NCBI GenBank assembly: GCA_038042445.1
Contig: JBBTED010000021.1
Coordinates: forward strand, 76,024-140,023
DNA length: 64,000 bases
DNA from: Candidatus Firestoneibacteriota bacterium
Lineage (GTDB): Bacteria > Oederibacteriota > D2-FULL-39-29 > JBBTED01
Direction of reading: 5' to 3'
The notes beneath the pieces are model-generated. The model saw nothing but the letters and a program-made list of their open reading frames with translations, was not told the DNA's origin and did not search any database. The position numbers were made by a program, and so were the translations under genes. This document shows positions 1 to 64,000 of the stretch, one piece after another; within the stretch, counting starts at the first letter, position 1, and every line of letters begins with the position of its first letter.

Positions 1-656
1 ATGTCTGCGATTGTCTGAGGCATTTCAATTGCCTGTTTTCTACCCGCTTCAATCACAGCTTTTTTATCTGTCGACAACCCCGTTCTTTCATAAAGAAGCG
101 AACCAATTTGCCGCTGAAGCTGACGTTTGGACCAATTACCTTTTAAGCATTCATTTTCATAAAACGCGCGCTTCCATGGATCGTCAATAGATATCAGTTC
201 TACAAAATGAGTCCATGATAAATTTATAAGAAATTTAACCGCAAGAGGTTTTGGTAATTTTAATTTTCCTGTGTCTAATTTGCTCACCGCTGGCGGGCAT
301 TTTGAAAACATATTTATATTTTTTGGCAAAACAAATAAGTTCACCGCTGGTGAGCATATTTGTTCAGCAATCTGCGGATACATCTGATAAAAAAGACGCA
401 TTCGTTGAAGCATCTGCCGGCTGCATCCGGCTATGTTCCGCTTTTGTAAATCAACGGATAAGCGTGACAACAAGCTCTCCCCATACTCAGCCCGGTCTTT
501 ACCTTTTTGTTCATACTCAATGATATATGCTCCAATAAGCCAGTTACGTAAAATAAGAAAGCGATTTACCGTTCCAGCCGCACCAGATTGAGCCTGCTTA
601 TGGACTTTGCTGATGGTATCTATCAATGCGGAATAATTCAATTTTTCAGATTTCAT
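1..656 (-). CDS. YhcG/DUF1016 family (PD-(D/E)XK nuclease-associated) protein, 3' end runs off the window; absent from the ORF track
   Basis: Hand translation from ATG at 656: MKSEKLNYSALIDTISKVHKQAQSGAAGTVNRFLILRNWLIGAYIIEYEQKGKDRAEYGESLLSRLS...LSWTHFVELISIDDPWKRAFYENECLKGNWSKRQLQRQIGSLLYERTGLS; these are typical DUF1016 N-terminal motifs. Start overlaps the cas5 stop (ATGA). Confidence 0.9.
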   Translation of the reverse strand, partial: MKSEKLNYSALIDTISKVHKQAQSGAAGTVNRFLILRNWLIGAYIIEYEQKGKDRAEYGESLLSRLSVDLQKRNIAGCSRQMLQRMRLFYQMYPQIAEQICSPAVNLFVLPKNINMFSKCPPAVSKLDTGKLKLPKPLAVKFLINLSWTHFVELISIDDPWKRAFYENECLKGNWSKRQLQRQIGSLLYERTGLSTDKKAVIEAGRKQAIEMPQTIAD

Positions 657-1375
657 TTCCGCACCTCCTCGCTGTCCCATAAAGGAATAACTATTACACC
701 ATTATCTATCTTTGCCCGAAAAAATGCCGGCATTGGATTATTGATGTCTGTAAAATCCATGTCGTAAAGCATAAAACCGAGTTCTCTTGTTTCATCAATA
801 GGCTTTTTTTCTTTTTTCGGTTCTTCAATCAGCCTGAACATACACGAAAATTCGCGGCAACCCAAATAAGGACGATTGAAACATTGCCCTTTTCGCGCGC
901 GGCGTTCAAACATCGCGTTATATTTTCCCGGATTTTCGTCTTTTGGATCCCCTTCAAACTCAGTTTTTTCTTCTTTATCAATCAAATACTCTGGAACAGG
1001 ACTATAAGTTTTACTTCTTTTACCTAACGGTATAAATACAAGTTCCGCGTGTATTCGATATTTAACATCCCTCAAAAAAAGCCCCGCGCGTTGTTGACGA
1101 ACATCTTCGATGAAAAGTCCATCTGTTCGGTCGCTCATTACCGCGCCAACCTCATTGCGTCTTACAGATATCCATTTAATTGGATTTAACACTTCAATCT
1201 TTTTAACCTGCCATCTGATTGCCGGCTTCCAGAAAATCGCTTCAAAAATCGCCCGGCTGGCAGATGGCGTGATAACATCATAACTCACGCGTTCAACCTT
1301 CATCTCAGGCCGGGTAAAACAGGCGTAATCGCCCCAGACTTCAAGGCAAAAAGTTTTGTTAAAAAATGTAGACAT
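653..1375 (-). CDS. cas5c: Type I-C CRISPR-associated protein Cas5c (Cas5d)
   Basis: LEVWGDYACFTRPEMKVERVSYDVITPSA, WKPAIRW, RRNEV, PYLGCREF and LGFMLYD motifs. Start moved to ATG 1375, which follows an AAAGGAGG Shine-Dalgarno (ORF track starts at 1405). Confidence 0.96.
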   Translation of the reverse strand: MSTFFNKTFCLEVWGDYACFTRPEMKVERVSYDVITPSASRAIFEAIFWKPAIRWQVKKIEVLNPIKWISVRRNEVGAVMSDRTDGLFIEDVRQQRAGLFLRDVKYRIHAELVFIPLGKRSKTYSPVPEYLIDKEEKTEFEGDPKDENPGKYNAMFERRARKGQCFNRPYLGCREFSCMFRLIEEPKKEKKPIDETRELGFMLYDMDFTDINNPMPAFFRAKIDNGVIVIPLWDSEEVRK

Positions 1376-1415
1376 ATTTTCAATATCCTCCTTTCTAATA
1401 ACCATATTTTAGTAG

Positions 1416-3749
1416 TTAAAAAATAAATATTTCGCTGTCCCAATCCTTCGAATCCGGCAGAAGGCCTATACCTGGTTTGTAAAGCCCGGTTGCTTTCTGT
1501 ACCCAGTAGCCGTGAATGTCTTCAATATAATCTCCACGCTTTAATTTTTCAAAAACCGGCAAAGGCACATTTACAATAAATCGCTGTAACTTTCTGATTA
1601 TCCAACGTTCGGGTCCTTTGTTACGAAGATAATCGATAAAAGTCAGGCTGTTATTTCCCTTTCCTTGATACCAGACAATAATGCTTCTTTGAACTGTATC
1701 GTCTATAAGCCTTACATCCTGCGCAAAAGTGCGAAACTGGAATTTGAATTCTCCAGATTCTTTTACAAGTCTTTCTTGAAATTTTGGTTTGTCAAAATTA
1801 TTTACATATCCATAAAAATTTTTAAAATATTCAGTATATAGAATTGGCTGTAAATCATGTATAGGATAATTGCGTAAAACGCTTTTTGACGCATCCTCGC
1901 CCTTACGAAGAAGACCTGTAGGCGCTGACTTAGGCGGTTGAAAAACCACCATTTTACCCATACATCCCTCGTTATTTAATTTACCTTCACGATTACACCT
2001 GCCGGCCGCCTGAGCTATTGAATCCATGCCTGCTAAAGCACGATAAACAACTGGAAAATCAATATCCACACCAGCTTCAACAAGCTGAGTGCTGACAACG
2101 CGGACAGGCTCACTATTTTTAAGTTTATGTTTAACTGACGATATAATTTCGCTTCGTTCTTCTCCGCACATATTTGCTGATAAATGTATCGTATCTTTCG
2201 GCATTAAAGCATGCAGATCGCGACAATCCTGACGTGTATTGACGATGCAAAGCACTTGTTCATATTGCGCAAGCTGTTTCGCAACGTCAGGCCACTCCAT
2301 ACGTTCATCAAAATTTGGAGGTTCAATTTTAACTCTTTTGAATGACTTTGCAAGTTCCTCTGGATTGTCTATTATCTCAGTTACGTTTGACAGTCCTTCA
2401 AATACAGCCAGACCACTGCCGATTTTACCGCATAAAGCTGGCTGTGTAGCTGTACACAATATAACCGTAACTCCAAAATATTTAACTAAACCGCGCAAAG
2501 TTGAAAGTATCGGTTCAAGATATTCCGGCGGCAACATTTGAGCTTCATCAAGAATAATAACACTATTAACAATATTATGTAATTTCCTGCATGACGATGT
2601 ACGAAAAGCAAGCAATGATTCAAAAAGCTGGACATTAGTGGTAACTATTATAGGCACATCCCAGTTTTCAGAAGCAAGCCTGCTTTTATTATCTTCCTTA
2701 TCCGGGTCAATATTACTGTGATGTTCAAGCACTGAATCCTCTCCAAATAATATATTTCCACTTTTAATCGATTCAATAATTTTTTCTTCATCATCAGTTC
2801 CATATTTATAAACTTTTGCTGTTTGCTCAATTATACTTGTATATGGTATAGCCATAATAATCCGCTGTTTACCATATTTTAACGCATGTTCCAAAGCAAA
2901 GGCCATTGAAGAAAGAGTTTTTCCCCCGCCAGTTGGAACAGTAAGAGAGAAAAATCCCGGAGATAATACTGCTTTTTTGCGACAAGTATCAAGTATAATG
3001 TTACGCTGTTTATTAATCTGTTCAGAAAAATCTTTTTTATTTTCCATAAACCGGTCAAAACGTTCTTTTAAGGTTTTAATAGTTGGATAATTTCCACGAA
3101 GAGCAATTTTATTTTTATCCGATTCCATAAAAATTTCCGTATTAAGGAAATCCGCGTCTACAAGGCATGAAAATAGCATTCGTATCCAGAGATGAAAAAA
3201 TTCTTTACGATTTTCCATATCCTCCGGTTGTGATATATTAAGCGGTGTGGATTTTGGTAAATTCTTATTAATAAACTCCTGCGATTGCTCAATTAAATTA
3301 ATTTGGTCAAATTCTTTTTTATTTAAAATCCCTGAAAGCGGATCTGAATAAATACGATTAATTAAATCACCACCTGCATTATCAGGACTCCAATCCGGCA
3401 ATCCTGCATGATGACCAGCAACAATATAAGCAATAATCCGAGCAATAGCAGGATTTTTTATGCGTGAAAATGCCAGAACTGCTCCAACGGTACTATGATT
3501 TGGACGCCATCCATAACCTTCTATATGTGCGTCTTCATCATATCCTGATGCTTTAGAAAGATGTTTTTGCCAATCAGGAAGATATTTTCCCATATCATGC
3601 CAAAACCCCACAAGTTCAGCCCAATCTTGATTGCCAAATTCAGATGCGAATTCTTTTGCCTTTTTTGCTGTTTCATCAAGATGTTCTTTTATAGTCTGAG
3701 TTTCCCATTGTCCTAGTTCGTTTTTCTTTACATGTGCAAAATCTTTCAT
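1416..3749 (-). CDS. cas3: CRISPR-associated helicase/nuclease Cas3 (HD + SF2 helicase)
   Basis: HD-domain motifs EHL...WHDMGK...HHAGL...LVDAD, Walker A PTGGGKT, DEAQ, TAT, QAAGRCNR. Start placed at MKDFAH (3749); the longer ORF overlaps the upstream gene. Confidence 0.96.
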   Translation of the reverse strand: MKDFAHVKKNELGQWETQTIKEHLDETAKKAKEFASEFGNQDWAELVGFWHDMGKYLPDWQKHLSKASGYDEDAHIEGYGWRPNHSTVGAVLAFSRIKNPAIARIIAYIVAGHHAGLPDWSPDNAGGDLINRIYSDPLSGILNKKEFDQINLIEQSQEFINKNLPKSTPLNISQPEDMENRKEFFHLWIRMLFSCLVDADFLNTEIFMESDKNKIALRGNYPTIKTLKERFDRFMENKKDFSEQINKQRNIILDTCRKKAVLSPGFFSLTVPTGGGKTLSSMAFALEHALKYGKQRIIMAIPYTSIIEQTAKVYKYGTDDEEKIIESIKSGNILFGEDSVLEHHSNIDPDKEDNKSRLASENWDVPIIVTTNVQLFESLLAFRTSSCRKLHNIVNSVIILDEAQMLPPEYLEPILSTLRGLVKYFGVTVILCTATQPALCGKIGSGLAVFEGLSNVTEIIDNPEELAKSFKRVKIEPPNFDERMEWPDVAKQLAQYEQVLCIVNTRQDCRDLHALMPKDTIHLSANMCGEERSEIISSVKHKLKNSEPVRVVSTQLVEAGVDIDFPVVYRALAGMDSIAQAAGRCNREGKLNNEGCMGKMVVFQPPKSAPTGLLRKGEDASKSVLRNYPIHDLQPILYTEYFKNFYGYVNNFDKPKFQERLVKESGEFKFQFRTFAQDVRLIDDTVQRSIIVWYQGKGNNSLTFIDYLRNKGPERWIIRKLQRFIVNVPLPVFEKLKRGDYIEDIHGYWVQKATGLYKPGIGLLPDSKDWDSEIFIF

Positions 3750-3760
3750 TTTAAACCTTT

Positions 3761-5131
3761 TTACCCTACGATGCCGTAGGTTCTTTGTTTGAAATCTACG
3801 GCTAATTCTTTGGCTATGTTCTTGCATTGTTCTATATCTACTGATGGTGCATCAACAGCAGTAACTACAACTTTTGGGATATGTTTTTTGCATTCCAGGA
3901 TAAACTTTTTCATTTCATCATAAATAGAAACAGATTGCGCAAATTGACTCTGACAAAGTTTGTCATACTTGTCAGCAGTATCTGTATTTAAACTTATTGA
4001 AATTGTATCTATATACCTCGCAAGTTCTGGAACTATATTCCTATTATGTATCATATTTCCATGACCATTAGTATTTATTCGCAAACGAATTCCTTTTGCC
4101 TTGAAAATTTTAGCGCTTTCCAAAATCAAATTCAAACGTATAAGAGGTTCTCCATATCCGCAATAAACTATTTCATCATAGTCATTTGGATTTTTCACCT
4201 CATTCATTATATCCTCAATTGTTGGTTCACGCTTTAATCTAAGATTATGACCTCGAACAAAATCACTGTTATACCTCGCGCAAAATGTACAAGTATTTGA
4301 ACAACGATTTGTTATATTTAAATATAATGAATTACGAATTTTATAAGATATTTTACTTGCTTCTTCAACACCAACTCTAAATAGATATTTCGCATTTATT
4401 GTTGTCCAATGTTCAACTTCAGCTAATTCTATGTTTTTAAGTTCTGCTATTTTTTGGGCTACCTCTACAATATATGATGGCTCATTTCTCATACCTCTTT
4501 TAGATTGTGGAGGAAGATATGGAGCATCTGTTTCAAGTATTATCCTATAAATAGGTAATAGTTTTATTGTACTTTGCAATTTGACAGAATTAGGATAAGT
4601 GATTGTTCCTCCAATTGAGAAATAAAAACCCATATCCAAACATTCTTTCATCATCATCTCATTGCCTGAAAAACAATGTAAAACTCCACCTATTTCCTGC
4701 GCATTTTCTTCTTTTAAGATTCTCAAAACATCGTTATGGGCATCTCTATCATGGACAACAATTGGAAGTGCCAATTTATGCGCTAATTTTATCTGTGCCC
4801 TAAAATTTTTCTCCTGAGCTTCTTTTGAAGTAGTGCTTCTATAGTAATCCAACCCAGTTTCACCAATTGCTACAACTTTTGGATTTTTGCCAAGAGCAAA
4901 AAACTTATCATAAGTTTCCTCTGACATAGTATTGGCATAATGCGGATGCACACCTATTGTTGTATAAATATTCTCGTATTTTTCAGATAAAGCAATGGAT
5001 TGAATACTACTTTCAAGACAAGTGCCTATATTTACCAAATAATCTACACCTGATTCTTTTGCCCTGCGAATAACATCCTCGCGGTCAGAATCGTATTTTT
5101 TATCTTCTAAATGTATGTGTGTATCAATCAT
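3761..5131 (-). CDS. tatD: TatD-family nuclease fused to a C-terminal TatD-associated radical SAM domain
   Basis: DTHIH, GVHPH, GETGLDY, ETDAPY (TatD), then LYLNITNRCSNTCTFC (CxxxCxxC) and GYGEP. Confidence 0.92.
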   Translation of the reverse strand: MIDTHIHLEDKKYDSDREDVIRRAKESGVDYLVNIGTCLESSIQSIALSEKYENIYTTIGVHPHYANTMSEETYDKFFALGKNPKVVAIGETGLDYYRSTTSKEAQEKNFRAQIKLAHKLALPIVVHDRDAHNDVLRILKEENAQEIGGVLHCFSGNEMMMKECLDMGFYFSIGGTITYPNSVKLQSTIKLLPIYRIILETDAPYLPPQSKRGMRNEPSYIVEVAQKIAELKNIELAEVEHWTTINAKYLFRVGVEEASKISYKIRNSLYLNITNRCSNTCTFCARYNSDFVRGHNLRLKREPTIEDIMNEVKNPNDYDEIVYCGYGEPLIRLNLILESAKIFKAKGIRLRINTNGHGNMIHNRNIVPELARYIDTISISLNTDTADKYDKLCQSQFAQSVSIYDEMKKFILECKKHIPKVVVTAVDAPSVDIEQCKNIAKELAVDFKQRTYGIVG

Positions 5132-5133
5132 AA

Positions 5134-6435
5134 TTAAGATCCTGAAACAAGTTCAGGATGACCTTCTCGGGTTATTTTTGAAATTGCGTCTGTGAAAAAA
5201 TCTTCTGTTCCGAAGCCTCCTGATTTTAGCACTAATAACATCTCTTTTTCCATTGCTAAACTTACAGGAACACCAGGTTGAATTTCTTTAAGAATTAAAC
5301 TGCAAATTATTCCCAATTTTCTGCAAACAGTTACTGCTGTATCTCCACCTGCAATAATTAATTTTGTTATATTGATTTTTTTAGACACTTTAAATACAGT
5401 TTCAGCCAAAACTTCTGATACTTTTTCGCATATAGTTTTTATATCTGCATCCAGTTCTTTAGTTTTTTCAATAATACCTTTATCTAAAGCTGAAGTTATC
5501 AAAACATTTTTACCTGACTTAATTAAATCTATTGTAGCATCAATTATTGTATTTATCTCAATATTAAATTTGTCAGGATCAGACCATAACAGATTTGTAT
5601 TTATCTGAAATACTTCTATATCATTTTTTTTTGCGAATAAAGTTTGTTTTCTACTTACTTCTGTAGCACTACCTACTACTATTAGAGTTCCTAAGGTGTC
5701 ATTGCTAACTTGTTTCGGAATTTTACATATAGATTCTGAAACAAGTTCAGAATGACAAGGTAATTCTTCTGCTAATGCAGAACTACCTGCAAATACAGGC
5801 ATATCAGAAACAACTTGCGCTATAATTTTCAAATCATCTTGCAACACTGTGTCTATTATTACTATCTGAAATTTATTTTTAGCAGTTTCAATTGCTTCTT
5901 TTAGTTTTGCAACTCCATCCCTTACTATATCTAATGTTATTAAACCCACTTTTAATTGTGTTTGTGAGCTTATTATTTTTGGCAAATACGAATCTTTCAT
6001 TGGATGAATTATATCTTTATTTCTTTCTGTGTTTTCTAATAATATTTCATTTATATAATGATACCCGTTTTTAGTAGTTCTATTATTTTTAGGAAATGCA
6101 GGAACAAGAATAATAAATTTACAATTACATTCATTCATAACAGCTTCTATTTCTGAACCTATGTTTCCTCTGAGTGTAGAATCTATTTTTTTATAAATAA
6201 ATTTGCATCCCAATGATAATAATTTATTCGCAGCTTTCTTAACTTTTTCATAAGCAAGATTTTTATCATCATATCTGCTATTTGTATCAATTATTATAAC
6301 ATCAGTCTTATCAGTATACTCAACTATTTTGTCCATTGCTTCAAATAAAAACACTCTGGTTATACACCCATTTTTTGCAAACATTGAACCAACATCATTT
6401 GCACCAGTTAAATCATCAGCAATAACACCAATCAT
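5134..6435 (-). CDS. Four-carbon acid sugar kinase family protein (DUF1537/DtnK-like)
   Basis: IADDLTGAND, YKKIDSTLRGN, PAFP, GGDTA and KSGGFG motifs. Confidence 0.9.
   Translation of the reverse strand: MIGVIADDLTGANDVGSMFAKNGCITRVFLFEAMDKIVEYTDKTDVIIIDTNSRYDDKNLAYEKVKKAANKLLSLGCKFIYKKIDSTLRGNIGSEIEAVMNECNCKFIILVPAFPKNNRTTKNGYHYINEILLENTERNKDIIHPMKDSYLPKIISSQTQLKVGLITLDIVRDGVAKLKEAIETAKNKFQIVIIDTVLQDDLKIIAQVVSDMPVFAGSSALAEELPCHSELVSESICKIPKQVSNDTLGTLIVVGSATEVSRKQTLFAKKNDIEVFQINTNLLWSDPDKFNIEINTIIDATIDLIKSGKNVLITSALDKGIIEKTKELDADIKTICEKVSEVLAETVFKVSKKINITKLIIAGGDTAVTVCRKLGIICSLILKEIQPGVPVSLAMEKEMLLVLKSGGFGTEDFFTDAISKITREGHPELVSGS
5137..5162. repeat. Palindromic repeat family A, single arm, encoding the kinase C-terminus (HPELVSGS)
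   Basis: AGATCCTGAAACAAGTTCAGGATGAC matches the intergenic arms within 8998-9066 and 38406-38464. Confidence 0.85.
5697..5757. repeat. Palindromic repeat family A doublet, in frame inside the kinase CDS
   Basis: TGTCATTGCTAACTTGTTTCGGAATTT...AGATTCTGAAACAAGTTCAGAATGACA; translated as CHSELVSESICKIPKQVSND. Confidence 0.85.
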
Positions 6436-6446
6436 AATTTTTTTAT

Positions 6447-6468
6447 TGCCGATAAATCGGCAACTACA
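6447..6468. repeat. GTAG-type REP palindrome (family B1)
   Basis: TGCCGATAAATCGGCAACTACA; same unit at 11585 and 16493. Confidence 0.85.
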
Positions 6469-6476
6469 TTACCTTT

Positions 6477-8936
6477 TTATTTACCTTCAAATTTTTGAAT
6501 GCTTTGTATTGCAGGTGCATATTTTGGATCTATTTTTAATGTTTGTTTCCAGCAAGAAAGCGCCATATTTAAATTCCCAAGTTTTTGATATATTACTCCA
6601 AGATTATAATATCCTGCTATATACTTAGGGTTTATAGATATAACTTTTTTATACTCATTCATTGCTTCCTGAAGTCCACCTTTTATTAAATACACATTAC
6701 CTAAATTAAAATGAGCTTCTACAGAATCTGGCATAATTTCTATAGCTCTTTTATATTCCTGCATTGCCTCTTCTTTCAAACCTTTATTAAAATATGTTGT
6801 GCCTAAATTTATACGCGCCTCACCTGAATTTGAATTAAGAGTAAGAGCTCTTTTATATTCTTCTATTGCAGCATCCTGCAATTGCAAATTGTCATAAGCA
6901 TTTCCCAAATTTATATGTGCCTCTACAGAATTAGGATTAATAGATAACGACTTGCAATATTCTTCCACTGCTTGCTTTAGTAAACCTTTAGTCATATATG
7001 CATTTCCAAGATTGAAATATGCGCTTGAATAATTAGTTTTCAACTCTATTGCTTTTTTATATTCTGCTATTGCCTCTTCTATCATTCCTTTATTATCATA
7101 AGCAGTTCCAAGATTTAAATGCGCTTCAGCAGAACCGGGATTTATTCCAACTGCTTTCTTGCAACTTTCTATAGCCCCATCCGACATACCTTTATCCATA
7201 AGTAAAATTCCTAAATTACTCTGAACCCATTCATTATCATATCCTATTTCACCTGATATTCTAAAACTCTCATTTGCTTTATTTAATTCACCTTTCTTAT
7301 AATAATAATCACCAAGTTGATATAAATATTGCGACACCATATTGCGTGTAATATAATCTTTCTGAATATTTTTATCATATATCCCACGAAATTTATATAG
7401 CTGCCAATAATCTTTTTTGTCCTTAAAATCACCTTTTTTCTCAACAACTCTATTCAGTAAACCTACAGGCTCTAAAGTTATTCCTGCCATATCATGTTTT
7501 GTATTTTCAAGAGTATAATAAGCTGGCCGATTTAATTCATAAATTTTTTGCTTTTGAATCAACACACGTTTTTTATCCTGTTCCATATCTGCCATTTTTA
7601 TAAATCCATCTCCATAAATATTGGGAAATATATAACCACTATCATCATACGCTATTACATCTGGACGCATATTTTTAACCTGTAAAAGATAGGATAAAGA
7701 AAACATTGAATTATCGCCAGATGCAATAATAATTGAATTTTCAGGAAGTGCAGCCAAAAGACAACCGCCATAATCATACGCCATATAATGTTTATGCCTA
7801 TCATTTTCAAAATAGTTTAATTTAAGAGGAATCAAAGGAAAAAATAGAACAATTATAGCTGCAAAATTAAATATTCGTTTGTTTGATATTTTCTCAATTA
7901 AAAATTTAAGTCCTATACCAAACCATATTGCAAAAATAATATAAGATGCGGTAAAAAATTCAGAAACTGACATAACCGATGCAGCGGTAATTTTGAAATT
8001 CAAGAGGAAAATAAAACCTACACTTAAAATTAAAAATAGTGAAACAGTCAAAATAAAATATTTTTTGTGTGTTTTATAAAGACAAATTATACCTGCTATA
8101 GAAATCAGACCCAAAAATGGTGAAAATTCTTTTCCAATAAGCTTTATGTATTCCCATATCTGTTGAAAAAATAAGCTGATTGTTCTTGAATCTTTAGAAA
8201 GTTTACCATATTGCCTACGTCGGACATGGTCTAAAAATCTTTCAAGATTATCTGGATTTCCCCAATTTACTTTTGGAGAAATAGATGCTCTTATTGGAAG
8301 ATACAAATAAATCAGAAGCCCTAAAAGAAATAATACTGAAATCAATAATAAATTTTTACGTTCTTTTAATATTTGAGGTCTACACAATATTACCCAAACT
8401 ACAATAACAGGTCCTAACAACATCATTGTATTGTGATTTCCCAAGCTTATGGCATAGAGAAAAGAAATAAGACAAAGGATATTGTTTTTAGATGTCTCAT
8501 ACCACTGAACAAGCAAATAAATTAAAATAGAAACAAAAAAAGTATTTAACGGATAAACTTCCGCTATTACTGCTTGCGACCAAAGTGTATTTGAAAAATT
8601 AAGACATAAACTTGCACATACAGCCGGTAAAACTGTAGTCATTAAACCTACTTTGCTAAACTTCAAAATTTTTAAAAGAGCAAGATAAATAAACAAACCA
8701 GACATTGAACTTAGAAATGCATTCATAAGATTAACTCTAAAAGCAATATCACCCAGTGGAATAAATGTAAAAAGTTTTCCAATAATACAAAATAATGGAT
8801 AACCAGGAGGATGAGGAATACCAAGATTATACACCGCAGATATTAACTCACCTGCATCACCAACATATACAGAAGGACATATTGTCCTCAAATATACAAA
8901 AAACGAAACTAAAACAACAAAAATTCCACCTAACAT
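6477..8936 (-). CDS. DUF2723 (TMEM260-like, putative GT-C glycosyltransferase) membrane protein with C-terminal TPR array
   Basis: GDAGEL...LGIPHPPGYPLF, AEVY, YLYLPIRA...NWGNP, many transmembrane segments, GDN motif, tandem TPRs. Confidence 0.85.
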   Translation of the reverse strand: MLGGIFVVLVSFFVYLRTICPSVYVGDAGELISAVYNLGIPHPPGYPLFCIIGKLFTFIPLGDIAFRVNLMNAFLSSMSGLFIYLALLKILKFSKVGLMTTVLPAVCASLCLNFSNTLWSQAVIAEVYPLNTFFVSILIYLLVQWYETSKNNILCLISFLYAISLGNHNTMMLLGPVIVVWVILCRPQILKERKNLLLISVLFLLGLLIYLYLPIRASISPKVNWGNPDNLERFLDHVRRRQYGKLSKDSRTISLFFQQIWEYIKLIGKEFSPFLGLISIAGIICLYKTHKKYFILTVSLFLILSVGFIFLLNFKITAASVMSVSEFFTASYIIFAIWFGIGLKFLIEKISNKRIFNFAAIIVLFFPLIPLKLNYFENDRHKHYMAYDYGGCLLAALPENSIIIASGDNSMFSLSYLLQVKNMRPDVIAYDDSGYIFPNIYGDGFIKMADMEQDKKRVLIQKQKIYELNRPAYYTLENTKHDMAGITLEPVGLLNRVVEKKGDFKDKKDYWQLYKFRGIYDKNIQKDYITRNMVSQYLYQLGDYYYKKGELNKANESFRISGEIGYDNEWVQSNLGILLMDKGMSDGAIESCKKAVGINPGSAEAHLNLGTAYDNKGMIEEAIAEYKKAIELKTNYSSAYFNLGNAYMTKGLLKQAVEEYCKSLSINPNSVEAHINLGNAYDNLQLQDAAIEEYKRALTLNSNSGEARINLGTTYFNKGLKEEAMQEYKRAIEIMPDSVEAHFNLGNVYLIKGGLQEAMNEYKKVISINPKYIAGYYNLGVIYQKLGNLNMALSCWKQTLKIDPKYAPAIQSIQKFEGK

Positions 8937-8967
8937 AATTTTTCTTTCCTAAATTTCCACTTTCAAA

Positions 8968-9087
8968 ACTGTGTCATAATGAGAATATTACGCGTTTTGT
9001 CATGCTGAATTCATTTCAGCATCTAATAAATTTGTTTTTAGACCCTGAAACAAGTTCAGGGTGACAAAAAACCGCTTATGACACAGT
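8968..9087. repeat. Family A doublet (8998-9066) enclosed by a perfect 12-bp inverted repeat; MITE-like
   Basis: ACTGTGTCATAA (8968-8979) and TTATGACACAGT (9076-9087) flank TGTCATGCTGAATTCATTTCAGCATCT...AGACCCTGAAACAAGTTCAGGGTGACA. Confidence 0.8.
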
Positions 9088-9106
9088 CTATTTCGTAGAA
9101 ATGACA

Positions 9107-11551
9107 TTATTTCAACATTGCTTTTGCTTTAATTATATTTTCTTTTGCGTCTTTATGGCTTGGATTAATTTGTAGCGCTTTCTCCCAGCAGGAAATTGCT
9201 GTTTTTAAATCGCCTTTTCGTCCATAGGCGCTTCCCAAATTATTATATGCATCTGGATTATTTGAATCAAGTTTAATTGTTATACTAAACTCCCTGATAG
9301 CATCTTCAACTTTTCCCTTAGAATAATATATTATACCCAAATTACTATGCGCCTTTTTATGGTTTTGATTAAGCCCAAGGACACGTATATATTTCTCTTC
9401 CGCCAAATCTAATTTCCCCTGTTCCAAATACATATCTCCAATATTGCAATGTGCATCTGCCTGTTCAGGATTTAATTTAATTGCTACATTATACTCATCA
9501 TACGCTTCTTTTCTCTGTCCTGTTTTATAATAAACATTCCCTAAATTATTATGCGCATCTGCATAATCTTGTTCAAGTCCTATTGCCTTTCTAAAATTAA
9601 CCATTGCTCTATCAAATTCTTCTTTTTCTAAATACGCAACTCCAAGATTATTATACGCAATTGCATTTTTAGGATTTGCTGCAACTATTCTTTCGTAGTC
9701 TTTTATAGCTTCGTCTTTATTTCCTCTTAAAACTGACAGTGAAGCTAAATTACTTTGCATCCATTCAATATTACGAGCAAGTTCCATAGCTTTCCTATAA
9801 TTTTCATTGGATTTATCATTTTCTTTAGTGTAATGGTAATATTCACCTAAACCAAAATAATATCTTGCCACCATTTCTCGCGCCAAAAAATCTGACAATA
9901 TTTCTGAATCATTTATGCCATTTAATTCATAATTTTTCCAGTAATTTTTATTTTTTACACTATCCTCTTCCCAAGGTCTAATAACCCTGTATAAAACACC
10001 TGCAGGCATTGTAATTAAACCCTGTATTTTTTGCATATTACTTCCTAAAGTAAAAAATATTGGCTCTTTTCTTGAATTAATTATTTCTTTCTGCTTATCT
10101 CTCATTTTTTTATCACGTTCAGATTTATCCATAAAAAGCAAACCCTCACCATAAATATTTGTAAAAATACAACCGAAGTCATCATAAATAGTAACATCAT
10201 TTCGGACACCTTCTGCCAATCTAAGGTATGAAAGTAGAAATACAGGATTATCACCTCTTGAAAATAATATGGAATTTGGTTCTAAAGTCCGCAAAATATT
10301 ATTTGCAAAATTATATGCCACATAATTTTTACTCTTATCATTAACCGAATAATTATGTTTAAAAGACAGTATCAACAGAACAAAAAGAATACCCATTAAA
10401 CCAATCCGTATAAATTTATAGTTTGTCTTCGAAATATCCCACAAATATTTGATTCCAAATGTTATCCATATTAAAATAATAACGTATGATGGAATAAAAA
10501 ATATCTGAACCAAATAAAGATCCTTTTCTATTATTTTAAAGTTCAAAAGCAATATAAAACCTATACTCAAAAAAAGAAATGCGATTACAGAAAAAATCAA
10601 ATATTTTTTGTCATAAACTATCTTCAGAAAACCAAAAATAATAAATACAAGCAAAAAAGGATTAAACTGATCAAATAAAAAATTTGCATAAGCAAAGCAT
10701 TGTTTTAAAAATAACGCTATAGACCTTGGCTCTTTAGCCAAAACCCCATATTGTTTCCGCAAAACGTGAAATATAAAATTATTAAATGAATCAGGATTCC
10801 CCCAATCCAATAACGGATTTGCCAAAGAACGAATTGGCAGATACATTTGTATACATATACCTAACAAAAAAAATCCGATTATTTTATAAATCCCCCTCGA
10901 CCCATCTTTTAGATGGGTGCCCCGCCCTTTTTCAAAGGGGGAACTACTATTTTCTTTATTATTAAGTAAAAGATACAGCACAAGAAGAGGCGCAAATAAC
11001 GTCATTGTATGATGGGCAGCTAAACTAACACCATAGACTAATGAAAGCAAATAAAGATATTTATCCCCATCTACATTTCTTACTAAACTATTCTTCCATA
11101 ACATTAAAATGTACAATTCAAGAATAACAAAAAATGTAGTTATTATATATACTTCAGAAACCACTATTTGCGACCAAAAACTATTTGAAAACGCAAAATA
11201 TAACGCTATTACTCCTGAAATAAAAACAATAGTATTGTCTATTGAAATTTTTAAAATTATTGTTAATGTTAGAATCAATAATTTATAGAATATAAAAACC
11301 GATACTGCTGCAAAAAATGCATTCATCAAATTGACTTGAAATGCAATACTGCCAAATGGCAAAAAAGTAAATATTTTTCCGAATATACAAAACAGTGGGT
11401 AGCCAGGAGGATGAGGAATACCGAGTGTATAAGCGCCAACAACAAGCTCACCATTATCACCAACAAAAACTGTCGGGCATATAGTTTTTAAAAACACGAA
11501 AAACGAGATGAGAAATATAAGAATTCCAAATATAAGAATTTTTGTTTTCAT
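9107..11551 (-). CDS. DUF2723-TPR membrane protein, tandem paralogue of 6477-8936
   Basis: GDNGEL...LGIPHPPGYPLF, SEVY, YLPIRS...DWGNP, GDN, TPR array. Confidence 0.85.
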   Translation of the reverse strand: MKTKILIFGILIFLISFFVFLKTICPTVFVGDNGELVVGAYTLGIPHPPGYPLFCIFGKIFTFLPFGSIAFQVNLMNAFFAAVSVFIFYKLLILTLTIILKISIDNTIVFISGVIALYFAFSNSFWSQIVVSEVYIITTFFVILELYILMLWKNSLVRNVDGDKYLYLLSLVYGVSLAAHHTMTLFAPLLVLYLLLNNKENSSSPFEKGRGTHLKDGSRGIYKIIGFFLLGICIQMYLPIRSLANPLLDWGNPDSFNNFIFHVLRKQYGVLAKEPRSIALFLKQCFAYANFLFDQFNPFLLVFIIFGFLKIVYDKKYLIFSVIAFLFLSIGFILLLNFKIIEKDLYLVQIFFIPSYVIILIWITFGIKYLWDISKTNYKFIRIGLMGILFVLLILSFKHNYSVNDKSKNYVAYNFANNILRTLEPNSILFSRGDNPVFLLSYLRLAEGVRNDVTIYDDFGCIFTNIYGEGLLFMDKSERDKKMRDKQKEIINSRKEPIFFTLGSNMQKIQGLITMPAGVLYRVIRPWEEDSVKNKNYWKNYELNGINDSEILSDFLAREMVARYYFGLGEYYHYTKENDKSNENYRKAMELARNIEWMQSNLASLSVLRGNKDEAIKDYERIVAANPKNAIAYNNLGVAYLEKEEFDRAMVNFRKAIGLEQDYADAHNNLGNVYYKTGQRKEAYDEYNVAIKLNPEQADAHCNIGDMYLEQGKLDLAEEKYIRVLGLNQNHKKAHSNLGIIYYSKGKVEDAIREFSITIKLDSNNPDAYNNLGSAYGRKGDLKTAISCWEKALQINPSHKDAKENIIKAKAMLK
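10888..10942. repeat. Palindromic repeat family C with nested hairpin, in frame inside the CDS
   Basis: AAATCCCCCT...CCCTTTTTCAAAGGGGGA resembles 22931-22976 and 26190-26236; translated as SPFEKGRGTHLKDGSRGI. Confidence 0.8.
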
Positions 11552-11584
11552 TTTTTATCAGAAACGGACAACATGTTTAACATC

Positions 11585-11648
11585 GTAGTTGCCGATTTAT
11601 CGGCATTATTCAAAACAATGACCACAACGCCCATAAATGGGCAACTAC
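11585..11648. repeat. REPIN-like inverted doublet of family B1
   Basis: GTAGTTGCCGATTTATCGGCA...CGCCCATAAATGGGCAACTAC. Confidence 0.85.
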
Positions 11649-11657
11649 ATTGTCTAA

Positions 11658-12911
11658 TTAGGCAGTCTTTTCTTCGCGGTTTTTTTCAAATACTAAAACA
11701 GGTTCTTCTCTATTCGTAATAGTACGTTCAGTAATAACACACTCTTTAACATTAGTTAAAGATGGCAATTCATACATTGCATTTAACATTACATCTTCAA
11801 TTATAAAACGCAAACCTCTTGCTCCTGTTTTCCTTTTTAATGCCTCTTTAGCAACTACAGCTAATGCTTCATCAGTAATTTTAAGCTTAACGTTTTCCAT
11901 AGCAAAAAACTTCTTATATTGTTTAATTAATGCATTTTTCGGTTCTACCAATATTTTAATTAAAGCTTTCTCATCTAAATTATGTAAACCTGCCATTATA
12001 GGAAGTCTGCCTACAAATTCCGGTATAAATCCAAAATTAAGTAAATCTTCAGGCTGAACATTCATTAACATTTCTTTTTGATTTTTTTCTGACTTTGATT
12101 TGAGTTTTGCTGAAAATCCAAAACTTCCCTGACCTAATCTTTTTTCTACAATATTATCAAGACCAACAAATGCACCACCACAAATAAACAAAATATTGGT
12201 TGTATTTACTTTTATATATTCCTGTTGTGGATGTTTTCGCCCACCTTGTGGAGGAACATTTGCTATTGTTCCTTCTAATATTTTTAGTAATGCCTGCTGC
12301 ACTCCTTCTCCTGAAACATCCCGGGTAATTGAAGGATTTTCCGATTTTCTTGTAATCTTATCTATTTCATCTATATAAATTATGCCACGCTGGGCATATT
12401 CAACATTATAATTTGCATTCTGAAGCAAACGCAAAATTATATTTTCCACATCTTCACCAACATATCCCGCTTCTGTAAGACTTGTAGCATCTACAATTGC
12501 AAATGGAACATTTAATAATTTTGCAAGTGTTTGTGCAAGCAAGGTCTTTCCTGTACCTGTAGGACCAATTAAAAGTATATTGCTTTTCTGTAGCTCAACA
12601 TCTGATTTATTAGCATTTGCGAAAATTCTTTTATAATGATTATGAACAGCTACAGCTAATATTTTTTTGGCATGTTCCTGATCAATACAATATTGATCAA
12701 GAAATTCTTTTATTTCTTTTGGCTTAGGTATATGTCCAAACTTGGAATGTTCTTCAGCTATTAAATCTTCTGCCATTATTTCATTGCATAACAAAATACA
12801 TTCATTGCAGACATACACTGAAGGGCCTGCTACAAGACGCTTCACTTCCATCTGGGTTTTGCCACAGAAAGAACATCTAATTAAACCTTTAACATTCGCT
12901 GAACTTACCAT
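11658..12911 (-). CDS. clpX: ATP-dependent Clp protease ATP-binding subunit ClpX
   Basis: CSFCGK zinc-binding domain, [36 protein letters not shown]. Confidence 0.98.
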
Positions 12912-12915
12912 AGGA

Positions 12916-13500
12916 TTATTTTCTTGTTACTATTACCTCATCCACTATTCCATACAATTTTGCTTCGTCAGCAGTCATAAAAAAATCCCTTTCAGTATTC
13001 TTTTGTATTATTTCAAGAGTCTGACCTGTATGTTTCACAAGAAGACCATTTAATTCTGATCTCATCCTGAGTATTTCTTTTGCCTGAATATCAATATCTG
13101 TTGCCTGTCCCTGAACTCCACCAAGAGGCTGATGAATCAATATACGAGAATGTGGCAGTGAAAAACGCCTGCCTTTACACCCAGCACATAGAAGTAACGC
13201 TCCCATACTTGCTGCCTGACCAATACATATTGTAGATATAGGAGATTTTATATATTGCATTGTATCATAAATTGCAAGACCTGCAGTAACAATACCACCA
13301 GGACTATTTATATACATAGATATTTCTTTTTCTGGCTCTTCACCTTCAAGAAATAAAAGCTGAGCAATAATTAAATCTGCGATTTGGTCATCAATTGCTG
13401 TTCCAATAAATACTATTCTTTCTTTTAATAAACGAGAAAAAATATCGTACGCTCTTTCACCACGAGTAGTTTGTTCCACAACCATTGGTATAAGTGCCAT
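12916..13500 (-). CDS. clpP: ATP-dependent Clp protease proteolytic subunit
   Basis: [29 protein letters not shown]. Confidence 0.98.
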
Positions 13501-13535
13501 TTTAAAACCCTCCCCTTTTTAAATTTTTTTGAAAA

Positions 13536-14864
13536 CTATTTTGATGCTAACTCTTTTTGAAGTTCTGAAATTGTATTAATTTTTACACTTGAAAATAAAA
13601 GCTCTCTTACCTTTTCAATCAGCAAATCTTCTTTTACAGTTTCTCTTCCTCTGGAAGAATGCAAATATCCTGATGCATTATCTAAACGTTCTTTATTTCT
13701 TGAAAAATGCGTTAGAATATTTTCAATTTCCTTATTTATTTCATCTTCGGCAACTGTGATATTTTCAATTTTTGCAATTTCAAATAATATAAAACTTCCA
13801 CGAACTCTTTTTTCTGCCATTACCTTCCATTTTTCTTTTAATTCCTCTTCAGTAGTTTTTAAAGTTTCAAATGTAAACTTTTCTCTTTCCATTCTTTCTT
13901 TCAAATTTGAAATCATATTCTCAAGTTCCTGCAAAACAAAAGGTTCTGGAATTTCAAATACATTTTCATCTATAAGAACATCCAATATTTTATTCTTTGC
14001 TTCTTGCTTAAATTTTGTCTCTTTCTCTCCAAGAATATCTTTTTCTATTTTTTTGGTAAGCTCCTCTATGCTTTTATAATCGCCTAAATCCTTAGCAAAT
14101 TCATCATCTAAATTAGGCAATTTCTTTTCCCGTATCGATTTAATTTTAACCTTAAAAGTACACTGTTTTCCAGCTAACTCTTTATTTGCAAAATCCTCAG
14201 GAAATTTAGTAGAAACTTCACGTTCTTCATTTATTTTAGCGCCAATTAAACCTTCTTCAAAATCCGGCATAAATTTTCCAGTGCCGGTTTCAAGAAAATA
14301 ATCTTTCGCCTGAAGATCTTTTAACTGTTTACCATCTATATAACCCGTAAAATCAATCACCACACAATCATTTAGTTTTAATTCCCTATCTTCAACTGGA
14401 ACAAATTCAGCACCCTGTTGCTGTAAATATTTCAAAACATTATCTATTTCTTTAGAATCAATTTCTGCTTTTGGCATATCTATATTTATTTCTTTATATT
14501 TTTTTATCTTAAACTCTGACAAAACATATACAGTCACTGTAAAAAACAATGATTTGCCTTCTTCATATTTTAAATCGGCAATACTTGGAACCACTATAGG
14601 TGTATATTTTAACTTTTCCAATGCTTCACCACAAATTTCAGGAATAACTTTATCTAACATTTCTTGTCTTGCTGTTTCCTTAAAATGAGTCACAACCATT
14701 TCTTTAGGAACTTTTCCAGGCCTAAAACCCGGCAAAGATGCAACAGTCTGCAATTTATCAAAAGTATTTTTAAGTTCCTTCTCTACCTCTTCAGCAGGCA
14801 TTTCAACTGTAAAAACCTTTTTCGTTGGCTTGTCTTCTACTACATTAGTTTTAAATTTTTCCAT
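13536..14864 (-). CDS. tig: Trigger factor
   Basis: PGFRPGKVP ribosome-binding motif, FKBP domain, tig-clpP-clpX order. Start taken as ATG 14864. Confidence 0.95.
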   Translation of the reverse strand: MEKFKTNVVEDKPTKKVFTVEMPAEEVEKELKNTFDKLQTVASLPGFRPGKVPKEMVVTHFKETARQEMLDKVIPEICGEALEKLKYTPIVVPSIADLKYEEGKSLFFTVTVYVLSEFKIKKYKEINIDMPKAEIDSKEIDNVLKYLQQQGAEFVPVEDRELKLNDCVVIDFTGYIDGKQLKDLQAKDYFLETGTGKFMPDFEEGLIGAKINEEREVSTKFPEDFANKELAGKQCTFKVKIKSIREKKLPNLDDEFAKDLGDYKSIEELTKKIEKDILGEKETKFKQEAKNKILDVLIDENVFEIPEPFVLQELENMISNLKERMEREKFTFETLKTTEEELKEKWKVMAEKRVRGSFILFEIAKIENITVAEDEINKEIENILTHFSRNKERLDNASGYLHSSRGRETVKEDLLIEKVRELLFSSVKINTISELQKELASK

Positions 14865-14951
14865 ATATATGGTTTCACCATTCCCTTCGGTCAATTTTTA
14901 AAACATCACTATACCTGCAATAAATACCGTTGTCAACAGAAATCCCTTTGG

Positions 14952-16474
14952 TTATTGTAATTGTTTGAATTCACTATTTTGAAAAGTCAAGATAGTAATT
15001 TGTCTTTGCAACTCACCATTTCCAGTATATGACGTAATTCCTGTAATGCCACCAAAATCTTTAATATTACAAATTGCATTTCTAATTAGCTCTTTTTCTC
15101 TATTTCCTTCAGCAAAACATTTAATAAATATTCCTGCTGTATCATAGCCATAAGCTGAAAGTGAATCTGGTTCGTATGCATATTTTTTTATAAACATTTT
15201 AACAAATTTTTTTACATTTTCAGATTCACTATTTTCAAAAAAACTCAAGCTGAAAGTTGACCTTTCTAAAATATCCGATATCTGTTTCAGAGCAATTTTA
15301 TCATACCACCTGCTACATCCAAGAAAAATTAGTTTCATATCAAAAAATACAAGTTGTGGCAAAATCAAAATTACATCTTCCGCTTTTGCAGGTATATAAA
15401 TTGCCTCTACAGATTTTTCATTAACTACTTGTTTTGGCTTACGCTCAAAAAGTTTGAATTTTAAATCCTTCGTTTTGCCAGAACTAACATTTATAACAGA
15501 AATTTTTAATGAAAAATTCATACTTATGGGGACATCATTCCCTTTAGTCGTTTGCGTATCTTCAAAAACTTCACCAGAAATTATAAATTCTGAATTTTTA
15601 TTATTATCTTCGACTAAATCAATAGTTTTTTCTCTACCAAGCATATATCTGAATTTTGAAAAAATATTGCGGTGTAAATCTCCTATATCATCTCCTGTTC
15701 CAACAAAATTAGCTAATAGCACTTGAATAGGTTTATCTTTAATATCTAAAATTGACAGTATATTTTTAGTAGCTTCTTCAACTTTTCCTTGTATGATATT
15801 ACGCTCTTTATCAGCTTCAGACTTCATAATTTTAGGATCAATTCCACCTATTACAAGTATTTGCTCTCTAAAATCAGTAGTTCCCTGCTCATAAGTTTCT
15901 ACCTGTGAATACTCTATATCCAAATTTATAGTTTCATTTATAAATGCCTGAGTAAGTCTTTTGCCTAAAAAATCATCAGGTGAAATAACTGCAACTTTTT
16001 TTACTCCCAATGTTTTAACTGCATAATCAGCTATCAGTTTCCCTTCACACTCTGGAGTCAGAGAGTTTCTAAACACATAAGCTCTATTATTTGTAAATTC
16101 TGCTAATTGAACTGTAGGAGAAATAGCTGAAATCTTTGCATTTTCAATTATTTCAGCAGCTTCAAGTGAATAAGAATTTAGAATAGGACCAATTATACCT
16201 ATCACAGACTTTTCTAAAATTATTTCATTTAGCGCTTGTTTAATAGACTCTTTATCATCCTTAGTATCTTTAACAAGTAATCCTATTTTTTCCACATCAG
16301 GTAATAAATTATATTCTTCCAATGCAAGCTGAACACCTCTTAATACTCTACTACCACTTTCTCCAAAATCACCACTTAATGGCCCTATATATGCCAAATT
16401 ATAATCTTGAGCAAACATTGAATCTCCAATAAAAACTATACTTAAAAATACTACTATCTTAATTTTCTCAAACA
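14952..16474 (-). CDS. Periplasmic binding-fold protein (LpoA/LppC-like or branched-chain amino acid SBP-like) with an inserted domain
   Basis: Signal peptide MFEKIKIVVFLSIVF, GPLSG, IIGPI, AYGYD, GITG. The ORF-track N-terminus runs through a REP and was trimmed. Confidence 0.7.
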
Positions 16475-16492
16475 TATTTAAGTTAGTTAAAA

Positions 16493-16513
16493 CGCCGATA
16501 AATCGGCAACTAC
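16493..16513. repeat. GTAG-type REP palindrome (family B1)
   Basis: CGCCGATAAATCGGCAACTAC. Confidence 0.85.
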
Positions 16514-16534
16514 ATAATTCGTTTTGCGTTTTAT

Positions 16535-18715
16535 TCATACATGCCACATTATTGCTTCATATTCAACAGTTGGAACTAATACATCTATTACACCTTTCAA
16601 CGGCCACCGTTCAATTTCATCATCACCTTTTTTAATACTCAACAAAATTCTGATTTTATCTTCAGGTTTCACAAGAAGAGCAGCAAATGGAATTTTTATT
16701 TCAATTATTTTCTTTATTGCACAATGAATAGAAGAATTTTCTATATCCTGCCAGACATCATTAACCAATCTAAAAAAACAAAACTGACAGGATTGTTCTT
16801 TTTCTGATGGAATTTTTAATCTCAATTTTTGCACAACAGGTTCAACAAAATTAATTTCAAAAACAAAATCCTGCATAAATTTATCAGATAATTTTAAATT
16901 AGTATCTATCCGTAAAAACAACATATCCAAATTAAATCCATAATAAATTCCTTTGGTAATGGTCTCTGCCCTGTGCATTGTACCACCAATTTTACTAACA
17001 TCATAGAATCCTGCTGAAGACCACTCATAAAAATTAGAAATTCCACCATCAATTATTGGATTTATCAACCCCGCTGGCATTAAAGTTGGAGATATTACTT
17101 TTTCTTCAAGTATTGGAACAAATAACTGTGCTGGTATATCCAAATCTAAAAACTCATAAACATTCATAAGATGTTTTCTGTATAAGCTGTCAAACTCCTC
17201 ATCATTTGCAGAACTATGATCATCGCCAAACCACCAACACCAATCACTTCCTTCTGCAATATAAATTTCCTCCCATGCAAGTTTCGACTTTTCATTTTTT
17301 TGAGTTTTCTCATATTCAACTAAAGCATCTCTTGTTTCTTTCAAATACCTCCATGCCTGCTGATCTTCATGATGCCCAATCCAAATATGAAAATTACTAT
17401 TTATCCATGAACCTGGGAATAATTGAGTTAAAGTATCACGATACGGCACTGCATTTAAAAATTCACTTACTGTTACAAGTTTAAATTCCGGATTATTATT
17501 TAATTTAGAATATAATGACATAAGAAAATCCCTGCCATCATTTTTATAATATTCCCACGCGTTTTCACCATCTAAAGCAATACAAACTAAATGTTCATTT
17601 TGCTCGCCTGCAACATTATTTCTAATTTCACGAAGTTTAGAAATAAAATGTTCTGATGCCACATTTGGGTCCCATTTTGAATACACAAAACCTATTGCAT
17701 CTGAAAGATTATGGTCACGAAAAATAATGTCTAATTTATTTCCATCTTTTACTATACGATATGGCTTATATAAAGGATATCCCTGTAATTTAGATTGCGA
17801 AATAGATCTAAACAATATTTCTTCATCTGTTGCAATCCATTTTATCCCTGCTTTTGCAAGAATAGGAACAATGCTATCACTTACACTTCCCTCTGAAGGC
17901 CACATTCCTTTTGGTTCAATTCCAAAATGCTCTTTATGAAAAGAAATTGCTTTTTTTACTTGCGATTGTGCATCCTCAGGATGTGAAAATTTTAAGTCAT
18001 CAATATTTAAATTTGGCTGTGAAACCTTAGCAATATTTGTATCACACAAAAGCGGAAGTATCGGGTGATAAAATGGAGAAGTAGTTAATTCTATTTGTCC
18101 TATATCAGATAATTTTTTATATTCCAAAACTATTTTAGATAAAACTTCCCTTTGTTTTTGTATTACAATTTCTTTATCTTTTTCCTTGTAATTTTTTCCT
18201 TTTGTTGCCAATTCCTTAAGAGCAGAATCTGTATTTAAAAAAACTGGGTCAAACCATGCTAAATTAAACCAAACCTGCAAATCTAAAAAATCCTGAGTTG
18301 TAAAATTTTTATGTTCTCTTGCAAGTTCTTTTTCTGAAAAATAATATCCCCGTTTTTCCAATAAATCTGCATAACGTGGATGAATTTTTATCATAGTATC
18401 CCAATTTACCATAAAGAAATTTTTTAAAATAAATATTTTTTCTTCATTTGCTAAATCTTTAGCAGGTTTAATTGTTAAATCAAGAAAAATATCTGTGGCG
18501 GTATTATTTACATAATCTTCAATCTGCGAAATCAAAGATGGAACTAAATTAAAAGTTTGATGAATATTGGGAAATTCTTCAAGAATTGCCACCATATCAT
18601 AATAATCTTTTATTCCATGAAGTCTAACCCATGGCATTAGTAATTTGTTGCTTAATAAATCTTTATAATATGGCTGATGCATATGCCATAAAAATGCAAC
18701 ATATAAAGGTTTCAT
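16535..18715 (-). CDS. Glycoside hydrolase family 57 (amylopullulanase-like)
   Basis: WHMHQP, PFYHPILPLL, GMWPSEG, LDGENAWEYY, AEGSDWCWW. Confidence 0.92.
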   Translation of the reverse strand: MKPLYVAFLWHMHQPYYKDLLSNKLLMPWVRLHGIKDYYDMVAILEEFPNIHQTFNLVPSLISQIEDYVNNTATDIFLDLTIKPAKDLANEEKIFILKNFFMVNWDTMIKIHPRYADLLEKRGYYFSEKELAREHKNFTTQDFLDLQVWFNLAWFDPVFLNTDSALKELATKGKNYKEKDKEIVIQKQREVLSKIVLEYKKLSDIGQIELTTSPFYHPILPLLCDTNIAKVSQPNLNIDDLKFSHPEDAQSQVKKAISFHKEHFGIEPKGMWPSEGSVSDSIVPILAKAGIKWIATDEEILFRSISQSKLQGYPLYKPYRIVKDGNKLDIIFRDHNLSDAIGFVYSKWDPNVASEHFISKLREIRNNVAGEQNEHLVCIALDGENAWEYYKNDGRDFLMSLYSKLNNNPEFKLVTVSEFLNAVPYRDTLTQLFPGSWINSNFHIWIGHHEDQQAWRYLKETRDALVEYEKTQKNEKSKLAWEEIYIAEGSDWCWWFGDDHSSANDEEFDSLYRKHLMNVYEFLDLDIPAQLFVPILEEKVISPTLMPAGLINPIIDGGISNFYEWSSAGFYDVSKIGGTMHRAETITKGIYYGFNLDMLFLRIDTNLKLSDKFMQDFVFEINFVEPVVQKLRLKIPSEKEQSCQFCFFRLVNDVWQDIENSSIHCAIKKIIEIKIPFAALLVKPEDKIRILLSIKKGDDEIERWPLKGVIDVLVPTVEYEAIMWHV

Positions 18716-19371
18716 TTTGGAAGTTTAACTTGTGCCTTTGTTGCCCATAGAGATTTGGGATATCTCTGTGCTATTTCACGATAAGTATCAATTGCCTCAT
18801 TTTGTTTTCCTGATTTTTCAAAACAACGGGCAATATTTATTGATATTTCTCCATTTCTATACTCCATATTTTTTATTTTGGATGCTTTACGATAAAAATC
18901 TATTGCAGAATCCATGTTTCCTTTTTCTTCTTCTACAAAACCAATACCTTCCAATACATACGATTTAGTTAATCTATCAGGAGATTTTGTTAAAGATTTA
19001 TTGTAACATTCCAAAGCTTTATCATATCTACCTGCCACATAGTAACAATTTCCTGCACGATATAATGCTAAAGCGTTATATTTACTTGATGGATAAGTTT
19101 CCACTAGCTTTTCATACTGTAATACTGCATCCTGAATATTGCCTGCAAGGTAATTTTGATCTGCTTGTGCAAAAACAATAAGTGATTTTTTGTTTGTATT
19201 TACTTTATTAATTAGATAAAAACCCAAACAAATAACAACTATTCCTAAAGTTATACCAACTTTTACAAGTTTGTCTTTGTTTTCTTTAAAAAATCCTTTT
19301 GAAAATTGATATACATCAGAAATAACAGCAAAAAGTCCATCCTTTTTTAAAATACTTTTTTCCATATTCAC
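18712..19371 (-). CDS. Membrane-anchored TPR protein (YfgM-like)
   Basis: Single N-terminal transmembrane helix followed by TPRs with YPxS motifs. Confidence 0.7.
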   Translation of the reverse strand: MNMEKSILKKDGLFAVISDVYQFSKGFFKENKDKLVKVGITLGIVVICLGFYLINKVNTNKKSLIVFAQADQNYLAGNIQDAVLQYEKLVETYPSSKYNALALYRAGNCYYVAGRYDKALECYNKSLTKSPDRLTKSYVLEGIGFVEEEKGNMDSAIDFYRKASKIKNMEYRNGEISINIARCFEKSGKQNEAIDTYREIAQRYPKSLWATKAQVKLPK

Positions 19372-20021
19372 TCCAATCTTTTAATTAACTTCTGCATATT
19401 AGAAAATATTTTTTTAATTTCATTTTTTGACAATCCAGCACCGATAAATATATTATGCAAACTTAATTTTGTTACTAAATTAGAAGGCGAATGGGTATCA
19501 GAACCAAAAGACAGATTTGCTCCAATTTTTTTTGCCAATTTCGCAACATGCCCATTTGTAAGTGAATGTCCGGCTTTACCGGATATCTCCAAAAAGATAT
19601 TTTTCTTTTTCGCCAATTTTACTTCTTCTTCTGTTATTAAACCTGGATGCGCCAATATATTTATATCAGATTGCAACGCACAAATATTCGTTCCTTTGGC
19701 AACTGGTTCAACAATAGTTTCACCATGAACAAGTATAATTTTCGCACCTAAATTTCTTATTTCTTTTGCTAATTTCTGTATTGCTTGTGGTGGAACATGA
19801 GTTATTTCAGCACCCGGAATTAATTTCATTCCAAAATATTTTTGGTAATTACTGCAAAATTTTATTATTGCCGGAACTACTATACTAAAATTAGACACAT
19901 CCACATGGTCAGTAATCCCAAGAACTTTATACCCCAAAATATCAGCTCTTCGTGCTAACTCAGAAGGCAACAAAGCACCATCACTAAAAACCGTATGTGA
20001 ATGAAAATCAATTATCTCCAT
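19368..20021 (-). CDS. PHP-domain phosphoesterase (histidinol-phosphatase-like)
   Basis: DFHSHTVFSDG, ITDH, AHPG, GSDTH. Confidence 0.88.
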   Translation of the reverse strand: MEIIDFHSHTVFSDGALLPSELARRADILGYKVLGITDHVDVSNFSIVVPAIIKFCSNYQKYFGMKLIPGAEITHVPPQAIQKLAKEIRNLGAKIILVHGETIVEPVAKGTNICALQSDINILAHPGLITEEEVKLAKKKNIFLEISGKAGHSLTNGHVAKLAKKIGANLSFGSDTHSPSNLVTKLSLHNIFIGAGLSKNEIKKIFSNMQKLIKRLE

Positions 20022-20072
20022 AAATATCTCCTTCTTCTACTATATCATAAGTGCTACAGACTATCCACTATT

Positions 20073-20098
20073 ATTGACAGACGAAACGTCCGTCCTAC
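20073..20098 (-). repeat. GTAG-type REP (family B3) just downstream of tRNA-Arg
   Basis: Minus strand GTAGGACGGACGTTTCGTCTGTCAAT; near-identical copy at 43962-43987. Confidence 0.8.
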
Positions 20099-20108
20099 GA
20101 TTTATAAA

Positions 20109-20185
20109 TGGTGCGCCTGAGAGGAGTTGAACCTCCGGCACGCGGTTTAGGAAACCGCTGCTCTATCCAACTGAGCTACAGGCGC
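20109..20185 (-). tRNA. tRNA-Arg (CCT)
   Basis: GCGCCTGTAGCTCAGTTGGATAGAGCAGCGGTTTCCTAAACCGCGTGCCGGAGGTTCAACTCCTCTCAGGCGCACCA folds as a cloverleaf; anticodon loop TTCCTAA; encoded CCA. Confidence 0.96.
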
Positions 20186-20332
20186 AAAAAATCATTACCT
20201 TTCTACAAGTATAAACGCATTTGTTTGCCTATAGTATAAAATACAATGATTTTCCTGTAAAGAAGAAAAATTTTATTAATTACCTTGTAAATTGATAAAC
20301 AGAATAAATCGCTTGAATAGAATTATTAAATT

Positions 20333-21391
20333 TTATCTTTTTATTAGATGAATTGCTGTGGCTTTAAAAGAAATAAAAACTTCATCTTTTTCCTTTAATT
20401 TCAGGCTTTTCATAGATTGCTTGGTTATAAAGGCAAGTAGGTCAAATCCACAATCAAGTCTTACTTTATATTCCAAACCCCACGATTCAATATGAATTAT
20501 TATTGCTTTAAAAACATTTCTGGCACTTGTTTTTTCTTTGTGTTTTGAAACAACTACATCCTGTGGTCGTATAAGAACAATTACTTCTTCATTAACATTT
20601 AATTCAGATATTACCTGTATTACTTTGCTTTTCACACGCACACTACAAAGATTATCTTCTTTCTTAAAAATTATACCTTCGGCAACTGTTTCAATACCTA
20701 TAAAATCAGCTGCTTCCTTTGAACTCGGAGATGTAAACACCTGTTCTGGTGTACCAATTTCAAGGATTTTGCCTTCTTTCATCACAGCAATCCTATCAGA
20801 CAAGCATAATGCCTCATTTTGATCCTGACTTACAAATAAAGCGGTAATTCCTCTATTCTTAATAATTTTACGAATCTCAGTCATTAGCTGTTCTTTGTAA
20901 AGCCGTTCTAAACTTAAGAACGGTTCATCCAAAAAAACTAATTCAGGCTCACTTACAAAAGCCCTAGCTAATGAAACCCTATGCATCTGCCCTTGAGAAA
21001 GTTTCAAAGCATTATTATGTTTCAAATCCTCTATCTTAAATAACTTTAACATTTCATTTACCTTTGATTCGCTATTCTTTCCACGCAAACGTAAAGGCAT
21101 AGCTACATTATTTTCCACTGTATTATTAAACAAATAAGGTCTTGAAAAAACATAAGAAATCCTGCGTCTGTAAGATAAAACATCATTTTGTTTAAGAATA
21201 TCCTTGCCAAAAATAATGACCCTTCCAGTTTCCGGGTTTTCAAACAAACTTAAAATATTTAAAAGAGTTGTTTTGCCTGCACCATTTGGACCAATTACTG
21301 AAAATATTTCCTTGTCCTGTATATGCAAAGATTTTATATCCAAGCAAAAACTTTTGCTAAGATTTAATGTAAGATTATTTATTTCAATCAT
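20333..21391 (-). CDS. tupC: Tungstate/molybdate ABC transporter ATPase with C-terminal TOBE domains
   Basis: GPNGAGKTT, LDEPF, TSARN and FKATAI TOBE motifs; operon context. Confidence 0.85.
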   Translation of the reverse strand: MIEINNLTLNLSKSFCLDIKSLHIQDKEIFSVIGPNGAGKTTLLNILSLFENPETGRVIIFGKDILKQNDVLSYRRRISYVFSRPYLFNNTVENNVAMPLRLRGKNSESKVNEMLKLFKIEDLKHNNALKLSQGQMHRVSLARAFVSEPELVFLDEPFLSLERLYKEQLMTEIRKIIKNRGITALFVSQDQNEALCLSDRIAVMKEGKILEIGTPEQVFTSPSSKEAADFIGIETVAEGIIFKKEDNLCSVRVKSKVIQVISELNVNEEVIVLIRPQDVVVSKHKEKTSARNVFKAIIIHIESWGLEYKVRLDCGFDLLAFITKQSMKSLKLKEKDEVFISFKATAIHLIKR

Positions 21392-22089
21392 TAGTCTCTT
21401 CTGTTTTTTTGTTGAATATATGTAAGTGTTAAATTTACAATAAAACTCATAACCAATAAGATTAAACCAATAGCTATGGCAAAATCAAAATTCCCCTTAT
21501 TTGTTTCAAGCACTATTGCAGTAGTTAATACCCTTGTTTGACTCTTAATATTTCCACCAACCATCATTACAGCCCCAACTTCAGAAATTATACTACCAAA
21601 CCCAGCTATAATTGCAGCTAAAACAGACAAACGAATCTCTTTAAGTAGTATAATAATAGATTGTGAAGTATTTGCGCCTAAAGCTATAATTTGCAGATAC
21701 ATTTTCTTGTCAACACTTTGAAAAGCAGCAACTGTTAATCCTATAATAATGGGTAATGCAATTATTACTTGCGCTAAAATCATACCTTTTACTGTATATA
21801 ACCACTGCAAGAAACCAAAAGGACCGTTTCTAAACAAAAACAGACTTATAACAAGACCAATAACTACAGGCGGTAATCCCATTCCAGTATTAATCAATGA
21901 AATTAGTATCTTTTTTAGAGGGAATTTTTTAATTGCAATAATGGCTCCTGATGGCACACCTATCAAAACAGCAATAGCAGTTGCAGAAATAGAAACAAGT
22001 AAAGATACTCTAAGAATATCCAGAATATCTCTATCCAGAGAAAATATTAATTCAATAGCTTTTTTAATACCATCGAATATAAAATCCAC
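21391..22089 (-). CDS. tupB: Tungstate ABC transporter permease
   Basis: MGLPPVVIGL, SEVGAVMMVGGNI, TRVLTTAIVLET. Confidence 0.92.
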   Translation of the reverse strand: MDFIFDGIKKAIELIFSLDRDILDILRVSLLVSISATAIAVLIGVPSGAIIAIKKFPLKKILISLINTGMGLPPVVIGLVISLFLFRNGPFGFLQWLYTVKGMILAQVIIALPIIIGLTVAAFQSVDKKMYLQIIALGANTSQSIIILLKEIRLSVLAAIIAGFGSIISEVGAVMMVGGNIKSQTRVLTTAIVLETNKGNFDFAIAIGLILLVMSFIVNLTLTYIQQKNRRD

Positions 22090-22093
22090 TTAT

Positions 22094-22915
22094 CTACTTT
22101 TTCACCTCGTAGTCATAGAAAAACAACTGCTGACCGTATTTTTCTCTTCCGAAATTTTCAACTATTTCCTTTGTTTTTGCAGAAAGCAAAAAATCAAGAA
22201 GTATTTTCGCACCCTTTTCATTTACTTTTGAAAATTTTTGCGTATTAACAGGTATTAAACTATATAAATTTAACAAATTTTTGTCGTTTTCGAACAAAAT
22301 GGTTAGACTCAAATTTTTCTTCAAAGAAAGATATGAAGAACGATCAGCCAAACAGTATGCTTGTTTTTCATCTGCAATTCTTACAGTAGCCGCCATTCCC
22401 TGGCCTACTTCAACATACTTTTCTTTATTTGGAGTCCTTTCAGCAATTTTCCAGATTTTTAGTTCCTTCTTATGTGTTCCAGACTGATCACCGCGAGATA
22501 CGAACAAAACTGCTTTTTCAGAAATAATTTTAAAAGCATTAGTAATACTCTTTGCAGTCTTAACTCCTGCAGGATCATTTGCAGGTCCCAAAAGCACAAA
22601 ATCGTTATGCATAAAAGTTGTACGACTTATTCCATAACCTTCTTCAACAAATTTTTTTTCATCGTCAGGACTATGCACCCATAAAATATCTGCTTCTCCA
22701 TTCATTCCAAGTTTTATTGCCTGTCCTGTTCCAACAGCAATAGGCTTAACTGTATAACCAGTTTCTGTAGTAAATTTTTCCAGCAAAACATCAAGTAATC
22801 CTGTATCCTGCACACTTGTAGTAGTAGCAAGAATGATTATTTTGTTCTCCTGTGCTATTAACGGTATTGCTATCAGCATTAAACCCAAAAAAAACAGCAT
22901 TATTTTCTTAAGCAT
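22094..22915 (-). CDS. tupA: Tungstate ABC transporter substrate-binding protein
   Basis: ATTTS signature, VGTGQA, SRGDQSGTH, GQGM. Confidence 0.92.
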   Translation of the reverse strand: MLKKIMLFFLGLMLIAIPLIAQENKIIILATTTSVQDTGLLDVLLEKFTTETGYTVKPIAVGTGQAIKLGMNGEADILWVHSPDDEKKFVEEGYGISRTTFMHNDFVLLGPANDPAGVKTAKSITNAFKIISEKAVLFVSRGDQSGTHKKELKIWKIAERTPNKEKYVEVGQGMAATVRIADEKQAYCLADRSSYLSLKKNLSLTILFENDKNLLNLYSLIPVNTQKFSKVNEKGAKILLDFLLSAKTKEIVENFGREKYGQQLFFYDYEVKK

Positions 22916-22930
22916 AGCTTTCTCCTATTC

Positions 22931-22976
22931 AAATCCCCCTATTTCCCCCTTTTTCAAAGGGGGACTAAAGAGGATC
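22931..22976. repeat. Palindromic repeat family C, intergenic
   Basis: AAATCCCCCTATTTCCCCCTTTTTCAAAGGGGGACTAAAGAGGATC. Confidence 0.8.
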
Positions 22977-22994
22977 CTTAAATTATATAATTTA

Positions 22995-24101
22995 TTAATA
23001 GTTTATCTGTACCATCGCGTTAAACTTATTGTTATTTAAAATATTGTCATCCTTCACAAGATAATCCACCAAAAATCTCACAGATTTGTCTGCATAAATA
23101 TTTACTCCTACAGTATAATAGGATAAATATTTACCATCCCAAATATTTTCATCCCATCTTTCAAGTCTCACTACAGGAGCAATTAACGACAAATCAGAAG
23201 ATAGCAATCCAAATGGCTTACCTTCCAGAGTAATTATTGCATCCATAACATCAGAAACTCCAGTTGAGTTTTTGCCTGCTATATACTCAAGAGTAAAAAA
23301 CACCATATCTGTCTCATATTTCCCTGACACTCCGTAATGGGTCTCATATTTGCTTCCTGTTGCTATATAACGATTATAATCAGAAACACTAAATTCCAAA
23401 TCATTCATAGGTTTTGTAATAAGATACGCGGAGAAATCCTTCATACCATCTGTTTCTGACGCATAAGTAGTACCATTTATTACCGCAATTCTCCACGAAA
23501 GAAGATTTTTGAGACTCTCTCCAGGAAGATTGCCATATAACTGAACGCCATAATCATATTTTGATGTAATCACCTTAGACATAGATTGCGGTGTATCAAA
23601 AACTTTTGATTTTGATGCAGGATAATTGTTCTCAAAACTAAACGGAATTATATATTGCCCTATCTTCACCTTTAGCAAGTTTTTATCAGCAACAAAATCT
23701 GCCCATAACTCCTTAAATGTAACTGTAGACAAAGATATTGCTGATGATGAAAATTCAGGTTGTATTTTAAATTCTGTCCATTCATTTAATTTCCAGCTAA
23801 ATCCCACTCTCGCTGTTTTTATTGCAAACGGTTCCTTTCCTCCAAGAGTAGGATCACTTGTATATGAAAATTGAGAATACCCTGAAATTTTATAAACTGG
23901 GGATGATTTTTTTATTGCTTCATCAGTTTTATTCTTTTCTGCCTGAACCAAAAGTTCATTTGCAGTCTTAATATCTTTGCCCTCCAATTCAGTAAGCTGA
24001 CCTTTTTCAACAAGTTTATCTACAAGAATGTCACATTGTCCTGCAAAAAGATTTGTACTACAAATTACTATTACCGCTACTAAAACCATAAACTCCTTCA
24101 T
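22995..24101 (-). CDS. Outer-membrane porin (OprO/OprP-like anion-selective), probably oxyanion uptake
   Basis: Signal peptide, DILVDKLVEKG periplasmic helix, KIGQYIIPFSFE motif, amphipathic strands, terminal aromatic (QINY); lies upstream of tupA. Confidence 0.72.
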   Translation of the reverse strand: MKEFMVLVAVIVICSTNLFAGQCDILVDKLVEKGQLTELEGKDIKTANELLVQAEKNKTDEAIKKSSPVYKISGYSQFSYTSDPTLGGKEPFAIKTARVGFSWKLNEWTEFKIQPEFSSSAISLSTVTFKELWADFVADKNLLKVKIGQYIIPFSFENNYPASKSKVFDTPQSMSKVITSKYDYGVQLYGNLPGESLKNLLSWRIAVINGTTYASETDGMKDFSAYLITKPMNDLEFSVSDYNRYIATGSKYETHYGVSGKYETDMVFFTLEYIAGKNSTGVSDVMDAIITLEGKPFGLLSSDLSLIAPVVRLERWDENIWDGKYLSYYTVGVNIYADKSVRFLVDYLVKDDNILNNNKFNAMVQINY

Positions 24102-24200
24102 ATCTTACTCCTCCCACTTTTATTTTTGCGATACTATCAAAAATGCTTTTGACAGTTTTTTATGAATATGTATTACATCCTACATTTTTCAGTTGTAGTG

Positions 24201-24254
24201 ATAGTCGCAAGCTTTAGCTTGCGGTTTTTCCCGCAGGCTAAAGCCTGCGACTAC
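24201..24254. repeat. REPIN-like doublet (family B2)
   Basis: ATAGTCGCAAGCTTTAGCTTGCG...CGCAGGCTAAAGCCTGCGACTAC; the same arms occur at 31811-31882 and one arm at 36308-36330. Confidence 0.88.
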
Positions 24255-24278
24255 CTTTTATTTGCTTCTCCTTTCTAT

Positions 24279-24605
24279 CTACAAAATTTCTTTATAGCGT
24301 TTATTCACAGATGCTGTTATTTTAGTCTCAATCTTTTCAAATTTTTTCAACAAACCTTTTGCATAATCAGTCAATACTGCCCCTCCACCTCCTTTCCCTC
24401 CTCTGTTTTTAACAAGCAAAATTTTCCCCAATCTTTTTTCTGCTGAATGAATATAACTCCATGTATGGCGATACGACATATTTAACTTCTCTGCAGCTTT
24501 TTTTATAGAATTTGTTTCAGAAACAGCTTTCAAGATAGCATACCTACCCGGACCAAAAACAAGATTACCGTCTTTTTCAAACCAGACTTTTACTTTTATT
24601 TGCAT
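24279..24605 (-). CDS. modE: ModE-family winged-helix regulator (DNA-binding domain only)
   Basis: FGPGR..IL..V....SIKKAAEKLNMSYRHTW...GGKGGGGAVLT. Confidence 0.9.
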   Translation of the reverse strand: MQIKVKVWFEKDGNLVFGPGRYAILKAVSETNSIKKAAEKLNMSYRHTWSYIHSAEKRLGKILLVKNRGGKGGGGAVLTDYAKGLLKKFEKIETKITASVNKRYKEIL

Positions 24606-24610
24606 AGATT

Positions 24611-24677
24611 AATAATTCCCGATGTGCGTATTACGCATATCGGGAATTATTTTACCACGTCCTTTTATATTGGTCAA
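24611..24677 (-). promoter_or_regulatory. Sigma-70 promoter of modE overlapping a 41-bp palindrome
   Basis: Minus strand TTGACC-17 nt-TAAAAT with extended -10 TG; palindrome AATAATTCCCGATGTGCGTA-T-TACGCATATCGGGAATTATT at 24611-24651. Confidence 0.65.
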
Positions 24678-24702
24678 GTTTTTTTAGTAAAATAGATACT
24701 GC

Positions 24703-26100
24703 TTATAGATATGAAATTTTGACACGTTTCTTCTTTTTATCGGTTGGTTCATTGCTTTCTTCTACTTCTTCTGTATCTTTACCTTTATCTTTTTCTACAA
24801 TTTCTTCTTCTTTCTGTGCAAGTAAAATATATGCATTGTGTAGTTTTTGCCGAATATCAGTATTCTTAGGATCTTTTTTTAGAATTGTTCTATATAATTC
24901 TATCGCTTTTTCAATAAAACCATTTTTAATGCTTTCCTCTGCTTTGAAGTGCAAAAAATCTATATCATCTGTAGAACTAATAGTTTCTTTAGGCGATTCA
25001 ACTTCAGATACAACAGAAGTATTTTCTACAACAGGTGCTTTAGGAATTGTTCTCTGCACATCTTGCTTTGCTGAAGAAACTGTTTGAGTAATTCCTCCTC
25101 CTGATTCTAATGCGTATAACTTTGTTTTAGCATCTTCACAATTAGGATCTAAATTTAATATCTTTTGATATATTTGCTTTGCAGAATCAACATTCTTATT
25201 TTTAACATATATACCGGCTAATGCTAAATACTGGGTAACAGCACTATCAAGTTTGCCAAGTGTTTCATAGAAATTTGCGCATTTAGTTCTACCATCTACA
25301 TTTTCTGGAGATAATTTTATAATTTTATTATATATTTCTTCTGCTTTGTCAGGACTATTCTGTTTTATAAAAATATTTATAATATTAAGATAGGCAGGAA
25401 CAGCTTCCCGCATAGAACCTCTTTTTGCATAAACATCTGCCAATCCTTCCAATGCATCTATATCATCAGGTTTTGTTTTTAATATCTTCTCAAATACAGA
25501 AGTCGCATCTGGGAATTTACCAATTCTAAGATAAACCGTTCCAAGTTTTGAAAGCGCTTCTAAATGAGACGGTTTAAATTTTAAAAGATATTCAAATGCA
25601 TTTATTGCTTCTTGCCATAATTCATGTTTAAATGTAACCATTCCAAGAACAAATTGAGCTTCAATACTTTTTAGTTCTATTGCTTTTTTAGCATACTCTT
25701 CTGCTTTATTTAAATCGTCTTTTTTAAGATATGCCTCTGCAATATTTAAAAATTCTATTTTAGCTTCCCGTTGCATACCCTCTTTAGCATATAAATCAAC
25801 CAACTTAACTCTTGTATCCAAAGCTTCAGAATCAAACTCTAAAACCTTTTGATAAAATTTTACTGCTCCTTTGTTAAGCTTGCTATCATAATAAGCATTA
25901 GCAATAAAAAGATATTGTTCTGCTGCTTTGGAATTTAAACCTTTAGCAGCATAACATTCAGCCAATTTTAAAACTACATTAGCATTTTGTGGATCAAGTT
26001 TCAAAGCTTCTTCAAAAAGAGAAATGGCTTTATCCATATCTCCACTTTGAAAACAGGCACTTCCATCATCCAATAATTTCTTAATATCTTCCTGTGACAT
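24703..26100 (-). CDS. Cytoplasmic tetratricopeptide repeat protein
   Basis: Many consecutive TPRs, low-complexity linker, charged tail. Confidence 0.8.
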   Translation of the reverse strand: MSQEDIKKLLDDGSACFQSGDMDKAISLFEEALKLDPQNANVVLKLAECYAAKGLNSKAAEQYLFIANAYYDSKLNKGAVKFYQKVLEFDSEALDTRVKLVDLYAKEGMQREAKIEFLNIAEAYLKKDDLNKAEEYAKKAIELKSIEAQFVLGMVTFKHELWQEAINAFEYLLKFKPSHLEALSKLGTVYLRIGKFPDATSVFEKILKTKPDDIDALEGLADVYAKRGSMREAVPAYLNIINIFIKQNSPDKAEEIYNKIIKLSPENVDGRTKCANFYETLGKLDSAVTQYLALAGIYVKNKNVDSAKQIYQKILNLDPNCEDAKTKLYALESGGGITQTVSSAKQDVQRTIPKAPVVENTSVVSEVESPKETISSTDDIDFLHFKAEESIKNGFIEKAIELYRTILKKDPKNTDIRQKLHNAYILLAQKEEEIVEKDKGKDTEEVEESNEPTDKKKKRVKISYL

Positions 26101-26108
26101 AATTTTTT

Positions 26109-26143
26109 AAATATGGTCTGTGTTTTTCCACCAGACCATATTT
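26109..26143. repeat. Hairpin repeat family D (TATGG...CCATA)
   Basis: AAATATGGTCTG-loop-CAGACCATATTT; related sequences at 33318-33348 and 56087-56116. Confidence 0.55.
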
Positions 26144-26189
26144 ATCTGGTAATATATATCTTGTTTTGTGAAAAGTCAAGCTCATAAAT

Positions 26190-26236
26190 AAATCCCCCCT
26201 TAATCCCCCTTTAACAAAGGGGGTATGGGAGATTTA
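26190..26236. repeat. Palindromic repeat family C overlapping the hemA 3' end and stop codon
   Basis: AAATCCCCCTTAATCCCCCTTTAACAAAGGGGGTATGGGAGATTT; translated as KSPIPPLLKGD-stop. Confidence 0.8.
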
Positions 26237-27252
26237 TTAAACCATTGAATAAATTTGCCTACTCGCTCTTTAATTATAGAATTAGCTTTTTCAAGCTCCT
26301 GCTCTCTATCAGCTATATTCTCATTCACTATTTTTTGCAAATCATCAATATTATACAAATAAACATTTTCTATTTTATTAACTTCTTCATCTATATCTCT
26401 TGGCACAGCAAGATCTATAAAAAATATTGGTCTGTATTTTCTTAAAGGCATTATGGTTTTTATATCAGATTTATGAATTATATAATTTTGGGCACTCGTA
26501 GAACTTATAACAATGTCAATCTCTCTGATCTTTACAAACTTATCTTCAAATCCAACTGATTCACCATTAAACTTTTGCGCAAGTTCATCTGCACGAGATA
26601 TCGTCCTATTGGCAATATAGACTTTTTCAACTCCACGCTCCTGCAAATATTTAAGTGCTAATTCACTCATTTCGCCTGCGCCAATTACCATAACTTTTTT
26701 GCCTATTAATTCTCCAAATATACGTTCTGCCATATCAACAGCAACAGAACTAAGAGATAATGCTCCTTTATTTATACCAGTATTTGCACGAACATATTTA
26801 CCCGCACCTATAGCATTCTGAAACAAAACATTCAAATATTTAGACGTAAATTTATTAGCCTGCGCTATAGAATATGCTTTTTTAACCTGACCAAGAACTT
26901 CATTTTCACCAATTACCATAGAATCAAGACCACTTGTAACTTTAAAAAGGTGTTCTACTGAATAAGGGATTGAATGATAAAAAAATATCTTTTCCAGTTC
27001 TGCAATATCTAATTTACCTACTTCAGAAAAAAATTGCTTTGTTTTTTTTATAGTGTCATTTAAATCCAAAGTTGTACAATATATCTCTGCTCTATTACAT
27101 GTAGAAAGAACAACACATTCTCCCAAAGAAACTTCTGATTTAATCTTTTCAAGAAAATATATTAGTTTATCTTCCTGTATAGAAAATTTTTCTCTTATTT
27201 CTACTGGAGCCGTCTTGTGATTTACACCAAAAACCATTATATTTGGATTCAT
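26200..27252 (-). CDS. hemA: Glutamyl-tRNA reductase, short form lacking most of the dimerisation domain
   Basis: HKTAPVEIREK, STCNRAE, GLDSMVIGENEVLGQVK, GAGEM, DLAVPRD. Confidence 0.95.
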   Translation of the reverse strand: MNPNIMVFGVNHKTAPVEIREKFSIQEDKLIYFLEKIKSEVSLGECVVLSTCNRAEIYCTTLDLNDTIKKTKQFFSEVGKLDIAELEKIFFYHSIPYSVEHLFKVTSGLDSMVIGENEVLGQVKKAYSIAQANKFTSKYLNVLFQNAIGAGKYVRANTGINKGALSLSSVAVDMAERIFGELIGKKVMVIGAGEMSELALKYLQERGVEKVYIANRTISRADELAQKFNGESVGFEDKFVKIREIDIVISSTSAQNYIIHKSDIKTIMPLRKYRPIFFIDLAVPRDIDEEVNKIENVYLYNIDDLQKIVNENIADREQELEKANSIIKERVGKFIQWFNKSPIPPLLKGD

Positions 27253-28059
27253 TTAATTATGAAAATTTGTAGGAAATAATAAATTTATTCCGATAAAAGA
27301 AAATATCATAAATACAAAAGATGCTATTATTATCCATGCTATTTTTTTCCCTCTAAAAAAACCAAATATATGCAAATGCAATAATATTGCATACGTAAAC
27401 CATGTTATAACTGAAAAAATTTCTTTAAAACTTCCAGACCAATAAACCCCTTCCAAGTTCCCAAGCCAAAATGCACCAACTATCATTCCTCCAGTTAAAA
27501 ATAAAAATCCGATTTTAATAGACTGATAACCTAAATTATCCACAATCTGAAGTGCTGGAACAGTTTTTGAAGAAAGTATGTCTGATGCATGCTTCTTGAT
27601 TTTTCTTTCCTGCCATAGATATAAAATTGCACAAACAAATCCTGCTGTAAAGCCTGCGTATCCCAAAAAAGTTAAGGTTGTGTGTACCAACAACCACAAA
27701 TTTGAGAAATAAATCTCTTGTGGCTGGACTTCTTTTAAAAATATCTTAACCACAAGTAAAATCATCGCTATTGGCAACAAAATAAAATTCAATGTTTTTA
27801 CTTTATATTTCAGAGTTATAACTCCAGTTAAAAACACAAGCATCCACGCATAAAATGGCAATGCATTAACTATAGAATTTACTGAAAAACATCCTTCTTT
27901 GGAATACTTTAGGACAAAATAGGAAGTATGCAAAATAAATGCAATCCATAGCGTGAATTGTCCATAGAAATTCAACTCACGTTTATTTATAATTGATTTT
28001 ATATAACTTGCAAAACTTGCAAGGTAAAACAGCAAACTTATTAAAATAATATTTTCCAT
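27253..28059 (-). CDS. ccsA: Cytochrome c assembly protein (CcsA/HemX-like)
   Basis: About eight transmembrane helices, conserved His (LVHTTL), GAFW....G.YW...KE tryptophan-rich motif; adjacent to hemA. Confidence 0.85.
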   Translation of the reverse strand: MENIILISLLFYLASFASYIKSIINKRELNFYGQFTLWIAFILHTSYFVLKYSKEGCFSVNSIVNALPFYAWMLVFLTGVITLKYKVKTLNFILLPIAMILLVVKIFLKEVQPQEIYFSNLWLLVHTTLTFLGYAGFTAGFVCAILYLWQERKIKKHASDILSSKTVPALQIVDNLGYQSIKIGFLFLTGGMIVGAFWLGNLEGVYWSGSFKEIFSVITWFTYAILLHLHIFGFFRGKKIAWIIIASFVFMIFSFIGINLLFPTNFHN

Positions 28060-28083
28060 AAAGATTTTTAAAACCCAAGAATA

Positions 28084-28105
28084 GAGCAGACAAGTCTGCC
28101 CCTAC
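28084..28105 (-). repeat. GTAG-type REP palindrome
   Basis: Minus strand GTAGGGGCAGACTTGTCTGCTC. Confidence 0.65.
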
Positions 28106-28120
28106 GGGTCCAATTTGAGT

Positions 28121-28149
28121 ATTATAAAATACATTGAACTTTATGTAAA
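28121..28149 (-). promoter_or_regulatory. Sigma-70 promoter for ccsA-hemA
   Basis: Minus strand TTTACA-17 nt-TATAAT; homologous copy at 34939-34968. Confidence 0.65.
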
Positions 28150-28153
28150 GAAT

Positions 28154-28187
28154 AAAAAAACCACACCTATATAAGTGTGGTTTTTTT
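28154..28187. terminator. Intrinsic terminator downstream of mtrB (bidirectional form)
   Basis: A7-CCACAC-loop-GTGTGG-T7. Confidence 0.8.
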
Positions 28188-28294
28188 AAAACTCCAAACT
28201 AACGTGTAATTATCTGCGGATGTGCGGAGAGGTATATTAAACACACCGCAGAAGTATTAAAATTTCATCACTATACCGACATAAACACTAATAT

Positions 28295-30532
28295 TTACCA
28301 GTTATATTTTAAACCGATGTAGCCAACATGTGCCGTAAAATCCCTAAGGCTGTCGCCCAAAAAAATTGCGTTGGGACTAGAAACACCGGCTGCTGTTAAA
28401 CCTGCGACAACAGGGACATTCTCAACGGCAAAATCCTCAACATCAAAAATAGTCAGAATGTAACCTCCCACCAAAACCAATCCTTCACCAATCGTATATT
28501 CCGGACGAATAGCTAATTCCTGGAGTGCGCTCTTGGTATCTGCTGGATCAGTTTCAACCACAGTAGTTGTTCCTGGAATATCGCTGACTGTTATTTTTCC
28601 CTTGCCTATGGAATAATTGTATCCCACCATAAGACCTAATTTGGACAAAGGAGAAAAATTCATATCAACACCGATAGTATGAAAAATATCATTATTTGTA
28701 GCTGTCCAATCATTTGCTGCATCTTGAGTAAGCACTGCGCCTGAGACATTAGACCGTTCTGTTGACTTAACATTTTGGATGTCATAAAGTAAAGAAATAT
28801 CGAAAGTTTCATCTAACATCCAATCTGCACTTACTGTTCCACCCTGAGCACTGGATTCCAGAATACCGTACATATAATTGGTATTAGTAGCAATACCACC
28901 AGTTAAATCACCTATACCTGGTTTATATTTATCATCACGGTTAAATGCAGCAAGAGAGAGTCCAATACCGCCAAGGTCTGTCCATTGAACAGTACCCTTA
29001 ACTTCGTTTCGGTCCCTGTCTGCCACATCCACCCGACGCAATCCAGGAAGCTCAATCAAATCGCCTGCAGAGTTTTTATAGTCACTAATCTCAAAATCAT
29101 CCATTCGCCTTAATCCCAAAATATAACCAGCTCGGACAGAAAACGAGGAAACAGGTCTATAGACCAGAGTTCCACGCAAAACACTTTCCTTTGTCTTTTC
29201 CACCTCACGTTTTGTTCTTTCCATAATCTCAAGACCACCACCAGCCGAAGCAGTCACATTGGAAAATACATCCATATCAATATCCACATCCAGATTTTGT
29301 CTATGAGGACTATAAACCTTGCTAGTATAAATGCTTGAACTCCAGTTCTGGTCAGCGGTTGCTTTTCCAGGAAAAACGATTTCCACGGTCTTGTTGCTGA
29401 CTACTTCGGAACGATAACCAACCCTTGTACCCAAAGAATCCCACGGTCTACTGCTTAAAATATAGGATTGATTAAAAATTCCCCTATTACCATTTAGGCT
29501 TGAAACAGGCAATGCAGTCGGATCATAGGCATTAACCGTAGGATTGGCATAAGATCCCGGAACAATGGCTGTATTAATAGTATAAGGAAGAAAAATTGCG
29601 TTTTGTGTCAAAAGAGCATAACTCAAAGTGGTATGAAAATAACTGTTTAATGGAAGATCGAGCATATTCACGTTAAATGTAGCCATATGCTGAGTATTGT
29701 CTGGATAAAGTGAAGTCCGTCCGGATTTTGAATTCGTACCACCACTATAACCAGAGGCAGAAGCTTGATCAGTCAATCTTTTGGGATTATCCCAAGTCAT
29801 TTCTGTTACCTTATTGTGAAATAAAGAATATTCGTAAGCAAGATCCACATTCCAATTTTTTTGCGTCAAAGATGTGTCCAAAGAAAACTTGGTTGTTTCA
29901 TAATCAACAGGTTCAGGCAACTCAATTGTGAAAAAGCCCAAAGTTCCTCCAATTGCCTTGGTTCCGGATTTATTCTCACGATTTGCGCTAATTTTGAAGC
30001 CAACATCACCCAAACTGGGAAGACCAATATCAAACCCATAGGAATCTCTAAGCAACTTGAGGGGTACCGCATTTGTATTTTTGGCTAAATCCAACAACAG
30101 ATCATTGGTTGTGGGAGACGTGGTAGTTGTGGATGCCTGTAGTTTCCGCTGTATCTCATCGGATAGAGTAAAAACTCCAGCACTGATTTCCGAAAAAGGC
30201 GTCCTTGAAATAAGACTAAGAGAATGAGGTGTCTTGTCCCACCATGCGCTAAAGGACAACCCATTTTCTCGTTTATAAAGAAACCTGGCGAACTGATCAT
30301 CTCTCATCACGTTTTTAGCAGTGAAAGAAATACCATAATCTGGGCTTTCAAAATCAAGCCTGTATTTGTTAATAGAAAGCCCTTTAGGAATAACCCGGTA
30401 TTCTTCAAATTTAGCTTCTTGAACGTCAAGGTTTTTATAGTTAAAACCAAACTCAATCTCCTGCTTGACGTTTTCCGCGGCAAAAAGAGACCCCGTCATA
30501 ATTACGAGTGCACACAAAAACAGTATTCGCAT
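28295..30532 (-). CDS. mtrB: MtrB/PioB/MtoB family decaheme-associated outer-membrane beta-barrel
   Basis: Signal peptide after a GAGGAGG SD (ATG 30532), KFEEYR, ELPEPVDY, YSLFHN...WDNP, PDNTQH motifs, terminal W; directly downstream of a decaheme cytochrome. Confidence 0.9.
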   Translation of the reverse strand: MRILFLCALVIMTGSLFAAENVKQEIEFGFNYKNLDVQEAKFEEYRVIPKGLSINKYRLDFESPDYGISFTAKNVMRDDQFARFLYKRENGLSFSAWWDKTPHSLSLISRTPFSEISAGVFTLSDEIQRKLQASTTTTSPTTNDLLLDLAKNTNAVPLKLLRDSYGFDIGLPSLGDVGFKISANRENKSGTKAIGGTLGFFTIELPEPVDYETTKFSLDTSLTQKNWNVDLAYEYSLFHNKVTEMTWDNPKRLTDQASASGYSGGTNSKSGRTSLYPDNTQHMATFNVNMLDLPLNSYFHTTLSYALLTQNAIFLPYTINTAIVPGSYANPTVNAYDPTALPVSSLNGNRGIFNQSYILSSRPWDSLGTRVGYRSEVVSNKTVEIVFPGKATADQNWSSSIYTSKVYSPHRQNLDVDIDMDVFSNVTASAGGGLEIMERTKREVEKTKESVLRGTLVYRPVSSFSVRAGYILGLRRMDDFEISDYKNSAGDLIELPGLRRVDVADRDRNEVKGTVQWTDLGGIGLSLAAFNRDDKYKPGIGDLTGGIATNTNYMYGILESSAQGGTVSADWMLDETFDISLLYDIQNVKSTERSNVSGAVLTQDAANDWTATNNDIFHTIGVDMNFSPLSKLGLMVGYNYSIGKGKITVSDIPGTTTVVETDPADTKSALQELAIRPEYTIGEGLVLVGGYILTIFDVEDFAVENVPVVAGLTAAGVSSPNAIFLGDSLRDFTAHVGYIGLKYNW

Positions 30533-30608
30533 TTGTTTTCCCCTCCTCATTAGATTTATAACTTCTTCTTCAATTTCCATTATTTATATTAGTTTTTTAA
30601 AATCTCAA

Positions 30609-31541
30609 TTACCGCATAAAATAAACACCCGATGGATGATTTGATCCATGTATATTCACATGACAATTTTGGCAAGAACGATTAATAATGCGAGAGTTTT
30701 GTTGTTTCACAGCCGAATCATCATAAAGTGTGCTCGGGTGCCTAGTCCCCACATGACACCGCTGACATAAAAGAAACGGACTTTTGGCTATGAGCATCTT
30801 GTCCTGCAAAGAACCATGAGCATCGTGACAAGTCAAACAATTTTCCTGAACAGGAGCATGCTCCCAAAGAAAAGGACCACGCTTTTCCGCATGACAGGTA
30901 AGACAAAGCTCCCTTGTAGAAGCAGTTTTTAAATTTTTGGCATATGGGGATCCATGAGGGTCGTGGCAAGTAACACAGGAAAGTTTTCCCTCCTTAGTCG
31001 GCATATGAGAAGCTTTAGACATATGAGCCTTTTTATCTTTATGACATTGAAAACAATTTTCAGTCGACGTTTTCTTTTTCAGCAATTTCCCCTGATCCGG
31101 TCCCGGCACAGAAGATTTATGAGAATTGTGACAAGAATTACAGGTTAAACCTTGACGCGAATGTGTGCTCCCCTTCCAATTAGGATGGGTGTTGCCATGA
31201 CATTGCAAACAAGAATTTGCTAATTCTTTTGGATTTGTCTTTGGTCCAAGAATAGTGGCATAACCAGCCGCATTTTTATCTCCTGCAGCTTCCGCATGAA
31301 GCGAACCTGCACCATGACAAGTTTCACAATGTTCAGCTTGATTCAATTGCTTTTCTTTAACAAACGTTTTCGCATGAAAACTTTTTTGAAATTCCTTTCC
31401 ATGGTCATCATGACAAGTCATACATTTCTCAGAACCAATATGTCCAGCTTTTTCCTCTGAGTACGTAACTCGCACAAGAGTAAAAAAACATACAATGCTT
31501 ACAATACAAAATATATTTACTATATATTTCATTTTACCCAT
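30609..31541 (-). CDS. mtrA: Periplasmic decaheme cytochrome c, DmsE/MtrA/MtoA family
   Basis: Ten CxxCH motifs counted (CMTCH, CETCH, CLQCH, CNSCH, CFQCH, CVTCH, CLTCH, CLTCH, CQRCH, CQNCH), EKRGPFLWEHAPV and IHGSNHPSG family motifs, signal peptide. Confidence 0.95.
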   Translation of the reverse strand: MGKMKYIVNIFCIVSIVCFFTLVRVTYSEEKAGHIGSEKCMTCHDDHGKEFQKSFHAKTFVKEKQLNQAEHCETCHGAGSLHAEAAGDKNAAGYATILGPKTNPKELANSCLQCHGNTHPNWKGSTHSRQGLTCNSCHNSHKSSVPGPDQGKLLKKKTSTENCFQCHKDKKAHMSKASHMPTKEGKLSCVTCHDPHGSPYAKNLKTASTRELCLTCHAEKRGPFLWEHAPVQENCLTCHDAHGSLQDKMLIAKSPFLLCQRCHVGTRHPSTLYDDSAVKQQNSRIINRSCQNCHVNIHGSNHPSGVYFMR

Positions 31542-31617
31542 ATTATCCTCCATTTCTCTAATTCTATAAATTATTTCCTAATATATAAGTTTATAACTAT
31601 ACTTGAGTTATTATATA

Positions 31618-31633
31618 TGCAATTTTCGTGCCA
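31618..31633 (-). promoter_or_regulatory. Sigma-54 (-24/-12) promoter for mtrAB
   Basis: Minus strand TGGCACGAAAATTGCA matches the TGGCACG-N4-TTGC consensus. Confidence 0.9.
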
Positions 31634-31722
31634 ACTTTTTAAAATATTTACGATTTTTTTGTGTAGGTTTTATCAATAGATTTACAAGGACAATTTATAA
31701 TCTTAAAACTTGTATAGATTTA

Positions 31723-31758
31723 TGTGTATTTTTACACACAACTGTGTAAAAATACACA
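31723..31758. promoter_or_regulatory. Candidate upstream activator sequence: two palindromic boxes in inverted arrangement
   Basis: TGTGTATTTTTACACA and TGTGTAAAAATACACA about 90-125 bp upstream of the -24 element. Confidence 0.72.
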
Positions 31759-31810
31759 GTTTAGATTAGAGATTGTGAGATAATTCTATTTTCTAGCTTT
31801 TTTCTGTACT

Positions 31811-31882
31811 GGTAGTCGCAAGCTTTAGCTTGCGGTATTATAGCTTTTACCATTTTTCCGCAGGCTAAAGCCTGCGACTACC
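31811..31882. repeat. REPIN-like doublet (family B2)
   Basis: GGTAGTCGCAAGCTTTAGCTTGCG...CGCAGGCTAAAGCCTGCGACTACC. Confidence 0.88.
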
Positions 31883-31928
31883 ATATATAATATAACACAG
31901 TCTAAATGGCAGTTATAGAACAATCTCT

Positions 31929-33305
31929 TTATTCTTTTGATTCAAGAATTCCTAACTTTATTGCTCTATATCTCAAAGAATCACGACTAATTCCAAGAAT
32001 TTTTGCGGCCCGCACTTGATTCCCATTCGTTTTATGCAATGCCTGCAAAATAAGTTCTTTTTCAAATTCTTTGAGTGTAGATTTTTCTTTGGCTGTTTTG
32101 TTAAATTCTGGCATTTCTCCTTCATAACTTCTTAATTCTAAAGGCAAATGAGTAAGATTAATATTCTCTACCGCTCCGATTATAATTGCACGTTCTATAA
32201 TATTTTTTAATTCTCTTATATTCCCAGGCCAGTGATACCGCAAAAAAACATTTTTTACTTCCTTAGACAAAACAGGTGGATTTTTTTTCTTCAATTCATA
32301 GCTATATTGTTTCAAAAAATGCTCTGTGAGTAAAATAATATCTTCCATCCGTTCTCTAAGTGGAGATAATTTTAAAGTAAAAGCATTTAATCGATAATAT
32401 AAATCATTACGGAATTCGCCTATTTTAATTGCCTTGGTTAAATCTTTATTTGTTGCTGCAATAATTCCAACATTAACTTCTATATCTGAAACAGCACCCA
32501 GTGGTCTAAAAGATTTATTTTCAATTAATTGCAAAATTTTTGCCTGAAGACTTAGACCCATATCACCTATTTCATTTAAAAATAATGTTCCTTCATCTGC
32601 ACTATGCACAAGACCTTTTTTTGCTTGTTTTGCATCTGTAAACGCGCCCTTTTCATAACCAAACAATTCACTTTCAAGCAAATTATCCGGTATAGCAGCA
32701 CAATTTATCTCAACGAATGGCTTCTTTATCCTTTTACTTTCGTAATGTATTGCTTTTGCAAGAATATCCTTACCTGTGCCACTCTCCCCACAAATTAAAA
32801 TTGGAGATGCACTGCTATTTACTAATTTTTTTGCAAATTCCACTACTTCCAGTATTGACTTGTTTTTCCCTACAATACTAGAAAAACTATATTGCCTTAA
32901 TTGTTGATTCCTTAACGATTTTGCTTCCACATAAACACTTGCATTTTCAATAACTTTATCAATAAGCAATCTTAACTCATCTAAATCAAATGGTTTATTA
33001 ATATAATCATTCGCTCCTCTTTTCATAGCCTCTATAGCAGTAGAAATGTCTCCAAAAGCTGTAATCATTATCACAGGAATTTCTAAATCGGATTCTTTTA
33101 TTTTTTTCAAAATTTCCAAACCATCAATTCCAGGGAGCTTAATATCACATAAAACCAAATGAGGATGAAAATTTATAAATTTTTCAAAACCATCTTCGCC
33201 AGTTTCTGCCACTACTATATCATAACCATATTTAAATAAATTTTCCTTCAAAGACCACCTTATTAATTCCTCGTCATCAATTACTAAAATTTTCTTTTTA
33301 ATCAT
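31929..33305 (-). CDS. Sigma-54-dependent response regulator (NtrC family: REC-AAA-Fis)
   Basis: ILVIDDE, GESGTGK, ESELFG, GAFTDA, WPGNIREL, Fis HTH. Walker B reads FLNE rather than FLDE. Confidence 0.92.
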   Translation of the reverse strand: MIKKKILVIDDEELIRWSLKENLFKYGYDIVVAETGEDGFEKFINFHPHLVLCDIKLPGIDGLEILKKIKESDLEIPVIMITAFGDISTAIEAMKRGANDYINKPFDLDELRLLIDKVIENASVYVEAKSLRNQQLRQYSFSSIVGKNKSILEVVEFAKKLVNSSASPILICGESGTGKDILAKAIHYESKRIKKPFVEINCAAIPDNLLESELFGYEKGAFTDAKQAKKGLVHSADEGTLFLNEIGDMGLSLQAKILQLIENKSFRPLGAVSDIEVNVGIIAATNKDLTKAIKIGEFRNDLYYRLNAFTLKLSPLRERMEDIILLTEHFLKQYSYELKKKNPPVLSKEVKNVFLRYHWPGNIRELKNIIERAIIIGAVENINLTHLPLELRSYEGEMPEFNKTAKEKSTLKEFEKELILQALHKTNGNQVRAAKILGISRDSLRYRAIKLGILESKE

Positions 33306-33348
33306 AATTTTTTCCCTTATGGTTGATATTCTTTTCACCAGACCATAT

Positions 33349-34740
33349 TCAATTTTTATTCACAGGAAGTTTTATAACAAAACAGGTTTTTTTCACTTCC
33401 TCACTTGTAAATTCAATTATTCCATTATGCATTTTAACAATATTCTGGCTGGTAAAAAGCCCTAAACCTGTACCACCAGGCTTTGTTGTAAAAAAAGGCT
33501 GAAAAATTTTGTCTACATATTTACTTGGTATTCCTTTTCCAGTATCACAAATTGAAATTATCACAAAATCATCTAAAAGTGAAGTGTTTATAGCTAACAC
33601 TCCACCTTTAGGCATTGCACTGATTGCATTCAAAAAAATATTTACAAAAACCTGAAGTATTAATTCTGCGTCTAAATTTAAATCAGGAATTTCCTTACTG
33701 TACTGTTTTTCTACTTTTATTTGATGATCAGTAATATGTTTATGGACAAAGAAAAAAGCTTTTTCAATAATCTCCTGAATGTTAACACTTTTTATTTCTA
33801 ATGTTATTGGCTTAGAATAATTTAACAAATTTTCAACAGTTTTTGCTAATCTATTCACCTGAATATTTATTTTTTCATATATTTCTTTTTGTATCGGTAT
33901 TTTTGCAGATTGCTCTAATGTCTGAAAAGCAGCTTTTATACCTGCCAATGGATTTTTAATCTCATGAGCTAAACTTGCGTAAAGTTTTCCTAAAGATGCA
34001 AGTCTATCTGCATGGGCAATCTGTTCCTGATGATATTTCTATATTGATTCTTTAGATTGTTTCAGATTATCCACCATTTTATTGAAATTTTCAGCTAAAA
34101 CATCCAATTCATTATTTTCTTTAATATCCACATTTACATTCAAATCACCCTGACTTACTTTATTAAATGCTAAAAGCAATTTTTGTATAGGACGATTCAC
34201 TACCTTTTTCATAAAAAATACAAGTACAAGTGATATAACTAATAAAATAGCAAGAGTCATTATAATATGCATTTTAGCATTATCCATTATATTATCCATA
34301 AGAGATTTCCATGAAATGGATATTTCCAAAAAACCTATTATACTTTCATTTGACTTATGACAACCATAACATTTCTTTTTATTTACAATTTGCTGTTTAA
34401 ATACATAAATAGGTTCTCCATTTTTATAAGTCAGTTCTGCGGATTTATTATTTTTTGATACAGACTCAACTTTTAATATTCTAACACCAGACAAATGTTG
34501 TCCTTCATTTAAATTTTTTAGTACACTATCCAATTTTTTCTGTTTGCCAGATAACATAATATCTTCAATACTTTTAAGGATAGTATCTGCTATAACTTTT
34601 GCATGTTCTGATTCAGCTTTCAACCATTCTTTTTTTTGAAATTTTATATCAAAATAACCGGCAATTAAACTTACAATAGAAAATACCAAAATAATAACAA
34701 AAACCAATTGGAAACTTAAATTACGATGAACTTTTCGCAT
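33349..34740 (-). pseudogene. Sensor histidine kinase (periplasmic CxxCH, HAMP, HisKA, HATPase) interrupted by one in-frame TAG at 34039-34041
   Basis: ORFs 34039-34839 and 33349-33948 share a frame; reading through gives ...KQSKESI*KYHQEQIAHADRLASLGKLYASLAHEIKNPLAGIK..., collinear with the intact paralogue at 38485-39870. Confidence 0.85.
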
Positions 34741-34927
34741 ATTTTTTATACACCACACAAAATTCACAGGTTTTATGAGTTCCAAGCACTTCATCACACA
34801 TTGTATTTTTAATTTCCCAGCATGGTAATTTATGGCCAAAGTAAGAAGGACAAGTTTTATAAACAGAACAATCTTTCATTTTCCAACAAGGTATTTTGTC
34901 TGTCCAAAAACTTTTGGTTTCATTCAT
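34721..34927 (-). CDS. Small cysteine-rich two-CW-type domain protein
   Basis: PCWKMKDC...CP...PCWEIKNTMC...CEFCVVY pattern; overlaps the kinase start. Confidence 0.72.
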   Translation of the reverse strand: MNETKSFWTDKIPCWKMKDCSVYKTCPSYFGHKLPCWEIKNTMCDEVLGTHKTCEFCVVYKKYAKSSS

Positions 34928-34938
34928 AGGCAAGAGGT

Positions 34939-34968
34939 ATTATAAAATAGAAACAACTATTATGTAAA
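34939..34968 (-). promoter_or_regulatory. Sigma-70 promoter for the CW-protein/kinase/regulator operon
   Basis: Minus strand TTTACA-18 nt-TATAAT, homologous to 28121-28149. Confidence 0.6.
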
Positions 34969-34972
34969 GAAT

Positions 34973-35008
34973 AAAAAAACCCATGCCTATAATAGACATG
35001 GGTTTTTT
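34973..35008. terminator. Intrinsic terminator downstream of the cytochrome-porin
   Basis: A7-CCCATG-loop-CATGGG-T6. Confidence 0.8.
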
Positions 35009-35107
35009 ACAAACTACACGTATTTTGTCATACGGCACGCGGGAGGTGTAACAAACGCACCATTATCATAGTGTAATTTGAAAACAAATGTAAAACATTT
35101 TTTCCTT

Positions 35108-36262
35108 TTAGAACATATATTGAGCTTCTATAGAAAATTTGTTTGTGTTTTTGGCACTCGCCTGACTAAGTGTATATTCGCCTACGAATCTGCCATACAT
35201 ATATGGTCTCCAGACCAAACCCATTACAGGTCCCTGTGTTTCATCAACAGTTTTTTCTGTATTAGAATCAAAATAGTCATACCTCACATAAGGAGTCACT
35301 ACATCTGAAAGCAGTTTATACCCTACTTCAAGATAACCACCAAGACTATACTGTTTGTCAGCACCTGCATTTTTTGTATTTCTTCCTGACAATAAAAGTC
35401 CTGTTAATGTCCAGGTTGAAGTAAAATAATTGAACATAGGGCCAACTTGATAGAAATTGTCATCAAAACCAGTCATTGGAGCTTGTCCTATGTATCCATA
35501 CATTCCAACTATACTTCCATCACTATCTAATTCATAATCAGCAGTAACATATACGTCTTTAAAATTATTATTATCTACTACGTTAAAATTACTAGCACCT
35601 GTGCCATTAACTACACCCAAAGAAGCCATAACATTCCAACTACATTTATGGCTTAATTCTATGCCATAATTTCTTTGGAATGGTTTATACGGATTGCTTC
35701 CAACAACACTTGTAAGAGCTAATGATCTGTCCTTCCCTAATCTTCCACCTGTTCCATGAATATATAGAAGCTGTGAAAGAATCTGACCGAATCTAACTGT
35801 TGTATAACTCTTTTCATCTCCTGTGGTATACTGAATAAATGCTTCTGCTAATTTGCTACGGGCAAAATCATTAAAATCACTTGTTCCAGAATTTTTGCCT
35901 GAATTTTCATGAAAATACATTTCTGCAAAATATGAAAATCCACTACCCAATGCACCTCCTGTATACAAAGAAAATGCATGCTGTTCAAAGCTGCTTATTT
36001 TTTTATCTTCAGCATTAAATCTGACTTTCCCAGTAAAACTTGCATAATCACTCAAATTCTTTCCTGCTTCTTCATTTGCCATCATATGGCCCATTCTTAA
36101 AAAATCCTGACCTGTTTTGTTAAGCTTATTTACATTCCAATGACACATAGTGCAATCAGCACCATATTTTCTCGCCCATGCTGCAATTGCAAAAGAATCT
36201 TTTGCAACTACACCTAAAGCAAAAGTAATTATTGCAATTACTAACAACATTTTTGCTTTCAT
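35108..36262 (-). CDS. Monoheme cytochrome c-porin fusion, Cyc2-like
   Basis: Signal peptide, then AIAAWARKYGADCTMCHWNVNKLNKTGQDFLRMGH (resembles the Cyc2 N-terminal AxPxFAR-CxxCH-PxLN-G-F-GY pattern), followed by a beta-barrel ending in QYMF. Confidence 0.75.
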   Translation of the reverse strand: MKAKMLLVIAIITFALGVVAKDSFAIAAWARKYGADCTMCHWNVNKLNKTGQDFLRMGHMMANEEAGKNLSDYASFTGKVRFNAEDKKISSFEQHAFSLYTGGALGSGFSYFAEMYFHENSGKNSGTSDFNDFARSKLAEAFIQYTTGDEKSYTTVRFGQILSQLLYIHGTGGRLGKDRSLALTSVVGSNPYKPFQRNYGIELSHKCSWNVMASLGVVNGTGASNFNVVDNNNFKDVYVTADYELDSDGSIVGMYGYIGQAPMTGFDDNFYQVGPMFNYFTSTWTLTGLLLSGRNTKNAGADKQYSLGGYLEVGYKLLSDVVTPYVRYDYFDSNTEKTVDETQGPVMGLVWRPYMYGRFVGEYTLSQASAKNTNKFSIEAQYMF

Positions 36263-36307
36263 TTCTTTTACCCTCCTATTTTGTAATCTTTTAATACTCT
36301 CAAAACT

Positions 36308-36330
36308 CGCAGGCTAAAGCCTGCGTCTAC
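36308..36330. repeat. REP single arm (family B2)
   Basis: CGCAGGCTAAAGCCTGCGTCTAC. Confidence 0.8.
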
Positions 36331-36378
36331 AATGTAATAAATATTTCTACTTATTTACTTATCACCTCCTTTATCTAT

Positions 36379-36774
36379 TCAACATTTTTCTATTTTACAA
36401 ATTTTTATTTTGTCAGAATTGATATTTTTTTTCAAACAATTTATAAGATTTTTATTAATTATTTCTTTTATCTTAAAAATTTTCTCAGAAGTTAATGTTG
36501 CTCCTTTATCTTTCATTAATAAAAAACCGAGTAAAGACTCAGACATGTCTTTAACTAATTCGGGTATTATCTTTTTATGTTTTTCCGAAATACATTCCGC
36601 ACTTAAATATTCATTAGTAGTATTTTCTATTGCTTCATCTATTAAAAATGATATTTCTCTCAGTCCACTTCCCTGATACTTAATATCTTTAAAAGATTTG
36701 TATATAGCATCTTTGAAATCACTACAAATTTTGTCCTTATCATTTAGGCATAATAACGCTTTATATTTTTTCAT
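36379..36774 (-). CDS. Hypothetical helical protein, first gene under the second sigma-54 promoter
   Basis: 131-aa ORF from ATG 36774; the longer ORF-track start reads through a REP doublet. No family recognised. Confidence 0.5.
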   Translation of the reverse strand: MKKYKALLCLNDKDKICSDFKDAIYKSFKDIKYQGSGLREISFLIDEAIENTTNEYLSAECISEKHKKIIPELVKDMSESLLGFLLMKDKGATLTSEKIFKIKEIINKNLINCLKKNINSDKIKICKIEKC

Positions 36775-36783
36775 ATATATTAT

Positions 36784-36840
36784 ATAGCTGCAGAGCAAAG
36801 CTCTGCTAAAAAACAGCAAAGCTTTCGCTTTGCTGCTACA
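36784..36840. repeat. REPIN-like doublet (GTAGC type)
   Basis: ATAGCTGCAGAGCAAAGCTCTGCT...AGCAAAGCTTTCGCTTTGCTGCTACA; related arm at 40526-40551. Confidence 0.7.
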
Positions 36841-36896
36841 TAAACCATACAAAATCCATTAAATATTAGAATGGTTAATCTATTATACATTATTTA

Positions 36897-36912
36897 TGCA
36901 AGAACTATGCCA
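36897..36912 (-). promoter_or_regulatory. Sigma-54 (-24/-12) promoter for the cytochrome-porin operon
   Basis: Minus strand TGGCATAGTTCTTGCA with correct GG-N10-GC spacing. Confidence 0.85.
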
Positions 36913-37040
36913 ATTTTTTAATGTATTATAAAATGTATTGAAATTACTGTAGTTATATTGATAAATTTAATAGTTAATAGAAGAATATTACCATAGATAA
37001 TTGTATTGTTTTAGGACAATATTTGAATAGTTGTATTATT

Positions 37041-38399
37041 TTAAGACAAATCTTTAGATATTGAATATTGCTGGATTTTCCTATAAAGAGTATCTCTGGA
37101 TATTCTTAATATTTCAGCAGCTTTTAATTTATTTCCATTTGTAGATTTAAGAACTGAAATTATAGCAGATTTTTCTGATTCCTCAAGGGAACATACTTTT
37201 ACAGTATCAGAATTATTAGTTTCTAATACTCGCATATGCGAAGGTAAATCCTGTTCAACAAAAATATTTTTATTCACTTTAATTGCGAATAAACCTTCTA
37301 TTAAATTTTCCAATTCACGAACATTGCCTGGCCAGTTGTATTTTACTAAAACATCCAATGCTTCACGTTCAAAACCCTCTACTTTCTTTTTGTATTTATC
37401 ATTAAATTTATCAATAAAATATTTCACAAGAAGTGGAATATCTTCTTTTCTTTCTCTAAGTAGAGGAATTGTGATAGTAATAGTGCTTAATCTATAGTAC
37501 AGTTCCTTTCTTATGCCACTTTTATTTCCATCAGAAATTATATTATGCGATGATGCAGCAAGAATTCTTACATTTACAGCTATTTCTTTTATATCACCTA
37601 CAGGCCTTATTTTTTTGTCCTGAAGGACTCTTAAAAGTTTTGCCTGACTTTCCTTTGGCATTTCACTAATTTCATCAAGCAATATTGTCCCTCCTTCACT
37701 TGCTCTGAATATACCTATATAATCCGAATTCGCACCTGTAAAACTTCCTTTTTTATAACCAAAAAGTTCACTCTCAACAAGATTTGAAGGAATACCTCCA
37801 CAATTTATCGGCATAAATGTATTATTTTTTCTATTACTTAAATTATGTATTGCTCTTGCAACAAGTTCTTTTCCAACACCAGTTTCTCCAAGTATCAAAA
37901 CAGGACAATCTACAGATGCCGATGCCCTTATTCTATCAAAAACATTTTTCATTAATTTACTTTCTCCAATAATATTTTCGATGCTATATTTCGAATTAAG
38001 CTGGCTCTGTAAATGAGCAACATCAGTCTCAAGTTTCATTATTTTAAATAAGCGATTAATACAAATCATAATCTGATCTTTAGTAAAAGGTTTAATTATA
38101 TAATCAGAAGCTCCCATTTTTATTGCTGTAACTGCATCCTGAATTGTTCCATAACCAGTCATCATAATAACTTCAATAGCAGGACTATGTTCTTTGATTT
38201 TTTTCAAAAGCTCAAATCCATTCATTTGACCCATTCTAATATCGGTTATAATAATTTTAACGTCCTGCTCAATCTTGATTTTCTCAATAGCTTCCTCACC
38301 AGAATATGCCTTAACAGTAGAAAATCCCTGTCTTAAAAAAAGTTTTGCGCAGGTCTCTACCATACCCTTATCATCATCAACAATTAAAATTTTTATCAT
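37041..38399 (-). CDS. Sigma-54-dependent response regulator (NtrC family)
   Basis: ILIVDDD, GETGVGKE, ESELFG, GSFTGA, LLDE, WPGNVREL, Fis HTH. Confidence 0.92.
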   Translation of the reverse strand: MIKILIVDDDKGMVETCAKLFLRQGFSTVKAYSGEEAIEKIKIEQDVKIIITDIRMGQMNGFELLKKIKEHSPAIEVIMMTGYGTIQDAVTAIKMGASDYIIKPFTKDQIMICINRLFKIMKLETDVAHLQSQLNSKYSIENIIGESKLMKNVFDRIRASASVDCPVLILGETGVGKELVARAIHNLSNRKNNTFMPINCGGIPSNLVESELFGYKKGSFTGANSDYIGIFRASEGGTILLDEISEMPKESQAKLLRVLQDKKIRPVGDIKEIAVNVRILAASSHNIISDGNKSGIRKELYYRLSTITITIPLLRERKEDIPLLVKYFIDKFNDKYKKKVEGFEREALDVLVKYNWPGNVRELENLIEGLFAIKVNKNIFVEQDLPSHMRVLETNNSDTVKVCSLEESEKSAIISVLKSTNGNKLKAAEILRISRDTLYRKIQQYSISKDLS

Positions 38400-38405
38400 A
38401 TCATG

Positions 38406-38464
38406 TATCATGCTGAATTTATTTCAGCATCTCTTTTAGACCCTGAAACAAGTTCAGGGTGACA
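38406..38464. repeat. Palindromic repeat family A doublet, intergenic
   Basis: TATCATGCTGAATTTATTTCAGCATCT...AGACCCTGAAACAAGTTCAGGGTGACA; arms nearly identical to 8998-9066. Confidence 0.88.
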
Positions 38465-38484
38465 ATTCAAAGCTTGTCCTGAAT

Positions 38485-39870
38485 TCACTTCAATATTGGA
38501 AAACTTATTGTAAAAGTTGTATATTTATTTACTTCACTTGCAACAGTAATTGTTCCTCTGAGTTCTTCTATTAGTTTCCTACATATCGCTAAACCAAGAC
38601 CTGTTCCATTCTTTGCTTCTTTTGTAGTAAAAAATGGCTCAAATATTTCGTTGAGGTTTTCTTTAGATATACCAGAACCATCATCTGTAAAATCAACCTC
38701 TATAAAATTATTATCAATAACTTTTGTTTTCACACTAATAGTTCCACCCTTTTCAATAGCATCAAAGGAATTAGAAAAAAGGTTTAAAAAAATCTGTTCA
38801 AGTTGATCACAAGATGCAAGCACTTTCACTTTATCAGTTTCAGCAACGTCTATTTTCAAAGAGACATCATTCTTTCTAAAAATGTGGCTAAGTATTTCTA
38901 TTATATCAGTTAAAACTTTATTGAAGTTACATTCCTGCAATTTTTCTTTTGCTTTAGTAGAACGAGAAAAACCCAACAAATGTTCAACTATTTCTTTGCA
39001 CCGTTGTAATTGATGATTTATAAATTTTAATTCTCCAAGATAACTTTTGTTTTTTATATCTTCCATCAACATTTCTGCACGTAACATTGCAGAAGCTAAT
39101 GGAGTTTTCATTTGATGTGCGATTCCAGCCGCAATTTGTCCAACCAATACCATTTTATCAACCCTATTTATTTTTTCTTCCTGAAGCCTTACAATTTCTT
39201 CCTGTGAATTCTCCAAAGCATTTAACATTGAATTGAATTGTTTTGAAATAACTCCAAATTCATCATTTCTGGATACAGATAAACGTTTTTTTGTAACACC
39301 CTTTTCTACCTGCTTCATCGCATCCAATAATACTTTTATAGGCGTATTTACTATAAAAAATATTGCTAAGCCAATCAAAAGTGAAGTGATTATTACAATA
39401 GCAAAAAAAGAGTATATATGTATTTTTAACTCTTTTTTTACACGTAATAAAGCAGGAGTAATAGATTTAGAAATACGTATATATCCTAATACAGGTTTTG
39501 TATTTTTATGACATTTAAAACACTCTTTTTTGTTAAAAATTGGAACAAAATAAACAAAATTATCCCTTAAATCTATATTTACACCCTTTGCTATTATCTT
39601 AACCTCTTGATTGCTATTCAAAATCGTAATTTCATTAAAACCAATATTTAATACGAGTTTTTTTATAAATTTTTCTATTTCACCAATTTTTTTATCCAAC
39701 ATTGAATTTTCAATCTGTTGATGAATTGTTTTACAAAAAAGATTTAGCCGACGTGTTTCATCATCAATAACCCATTCATTTGTGTGAGATATCTCTACAT
39801 ATAAATATAACCCAAGCAATACAAACAGAATAAATGTTATTGCAATAATTAATTTAAAAGCTATTTTCAT
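38485..39870 (-). CDS. Sensor histidine kinase with periplasmic CxxCH motif and HAMP domain
   Basis: TM - NKKECFKCH - TM - HAMP - AHQMKTPL - N box - DDGSG - PFFTTK - GTGLGL. Confidence 0.92.
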   Translation of the reverse strand: MKIAFKLIIAITFILFVLLGLYLYVEISHTNEWVIDDETRRLNLFCKTIHQQIENSMLDKKIGEIEKFIKKLVLNIGFNEITILNSNQEVKIIAKGVNIDLRDNFVYFVPIFNKKECFKCHKNTKPVLGYIRISKSITPALLRVKKELKIHIYSFFAIVIITSLLIGLAIFFIVNTPIKVLLDAMKQVEKGVTKKRLSVSRNDEFGVISKQFNSMLNALENSQEEIVRLQEEKINRVDKMVLVGQIAAGIAHQMKTPLASAMLRAEMLMEDIKNKSYLGELKFINHQLQRCKEIVEHLLGFSRSTKAKEKLQECNFNKVLTDIIEILSHIFRKNDVSLKIDVAETDKVKVLASCDQLEQIFLNLFSNSFDAIEKGGTISVKTKVIDNNFIEVDFTDDGSGISKENLNEIFEPFFTTKEAKNGTGLGLAICRKLIEELRGTITVASEVNKYTTFTISFPILK

Positions 39871-39882
39871 ATTTTAATTGTT

Positions 39883-39911
39883 GGGATTGCTTCGCTTTCG
39901 CTCGCAATGAC
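39883..39911. repeat. GTCAT-type palindromic repeat arm
   Basis: GGGATTGCTTCGCTTTCGCTCGCAATGAC; related to the outer part of the lpxB insert. Confidence 0.65.
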
Positions 39912-39936
39912 GTGATTCATTAATATTGATAATAGC

Positions 39937-40422
39937 TTATTTAATTTGGGTAGCTCGGGATAAAGCAACTGTTCCAGTTCGCACCATTTCTTTTATTCCA
40001 AATCCTTTTAAAATATTTATTAATGCATTTACTTTGTCTTCGGAACCAGTAGCTTCTATTGTGAAAGTTTTTGGACTAATATCAACTATTTTTGCCCTAA
40101 AAATATTTACTATTTGCATTATTTCAGATCTATCTGCAGATGCTGCAGTAACCTTAATTAATGCCAATTCTCTGTTTATAAAATTTTCTTTGGTTAAATC
40201 AATAACTTTTATAGTATCAATAAGTTTATTCAGCTGCTTGGTTATCTGCTCAAGTATTATATCATCACCCGCCACTACAATAGTCATTCTGGAAACAGTA
40301 GGATCTTCAGTTTCACCAACTGTTAAACTTTCAATATTAAATCCGCGACCACTAAAAAGACCAGAAACTCTGGATAATACACCTGCTTTATTTTCCACTA
40401 AAACCGAAATAGTATGTCTCAT
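39937..40422 (-). CDS. ilvN: Acetolactate synthase small subunit
   Basis: MRHTISVLVENKAGVLSRVSGLFSGRGFNIESL; start corrected to 40422 (ORF-track extension is repeat DNA). Confidence 0.96.
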   Translation of the reverse strand: MRHTISVLVENKAGVLSRVSGLFSGRGFNIESLTVGETEDPTVSRMTIVVAGDDIILEQITKQLNKLIDTIKVIDLTKENFINRELALIKVTAASADRSEIMQIVNIFRAKIVDISPKTFTIEATGSEDKVNALINILKGFGIKEMVRTGTVALSRATQIK

Positions 40423-40455
40423 AATTTTATTGCACCCATTCAATAAACATATTTG

Positions 40456-40516
40456 TGTCATCCCGAACTTGTTTCGGGATCTCAAAAAGAGATGCTGAAC
40501 CAAGTTCAGCATGACA
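40456..40516. repeat. Palindromic repeat family A doublet between ilvB and ilvN
   Basis: TGTCATCCCGAACTTGTTTCGGGATCT...AGATGCTGAACCAAGTTCAGCATGACA. Confidence 0.88.
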
Positions 40517-40557
40517 ATTCATTTTAGCAGAGCTTACGCCTCTGCCGCTACAATTAT

Positions 40558-42237
40558 TTACGCTAATTCTATATCTATTGCTTCGTTAATAGGGGCACCT
40601 GCAGGAACCATTGGAAAAACATTCTCCTCTCTATCAACCTGAAAATCAATTATAACAGGTTTATCTATTGAAAACGCTTTTTCTAAAGTTTTCCTAACTT
40701 CTTGTGACTCAGTAACCCTTAAACCCACAGCTCCATAAGCTTCTGCAAGTTTAACAAAATCAGGCTGGCTACAAATATCTGAACAAGAATATCTGCGATT
40801 ATAAAAAAGTTCCTGCCATTGCCTAACCATGCCAAGATACCTATTATTTAAAATTGCCACTTTAACAGGCACTTTATAAGAAACAGCAGTTATTAATTCC
40901 TGAATGTTCATCTGGAAACTACCATCCCCTGCAATATCTATAACAAGCTTATCAGGACATCCTATTTTAGCGCCTATTGCAGCAGGAAAGCCATACCCCA
41001 TTGTTCCAAGACCACCTGAAGACAACAACGAGCGTGGATTGATAAATTTATAAAATTGTGCTGTCCACATTTGATTCTGACCAACTTCAGTAGTTATTAT
41101 AGCATCACCTTTTGTTAATTCACAAATCTGTTCAATAACAAACTGGGGTTTTAAACTTTTACTATTTTTATTGTAAGTCAATGGATATTTTTTCTTCCAT
41201 TCCTCAATTTTCTTTTTCCATTCAATATGCTTTTTGGATTCAATAAATCCATTCAATTCCTGCAATATTATCTTTGCATCACCAACTATCGGAATATCAA
41301 CTCTGACGTTTTTACTTATAGCAGATGGATCTATATCTATATGAATTATTTTTGCATTAGGCGCAAATCTATCTAATTTCCCTGTAACACGGTCATCAAA
41401 TCTTGCGCCAACCGCAATTATCAAATCAGAATCCATTATTGCAGCATTTGCATATCTAGTTCCATGCATACCAAACATTCCTAGATATAACGGATGATTT
41501 GCAGGAAATCCTCCAAGCCCTAATAACGTTAAACCAACCGGAATATCAGCCTTCTCAGCAAGAATTTTAATGCATTTTGAAGCGCCAGAACTAATAACAC
41601 CTCCACCCGCATAAATTATTGGTTGTATCGCAGAATTAATCATTTCTGCAGCTTTTTTTATTTGAACAGGATGTCCTTCATAAACAGGCTTATAACTCCT
41701 TAACTCAACCTTTTCAGGAATATTAGCTGAAGTAGTTTCAGCTCTGCTTATATCAACCGGTATATCAACAACTACGGGCCCTTTTCTCCCTGTAGAAGCA
41801 ATATAAAATGCTTCCCTTATAACTCTTCCAAGATCTTTAATGTTTTTTACAAGGTAATTGTGCTTTGTAATTGGACGTGTTATTCCAGTAAAATCTGCTT
41901 CCTGAAACGCATCATTTCCTATAAGATTTGTAGCAACCTGCGCAGTAAACGCAACCATTGGAATGGAATCCATATAAGCTGTAGCTATTCCAGTTGTCAA
42001 ATTTGTTGCACCAGGACCTGAAGTTGCCAGACAAACTCCAACTTTTCCAGTAGCGCGCGCATATCCATCAGCAGCGTGTGCAGCACCTTGTTCGTGCCGT
42101 GTCAATATAACCTTTATCTTGGAATCATAAAGAGCATCAAATAAAGGTAATGCAACTCCGCCCGGTATTCCGAACATTACCTCAACACCCTCTTTAACAA
42201 GAGTATCAACAAATATTTCAGCACCTTTTTTCTTCAT
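40558..42237 (-). CDS. ilvB: Acetolactate synthase large subunit
   Basis: [38 protein letters not shown]. Confidence 0.97.
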
Positions 42238-42262
42238 ATGGATATTTATTCTACTATATTAA

Positions 42263-43948
42263 TTATAATTCTGTCAATATTCTTAAACTAAATTTTAACA
42301 CTGCACCCTTGCTTGCGGAACTAACCATACTTGAATATCGCGCAAGATAACCTGATTTAATTTTTGGCTGAGGCTTATGCCATTTTGAAAGTCTTGATTT
42401 AATTTCATTGTCAGACAACTTAACATTTAATTTTCTATTTGGAATATCAATTTCAATAATATCACCATCTTTTAAAATAGCAATTGGTCCACCATCTGCT
42501 GCCTCAGGACATATATGGCCAATTGCAGCACCTCTTGTGCCTCCTGAAAATCTTCCATCTGTAATTAGTGCAACATCTTTTATTCCCATACCGGAAACTG
42601 CAGCTGTAAGACTTAACATTTCCTGCATTCCAGGACCACCTTTTGGTCCTTCGTATCTAACTACAATCACATCACCCTTTTTAATTTTTCCACCAAGAAT
42701 AGCTTTTATCGTTTCTCCTTCAGAATCAAAAACTTTTGCAGCACCTGAATGTTTTAGCATATTCTGAGCAATTGCAGATTGTTTTACAACTGCACCATCT
42801 TTTACTAAATTTCCATAAAGTATTGCCAGACCACCTTGTTTTGCATAAGGACTATTCCAAGGTTTTATTACATCTTCTCGTTTCACAAATACACCTTTAA
42901 GATTATCTCTAACTTTTTTTCCGGTAACTGTTAATTCATTTAAATTAATCTTACCATTCTTACTTAAAACACTCATCAATGCCTGAATACCACCTGCCCA
43001 ATATAAATCTTCAAGAAAATGTGGACCACCAGGGCTTAAACTACAAAGGTAATGAGTCCCTCTGCTTATTTTCTCAAAGTCATCTAAAGTTAGTTTCACT
43101 TTTGTTTCATTAGCAATTGCAAGAAAATGCAATGTAGTATTTGAAGAACCTCCAAAAGCCATATCTACAGTTATAGCATTTTCAAATGCAGATTTTGTCA
43201 TTATGTTATGAGGCCTTATATTTTTTTTAACTAATTCCATTATTTTCATTCCTGTGTGTTTTGCAAGACGAATTCTTTCAGCATACACAGCAGGAATTGT
43301 TCCACATCCCGGTAATCCCATTCCAAGCGCTTCTGTCATACAATTCATTGAATTTGCAGTAAACATTCCAGCACAAGAACCACAACTAGGACACGCAACA
43401 TCTTCCATTTCATTTAATTCTTTTAAAGTAAGTGTCCCAGCTTTAACTTTTCCAACTCCTTCAAACATACCAGTTACTAAATCCATTTTTTTGCCATTAT
43501 ATTCACCTGTAAGCATAGGACCACCAGAAACAAATATAGAAGGAATATCAAGCCTTGCAGATGCCATAAGCATTCCCGGCACGATTTTGTCACAACTTGG
43601 GATTAACACTAACCCATCAAATGGATGCGCATTTGCCATAGACTCCACAGAATCAGCAATAAGCTCACGACTTGGCAAAGAAAATTTCATACCATTATGA
43701 TTCATAGCTATACCATCACATATTCCAATTGTAGAAAATTCCACAGGTGTTCCACCAGCCATTCGAACTCCAGCTTTTACAGCCTCTGCAATTTTATCTA
43801 AATGGATATGTCCAGGAACTATCTCATTCTGAGAATTTACAATACCAATAATGGGCCTGGCTAATTCTTCATTTATATACCCCATTGCCTTAAAAAGTGA
43901 ACGATGAGGTGCTTTTTCCAAACCTTTTTTCATAGCATCACTACGCAT
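42263..43948 (-). CDS. ilvD: Dihydroxy-acid dehydratase
   Basis: [43 protein letters not shown]. Confidence 0.97.
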
Positions 43949-43961
43949 AATATCTCCTTTA

Positions 43962-43987
43962 ATTGACAGACGAGACGTCTGTCCTAC
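43962..43987 (-). repeat. GTAG-type REP (family B3) just downstream of tRNA-Val
   Basis: Minus strand GTAGGACAGACGTCTCGTCTGTCAAT. Confidence 0.8.
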
Positions 43988-43996
43988 AATAAATAA

Positions 43997-44073
43997 TGGT
44001 GGGTCCCAGAGGGTTCGGACCTCTGACCTCTGCCTTGTAAGGGCAGCGCTCTAACCAGCTGAGCTAGGGACCC
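43997..44073 (-). tRNA. tRNA-Val (TAC)
   Basis: GGGTCCCTAGCTCAGCTGGTTAGAGCGCTGCCCTTACAAGGCAGAGGTCAGAGGTCCGAACCCTCTGGGACCCACCA; anticodon loop CTTACAA; T-loop TCCGAAC is non-canonical. Confidence 0.93.
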
Positions 44074-44127
44074 CAAAAACTATGGCAATTATACAATTTT
44101 TATTTATTAACCTCAAGAACAATTTAA

Positions 44128-44601
44128 TTATTTGGCGACTAAGATTACTTTTGGGCCGGAATTTTCTATCTGATTTTTTATTTTTACAGGAAGCATATCA
44201 TCGGATATTAAACACTTTAATGCTGATATTGGAGAAACATAGGCAAACAATTCTTTTCCAAATTTAGATGAATCTGCAAGACCAATTGTCTCTTTACTGT
44301 TTTCAATTACAATTTGTTTCAATTTAGCTATTTCTATTTCTCCTACAGTTATATCTTTAGCTGTAAAACTACTCAAACCAATAAATGCTTTATCTAATTT
44401 TAGCTTCTTTAAATCTTCCTCTGCTATTTGTCCATAACTTTCTCTTATTTCTTTTTTCCACTTTCCACCAATTATATACAATTCAACTGTTGGATGATTT
44501 GTGTATTCATACTTTTTTACCAATTGTTCAAATGAAGCATCATCGCCATTTACAACATTTGCAATTAAAACTTCATCAGGAGTATTTTCTAAATCCATCA
44601 A
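44128..44601 (-). pseudogene. Chimeric ORF: ECF-sigma-like N-terminus fused to the C-terminal half of a DeoR sensor domain
   Basis: PDEVLIANVVNGDDASFEQLVKKY resembles ECF sigma starts; ...YIIGG...DKAFIG...ADSSKFG...LISD is the DeoRC domain; no HTH from either family. Confidence 0.6.
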
Positions 44602-44612
44602 TTCTCCCAGCT

Positions 44613-44640
44613 GTAGGGAACAAAAATTTTTGTTCCCTAC
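44613..44640. repeat. Compact GTAG...CTAC palindrome
   Basis: GTAGGGAACAAAAATTTTTGTTCCCTAC is a perfect inverted repeat. Confidence 0.75.
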
Positions 44641-44701
44641 TTACAATAACAACTGTCTAAAATGGCTCACTTATTATTTTAATTAATATTGCGAATTAAA
44701 G

Positions 44702-45661
44702 TTATTTGCTGTTTTTTTGCAGAAAATCCTCTACGAATTGGACAAAATCTATATCCAACTTATTTTCCTGTGCTTCTTTTTTTAATATAAAAATTGCTTC
44801 TGTATTAGTTTTGGACACACGATAAGGTCTATCAGTTGTCAATGCATCAAAAATATCCGCTATAGTAACAATTCTAACTAATCTACTAATTTCTTCTGCT
44901 GGCAAACCATCAGGATAACCGCTACCATCTAATTTCTCATGATGATGATGAATTATATCAAGTATCTGTGGCACAAGTCTAAGATTACTACATATATCTA
45001 CACCCAAAACAGGATGCTTTTTAATAAAATCAAATTCTTCATTTGTCAACGAACCTTGTTTATTAAGGATTTGATCTGGAATTCCCATTTTACCAATATC
45101 ATGTAATAAAGAACTCTTATTAAGTATTTCTACTTCCTCTTCAGAAACTCCAATTTCTTTACCAATATTTACAGACATATCCGCTACTCTACGGGAATGA
45201 CCTGCAGTATAAAAATCTCTGGCTTCAATTGATTTAACTAAAGAAAAAACCGTGTTTTCCAATGTTTCAACTTGTGCTATTAATTTTTTTATTTTTAGCA
45301 AATTAGTAATCCTGGTCAATAATTCAAGTGGCTCAAAAGGTTTGCGTATATAATCATCAGCGCCTAATTCTAATCCTGCTATCACACTCTCTTCTAATAA
45401 CAGTCCACTCAAAAATATTATAGGAATATAGTGGACACCACTTCGTTTTTCCCTGATAATCTGACATGCTTTAAAACCATTCATAACAGGCATTTCAACA
45501 TCTAAAATAACTAAATCAGGCCGCAAATTTTCTTCTGTTTCTACTGCTTCCTGACCATTTGAAGCAGTTATCACTTCAAATCCATAAGTTTTACAATATC
45601 TCGCTATAGTATCTCTAATTAATTTGTCATCATCCGCAATAAGTATTCTTGATTTACTCAT
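44702..45661 (-). CDS. Response regulator with HD-GYP cyclic-di-GMP phosphodiesterase domain
   Basis: REC domain, then HSRRV, LHDIGK, HHEKLDGSGYPDGL, DRPYR. Confidence 0.93.
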   Translation of the reverse strand: MSKSRILIADDDKLIRDTIARYCKTYGFEVITASNGQEAVETEENLRPDLVILDVEMPVMNGFKACQIIREKRSGVHYIPIIFLSGLLLEESVIAGLELGADDYIRKPFEPLELLTRITNLLKIKKLIAQVETLENTVFSLVKSIEARDFYTAGHSRRVADMSVNIGKEIGVSEEEVEILNKSSLLHDIGKMGIPDQILNKQGSLTNEEFDFIKKHPVLGVDICSNLRLVPQILDIIHHHHEKLDGSGYPDGLPAEEISRLVRIVTIADIFDALTTDRPYRVSKTNTEAIFILKKEAQENKLDIDFVQFVEDFLQKNSK

Positions 45662-45710
45662 ACACCCTCCTAAAAACAAACATCAGACAAAAATTCAGAC
45701 TATAATTATA

Positions 45711-46466
45711 TCATATTCTCATATTTACTTTATGTTTTCTAAGATAAGATTTTACCTGTCGTACAGTAAATTGTCTGTAATGAAATACTGATGCTGCTAA
45801 AGCGGCATCTGCACAACCGTATGTGAGAATGTTGTAAAAATGAATTAATTCACCGGCACCACCTGATGCAATTATAGGAATTGAAACTTCTTTCGCAATT
45901 TTCTTAGTAAGTTCTATATCATATCCATTTTTTGTGCCATCAGCATCCATGCTCGTTAATAAAATTTCACCGGCACCAGATTTTTCAACTCTTTTTGCCC
46001 ATTTTACTGCATCTATACTTGTTGGAGTTCTGCCACCATGTATATATACTTCCCAACTTCTTCCTTTTCTCTTTGCATCAATAGCAACAACTATACACTG
46101 GCTTCCAAATTTTTTAGATGCTTTAATAATCAAATCCGGATTTTTTACTGCTGATGTATTTATTGAAATTTTGTCTGCACCTGCTTTAAGCAAATTTCTA
46201 ATATCATCCAGATTTCGTATACCACCGCCAACTGTGAGAGGAATAAAAACTTTTTCCGCAGTTCTTTTTACAACATCAATCATTATGTTTCTTTTTTCAT
46301 AGGAGGCAGTTATATCAAGAAAAATCAATTCATCAGCTCCTTCCCTGTCATAAAAAGATGCTGATTTAACAGGGTCTCCCGCATCTTTCAAATTGAGAAA
46401 TTTTATTCCTTTTACAACTCTTCCCTCTTTAACATCAAGACAGGGAATTATTCTTTTGGAAAGCAT
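45711..46466 (-). CDS. hisF: Imidazole glycerol phosphate synthase cyclase subunit
   Basis: [26 protein letters not shown]. Confidence 0.97.
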
Positions 46467-47260
46467 TATTTTTTATCCTTAGGACTTTTATTCTTTTTGT
46501 ATTTTCGTTTACGATGTTTTTTATTAGCCGGCACTGGAGAAGCAGAAGTTTTAATTGCCTCTTTTAAATCAATTGCACCTGTATATATTGCTTTTCCAAT
46601 TATCATACCTGTGACTCCATATTTTTCCATTGCATTTATGTTTTCCACATTAGCAAGAGTTGATATACCTCCAGCTGCTATTATATTTATATCTACAGCA
46701 GTTGCTATATCTTTTATACTCTTAAAATTAGGGCCACAAAGCATTCCATCACGTTTTATATCTGTAAAAATTATAGTCTTAATACCAATCTCTATAATTT
46801 CTTTAGCCAAAGTTATTGCCTTTTTATTCGTTACATCTCTCCATCCTTTAATAGCAACATATCCATCTTTTGCATCAATACTTACCAAAATTTTATCTTT
46901 ATAAGATTTATAAGCCTCTTTTACCAATTCAATTGAATTATATGCAGATGTACCAAGGATAATTTTATCGACACCTTTTTTGAAAACTTCTTCTATGATT
47001 TCAAGAGAACGCACACCACCACCAAATTGTATAGGGATACGAACAGCTTTAACAATCTGTGAAACTACATCTAAATTTTTAGGTTTACCGGTAATTGCCC
47101 CATCTAAATCAACTATGTGTAAAAGTTTAGCACCTCTTAGCTGCCACAATTTAGCTATAGAAACAGGCTCACGTGAATAAACCGTTTCATCACGAGTATT
47201 TCCCTGTGCTAAACGCACACAACGACCTTTCCGTAAATCAATAGCAGGAATAATTAACAT
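46466..47260 (-). CDS. hisA: ProFAR isomerase with lysine-rich C-terminal tail
   Basis: [35 protein letters not shown]; start at ATG 47260. Confidence 0.96.
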
Positions 47261-47319
47261 TGATATATGTTTATCACAACAAAACAACTCAAGTCAATAA
47301 AAATTAAGATTGTGAAACT

Positions 47320-49047
47320 TCACATTTTAAATTGCATTTCATAAAGTTTTTTATAAAGGCCACCTTTTGTCATCAACTCTTCATGTTTTCCAACATCTGC
47401 TATTTTACCATCGTCAATCACAACTATTTTATCTGCCTTCATAACAGTAGAAAGTCTGTGAGCAATTACAAATGTAGTCCTATTTTTCATCAAATTATTC
47501 AAAGCGTCTTGAACTAACTTCTCTGATTCATTATCAAGGGCTGATGTAGCTTCATCTAAAATTAATATTGGAGGATTTTTTAATATTGCACGTGCAATTG
47601 CTATTCTCTGTTTTTCTCCACCTGAAATTTTAGCTCCACGTTCACCAATAAATGTATCATATCCATAAGTTGTTTCTATTATGAAATCATGCGCATTAGC
47701 AGCACAAGCTGCAAACTCTACAGCTGAATCAGTAGTTATAGGATTACCATAAGCAATATTATTCCTAAAAGTATCATTAAATAAAATAGTCTCCTGTGTT
47801 ACAATACCCATTTGTGCACGCAAACTTTTCAATGTAACTTTCTGGACATCAATATCATCAATTTTTATACTACCTTTGGTTGGATTATAGAACCTAAGCA
47901 ATAAATTCACCAAAGTGGTTTTGCCAGAGCCACTTGGGCCTACAATTGCTATTACTTCCCCTGCATTTATTGATAAATTTATACTTTCAAGCACATCTTT
48001 TTTACCGTCATAAGAAAAATTCACATTTTCAAAAATTATGCTATTTTTCACTGGCTCTATATTAATTGTTCCGTTATCTTCTTCAGGTGGAACATCCATT
48101 AAATTAAAAACTCTTTCAGCAGCAGCAAGTGACTGTTGAAGTGTTTGATTTATTCCATTTAGATTATGAAGTGGTTTATATAATGATAGTAATGTAGCAA
48201 CAAAAGCTGTAAACCCTCCTATTGAAAGTTGTCCACTTACAACCTGTCTTCCTGAAAAAGCTATTAAAAAAGAAATTCCAAGCCCTCCAATAAATTCCAT
48301 TATCGGGCTGGACATAGCTGTTATTTTTAATGATTTCATAGATATATCAAAAAAATTTCTGTTTTCTTTTTTGAATTTATCAATCTCTGCTTTTTCCATA
48401 CCAAAACCTTTAACCACTCTTATACCACTTATCGTTTCATATAAAATAGCAGAAATATCTGCAGTTTTGGCCTGACTTTTAGAACTTATCTTGCGTATTT
48501 TTGCTCCAAATTTATATAGAGGATAAATGGCTATAGGAAATACAAATAAAGCTATTATTGCCATTTGCCAGTTCAATTTAAATATCAAAATAATAAGCCC
48601 TATTAGAGTCAAGCCATTGCTTGCTACACTACCTACAATTCCACTAACAGCATTTTGCATAATAGAAACATCATTTGTTATTCTGGATATCAAATGGCCT
48701 GTTTTCTGATTATGATAAAAACTAATACTCATATATTGCAAATGTTCATACAGCAGATTTCTTATATCCATTATTACTCTCTGTCCTGTATTATTTATCA
48801 GATAATCCTGTGCATAATATGCAAGCCCTTTTATAAAAAAAAGTCCTAATAACGCAAGCGGTATTATTTTGATAAACATTAACGCTTCTTCTTTATTGGG
48901 ATTAGCAAATATTTTGTCAAAAACAGGTTTTAATATATACATTAGTCCAACTGTACAACTGGAAACTATTGTCATACAAACTAATGCAATAATTATTCTT
49001 TTAGTATAAGGTCGGACATATTTTAATAATCTCAAATATAATTTCAT
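47320..49047 (-). CDS. msbA: Lipid A export ABC transporter (MsbA-like)
   Basis: ABC membrane domain + GPSGSGKTT, SGGEKQR, LDEATSALD; overlaps lpxB. Confidence 0.88.
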   Translation of the reverse strand: MKLYLRLLKYVRPYTKRIIIALVCMTIVSSCTVGLMYILKPVFDKIFANPNKEEALMFIKIIPLALLGLFFIKGLAYYAQDYLINNTGQRVIMDIRNLLYEHLQYMSISFYHNQKTGHLISRITNDVSIMQNAVSGIVGSVASNGLTLIGLIILIFKLNWQMAIIALFVFPIAIYPLYKFGAKIRKISSKSQAKTADISAILYETISGIRVVKGFGMEKAEIDKFKKENRNFFDISMKSLKITAMSSPIMEFIGGLGISFLIAFSGRQVVSGQLSIGGFTAFVATLLSLYKPLHNLNGINQTLQQSLAAAERVFNLMDVPPEEDNGTINIEPVKNSIIFENVNFSYDGKKDVLESINLSINAGEVIAIVGPSGSGKTTLVNLLLRFYNPTKGSIKIDDIDVQKVTLKSLRAQMGIVTQETILFNDTFRNNIAYGNPITTDSAVEFAACAANAHDFIIETTYGYDTFIGERGAKISGGEKQRIAIARAILKNPPILILDEATSALDNESEKLVQDALNNLMKNRTTFVIAHRLSTVMKADKIVVIDDGKIADVGKHEELMTKGGLYKKLYEMQFKM

Positions 49048-50243
49048 AATTTCACCATAGACAGAACTGCCTTTGCAGCTTTTTGCGCTGCACCAACACT
49101 ACCTAACATTAATTTAACTCCTGCAAGTTCCTGTTTGATTTCTGCAATTTTTTTATCATTGTTAAAGATTTTTATTGTTTCTTCTGCTAATCTTTCCGCA
49201 GTAACATTACTTTGTAATAATTCCGTAACAATTTCTTTTTTAGCAAGTATATTCGGCAAACCTATATATTTAATTCTAACAAGCAAACGCGCAATTATAT
49301 ACGTTAATATAGATGTCTTATAAACTATAATCATTGGCGTATTTAAACAAGTTGCTTCCAAAGTAACAGTTCCTGAAGCAACTAATGCAAGAGTTGAAAT
49401 ATTCAAAATATCATAATTTTTATCTTCAACAATATCTATCAGATTTTCACAACCCTGTTGAATTAAAATATCCTGCACTTGCTTTTTAGAAATAGAAGGC
49501 GCCAGTGCCAGCAAAAACCTCATATTACTTTTTAGTTTTTCGTTTTGAGATCCTTCGCTATCGCTCAGAGCTTGCCCTGAATTTATTTCAGGGATGACCC
49601 TTTGGGTCATTTTACATGCCTTTGCCATTACAGGAAGAAGTCTTTTTATTTCCTGCTCACGACTTCCGGGAAACAGACTTAAAACTTTTTCGCCTGTCTT
49701 TATTCCAAAATGCAAATATGCATCATTAACTGACATACTCGGTTTAACAATATCCAAAACAGGATGCCCTACAAATTCTACAGGTATATTATAGTCTTTA
49801 TAGAGCTTCTCTTCAAATGAAAAAATAACGAGCATTTTATCAACATATTTCTGTATTTTTTTTATTCGCCCTTTACCCCACACCCATACCTGCGGACTTA
49901 TATAGTATATCACAGTAATGCCCAAACTTTTAGCATACTCAGCAATACGCAAATTAAACCCGGGATAATCAATCAAAATTACAGCATCAGGTTTTTCATC
50001 TCTCAAAATCTCTTTACACCTGTTTAATGCCTGTTTCAAAATAAAATAATTCTTAAGTATACCTGTAAACCCCATTATCGGTATTTTTGCAAGTTCAAAT
50101 CTAATATCAACCCCAGCTTCTGCCATTTCATTTCCACCATACCCTAAAAATTGAACAAACGAATTGATTTTCTTGATTTCTCTAACTAAATTTGCCCCAT
50201 GCAAATCCCCAGATAATTCCCCAGCAATAACAAAAATTTTCAT
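49044..50243 (-). CDS. lpxB: Lipid-A-disaccharide synthase
   Basis: AGELSGDLHG, IDYPGFN, SPQVWVW, FVGHP, PGSR, SGTVTLE, LPNILA; contains a repeat-derived insert. Confidence 0.96.
   Translation of the reverse strand: MKIFVIAGELSGDLHGANLVREIKKINSFVQFLGYGGNEMAEAGVDIRFELAKIPIMGFTGILKNYFILKQALNRCKEILRDEKPDAVILIDYPGFNLRIAEYAKSLGITVIYYISPQVWVWGKGRIKKIQKYVDKMLVIFSFEEKLYKDYNIPVEFVGHPVLDIVKPSMSVNDAYLHFGIKTGEKVLSLFPGSREQEIKRLLPVMAKACKMTQRVIPEINSGQALSDSEGSQNEKLKSNMRFLLALAPSISKKQVQDILIQQGCENLIDIVEDKNYDILNISTLALVASGTVTLEATCLNTPMIIVYKTSILTYIIARLLVRIKYIGLPNILAKKEIVTELLQSNVTAERLAEETIKIFNNDKKIAEIKQELAGVKLMLGSVGAAQKAAKAVLSMVKL
49547..49610. repeat. Composite palindromic repeat in frame inside lpxB
   Basis: GAGATCCTTCGCTATCGCTCAG-AGCTTGCCCTGAATTTATTTCAGG-GATGAC; translated within MTQRVIPEINSGQALSDSEGSQ. 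Confidence 0.8.
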
Positions 50244-50246
50244 ACT

Positions 50247-52208
50247 CTACCCTTCCAAAATATGCTTTTTATGTTTTACTAAAGTTAATTTGTTGCCCTC
50301 ACCAGTATTAATTTCATATTTAACCTCATCCATAAGCTGATATATTATATATCTGCCTCTCCCTCTGCGTTTTAATTGTGCAAGATCATCATCATTAGGC
50401 ATTACTGATAAATCAGGAGACAATGACTCACCTGTATCTATCATAATTATCACAAATTTATCTTCATCTGACCAAACAGATATGTTGATATCATTTTCAG
50501 GAATAAAACTATACGCATGTTCTATTATATTTGCCACAGCCTCATCAGATGCAAGTGTTATATTTGAAATTGTCTCTTCATCAAATCCCTCTTTATGTGC
50601 AATATCTCCGATAAACTGACGCACAGCTCCTAAATACATAGCATTACTTTTTATTTTTAACTCCAATTTCTGCCCCAAAATATCCTTTCGTTCTTCCTGC
50701 AATATTTTCAACTTCTGATTTTTTGTTAAATCTAAACATTTAAAAGCCACAACAGTAATATCATCATTCTGAGAAGAATCGCCTGCCCACTTTTTAATTT
50801 CAGATTCAAGTTTTTCTATAATATCAGATATTTTATTTCCCCTCTCTTTTATTAACAATTCTATTAATCTATCCTGACCGAATTCTTCTTTAATTTTATT
50901 CATTGCCTCATGGACACCATCTGTATAAAAAACCAAAATATCATCGGGTTTCAGTGTAATTGTCCAATCTTTTATTGCTTTATCAAAAAGCGGCCCCCTG
51001 TCAAATCCCAATGCGAGTCCGCTTTTGCCAATTTCTTTGCATTCACCATTACTATTTAACAAAAGCACAGGATAATGACCTGCATTTGCAAAAGTAAGCG
51101 TCATCTTTGCGACATCTAATATCGCATATAACATTGTTACAAACATCCCTCTTCGGACATCATCATAAAAAATCGTGTTAGTTTTGGATAAAACTTTTGA
51201 AGGATTAACAGAATACCTGACATTAGATCTTAAAATGCTTCTTGCAGTTGCCATAACTAAAGAACCTGGAATTCCTTTACCTGCAACGTCAGCAATTACA
51301 ATTGCTATCCTATTACTATCTAAAAAAATAAAATCATAATAATCTCCCCCTACTTCTTTAGCACTTTTATATAAGGTTTTAAATTCATATCCATCTATTT
51401 GTGGACATTCTTTCGGAAGTAATGTGGTCTGGATTCCTCTTGCGATTTGTATTTCTTTACCCAGTATCTCTTTTTCAATCATATCCAATTGTGCTTTCTT
51501 TAATTTAACTATCATATCATTAAAAACATTAGATAAATCCTCTATTTCATCGCCTGATGAAATAGAAATTTTTGCATCTAAATTACCTTCCCCAATTTTT
51601 TTTACACCATTTGCCAACATCTTAAGTGGATGCATAATATAAGTAACAGCACCTAATGATACTACTATGCCTAAAATTAATACTGCACAAGTCACAGTTA
51701 TTATTAAATCCTGTATATATTCGATTGTCCAATTTATTTCCTTGTCAGAGAAACCAACTCTTGCAATTCCCAATTTTTTATTCTCCACATAAATAGGCAT
51801 TGACATATCATATATTCCTTCTTTTTCTTTTTTGAAGTATTGAACCAACAATTTATTTGAATTTTTTATATTTTCCGAAATTAAATCCGACAAAATTTTA
51901 CCCTTTTTAATACTTTGGTCAGAATGAACTATAATTTCTCCATTTTTACCGATAAGCATTGCATATATGACTGACTTGTCCTGAAGCAATTTATCAATAT
52001 GTATTGACATTAACATCTCATCACCTGTTAAAATAGCTTCTTCTGAATTTGCAGCTAAATTTATTGTTAAAGCTTCACCTTTCTTTTTTAATGCCTCAAT
52101 TAAAGGTTCTTTAATTTTGGTATTTAATATCAAAACCAATACGACAATTAAAATACACATCAATATACTTACTAATATCATAATTTTAAATTTTATTGAT
52201 AATTTCAT
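50247..52208 (-). CDS. Membrane sensor: periplasmic domain-HAMP-SpoIIE (PP2C) phosphatase-RsbW-like anti-sigma kinase fusion
   Basis: Two transmembrane helices, HAMP, VGGDYYD, ADVAGKG, YTDG, DDIT, then ASDEAVANIIEHAY...DTG...GRGRYII..LMDEV. Confidence 0.88.
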   Translation of the reverse strand: MKLSIKFKIMILVSILMCILIVVLVLILNTKIKEPLIEALKKKGEALTINLAANSEEAILTGDEMLMSIHIDKLLQDKSVIYAMLIGKNGEIIVHSDQSIKKGKILSDLISENIKNSNKLLVQYFKKEKEGIYDMSMPIYVENKKLGIARVGFSDKEINWTIEYIQDLIITVTCAVLILGIVVSLGAVTYIMHPLKMLANGVKKIGEGNLDAKISISSGDEIEDLSNVFNDMIVKLKKAQLDMIEKEILGKEIQIARGIQTTLLPKECPQIDGYEFKTLYKSAKEVGGDYYDFIFLDSNRIAIVIADVAGKGIPGSLVMATARSILRSNVRYSVNPSKVLSKTNTIFYDDVRRGMFVTMLYAILDVAKMTLTFANAGHYPVLLLNSNGECKEIGKSGLALGFDRGPLFDKAIKDWTITLKPDDILVFYTDGVHEAMNKIKEEFGQDRLIELLIKERGNKISDIIEKLESEIKKWAGDSSQNDDITVVAFKCLDLTKNQKLKILQEERKDILGQKLELKIKSNAMYLGAVRQFIGDIAHKEGFDEETISNITLASDEAVANIIEHAYSFIPENDINISVWSDEDKFVIIMIDTGESLSPDLSVMPNDDDLAQLKRRGRGRYIIYQLMDEVKYEINTGEGNKLTLVKHKKHILEG

Positions 52209-54142
52209 TTATTGTTTTCAACTCCTGCAAATATTATTTCTACACGCCTATTTTTAGCTCTGCCTTCTTCAGTATCATTACTTGCAATAGGCTTTGTATC
52301 TCCATAACCTTCTACAGTTAATTTATCTGTAGATATTCCATTTTTAACAAAATAATAATAAACATTTTTGGCTCTTTCTTTTGAGAGTTCCATATTTGAA
52401 GTAAAAGGAGAATTAGATGACACAGGAGTATTATCTGTATGGCCTTCTATCTTAACTACTGCATCCGGATATTTTTTAAATAGCCCTATTATTTTCTCTA
52501 ACATAGCAAATGCTTCCGTCTTAATATCAGCACTTCCTGAACTAAAAAGCATTTTGTCTCCAAGTGTTACACGACTTGAAATTGTTCCATCCTTTTCCTT
52601 TTGAATAGTAATAGCAGGTTCAAGTTCCGTTGATTTCGCATAAAATCTTCCAGTAGTCTGCGTCTTTCTTCCAGCCATATCAAAAACAATTGCTGTTATG
52701 AAATTTTCTCCTTCTTTTAAATTAACAGTTGCATAATAAGTCCGTTTATCTTTATTTAACACTGCTAATACATTACCGGGCTCAATAATTATTTTGTCTA
52801 TGTTGGATTTGTTATATGTTCCTCCAATAGTTTGCATACCAATATTCATTATACTATCTAACGTAGTAATAGTTATTTCAGGTTTAATAGTATCTACTGT
52901 TATTGTCTGCCTAATCTCATTTGAATTACCATCAGAATCTATTGCCTGAAATTTAAGATTGTAAACATTATTTTGGCTCTGCAACTGCGAGAAATTCCAT
53001 TGCACACAAAATTCCCCTTTAGATATTTCATTAATCTGAACCCCTTTTGATGTCCATATATCTGAAAATGTAGCAGTGCTGTATTCAAATTTAACGTCTT
53101 TTATAGAAGTTTTACCTTTTGCGAAACAAGTTATTTTCAAATCAGATGATATATCCGTAACATAACTTTTTGGTAAAATCAATTTTACTTCAGGAATAAT
53201 CTTATCATAACGTCCAATTCCATTATCTGTTCCAAGCCATATATAATTTCCATCTACTTGAAGTGCAGCAACAGAACTATCTATTAACCCATCAGAAGAA
53301 GTATACTGCTTCCAAAGTTTATTTCTGTTATCAAACATACTTATTCCAGCAAATGTTCCACACCACATATAATTTCCATCTACTATTATAGATTGCAAAA
53401 AATCATCACCAAGACCATCTTTACCTGAATACTGCTTCCATATTTTATCTATTTTATTATAAATTCGTACACCACCTCCATTTGTCCCTGCCCATATATT
53501 TCCACTTTCTATAGCCAATACTATATTCGTATACATACTGGTCGATGGCACATACAATTCCCATTTGTCTCTTATTCTATCATAAACATTCACAGCAGCA
53601 CCAACTGTTCCCACAAAAACATTGTCACCTTCAAAAACTATTGCCTTAATAACATTATGAAAAAGTCCATCTTTAGTAAAGTAATTTTTAAATGCTTTTT
53701 TTGATTTATCAAATACACTTACTCCATTATTTGTCCCCATCCATAATTCATTACCTATAAGCACCATTGTATTAATATTGTTATCCGACAAGCCATCTTT
53801 TTGTGTATAACTAAACCAAGTGTTCGTAGTTTTGTAAAAACCAGATAATCCTAAAGATGTTCCAAACCAAACAATATCTTTATCTACTATTATGCTTCTT
53901 ATATCATCTGAAACCAATCCATCTCTCATAGTAAAATTCTTAAATACCTTTTTTTCTTTTATAAAACAACTTACACCTTTAGATGTCCCAATCCATACAT
54001 TATCAGAATCCACAGCTATTGTCTTAATAGAATTATGTATTATTCCATCTTTTAATGTCCAATTTTCCCATGTTTGCGTATGAACCAGTGAAGGCATCAA
54101 CAAAACCAATAAGATAATTCCACTTCTATAAAAACTATTCAT
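52205..54142 (-). CDS. Secreted beta-propeller (two-component-regulator propeller repeats) + Ig-like + OmpA/MotB peptidoglycan-binding protein
   Basis: Repeated DGL..N.I..I..D...W.GT..G units; C-terminal IEGHTD...LSKERA...GYG...NRRVEI. Confidence 0.85.
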   Translation of the reverse strand: MNSFYRSGIILLVLLMPSLVHTQTWENWTLKDGIIHNSIKTIAVDSDNVWIGTSKGVSCFIKEKKVFKNFTMRDGLVSDDIRSIIVDKDIVWFGTSLGLSGFYKTTNTWFSYTQKDGLSDNNINTMVLIGNELWMGTNNGVSVFDKSKKAFKNYFTKDGLFHNVIKAIVFEGDNVFVGTVGAAVNVYDRIRDKWELYVPSTSMYTNIVLAIESGNIWAGTNGGGVRIYNKIDKIWKQYSGKDGLGDDFLQSIIVDGNYMWCGTFAGISMFDNRNKLWKQYTSSDGLIDSSVAALQVDGNYIWLGTDNGIGRYDKIIPEVKLILPKSYVTDISSDLKITCFAKGKTSIKDVKFEYSTATFSDIWTSKGVQINEISKGEFCVQWNFSQLQSQNNVYNLKFQAIDSDGNSNEIRQTITVDTIKPEITITTLDSIMNIGMQTIGGTYNKSNIDKIIIEPGNVLAVLNKDKRTYYATVNLKEGENFITAIVFDMAGRKTQTTGRFYAKSTELEPAITIQKEKDGTISSRVTLGDKMLFSSGSADIKTEAFAMLEKIIGLFKKYPDAVVKIEGHTDNTPVSSNSPFTSNMELSKERAKNVYYYFVKNGISTDKLTVEGYGDTKPIASNDTEEGRAKNRRVEIIFAGVENNK

Positions 54143-54157
54143 ACTTGCCCCTCCAAA

Positions 54158-55315
54158 TTACTCATTTCCCTGTAAAATCCTAATCTTGTTTTTTGCACGT
54201 TTTAAATATAAAAGTGCTTTTTCTTCTTCTGGGTTTAATTCAAGAATACGCTCCCATATATCTATAGCATCCTTTAAATTGTTCTGCCTGTAATAAAAAA
54301 TACCCTGAGCCAAATCAGCTTTAATTATATATTCCTTAATTTCAGAATTATCTGGATCATATTTTAATGCAGTTTGCCATTCATTTATTGCTTTAAGATA
54401 ATTACCTTCATTATATTCACTTATACCTTTTTGATAATATTTATTTATTTTTTCCTCATATTTATCTTTCGCTTCTTTTATATAATATTTTGCTTTTTCA
54501 TTTATAGGGTCAATATTCAATACATTTTTCCATTCATTTATAGCTTTTGCATACTGATTTTGTTCATAATATTTCATTCCTTCTTTAAAATATCCATCAA
54601 CTATCATATTGAAAAATTTTAAAGTGTCTTCATGTTTTGGATTAAGATTTAAAATTTTTCGACAGTTTTCTATTGCTAATTGCAAATTGCCAGATTTATA
54701 ACCACTCATTGCATCATTATAATAAGTCAATATTATATCTTTTGTCTGCATCTGTGATTTTAATTCCTGATTTGCAGTAGAAATCAATTTCACAAGATTA
54801 GGATAATCAGGAACTTTTGCAAGTAAAAACTGCCATTCTTCAATTGCTTTAATATAATTTCGTTTCTCATAGTAATTTGAACCAATATTATACAAGCGTA
54901 TAATCTCAGCTTTTATATTTATTATTTTATCCTGTGCATTTTTATTGTCAATATCCACTGCCAATATTGCATTCAATTCTTCTAATGCCTCTTTCCATTT
55001 ATCATCTTTATAATAATCCTCAGCAAACTTAGTATGTTTTATAATTAGTTCATTCAATTTTTCAGTTGCAATATTTATATATTTGCCGGCAAATTCATCT
55101 GTAGAATCCAGAATTAATATTTCCTTCCATTCCAATATTGCATCTTTAAATCTACCACTTTGATAATAATCCATTGCTACAGAATGCCGTCTTGAAATAC
55201 TTTCTTTTAATGAAAATAATAATGTTTTCTCTTTTCCCATAGCAACAGAAAAACTATGTATAATTAAAATAACTATACAATAGATATATACAATAAATTT
55301 TTTGTTGATTTTCAT
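54158..55315 (-). CDS. Exported TPR protein
   Basis: Signal peptide and repeated AI.EW..L..DP TPR units. Confidence 0.8.
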   Translation of the reverse strand: MKINKKFIVYIYCIVILIIHSFSVAMGKEKTLLFSLKESISRRHSVAMDYYQSGRFKDAILEWKEILILDSTDEFAGKYINIATEKLNELIIKHTKFAEDYYKDDKWKEALEELNAILAVDIDNKNAQDKIINIKAEIIRLYNIGSNYYEKRNYIKAIEEWQFLLAKVPDYPNLVKLISTANQELKSQMQTKDIILTYYNDAMSGYKSGNLQLAIENCRKILNLNPKHEDTLKFFNMIVDGYFKEGMKYYEQNQYAKAINEWKNVLNIDPINEKAKYYIKEAKDKYEEKINKYYQKGISEYNEGNYLKAINEWQTALKYDPDNSEIKEYIIKADLAQGIFYYRQNNLKDAIDIWERILELNPEEEKALLYLKRAKNKIRILQGNE

Positions 55316-55351
55316 CTTGTTTGTTTTACATCATTAAACGCATATAACAAA

Positions 55352-56029
55352 TTATAAAATATATTTATAACTTTCCGGGCCACAATTAAAAAGTAAATCT
55401 ATTGCAGACATATATGGTTCAAATCCATCATAAGCCTGCGGATACTCAGGATAGGTAAAATTCTGATATACAAGTTGTAATTTATTATTTTTTAATGCTT
55501 CTTCATCTAAGTAATCTCTCGCACCTATACCAGATAAATATGTGTCAGCATTTAGTTTCTTACATATTTTAATTATCCTATCCGTTTTTGTTCCATCTAT
55601 ATCAAGTTTTGACTCATAATAAATAGGAATATCGATTTTGAAATTCTTTAACAAATAAAATATTATTTTTAGATTTAAATCGCATAATCTATTCCAATCC
55701 CGAGAATAAACCTCTTCAAAGAAAACATTGTGTTCTGAAAAATATTTTGTTTTTGAATATGCCATACAAATACTTTTATAATGACTTTTTGCCCAACTCT
55801 CTGTATTGTCTATTTCAACCTCACTTATTTTTTGTTCAAATTTTCCCTTAGTAACAACTGGAACAGTCAACCATATTCCTCCATCTTTGGTCCTTATTTT
55901 ATTTCTATTCTGGAATTCTCTCTTTTTATACTGAACATTGTCCAAAAATACAAACATATCACTTTTGGCAATTTTGTTAAAATATCCAAGCCAAGGTAAA
56001 TATTGCGGTTGATGAACAGAAATAATCAT
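55352..56029 (-). CDS. WbqC family protein
   Basis: HQPQYLPWLGYF, QNRNKI, WLTVPV, YLSG..ARDY, SAIDLLFN. Confidence 0.92.
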   Translation of the reverse strand: MIISVHQPQYLPWLGYFNKIAKSDMFVFLDNVQYKKREFQNRNKIRTKDGGIWLTVPVVTKGKFEQKISEVEIDNTESWAKSHYKSICMAYSKTKYFSEHNVFFEEVYSRDWNRLCDLNLKIIFYLLKNFKIDIPIYYESKLDIDGTKTDRIIKICKKLNADTYLSGIGARDYLDEEALKNNKLQLVYQNFTYPEYPQAYDGFEPYMSAIDLLFNCGPESYKYIL

Positions 56030-56041
56030 AATCTTATCACT

Positions 56042-56160
56042 TGTCAGGCAAGATGCCTGACCTATTAATGTCTATAAATTCTCTCTTATGGTTTATGTTT
56101 TTAAGACAAACCATAAAATTATTCCTATAATTTAAAATAGGTCAGGCATCTTGCCTGACA
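56042..56160. repeat. Inverted pair of B3-type REPs downstream of tRNA-Gly with an inner family D hairpin
   Basis: TGTCAGGCAAGATGCCTGACCTAT (56042-56065) and its exact reverse complement (56137-56160). Confidence 0.85.
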
Positions 56161-56188
56161 GCGAGAAACTATATGCAAAAATAAAAAA

Positions 56189-56261
56189 AGCGGGAGACGG
56201 GGTTCGAACCCGCGACAATCAGCTTGGAAGGCTGACACTCTACCAACTGAGTTACTCCCGC
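56189..56261 (-). tRNA. tRNA-Gly (TCC), CCA not encoded
   Basis: GCGGGAGTAACTCAGTTGGTAGAGTGTCAGCCTTCCAAGCTGATTGTCGCGGGTTCGAACCCCGTCTCCCGCT; anticodon loop CTTCCAA. Confidence 0.96.
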
Positions 56262-56269
56262 ATACTTAA

Positions 56270-56297
56270 ATTATAGCAATTCCAAATACTTTTTCAA
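56270..56297 (-). promoter_or_regulatory. Sigma-70 promoter for tRNA-Gly overlapping the integrase stop codon
   Basis: Minus strand TTGAAA-16 nt-TATAAT with extended -10 TGn, 8 nt before the tRNA. Confidence 0.7.
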
Positions 56298-57394
56298 GCA
56301 CTAATTTTTTCTAATTCTGCAGATTTTCCATTTGTGTCATTTTTGTGACATGAAATTTCTCCAAGATGTGTTTCAAACTTCTCCATCGCCTGTCTTTTAT
56401 GCTTTGGTGCTAAATGAGAGTAGATTAGTGTTGTCTTAACATCCTTGTGTCCCATTAGTTCCTTAACTGTAAGTATATCAACTCCAGCCATTACAAGTTG
56501 CGAAGCACAAGTATGCCTTAAATCGTGAAATACAAAATCTTTTACATCTGCAGATTTCAAAGCTTTATTAAATACTTTACCCACATCACGATAAGGTTGT
56601 CCATTTGCTTTTGCAAATACATATTCATCATCATTTTTACCTTTTTCTATGTATTTAGCAAAAAACATTTGATATACCGCATTACTCATTGGGATTTCTC
56701 TTATTTCATCATTTTTTGTCTTATCCAAAATTATAAGCTTATTGGATAAATCAACATTGCCCCATTTTAACCCCAAAATTTCACCTTTTCGCATTCCTGT
56801 ATGTAATGCTGTTAATACAATTTCTCTCAAATAACCACTACACCAACTTAACAAGCAATTGATTTCTTCTAAACTCAAATACCTAATTCTACCTCTTGGC
56901 TGTTTGTAAAACTCTATACCTTTGACAGGATTAGTTTTAGTTAAACCCCATTGAATTGCAAGGTTAAAAGCTCTTTTTAAAACTCTCATAGCCCTATTAG
57001 CATAACTGATTGAAATCTCTTCTTTTTTCATCTTTTGATATTGCTCAATCATAGTTGAGGTAATTTCAGAAATATATTTTTGTCCAAAGAATTCAATCAT
57101 AGGCTTCATCATTGGCACATACACTTTTTTATAACACCTTTTCCTATCTTTTGCATATTCTAAAACCTTTGTTGCTAATTCTGAAAAAAGAATTTTTATA
57201 GTTCTTTTTATCTCAAAATAACCTTTCTCATAGGCTTCAGTTTGCATTTTCATTAACCTTTGCTGTGCCAATTTCAAATTCTTTGTTTTAAGAGCTTCTC
57301 TAATTCTCCTGCCAGAAGAATCAATAAAATCACAATAGAACCAACCATTTCTTATATCAAGGTTAGGCATTTTTGCCCCAGCATCTTTATTCAT
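56294..57394 (-). CDS. Tyrosine recombinase/phage integrase
   Basis: TGMRKGE (R), KTKN (K), HDLRH, MGH and IYSH (Y) catalytic residues; N-terminal arm-binding-like region. Confidence 0.95.
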   Translation of the reverse strand: MNKDAGAKMPNLDIRNGWFYCDFIDSSGRRIREALKTKNLKLAQQRLMKMQTEAYEKGYFEIKRTIKILFSELATKVLEYAKDRKRCYKKVYVPMMKPMIEFFGQKYISEITSTMIEQYQKMKKEEISISYANRAMRVLKRAFNLAIQWGLTKTNPVKGIEFYKQPRGRIRYLSLEEINCLLSWCSGYLREIVLTALHTGMRKGEILGLKWGNVDLSNKLIILDKTKNDEIREIPMSNAVYQMFFAKYIEKGKNDDEYVFAKANGQPYRDVGKVFNKALKSADVKDFVFHDLRHTCASQLVMAGVDILTVKELMGHKDVKTTLIYSHLAPKHKRQAMEKFETHLGEISCHKNDTNGKSAELEKISA

Positions 57395-57468
57395 TTTCCT
57401 CACCACCTTTTTGATGCTGTTCCCTTGTCTCCCAACAGAAAACATTATACAGCTCTATAAAACTATAA

Positions 57469-57672
57469 TCAATTATTTTGTAATAAATCTGCATTTATAT
57501 TTTCTCTCTCAAAATTATTCATCCACTCATCAATTTTAACTTTATCAAATCTAAGCAAATTGCTTATTTTGCAAACAGGAATTTTCCCTTCTCTACTCCA
57601 CCTGTATAAAGTATTTTCACTTAACCCAGTATACCCTGCAACCTCTGTTAATTTTAAATATCTCTTTTCCAT
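57469..57672 (-). CDS. Excisionase-like HTH DNA-binding protein
   Basis: YLKLTEVAGYTGLSENTLYRW...GKIP..KI...LRF; adjacent to the integrase. Confidence 0.88.
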   Translation of the reverse strand: MEKRYLKLTEVAGYTGLSENTLYRWSREGKIPVCKISNLLRFDKVKIDEWMNNFERENINADLLQNN

Positions 57673-57757
57673 TTTTTACCTAACTTAACTTCCTCTATGT
57701 AAATTATCTATACCTCTATCCAGAAAATGCAAATTTCAGCAAAAAAACCCAACTCAG

Positions 57758-58114
57758 CTACCCTTTTTCAAAATTAGAATTGACATCACTAACCCCATCT
57801 CTACCAATTCCTTTTCTATTTGGATTATGTCCAAATCTAAAGTGGTATAAGCAACAAGTAGTAACACTTGGGCATAAATTCACTTCCTGCCTTTGACCAT
57901 TCATACAATACAAACAGTGTTCCTTAATGGCTTCCAATGATGTCCGTTTCCTTTTAACAGGACGTAACCCAAATTTATATTCCAGAAGCGAACATTCCCA
58001 ATAGGGTGATCCTTTGTAGTGATTAGTAATCATTGGGTCACAATCTATATTCCGTCCTTCTCCACAAGTTTTACAGAACAAATTTATTGCCATAATCGGT
58101 GTTAATTTTCTCAT
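57758..58114 (-). CDS. Cysteine-rich hypothetical protein with an internally duplicated motif
   Basis: TPIMAINLFCKTC...CSLLEYKFG and TSLEAIKEHCLYC...CCLYHFRFG. Confidence 0.65.
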   Translation of the reverse strand: MRKLTPIMAINLFCKTCGEGRNIDCDPMITNHYKGSPYWECSLLEYKFGLRPVKRKRTSLEAIKEHCLYCMNGQRQEVNLCPSVTTCCLYHFRFGHNPNRKGIGRDGVSDVNSNFEKG

Positions 58115-58132
58115 TGTTATTCCTCAAAGTCA

Positions 58133-58213
58133 GTATGCTTTAAACATACAAGGTGTATGTTTTTTTCATACAGTGAAGCCTTTGAACAATCTCTCTGTAT
58201 GTTAAAACCATAC
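58133..58213. promoter_or_regulatory. Three palindromic GTATG-N7-CATAC boxes (iteron/operator-like)
   Basis: Boxes at 58133-58149, 58155-58171 and 58197-58213. Confidence 0.75.
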
Positions 58214-58342
58214 ACTGTTTAAGTCCTGAATTTAACTTTTCCACTTATAGTATCAGCAGTTTTAAAATATATGCCTCAAATATCTTAATTAAACTTACTG
58301 TTGGTTTAAAACCTAAACCCATATAATTATATATAACCATAT

Positions 58343-58762
58343 CTATGTAGTATTAATTAACTGCTTTAACTCTTCTTGTTTCTTTTTATTCTGGTATTCA
58401 ATATTTCCCATTTGTGTTCCTTCATATCTTTTTGTTTCATCTATAATCCAATTATCATGTTTTCCTGTAAGTTTGTATGAATTGAGATTGTTAAAAAGTC
58501 CACCATATTCAGTTTTTTCAATCCATTCTTTTTGAATTAATTCTTTGATTGCTCTATTTACGGTAGTAGGATCTAAATTTATTTCTTTGGCTAAAGTTCG
58601 CATTGAAACAGCTATTTTTCCATTATTCCTACCATTAAAATGATATTTTAGTTGAAAATATACTAATTTAGCAGAAGCGCTTAATTCTATCCATTCTCTT
58701 GTTTTCATTGTTAGCCTTCCTATTGCTACAAATGGAGGTAATTTTTTCTTTTTTCTTGACAT
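58343..58762 (-). CDS. Winged-helix protein resembling phage/satellite replication-initiator N-termini
   Basis: LSASAKLVY...SMRTLAKEINL...TVNRAIKELIQKEWI. Confidence 0.65.
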   Translation of the reverse strand: MSRKKKKLPPFVAIGRLTMKTREWIELSASAKLVYFQLKYHFNGRNNGKIAVSMRTLAKEINLDPTTVNRAIKELIQKEWIEKTEYGGLFNNLNSYKLTGKHDNWIIDETKRYEGTQMGNIEYQNKKKQEELKQLINTT

Positions 58763-58795
58763 CTCATTCTCCTAATTTTTCCAGCACTCAAAGTT

Positions 58796-59041
58796 TTAAA
58801 ATTGGTCTTTGATAAAATTCCTTATTTGTTTTAAAAGTTTACTGAATTGATAAGCATCAACTTTAAGTTTATGATTACTAAAATCATCAGCAAGCTTTTC
58901 ACATTTATTTTTATTATCAAAAACAAAGAATACTTCTTTCCCATTTCGATAAGTTTTACTAACAGGATTACCATTAATCATTAATGCACAAATCAACGGT
59001 AAATCTTTAGTGTGGAATTCATTCTCAAAATTATTATTCAT
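58796..59041 (-). CDS. DUF5659-like small phage-associated protein
   Basis: F.TKDL.L..AL...G......R....VFFVF...VDA pattern. Confidence 0.6.
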   Translation of the reverse strand: MNNNFENEFHTKDLPLICALMINGNPVSKTYRNGKEVFFVFDNKNKCEKLADDFSNHKLKVDAYQFSKLLKQIRNFIKDQF

Positions 59042-59244
59042 ATTTTCATCACCTTAATTTTTTGAAATAAAATAAATTTTTATTTCTGATATAAATATAT
59101 GACAAAATGGAATATTCGTCAATTTTTGAAAAGGTCAAAAGAGGTATACACCTTATTTGGTTATAAAACAATTTGAAAGTAATGCAATAAAACTGTAGGA
59201 AATATTACTACAAAATTTTAGATATTTTAAAAAGGCGTGATAAT

Positions 59245-59988
59245 TTAAACGAGGTTTTTAATCAATTCTACACAAGTATCATATCCATTTTTTACTCTAC
59301 GTGTAACAACTTCTAAACCATCTTCTTCCAGTTCCGCATTAGAATAAATAATTCCTGCTATCTCTTTAAAAGTTTTACCTTTTTTCCTTAAATCATATAT
59401 TTTTAGGTATTTATCATAACTGTCAAATCGCTTCTTTGTATTAATATTTTCTGGTGATAATTTTTTATATTCCTTCTTTGCTTTATCTATAATATTCTCT
59501 ACCGTATTTAATATCTGGTCTTTCCGAAAGGATAAAAATACTGTAATCCTTAAGATTTCTGGATTTTGACCGTATTGATGCGATTCAAGAAGTAAAGCAG
59601 GAACAGGACGACTAATATGAACCCCAACCAAACCTGCGAAAGGAAACATAATTGAAGGATTTTGTTCATTTAAAGATTTACGTTTATATTCATCATAAGA
59701 TAATGAAGGATCAACAAAAGAAAGCAATGACCATTTTCCGCAAACTAATCTTTTTATTTCTTTATCATTATCTTTAGCTTTTCTTTCCATATTTTTAAGT
59801 TTTGTGTAAATCAAAGGTTGTCTTTTTCTCATTTCTCTAAGATTTTTCAAAGGAGTAAATTTTTTAAAACACCCACCAAACTCTTTGAAATCTCTTTGGT
59901 ATTCAGAATTTCTTCTTGTAAATTCCCATCTATATTTTTTTATATATTCATACTCATTTTCTATTTCTTTTTTTGTTTTTCTCGCCAC
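59245..59988 (-). CDS. Putative transcriptional regulator, DUF6499/DUF2285 (FseA-like) architecture
   Basis: N-terminal YRWEFTRRNSEYQ and C-terminal YLKIYDLRKKGKTFKEIA HTH. Confidence 0.55.
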   Translation of the reverse strand: MARKTKKEIENEYEYIKKYRWEFTRRNSEYQRDFKEFGGCFKKFTPLKNLREMRKRQPLIYTKLKNMERKAKDNDKEIKRLVCGKWSLLSFVDPSLSYDEYKRKSLNEQNPSIMFPFAGLVGVHISRPVPALLLESHQYGQNPEILRITVFLSFRKDQILNTVENIIDKAKKEYKKLSPENINTKKRFDSYDKYLKIYDLRKKGKTFKEIAGIIYSNAELEEDGLEVVTRRVKNGYDTCVELIKNLV

Positions 59989-60021
59989 ATTTTCCTCACT
60001 TTTTCTGAAATCAAATAAAAA

Positions 60022-60525
60022 TTATTGACTGTTTGGTAATTCCTTTACTTCTTCTGGTTTAATCGTTTCCACCAATTGATTTTCATTTGCCACCGCCAAA
60101 ACACTTTCTCCGATAATTGTATCCTCTCTCATCCCGACAGGCTCAGGAATTTTATAAGCAAATTCAATTCTTATCGATTCTTTTTCCTCTCGTCTCAGTT
60201 CACCAATTCGCTGATAAAACAATTTGATTAGTTCAGGCTTTTCTTTCAACGCTCCATTCACCATAGCTCTATCTATATGACCAGCTACTGACTTCAAAAC
60301 GTGTTCCCTTCGTTCTTGATACGCTTGCAGAAAAACTGAATCTTTCATCCAGCGATAAAAAGTTGTGCGTGGAACACTCATTTTTCTACACTTTTCTTGA
60401 ATATTTAATAAATCGCTATAATCACAAAGACACTCAATCATTGCCATTTGTTTTGGTTTTAGTTGTTCTGTTTCATTTTGCCCCATAATTGATACCCCAG
60501 ACTCATTTAAATTATATTTACTCAC
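60022..60525 (-). CDS. HTH protein, phBC6A51/terminase-small-subunit-like
   Basis: LKPKQ...C....VPRTTFYRWMKD..F...IKLFYQRIG. Confidence 0.6.
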   Translation of the reverse strand: MSKYNLNESGVSIMGQNETEQLKPKQMAMIECLCDYSDLLNIQEKCRKMSVPRTTFYRWMKDSVFLQAYQERREHVLKSVAGHIDRAMVNGALKEKPELIKLFYQRIGELRREEKESIRIEFAYKIPEPVGMREDTIIGESVLAVANENQLVETIKPEEVKELPNSQ

Positions 60526-61009
60526 TCGTTTTTTCCTCTGTATCCTTTAAATATTTCTCCATTAATTCTGCTAAATCCTCTCCAGAAATTACCGCTTCCC
60601 TTAAACACTCATTTTTACCACTCTTTCCAACATACCTAATTACAATATATTCTGTTTTTGTTTCTACATCTCGTATGATTTTTATAGTTTCAATAATTCT
60701 TTTATCCACTCTGTAATAGCTCTTATTTTCTGGACTTTTAACACACCTTCCACTTTTCAAGTATTTATTTTCACCATAATTTATTGCTTTTTCTCTTACC
60801 TGCATAGTTCTTATATTCAGACTATCTTTATTTATAATCTTTTCATTTAATAACTTTTTTATATGATAAGCTTGTGTCTCATTCGGTTTTGTCTTCCCAT
60901 TAAACCATCTATTAACAGTAGCAAATGCCACTTTAAGCTTTTTAGCAAGTATTTCCTGCGTAATCTTATTCTCTAAACAATATGTTTTTAAATCCTTAAC
61001 TATTTCCAT
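60518..61009 (-). CDS. XRE-family HTH protein with C-terminal extension
   Basis: ITQEILAKKLKVAFATVNRWFNGKTKP. Confidence 0.8.
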   Translation of the reverse strand: MEIVKDLKTYCLENKITQEILAKKLKVAFATVNRWFNGKTKPNETQAYHIKKLLNEKIINKDSLNIRTMQVREKAINYGENKYLKSGRCVKSPENKSYYRVDKRIIETIKIIRDVETKTEYIVIRYVGKSGKNECLREAVISGEDLAELMEKYLKDTEEKTSE

Positions 61010-61209
61010 ATTTGCATTATATAACTTCTTGTAATATTATATAATACATCACTAATTTTGTCAAATATTATATTCTTATCAGACTTCCGAAATACAATGC
61101 GTCGATGACTTGAATTTATTGGATTGAATTTATTGAATTTGAGTATTACTGCAAATTCTGTTAATCTCAAGTAATTTGGATTAGAATTGTATAGATTGAA
61201 TGTAATATA

Positions 61210-62868
61210 TTAAAAATATACGTTTATTCCACCGTCAAATTTTACTCCTCTTAACTCATCGCTTACTTCTGTACGCCATAACCCACCGCTACTGGCATAG
61301 GGAATAAATTGATTTATATTAAGATAGCTTATATCTATATTGATTGAAATTGGAAAATATTGTGGGGCCACAAATATTTCAGTACCTCCGCTAATTTCCA
61401 ATCCAAATTTAACTTCAAAAATTTCTTTTGAAAAACGATGGCCGTTATCTAAAATTGCCGATTGTATTTCTTTTATTATAACAGGACCTAATCCAAATTT
61501 AATGTAAGGAATTACCGACGTATTCTGAGTGATGTTCCTTTGCAAAGTAAGAAGAATTGGAATAACTGATATTTTACCAGAATATTCCACATAATTTCCA
61601 CCCTCATAAAGCCCTCTCTTGATCTGATTATTATAAATCAAAACATCTAACCCAAGAAAAGTTACTCCATTCCCACTATATTTCAAACTACCACCCCAAA
61701 TTATATCGTCCTCTGGAGATGAATCCCTAAACCAATAACTTCTATAGACACTTATTCCAGTTTTTCCACTAAAATCTTCTGTAATTCTATCTTTAACTTC
61801 ACTTTTATAAAATTCCCTTTTTTCTCTTTCCTCAATTACCCATTTGTAGTTATCCTCAAGGTCTTTATCCTTCATACGAGACACATTAAAATCCATTGTT
61901 ATATTATTTCTCTTTATCGTAAGTTTAGCAATAGAATCTATTTTCCCTCTACATAAACGAGTTATTTCTGTCTGACTACAATTTTCAATATTAATATTAT
62001 CAATTGCAATTATTTCATCACCTTTTAATAATCCAGATTTTTCTGCTGGAGAATCTTTAAGTATATTTTGTATTATAGTTTTTCTCTCTGTATTTTTTAT
62101 AGTTCTAATTCCCACCATGCCAGGATAATTTTCCCATAAATTAATATCATATAAGTCAAATTGTTTTCTTATAGACCACCCTATTTCATTTGCAATATCA
62201 GAAAAAGTAAAATTAGATGGTTTCTCAGCCTGAATACTTAATACAACTTCTCCAGTTTCAATCTCAATCATTTTTACATTTATATTATTAACGCTATCAA
62301 ACCGTTTACCATAATATTTCTCCGTACTTGAACCTACAGAACAAAATACAATAAAATCTACATTTGATATCTTTCCAAGTTTTTTATAATCGCTTTTTTC
62401 TAAAATTCCAGTAAGACTTAATTTTTGTTCTCCTAAAATTTTGTCAATGTTTGTTCTTTCAATAACTTTTTTACCAAAGTGTATAAATACTGTAACTAAT
62501 GCATCTGCAAGCGATTTATCATCAGAACTATGTTCCCTGTCTGGAAGTAATGCTATTAACTCTGAATAGAAAAAGCTATTGTTAGTAGCAGGAATAGTTG
62601 CTACTGACCATTCCTTCTTAATATATGACTGACTATAATCCTCTTCCTGCGTTGCCTTTTCCGTCTCCACTTCTTTTCTTATTTTAAGTTCTTCTCTTAA
62701 ATTTCTTTTTCTTGTTTCTTCGTTTAAGTAATCAGTTATTCCTTTAAGTATTCCTGACCCTACTGCTTCTCCTTCTGTCATTCTTGCTATATTATAATCC
62801 TCTGCTTTTACTTGTTTTGAATAAAACAAGAATAAAAATATACCAACAAAAATTATTATTTTTTTCAT
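61210..62868 (-). CDS. Exported protein: CsgG/LpoB-like domain + PDZ + C-terminal outer-membrane beta-barrel
   Basis: Signal peptide at 62868; VIERTNIDKILGEQKLSLTG; GMVGI...DSPAEKSGLLKGDEIIAID; barrel strands ending GGINVYF. Confidence 0.65.
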   Translation of the reverse strand: MKKIIIFVGIFLFLFYSKQVKAEDYNIARMTEGEAVGSGILKGITDYLNEETRKRNLREELKIRKEVETEKATQEEDYSQSYIKKEWSVATIPATNNSFFYSELIALLPDREHSSDDKSLADALVTVFIHFGKKVIERTNIDKILGEQKLSLTGILEKSDYKKLGKISNVDFIVFCSVGSSTEKYYGKRFDSVNNINVKMIEIETGEVVLSIQAEKPSNFTFSDIANEIGWSIRKQFDLYDINLWENYPGMVGIRTIKNTERKTIIQNILKDSPAEKSGLLKGDEIIAIDNINIENCSQTEITRLCRGKIDSIAKLTIKRNNITMDFNVSRMKDKDLEDNYKWVIEEREKREFYKSEVKDRITEDFSGKTGISVYRSYWFRDSSPEDDIIWGGSLKYSGNGVTFLGLDVLIYNNQIKRGLYEGGNYVEYSGKISVIPILLTLQRNITQNTSVIPYIKFGLGPVIIKEIQSAILDNGHRFSKEIFEVKFGLEISGGTEIFVAPQYFPISINIDISYLNINQFIPYASSGGLWRTEVSDELRGVKFDGGINVYF

Positions 62869-62870
62869 TT

Positions 62871-63254
62871 TCAGTCCGTAGTTCTTTTCCAATATATTCT
62901 TAAGAAGCCTAAACAAACAAGGGAAATTCCCAGAGAAAAAAATAGTATTGCTTCTTCTTTATCAACAACAAATCCATAGAAATATGGTCGTTCTACGTGT
63001 AATGAACTAAAGAAGTCCTTCTTGGTTTCCGAATCTTTAGCTCTAAACCAAACATCTCCAGTTATAGTATCTAATAAATGAAAATATACAATATTGTTTG
63101 GTGTATGGGGATCAGCAACAAGCTGATATCTTCCAATATCTGTACCCTTATTAATATTAGGATTAAGAGTAAAACTTAAAAAACCATATGCAATCAAGAA
63201 TGAACCAATAACAAAACAAATAACATCAAAAGCCCTATTAAAAAATTTTCTCAT
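62871..63254 (-). CDS. Hypothetical two-transmembrane protein
   Basis: Hydrophobic termini around GRYQL...LLDTITGDVW. Confidence 0.6.
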   Translation of the reverse strand: MRKFFNRAFDVICFVIGSFLIAYGFLSFTLNPNINKGTDIGRYQLVADPHTPNNIVYFHLLDTITGDVWFRAKDSETKKDFFSSLHVERPYFYGFVVDKEEAILFFSLGISLVCLGFLRIYWKRTTD

Positions 63255-63260
63255 ATTTTC

Positions 63261-63485
63261 TTATGGTCTACATACTTTACAAGGAACATATCTATTCTTT
63301 TTTGCTTCTTCTTTGGTTTTAAATATTATCCTATTTTCATATTTAATTTTCCCAGCCCAATAGCAAGAAGGATAATGATATTTATCAGATTTTCTCGAAC
63401 CCACATAATATGTCTCTGCATTTACAGAAATTGTTAATCCTACAAGAAATACAACTAATAGTAATGTTGTAACAATCTTTTTCAT
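63261..63485 (-). CDS. Exported protein with Ada-like zinc-binding domain
   Basis: Signal peptide; YVGS..S.KYH.PSC...F....EA....Y.PCKVC.P. Confidence 0.82.
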   Translation of the reverse strand: MKKIVTTLLLVVFLVGLTISVNAETYYVGSRKSDKYHYPSCYWAGKIKYENRIIFKTKEEAKKNRYVPCKVCRP

Positions 63486-63506
63486 ATTCTCAGTTTAACA
63501 ATTACT

Positions 63507-63842
63507 TCATTTTACTCCAGGCAATATCCCTAACGGGTCTTTCGAGTTTGGAACTTCTGTTAAAATTACTGTATTAGCATTGTTGATTTCTACAAATTTC
63601 CCGTTAACATAAAAATTATAAATCCTTTCACTTTCATATAAAGTATACGAAACCCTGTTTGCATTTTCATATATTTCCACTTTGCCCCCGTTATCTTCCG
63701 TATATATTACTTTGATATCAAATGTTTTACCAAAATATTTTTGCCGATTATTAATATAATCTTTAATTTCAGAACACCCAGTAATAATCGTTAATGTGCT
63801 AAAAATAAACACTAATATAAATAGTTTTTTAATATTACTCAT
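63507..63842 (-). CDS. Hypothetical lipoprotein
   Basis: Lipobox ITGC after a hydrophobic signal. Confidence 0.6.
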   Translation of the reverse strand: MSNIKKLFILVFIFSTLTIITGCSEIKDYINNRQKYFGKTFDIKVIYTEDNGGKVEIYENANRVSYTLYESERIYNFYVNGKFVEINNANTVILTEVPNSKDPLGILPGVK

Positions 63843-64000
63843 TTGTTTTTATCCCAATACTTTCTTATGCAATATTTTAAAATTTCTAAATTAAACACTT
63901 ACTAATATATAAATAATTTATACTGCAAGTCAAGTATAAATTGTAGGTGGAGTTTCCCCAAAATTTCAAAAAACCTCTATTTTTAAGTTTCCAGCACAAA

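Follow-up and report, generated by a model that had tools for sequence, protein, structure and literature searches.

Two adjacent outer-membrane cytochrome conduits, each behind a putative heme-c sensor kinase and a sigma-54 activator, in an uncultured bacterium

How bacteria sense the redox partner outside the cell, and how they choose among the conduits that could reach it, is poorly known. A locus in Candidatus Firestoneibacteriota bacterium raises this question directly. Within the window (the whole 64,000-nucleotide stretch of contig JBBTED010000021.1, assembly GCA_038042445.1, that was analysed), two types of outer-membrane cytochrome conduit lie side by side, each preceded by a kinase with a heme-c motif, a sigma-54 activator and a -24/-12 site. 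This anatomy and the gene order both agree with an initial annotation of the DNA. All genes are on the minus strand, between 26200 and 39870, as are the other features described below except one pair of palindromes, which has no assigned strand. The parts are known and their arrangement appears new: searching the literature on sigma-54 control of such conduits returned nothing that describes it, as judged from search results alone. We see a roughly even chance that this is an extracellular electron-transfer locus with two portable control cassettes, each comprising a heme-c Cache kinase, a sigma-54 activator, an enhancer and a -24/-12 promoter, and each commanding one conduit.

The conduit of module 2 belongs to the MtrAB family. 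Its cytochrome (30609..31553, likely start 31541) carries ten CxxCH motifs and no PioA-type extension, scores 236 bits against TIGR03508 (cut-off 192) and matches 6r2q_A at E 1.7e-49. The adjoining MtrB/PioB-family beta-barrel (28295..30529, its frame open from 30580) scores 248 bits against PF11854 (cut-off 23) and 197 bits against TIGR03509, below the cut-off of 240. The order of a DmsE/MtrA-family decaheme followed by an MtrB-family barrel is that of MtrAB, MtoAB and PioAB (6r2q; available part of PMC8805035), and the distal histidines align with those of MtrA. Unlike those systems, the conduit here has its own heme kinase and sigma-54 activator encoded ahead of it, and the locus has no MtrC, CymA, MtoD or PioC. 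The initial annotation had likewise reported no MtrC, CymA or MtoD gene in the window; candidate multiheme partners lie instead on another contig, C27, which encodes a 13-heme protein whose N-terminus is of NapC/NirT type, along with two multiheme-cytochrome-b fusions, the likely partners. Relatives of the 11-heme cytochrome-b protein of C27 flank MtrAB in 13 of 67 MtrB loci, the best at 47-54% identity. No MtoD/ImoA or PioC partner was found in the locus, and no MtrC/OmcA-type surface decaheme in the assembly (90% complete), where the decaheme MtrA is the only ten-heme ORF. The absence of an MtrC-type surface cytochrome weakens a reading of solid-phase reduction.

The conduit of module 1 is a fused monoheme cytochrome-porin of 384 aa (35108..36262), for which database searches found no name or solved structure. 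The initial annotation had called it Cyc2-like, a claim that stands for the fold and fails for the published motifs. Like Cyc2PV-1, A. ferrooxidans Cyc2 and Cyt572 (PMC8406198), it has a single CxxCH (37-41) directly behind a hydrophobic N-terminus, read by eye as a signal peptide, and a predicted 16-strand barrel of the OprO/OprP type exceeding 365 aa. The model has a pLDDT of 88.5, and its top structural match is OprP (2o4v; Z 26.2, rmsd 2.8, 299 residues aligned), which is also the top template of Cyc2PV-1. Unlike Cyc2, which has AxPxFAR[QK][TY] upstream of CxxCH and PxL downstream, the porin reads AIAAWARKY-3-CxxCH-3-NKL: P and F are replaced in the first motif, and P is replaced and L kept in the second. 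W-for-F variants are common in its clade. The strict upstream motif occurs in 37/191 full-length relatives, and the barrel is homologous to strict-motif proteins at 181 bits, in a comparison that is partly circular. The supplements of PMC7029218 yielded no match to Geothrix or other named taxa by which the porin could be placed. The porin also differs from Cyc2 in its apparently anaerobic host and its predicted sigma-54 control; among 23 close relatives of the porin, 7 have sigma-54-like sites ahead of them, where 0.33 would be expected.

Do these conduits take up electrons or release them? Sideroxydans lithotrophicus ES-1 likewise has both conduit types in one genome and uses them under different conditions; both serve Fe(II) oxidation there, and the accessible part of PMC13741234 names no dedicated sensor for them. 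Unlike in ES-1, the conduits here are adjacent, each with a sensor-activator pair. By analogy with Sideroxydans, where Cyc2 handles dissolved Fe(II) and MtoAB minerals, the locus could encode an iron-oxidation pair that feeds nitrite/NO reduction or carbon fixation. The Cyc2-like architecture with its shared OprP template, the resemblance of MtrAB without MtrC to MtoAB/PioAB, the differing use of the two conduits in ES-1, and the presence in the genome of an octaheme nitrite-reductase-like protein and a gNOR-like enzyme would all suit this explanation. We nevertheless consider it unlikely. The porin lacks the PxFAR and PxL motifs, and divergent Cyc2 homologues are the least certain ones according to Keffer et al. 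(PMC8406198). MtoA and PioA form no function-specific clade, and direction is not readable from MtrA/B sequence, according to the part of PMC8805035 available. The genome encodes FDH-N, hydrogenases, MenA and ACS/CODH, and its three detected molybdoenzymes comprise two formate dehydrogenase types and one without an assigned type; no cytochrome bd, canonical heme-copper oxygen reductase motif or canonical nitrate reductase was found in this 90% complete assembly. The iron-oxidiser framing of the initial annotation thus fits the host poorly. The organism, which is uncultured, looks like an anaerobic groundwater bacterium, and electron export is therefore likelier than iron oxidation. Electrons would most likely derive from formate or H2 and pass out of the cell via menaquinol and the multiheme-cytochrome-b and NapC-like proteins of C27. 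Outward flow appears the most likely direction overall, and either direction may be possible through the monoheme porin.

What might the two kinases sense? Kinase 1 (38485..39870) is intact and consists of a heme-c Cache domain (CxxCH at 117-121, Met57) between two transmembrane segments, followed by HAMP, HisKA (His252, HQ variant) and HATPase domains. Kinase 2 (33349..34740) has its own heme-c Cache domain (CxxCH at 124-128, Met62) and a phospho-acceptor at His259; the motifs of both kinases, the porin and the decaheme are thus those first annotated. Single sensor sequences score below the Pfam cut-off (PF21563, 21.4 and 20.4 vs 27) and returned chance matches only in PDB searches. A profile of the two sensors with seven relatives matches GSU0935 (3b42, E 2.5e-10) and GSU0582 (3b47, E 1.9e-7) of Geobacter sulfurreducens, and the model of sensor 1 matches the WalK Cache domain and 3b42, a Cache fold between two membrane helices. 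Both sensors have the CxxCH insertion before the last strand, with profile homology to GSU0582/GSU0935/Tll0287 (the sCache_heme type), and their invariant methionine falls on residue 26 of the 3b42 chain; counting back from the heme histidine identifies that residue as Met60. Met60 serves as the ligand that switches with redox state in the two Geobacter sensors, whose potentials are distinct (-156 and -251 mV; both statements from the accessible part of PMC8396549). The resemblance extends to the periplasmic Cache fold and to paired occurrence (available parts of PMC8396549 and PMC12889525). Unlike those chemoreceptors, the sensors here are fused to histidine kinases with sigma-54 activators, their proposed output is transcription of an electron conduit, and they are about 25-30 residues shorter; they are also shorter than their own relatives. 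Both are likely GSU0582/GSU0935-type heme-c Cache domains, and since both keep the switching methionine, redox or NO sensing is likely.

The second of these signals suggests a nitrosative-stress regulon, in which the sensors would read NO and the conduits would be induced to reroute electrons under nitrite or NO. A signalling-type sCache_heme protein binds NO tightly (available part of PMC12889525), GSU0582/0935 bind NO as well (available part of PMC8396549), and the gNOR-like enzyme of the genome sits beside hemerythrin-domain and related genes. However, the authors of the NO-binding study read their tested sensor as lacking a distal protein ligand (available part of PMC12889525), whereas the sensors here retain the methionine found in the redox-switched Geobacter proteins, and the locus contains no NO-detoxifying gene. 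We regard such a regulon as quite improbable.

The regulators of module 1 are complete. Activator 1 (37041..38411) has a receiver, an AAA+ domain with GETGVGKE, GSFTGA and a DE Walker B (LLDEI), and a Fis HTH, as befits a sigma-54 enhancer-binding protein, and a sigma-54 site, TGGCA-N6-TTGCA (36897..36912), lies downstream. Two direct repeats of TGT-N11-ACA type, 30 nt apart (37002..37048), form a pattern that occurs twice genome-wide, both times here, and may be the enhancer of activator 1. Both -24/-12 sites claimed initially, with starts at 36912 and 31633, are consensus matches; a genome-wide count of the strict pattern gives 20, vs 0-3 in five shuffles, and rpoN is present on contig C63. 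The leader of module 1 has also acquired a hairpin-forming genomic repeat of about 110 nt (36775..36885), with 11 blastn matches in the genome, eight of at least 90 nt, self included; it may attenuate transcription of the module. Next to it is a 131-aa orphan ORF of 23.5% GC (36379..36774), for which only its own sequence was found among 48 candidates, and which is probably a passenger outside the conduit proper.

Module 2 opens with a 68-aa, two-CW-type cysteine-rich protein (34721..34927), whose match to NF045718 falls below cut-off (E 0.46) and whose frame overlaps that of kinase 2 at the kinase start. In a relative of the same class, the kinase that precedes a decaheme carries a related domain as a fusion. 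Kinase 2 has an in-frame stop that the initial annotation overlooked: TAG at 34041-34039, between the HAMP domain and the phospho-histidine. Run X1 carries the stop, and the codon is intact in runs X2 and X4, so the stop is probably a polymorphism. An assembly error was rejected as its source, with X1 agreeing with the window and X2 having depth for both letters. So was pyrrolysine read-through, with no PylS in the genome (TIGR02367 gave no match, and a Methanosarcina control exceeded the cut-off). Activator 2 (31929..33305) has an Asp-to-Asn change in Walker B (LFLNEI; codon at 32576-32574), other motifs present. Among 36 distinct activator segments 28 have DE, five DD and two were not parsed; NE occurs only in activator 2, including its copy on the run X2 contig. 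Its GAFTDA loop is common to its six clade members, and there are other departures besides Walker B. Downstream lie two tandem palindromes, TGTGTA-N4-TACACA (31723..31758), found at this place only and a candidate enhancer of activator 2, and the second sigma-54 site, TGGCAC-N5-TTGCA (31618..31633). The second regulatory pair is damaged in the assembly, and a working switch, as implied by the original description of a redox-switched pair, is unsupported. On the two-cassette reading, control of module 2 is eroding or polymorphic in the population, which could leave MtrAB unexpressed, or dependent on cross-talk, in the assembled strain.

Homologous junctions (80% identity across 82 nt; the genome has two copies) follow each conduit. 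Junction 1 (34939..35060) comprises a hairpin, an intrinsic terminator (35008-34974) and a sigma-70-like promoter (34968-34939), and junction 2 (28121..28245) a hairpin, a terminator (28188-28153) and a sigma-70-like promoter (28149-28121). Both terminators first annotated are thus confirmed as terminator-like hairpins. A known RNA family was rejected, all eight Rfam matches falling under the gathering score. The housekeeping-type promoters would drive the second sensor pair and ccsA-hemA, respectively, the latter encoding a CcsA/ResC-type heme lyase subunit (27253..28059; a second copy lies with ResB on contig C95) and HemA glutamyl-tRNA reductase (26200..27252; the assembly yielded no other copy). 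Contrary to the initial proposal, the locus is not self-contained: ResB and RpoN are encoded on C95 and C63, and the remaining heme-pathway genes and the likely inner-membrane partners also lie elsewhere. The junctions on either side of module 2 resemble what an insertion or an old duplication would leave behind, and would suit an accreted, partly decayed locus, in which module 2 arrived next to module 1 by insertion and is losing its regulators; at most one conduit would then be sensor-controlled, with no coordinated switch. The kinase 2 stop allele, the altered activator 2, the leader of module 1 with its repeat and orphan ORF, and the failure to find a second twin locus would fit such a history. 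We think it a doubtful one, as the kinase 2 codon is intact in two runs, both sigma-54 sites, the enhancer candidates and the conduits are intact, and the GC content of the locus equals that of the genome (32.2% vs 31.9%). Recent local duplication of one sensor-activator pair was also rejected: the kinases share 28% and the activators 38% identity, they fall in different clades, and neither pair are mutual closest relatives.

Each half of the arrangement recurs in other genomes. The order heme kinase, activator, MtrAB was found in two of 67 MtrB loci (L136 and L224, in genomes G100 and G540), and heme kinase, activator, sigma-54 site, Cyc2-like porin in one of 20 sensor loci (L330, in G653). 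The kinases of these three loci form one clade (support 100/99). In a quick tree their activators join activator 2 in a group of seven rows (SH-aLRT 99). Together these groupings argue that one cassette serves either conduit. The kinase tree gives neither window kinase a resolved placement. Kinase 1 was the kinase probe in the neighbourhood scan, and sensor loci were counted with a profile; within the flanking DNA examined, 65 of 67 MtrB loci and all 97 porin loci had no heme kinase. The co-location of the two conduits, expected by the initial annotation, does occur elsewhere: in six other loci the porin family adjoins MtrAB. The 97 porin, 67 MtrB and 20 sensor loci, many of which are short, include no second twin locus.

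On the reading of two cassettes, each commanding one conduit, the periplasmic heme would swap its distal methionine on oxidation or NO binding, as suggested by GSU0582/GSU0935. The kinase would then phosphorylate its presumed cognate activator, and this in turn would open the sigma-54 promoter of a single conduit, either the monoheme porin for small soluble redox partners or MtrAB for solids and humics. More tentatively still, and with little confidence, we speculate that the locus is a transcriptional conduit selector. Two heme-c sensors of different midpoint potential would pick the porin or the decaheme wire by the outside redox level, a nonsense allele segregating in the population would disable the decaheme branch in some cells, and the cassette would be portable, set ahead of one conduit or the other in further lineages.

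With two conduit types side by side, each behind a heme sensor and a gene switch, the locus offers a testable model for conduit choice. It names a candidate sensor, activator, enhancer and promoter for both conduit types, all testable in standard hosts. It also carries a warning for marker surveys, in which this anaerobe would be scored as an iron oxidiser, or the porin missed, depending on the motif filter. Finally, it bears on the role of divergent Cyc2-like proteins in anaerobes.

Eleven genes lie on the minus strand within 26200-39870, in the order kinase 1, activator 1, small ORF, monoheme porin, CW protein, kinase 2, activator 2, decaheme cytochrome, MtrB-type barrel, ccsA and hemA. Sigma-54 consensus sites start at 36912 (site 1, module 1) and 31633 (site 2, module 2), and the strict pattern matches 20 times in the 2.8-Mb assembly versus 0-3 times in five base shuffles; rpoN is encoded in the assembly. 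A terminator-like hairpin occurs 3′ of the porin and another 3′ of mtrB, and a sigma-70-like promoter (11/12 matches) comes after each. Terminators are enriched in the region (17 versus 5.6 expected), and sigma-70-like matches show no enrichment across its AT-rich sequence (76 versus 71 expected). The gene order, sigma-54 promoters and terminators of the initial annotation were thus all present, on the minus strand. Site 2 is preceded at ~90-125 nt by two tandem palindromes, and site 1 at a similar distance by two direct repeats. In a genome search each pattern was confined to its own place, and we infer that both are candidate enhancers. A REP-like palindrome (31810-31883 and 36308-36343) has 114 exact matches in the genome. 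Elsewhere in the window, ABC genes of tungstate/molybdate type lie two genes downstream of hemA together with a porin and a ModE-like regulator (20333-24605), and an integrase-like gene with small ORFs in slightly lower GC (29.8%) marks a possible integrated element (56294-63254).

In an alignment of both sensor domains with seven relatives, a Met, the CxxCH motif and an I-x-N ahead of it are invariant. The alignment profile matches the Geobacter heme-c Cache sensors GSU0935 (E 2.5e-10) and GSU0582 (E 1.9e-7), the invariant Met falls at Met60 of GSU0935 (counted from the heme His), and the sensor 1 model has the Cache fold. In the Geobacter pair, with potentials of -156 and -251 mV, Met is described as ligating the reduced heme and leaving on oxidation, and NO and CO displace it (PMC8396549). 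Heme-c sensors were already known (also PMC3831638), and a 2026 preprint names the group sCache_heme and describes one signalling member that binds NO tightly (PMC12889525). By analogy, redox state and NO are both plausible signals here. Another contig encodes a third kinase of the heme-c Cache type (G000:C27:11475-12815); it has two CxxCH motifs and is flanked by a NiFe hydrogenase operon on one side and by formate dehydrogenase genes on the other.

The stretch, whole or in part, occurs in eleven runs from four studies, the labelled runs being groundwater. Genes for ACS/CODH, FDH-N, NiFe hydrogenase subunits, MenA and an octaheme nitrite-reductase-like protein are present in the assembly, in which no cytochrome bd turned up. 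Its single full heme-copper subunit I (G000:C49:591-2766, L268) carries Asp in place of the first copper His, and the partner subunit II lacks CuA cysteines (both by eye), features described for gNOR (PMC11214002). The enzyme looks like gNOR, a putative NO reductase family; its genes neighbour hemerythrin-domain genes. An NO regulon is a very improbable reading of the locus.

The conduits themselves are of familiar types. The decaheme passes the TIGR03508 cut-off and can be aligned to 6r2q MtrA across 34-312, its distal histidines in place (by eye), and the barrel is above the PF11854 and below the TIGR03509 cut-off, which upholds the assignment of an MtrAB/MtoAB-type pair. In the porin model (46 sequences, pLDDT 88.5), 16 strands accompany a short helical heme region; it resembles 16-strand porins, best OprP 2o4v (Z 26.2, rmsd 2.8, 299 aligned), the template named for Cyc2PV-1 (PMC8406198). 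The defining Cyc2 motifs are AxPxFAR[QK][TY] and PxL (PMC8406198); the porin reads AIAAWARKY and NKL and thus matches neither. The strict motif occurs in 37/191 full-length relatives, and PxW in 69/191. A barrel-only profile, built from those 37, themselves found by the window porin family's profile and including no tested Cyc2, gave the window barrel 181 bits, versus 79.5 for the genome's best heme-less porin and <1 for shuffles. The porin falls in a 26-row clade (99) with two strict-motif members (FastTree, 52 selected rows). The earlier label of Cyc2-like cytochrome-porin holds for its single heme motif and OprP-type 16-strand build and not for the published motifs; it is Cyc2-like in build, with putative membership of a Cyc2 cluster. 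A distant porin-family clade (L014-L017, L020-L026, L042 and others; Opitutales, Holophagaceae and Bdellovibrionales records) usually lies beside a short response regulator and heme-less kinase, with NrfA/NrfH-sized 5-heme and 4-heme genes nearby in several loci. Two pentaheme proteins (G000:C27:20551-21195 and C159:11791-12390) carry a Cyc2-like N-terminal motif at the first heme, fused to a c554-like tetraheme part whose relatives lie 3′ of the porin in L330 and 5′ in L053; they are candidate periplasmic partners.

MtoA and PioA are described as forming no clade separate from MtrA (PMC8805035), and electron direction is therefore not readable from sequence. On contig C27 are two cytochrome-b fusions, with 11 and 19 hemes, and a 13-heme protein whose start is of NapC/NirT type, together the likely link to the quinone pool; relatives flank MtrAB in 13/67, 9/67 and 4/67 loci, respectively. 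These C27 proteins resemble Geobacter CbcL, an outward-working protein. Close porin relatives in L010, L011 and L033 lie near FeoB-like genes, and L011 adds a Fur-like gene and genes for heme synthesis (by eye from N-termini), a hint of iron handling. We consider iron oxidation by the conduits, with electrons entering the cell, unlikely. ccsA and the sole hemA found in the assembly bear out heme supply and maturation genes at the locus, except that ResB is encoded on another contig, C95.

Heme kinase and activator genes are in place for each conduit, as noted at the outset, but those of module 2 are altered. Kinase 2 is a single frame (34740-33349) broken by TAG at 34041-34039, past HAMP and ahead of the phospho-His259. 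Pyrrolysine read-through was considered and rejected, no PylS being found in the genome. The position was compared in four runs, of which X5 lacked coverage. Run X1, a possible source, reads the stop as the window does. X2, another sample of the same study, yields a 4524-nt contig that departs from the window in a single base, giving a glutamate codon there, and its depth, 9.39 of 15.6, implies another X2 contig carrying the stop; X4 (other study) has the same intact codon in one contig at depth 2.5, weak alone. The stop is thus most likely a real allele. Its product would be a sensor-HAMP fragment; sensor-HAMP-only receptors occur naturally (10.64898/2026.05.25.727664). Activator 2 has the Walker B sequence LFLNEI, the only NE among 36 distinct activator segments (DE 28, DD 5, two not parsed), and departs further from its L224 relative beyond Walker B. 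The Walker B Asp binds magnesium and is important for hydrolysis. The module 1 leader contains a genomic repeat of ~110 nt together with an orphan ORF of 131 aa, which puts the porin start ~620 nt past its promoter, versus roughly 50-150 nt in relatives. In another genome, the heme-sensor kinase region of L339 (G640:C57) is interrupted by two stops. A decayed composite locus without a switch would account for the changes in the window copy, and the intact codon in X2 and X4 weighs against it; we think it improbable.

Recurrence elsewhere was examined from each side. Among 97 porin loci (45 genomes and 52 metagenome contigs, many short, some redundant), MtrB adjoins the porin in four (L010, L012, L028, L053), a sigma-54 activator is near it in three and a heme kinase in none. 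A loose sigma-54 pattern lies ≤300 nt upstream of the porin at 7/23 loci with ≥38% identity (0.33 expected), kin that are non-independent, and at 1/61 more distant ones (0.96 expected). The 67 MtrB loci comprise 9/9 other positive genomes of the host phylum (99 searched), 12/31 and 40/74 positives of two other phylum samples, and six from further searches. An activator is nearby in 14, the order heme kinase-activator-MtrA-MtrB occurs in two (L136 and L224, close kin), and a Cyc2-like porin in three (L171, L172 and L213, the last a repeat of L028). In the class relative G002 (L125) the order is two-CW kinase lacking heme, activator, sigma-54 site, decaheme, barrel, ccsA, resB, ccsA and hemA. 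Among 73 MtrB-bearing genomes, the porin profile matched in 37 and the sensor profile in 22. Twenty further sensor loci (with L136 and L224, 22 of 29 places) have an activator nearby in 13 and a multiheme gene in eight; one, L330, reads heme kinase-activator-sigma-54 site-Cyc2-like porin-tetraheme. L330, L136 and L224 have kinases of a single clade, and activator 2, rather than activator 1, groups with their activators; the heme kinase-activator cassette is therefore portable and has served either conduit. Co-location of porin and MtrB thus extends to other loci; a second locus with both modules was found among none of the 97 porin, 67 MtrB and 20 sensor loci.

The junctions after the porin (34939-35060) and after mtrB (28121-28245) are 80% identical over 82 nt and are the only two copies in the genome; their terminator stems differ in sequence and both pair. 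As direct repeats on either side of module 2, they suggest that this module arrived through an insertion or arose in an old duplication. The promoter half recurs 5′ of a ccsA-resB-hem operon on C95. The junctions have no Rfam match, and the upstream hairpin could serve as a processing or stability element.

Every part of this locus is of a known kind, and the wiring is new as far as an open-access literature search goes: that literature yielded no description of Cyc2 or MtrAB-type conduits under the control of a heme kinase or sigma-54, in line with the initial annotation's view of the architecture as undescribed. The wiring recurs for each half, and one side is damaged in the window copy. We propose, at roughly even odds, that each heme sensor would report periplasmic redox state or NO, that its kinase would phosphorylate its own activator, and that the phosphorylated activator would switch on one conduit, which would exchange electrons with menaquinol by way of the C27 proteins, probably in the outward direction.
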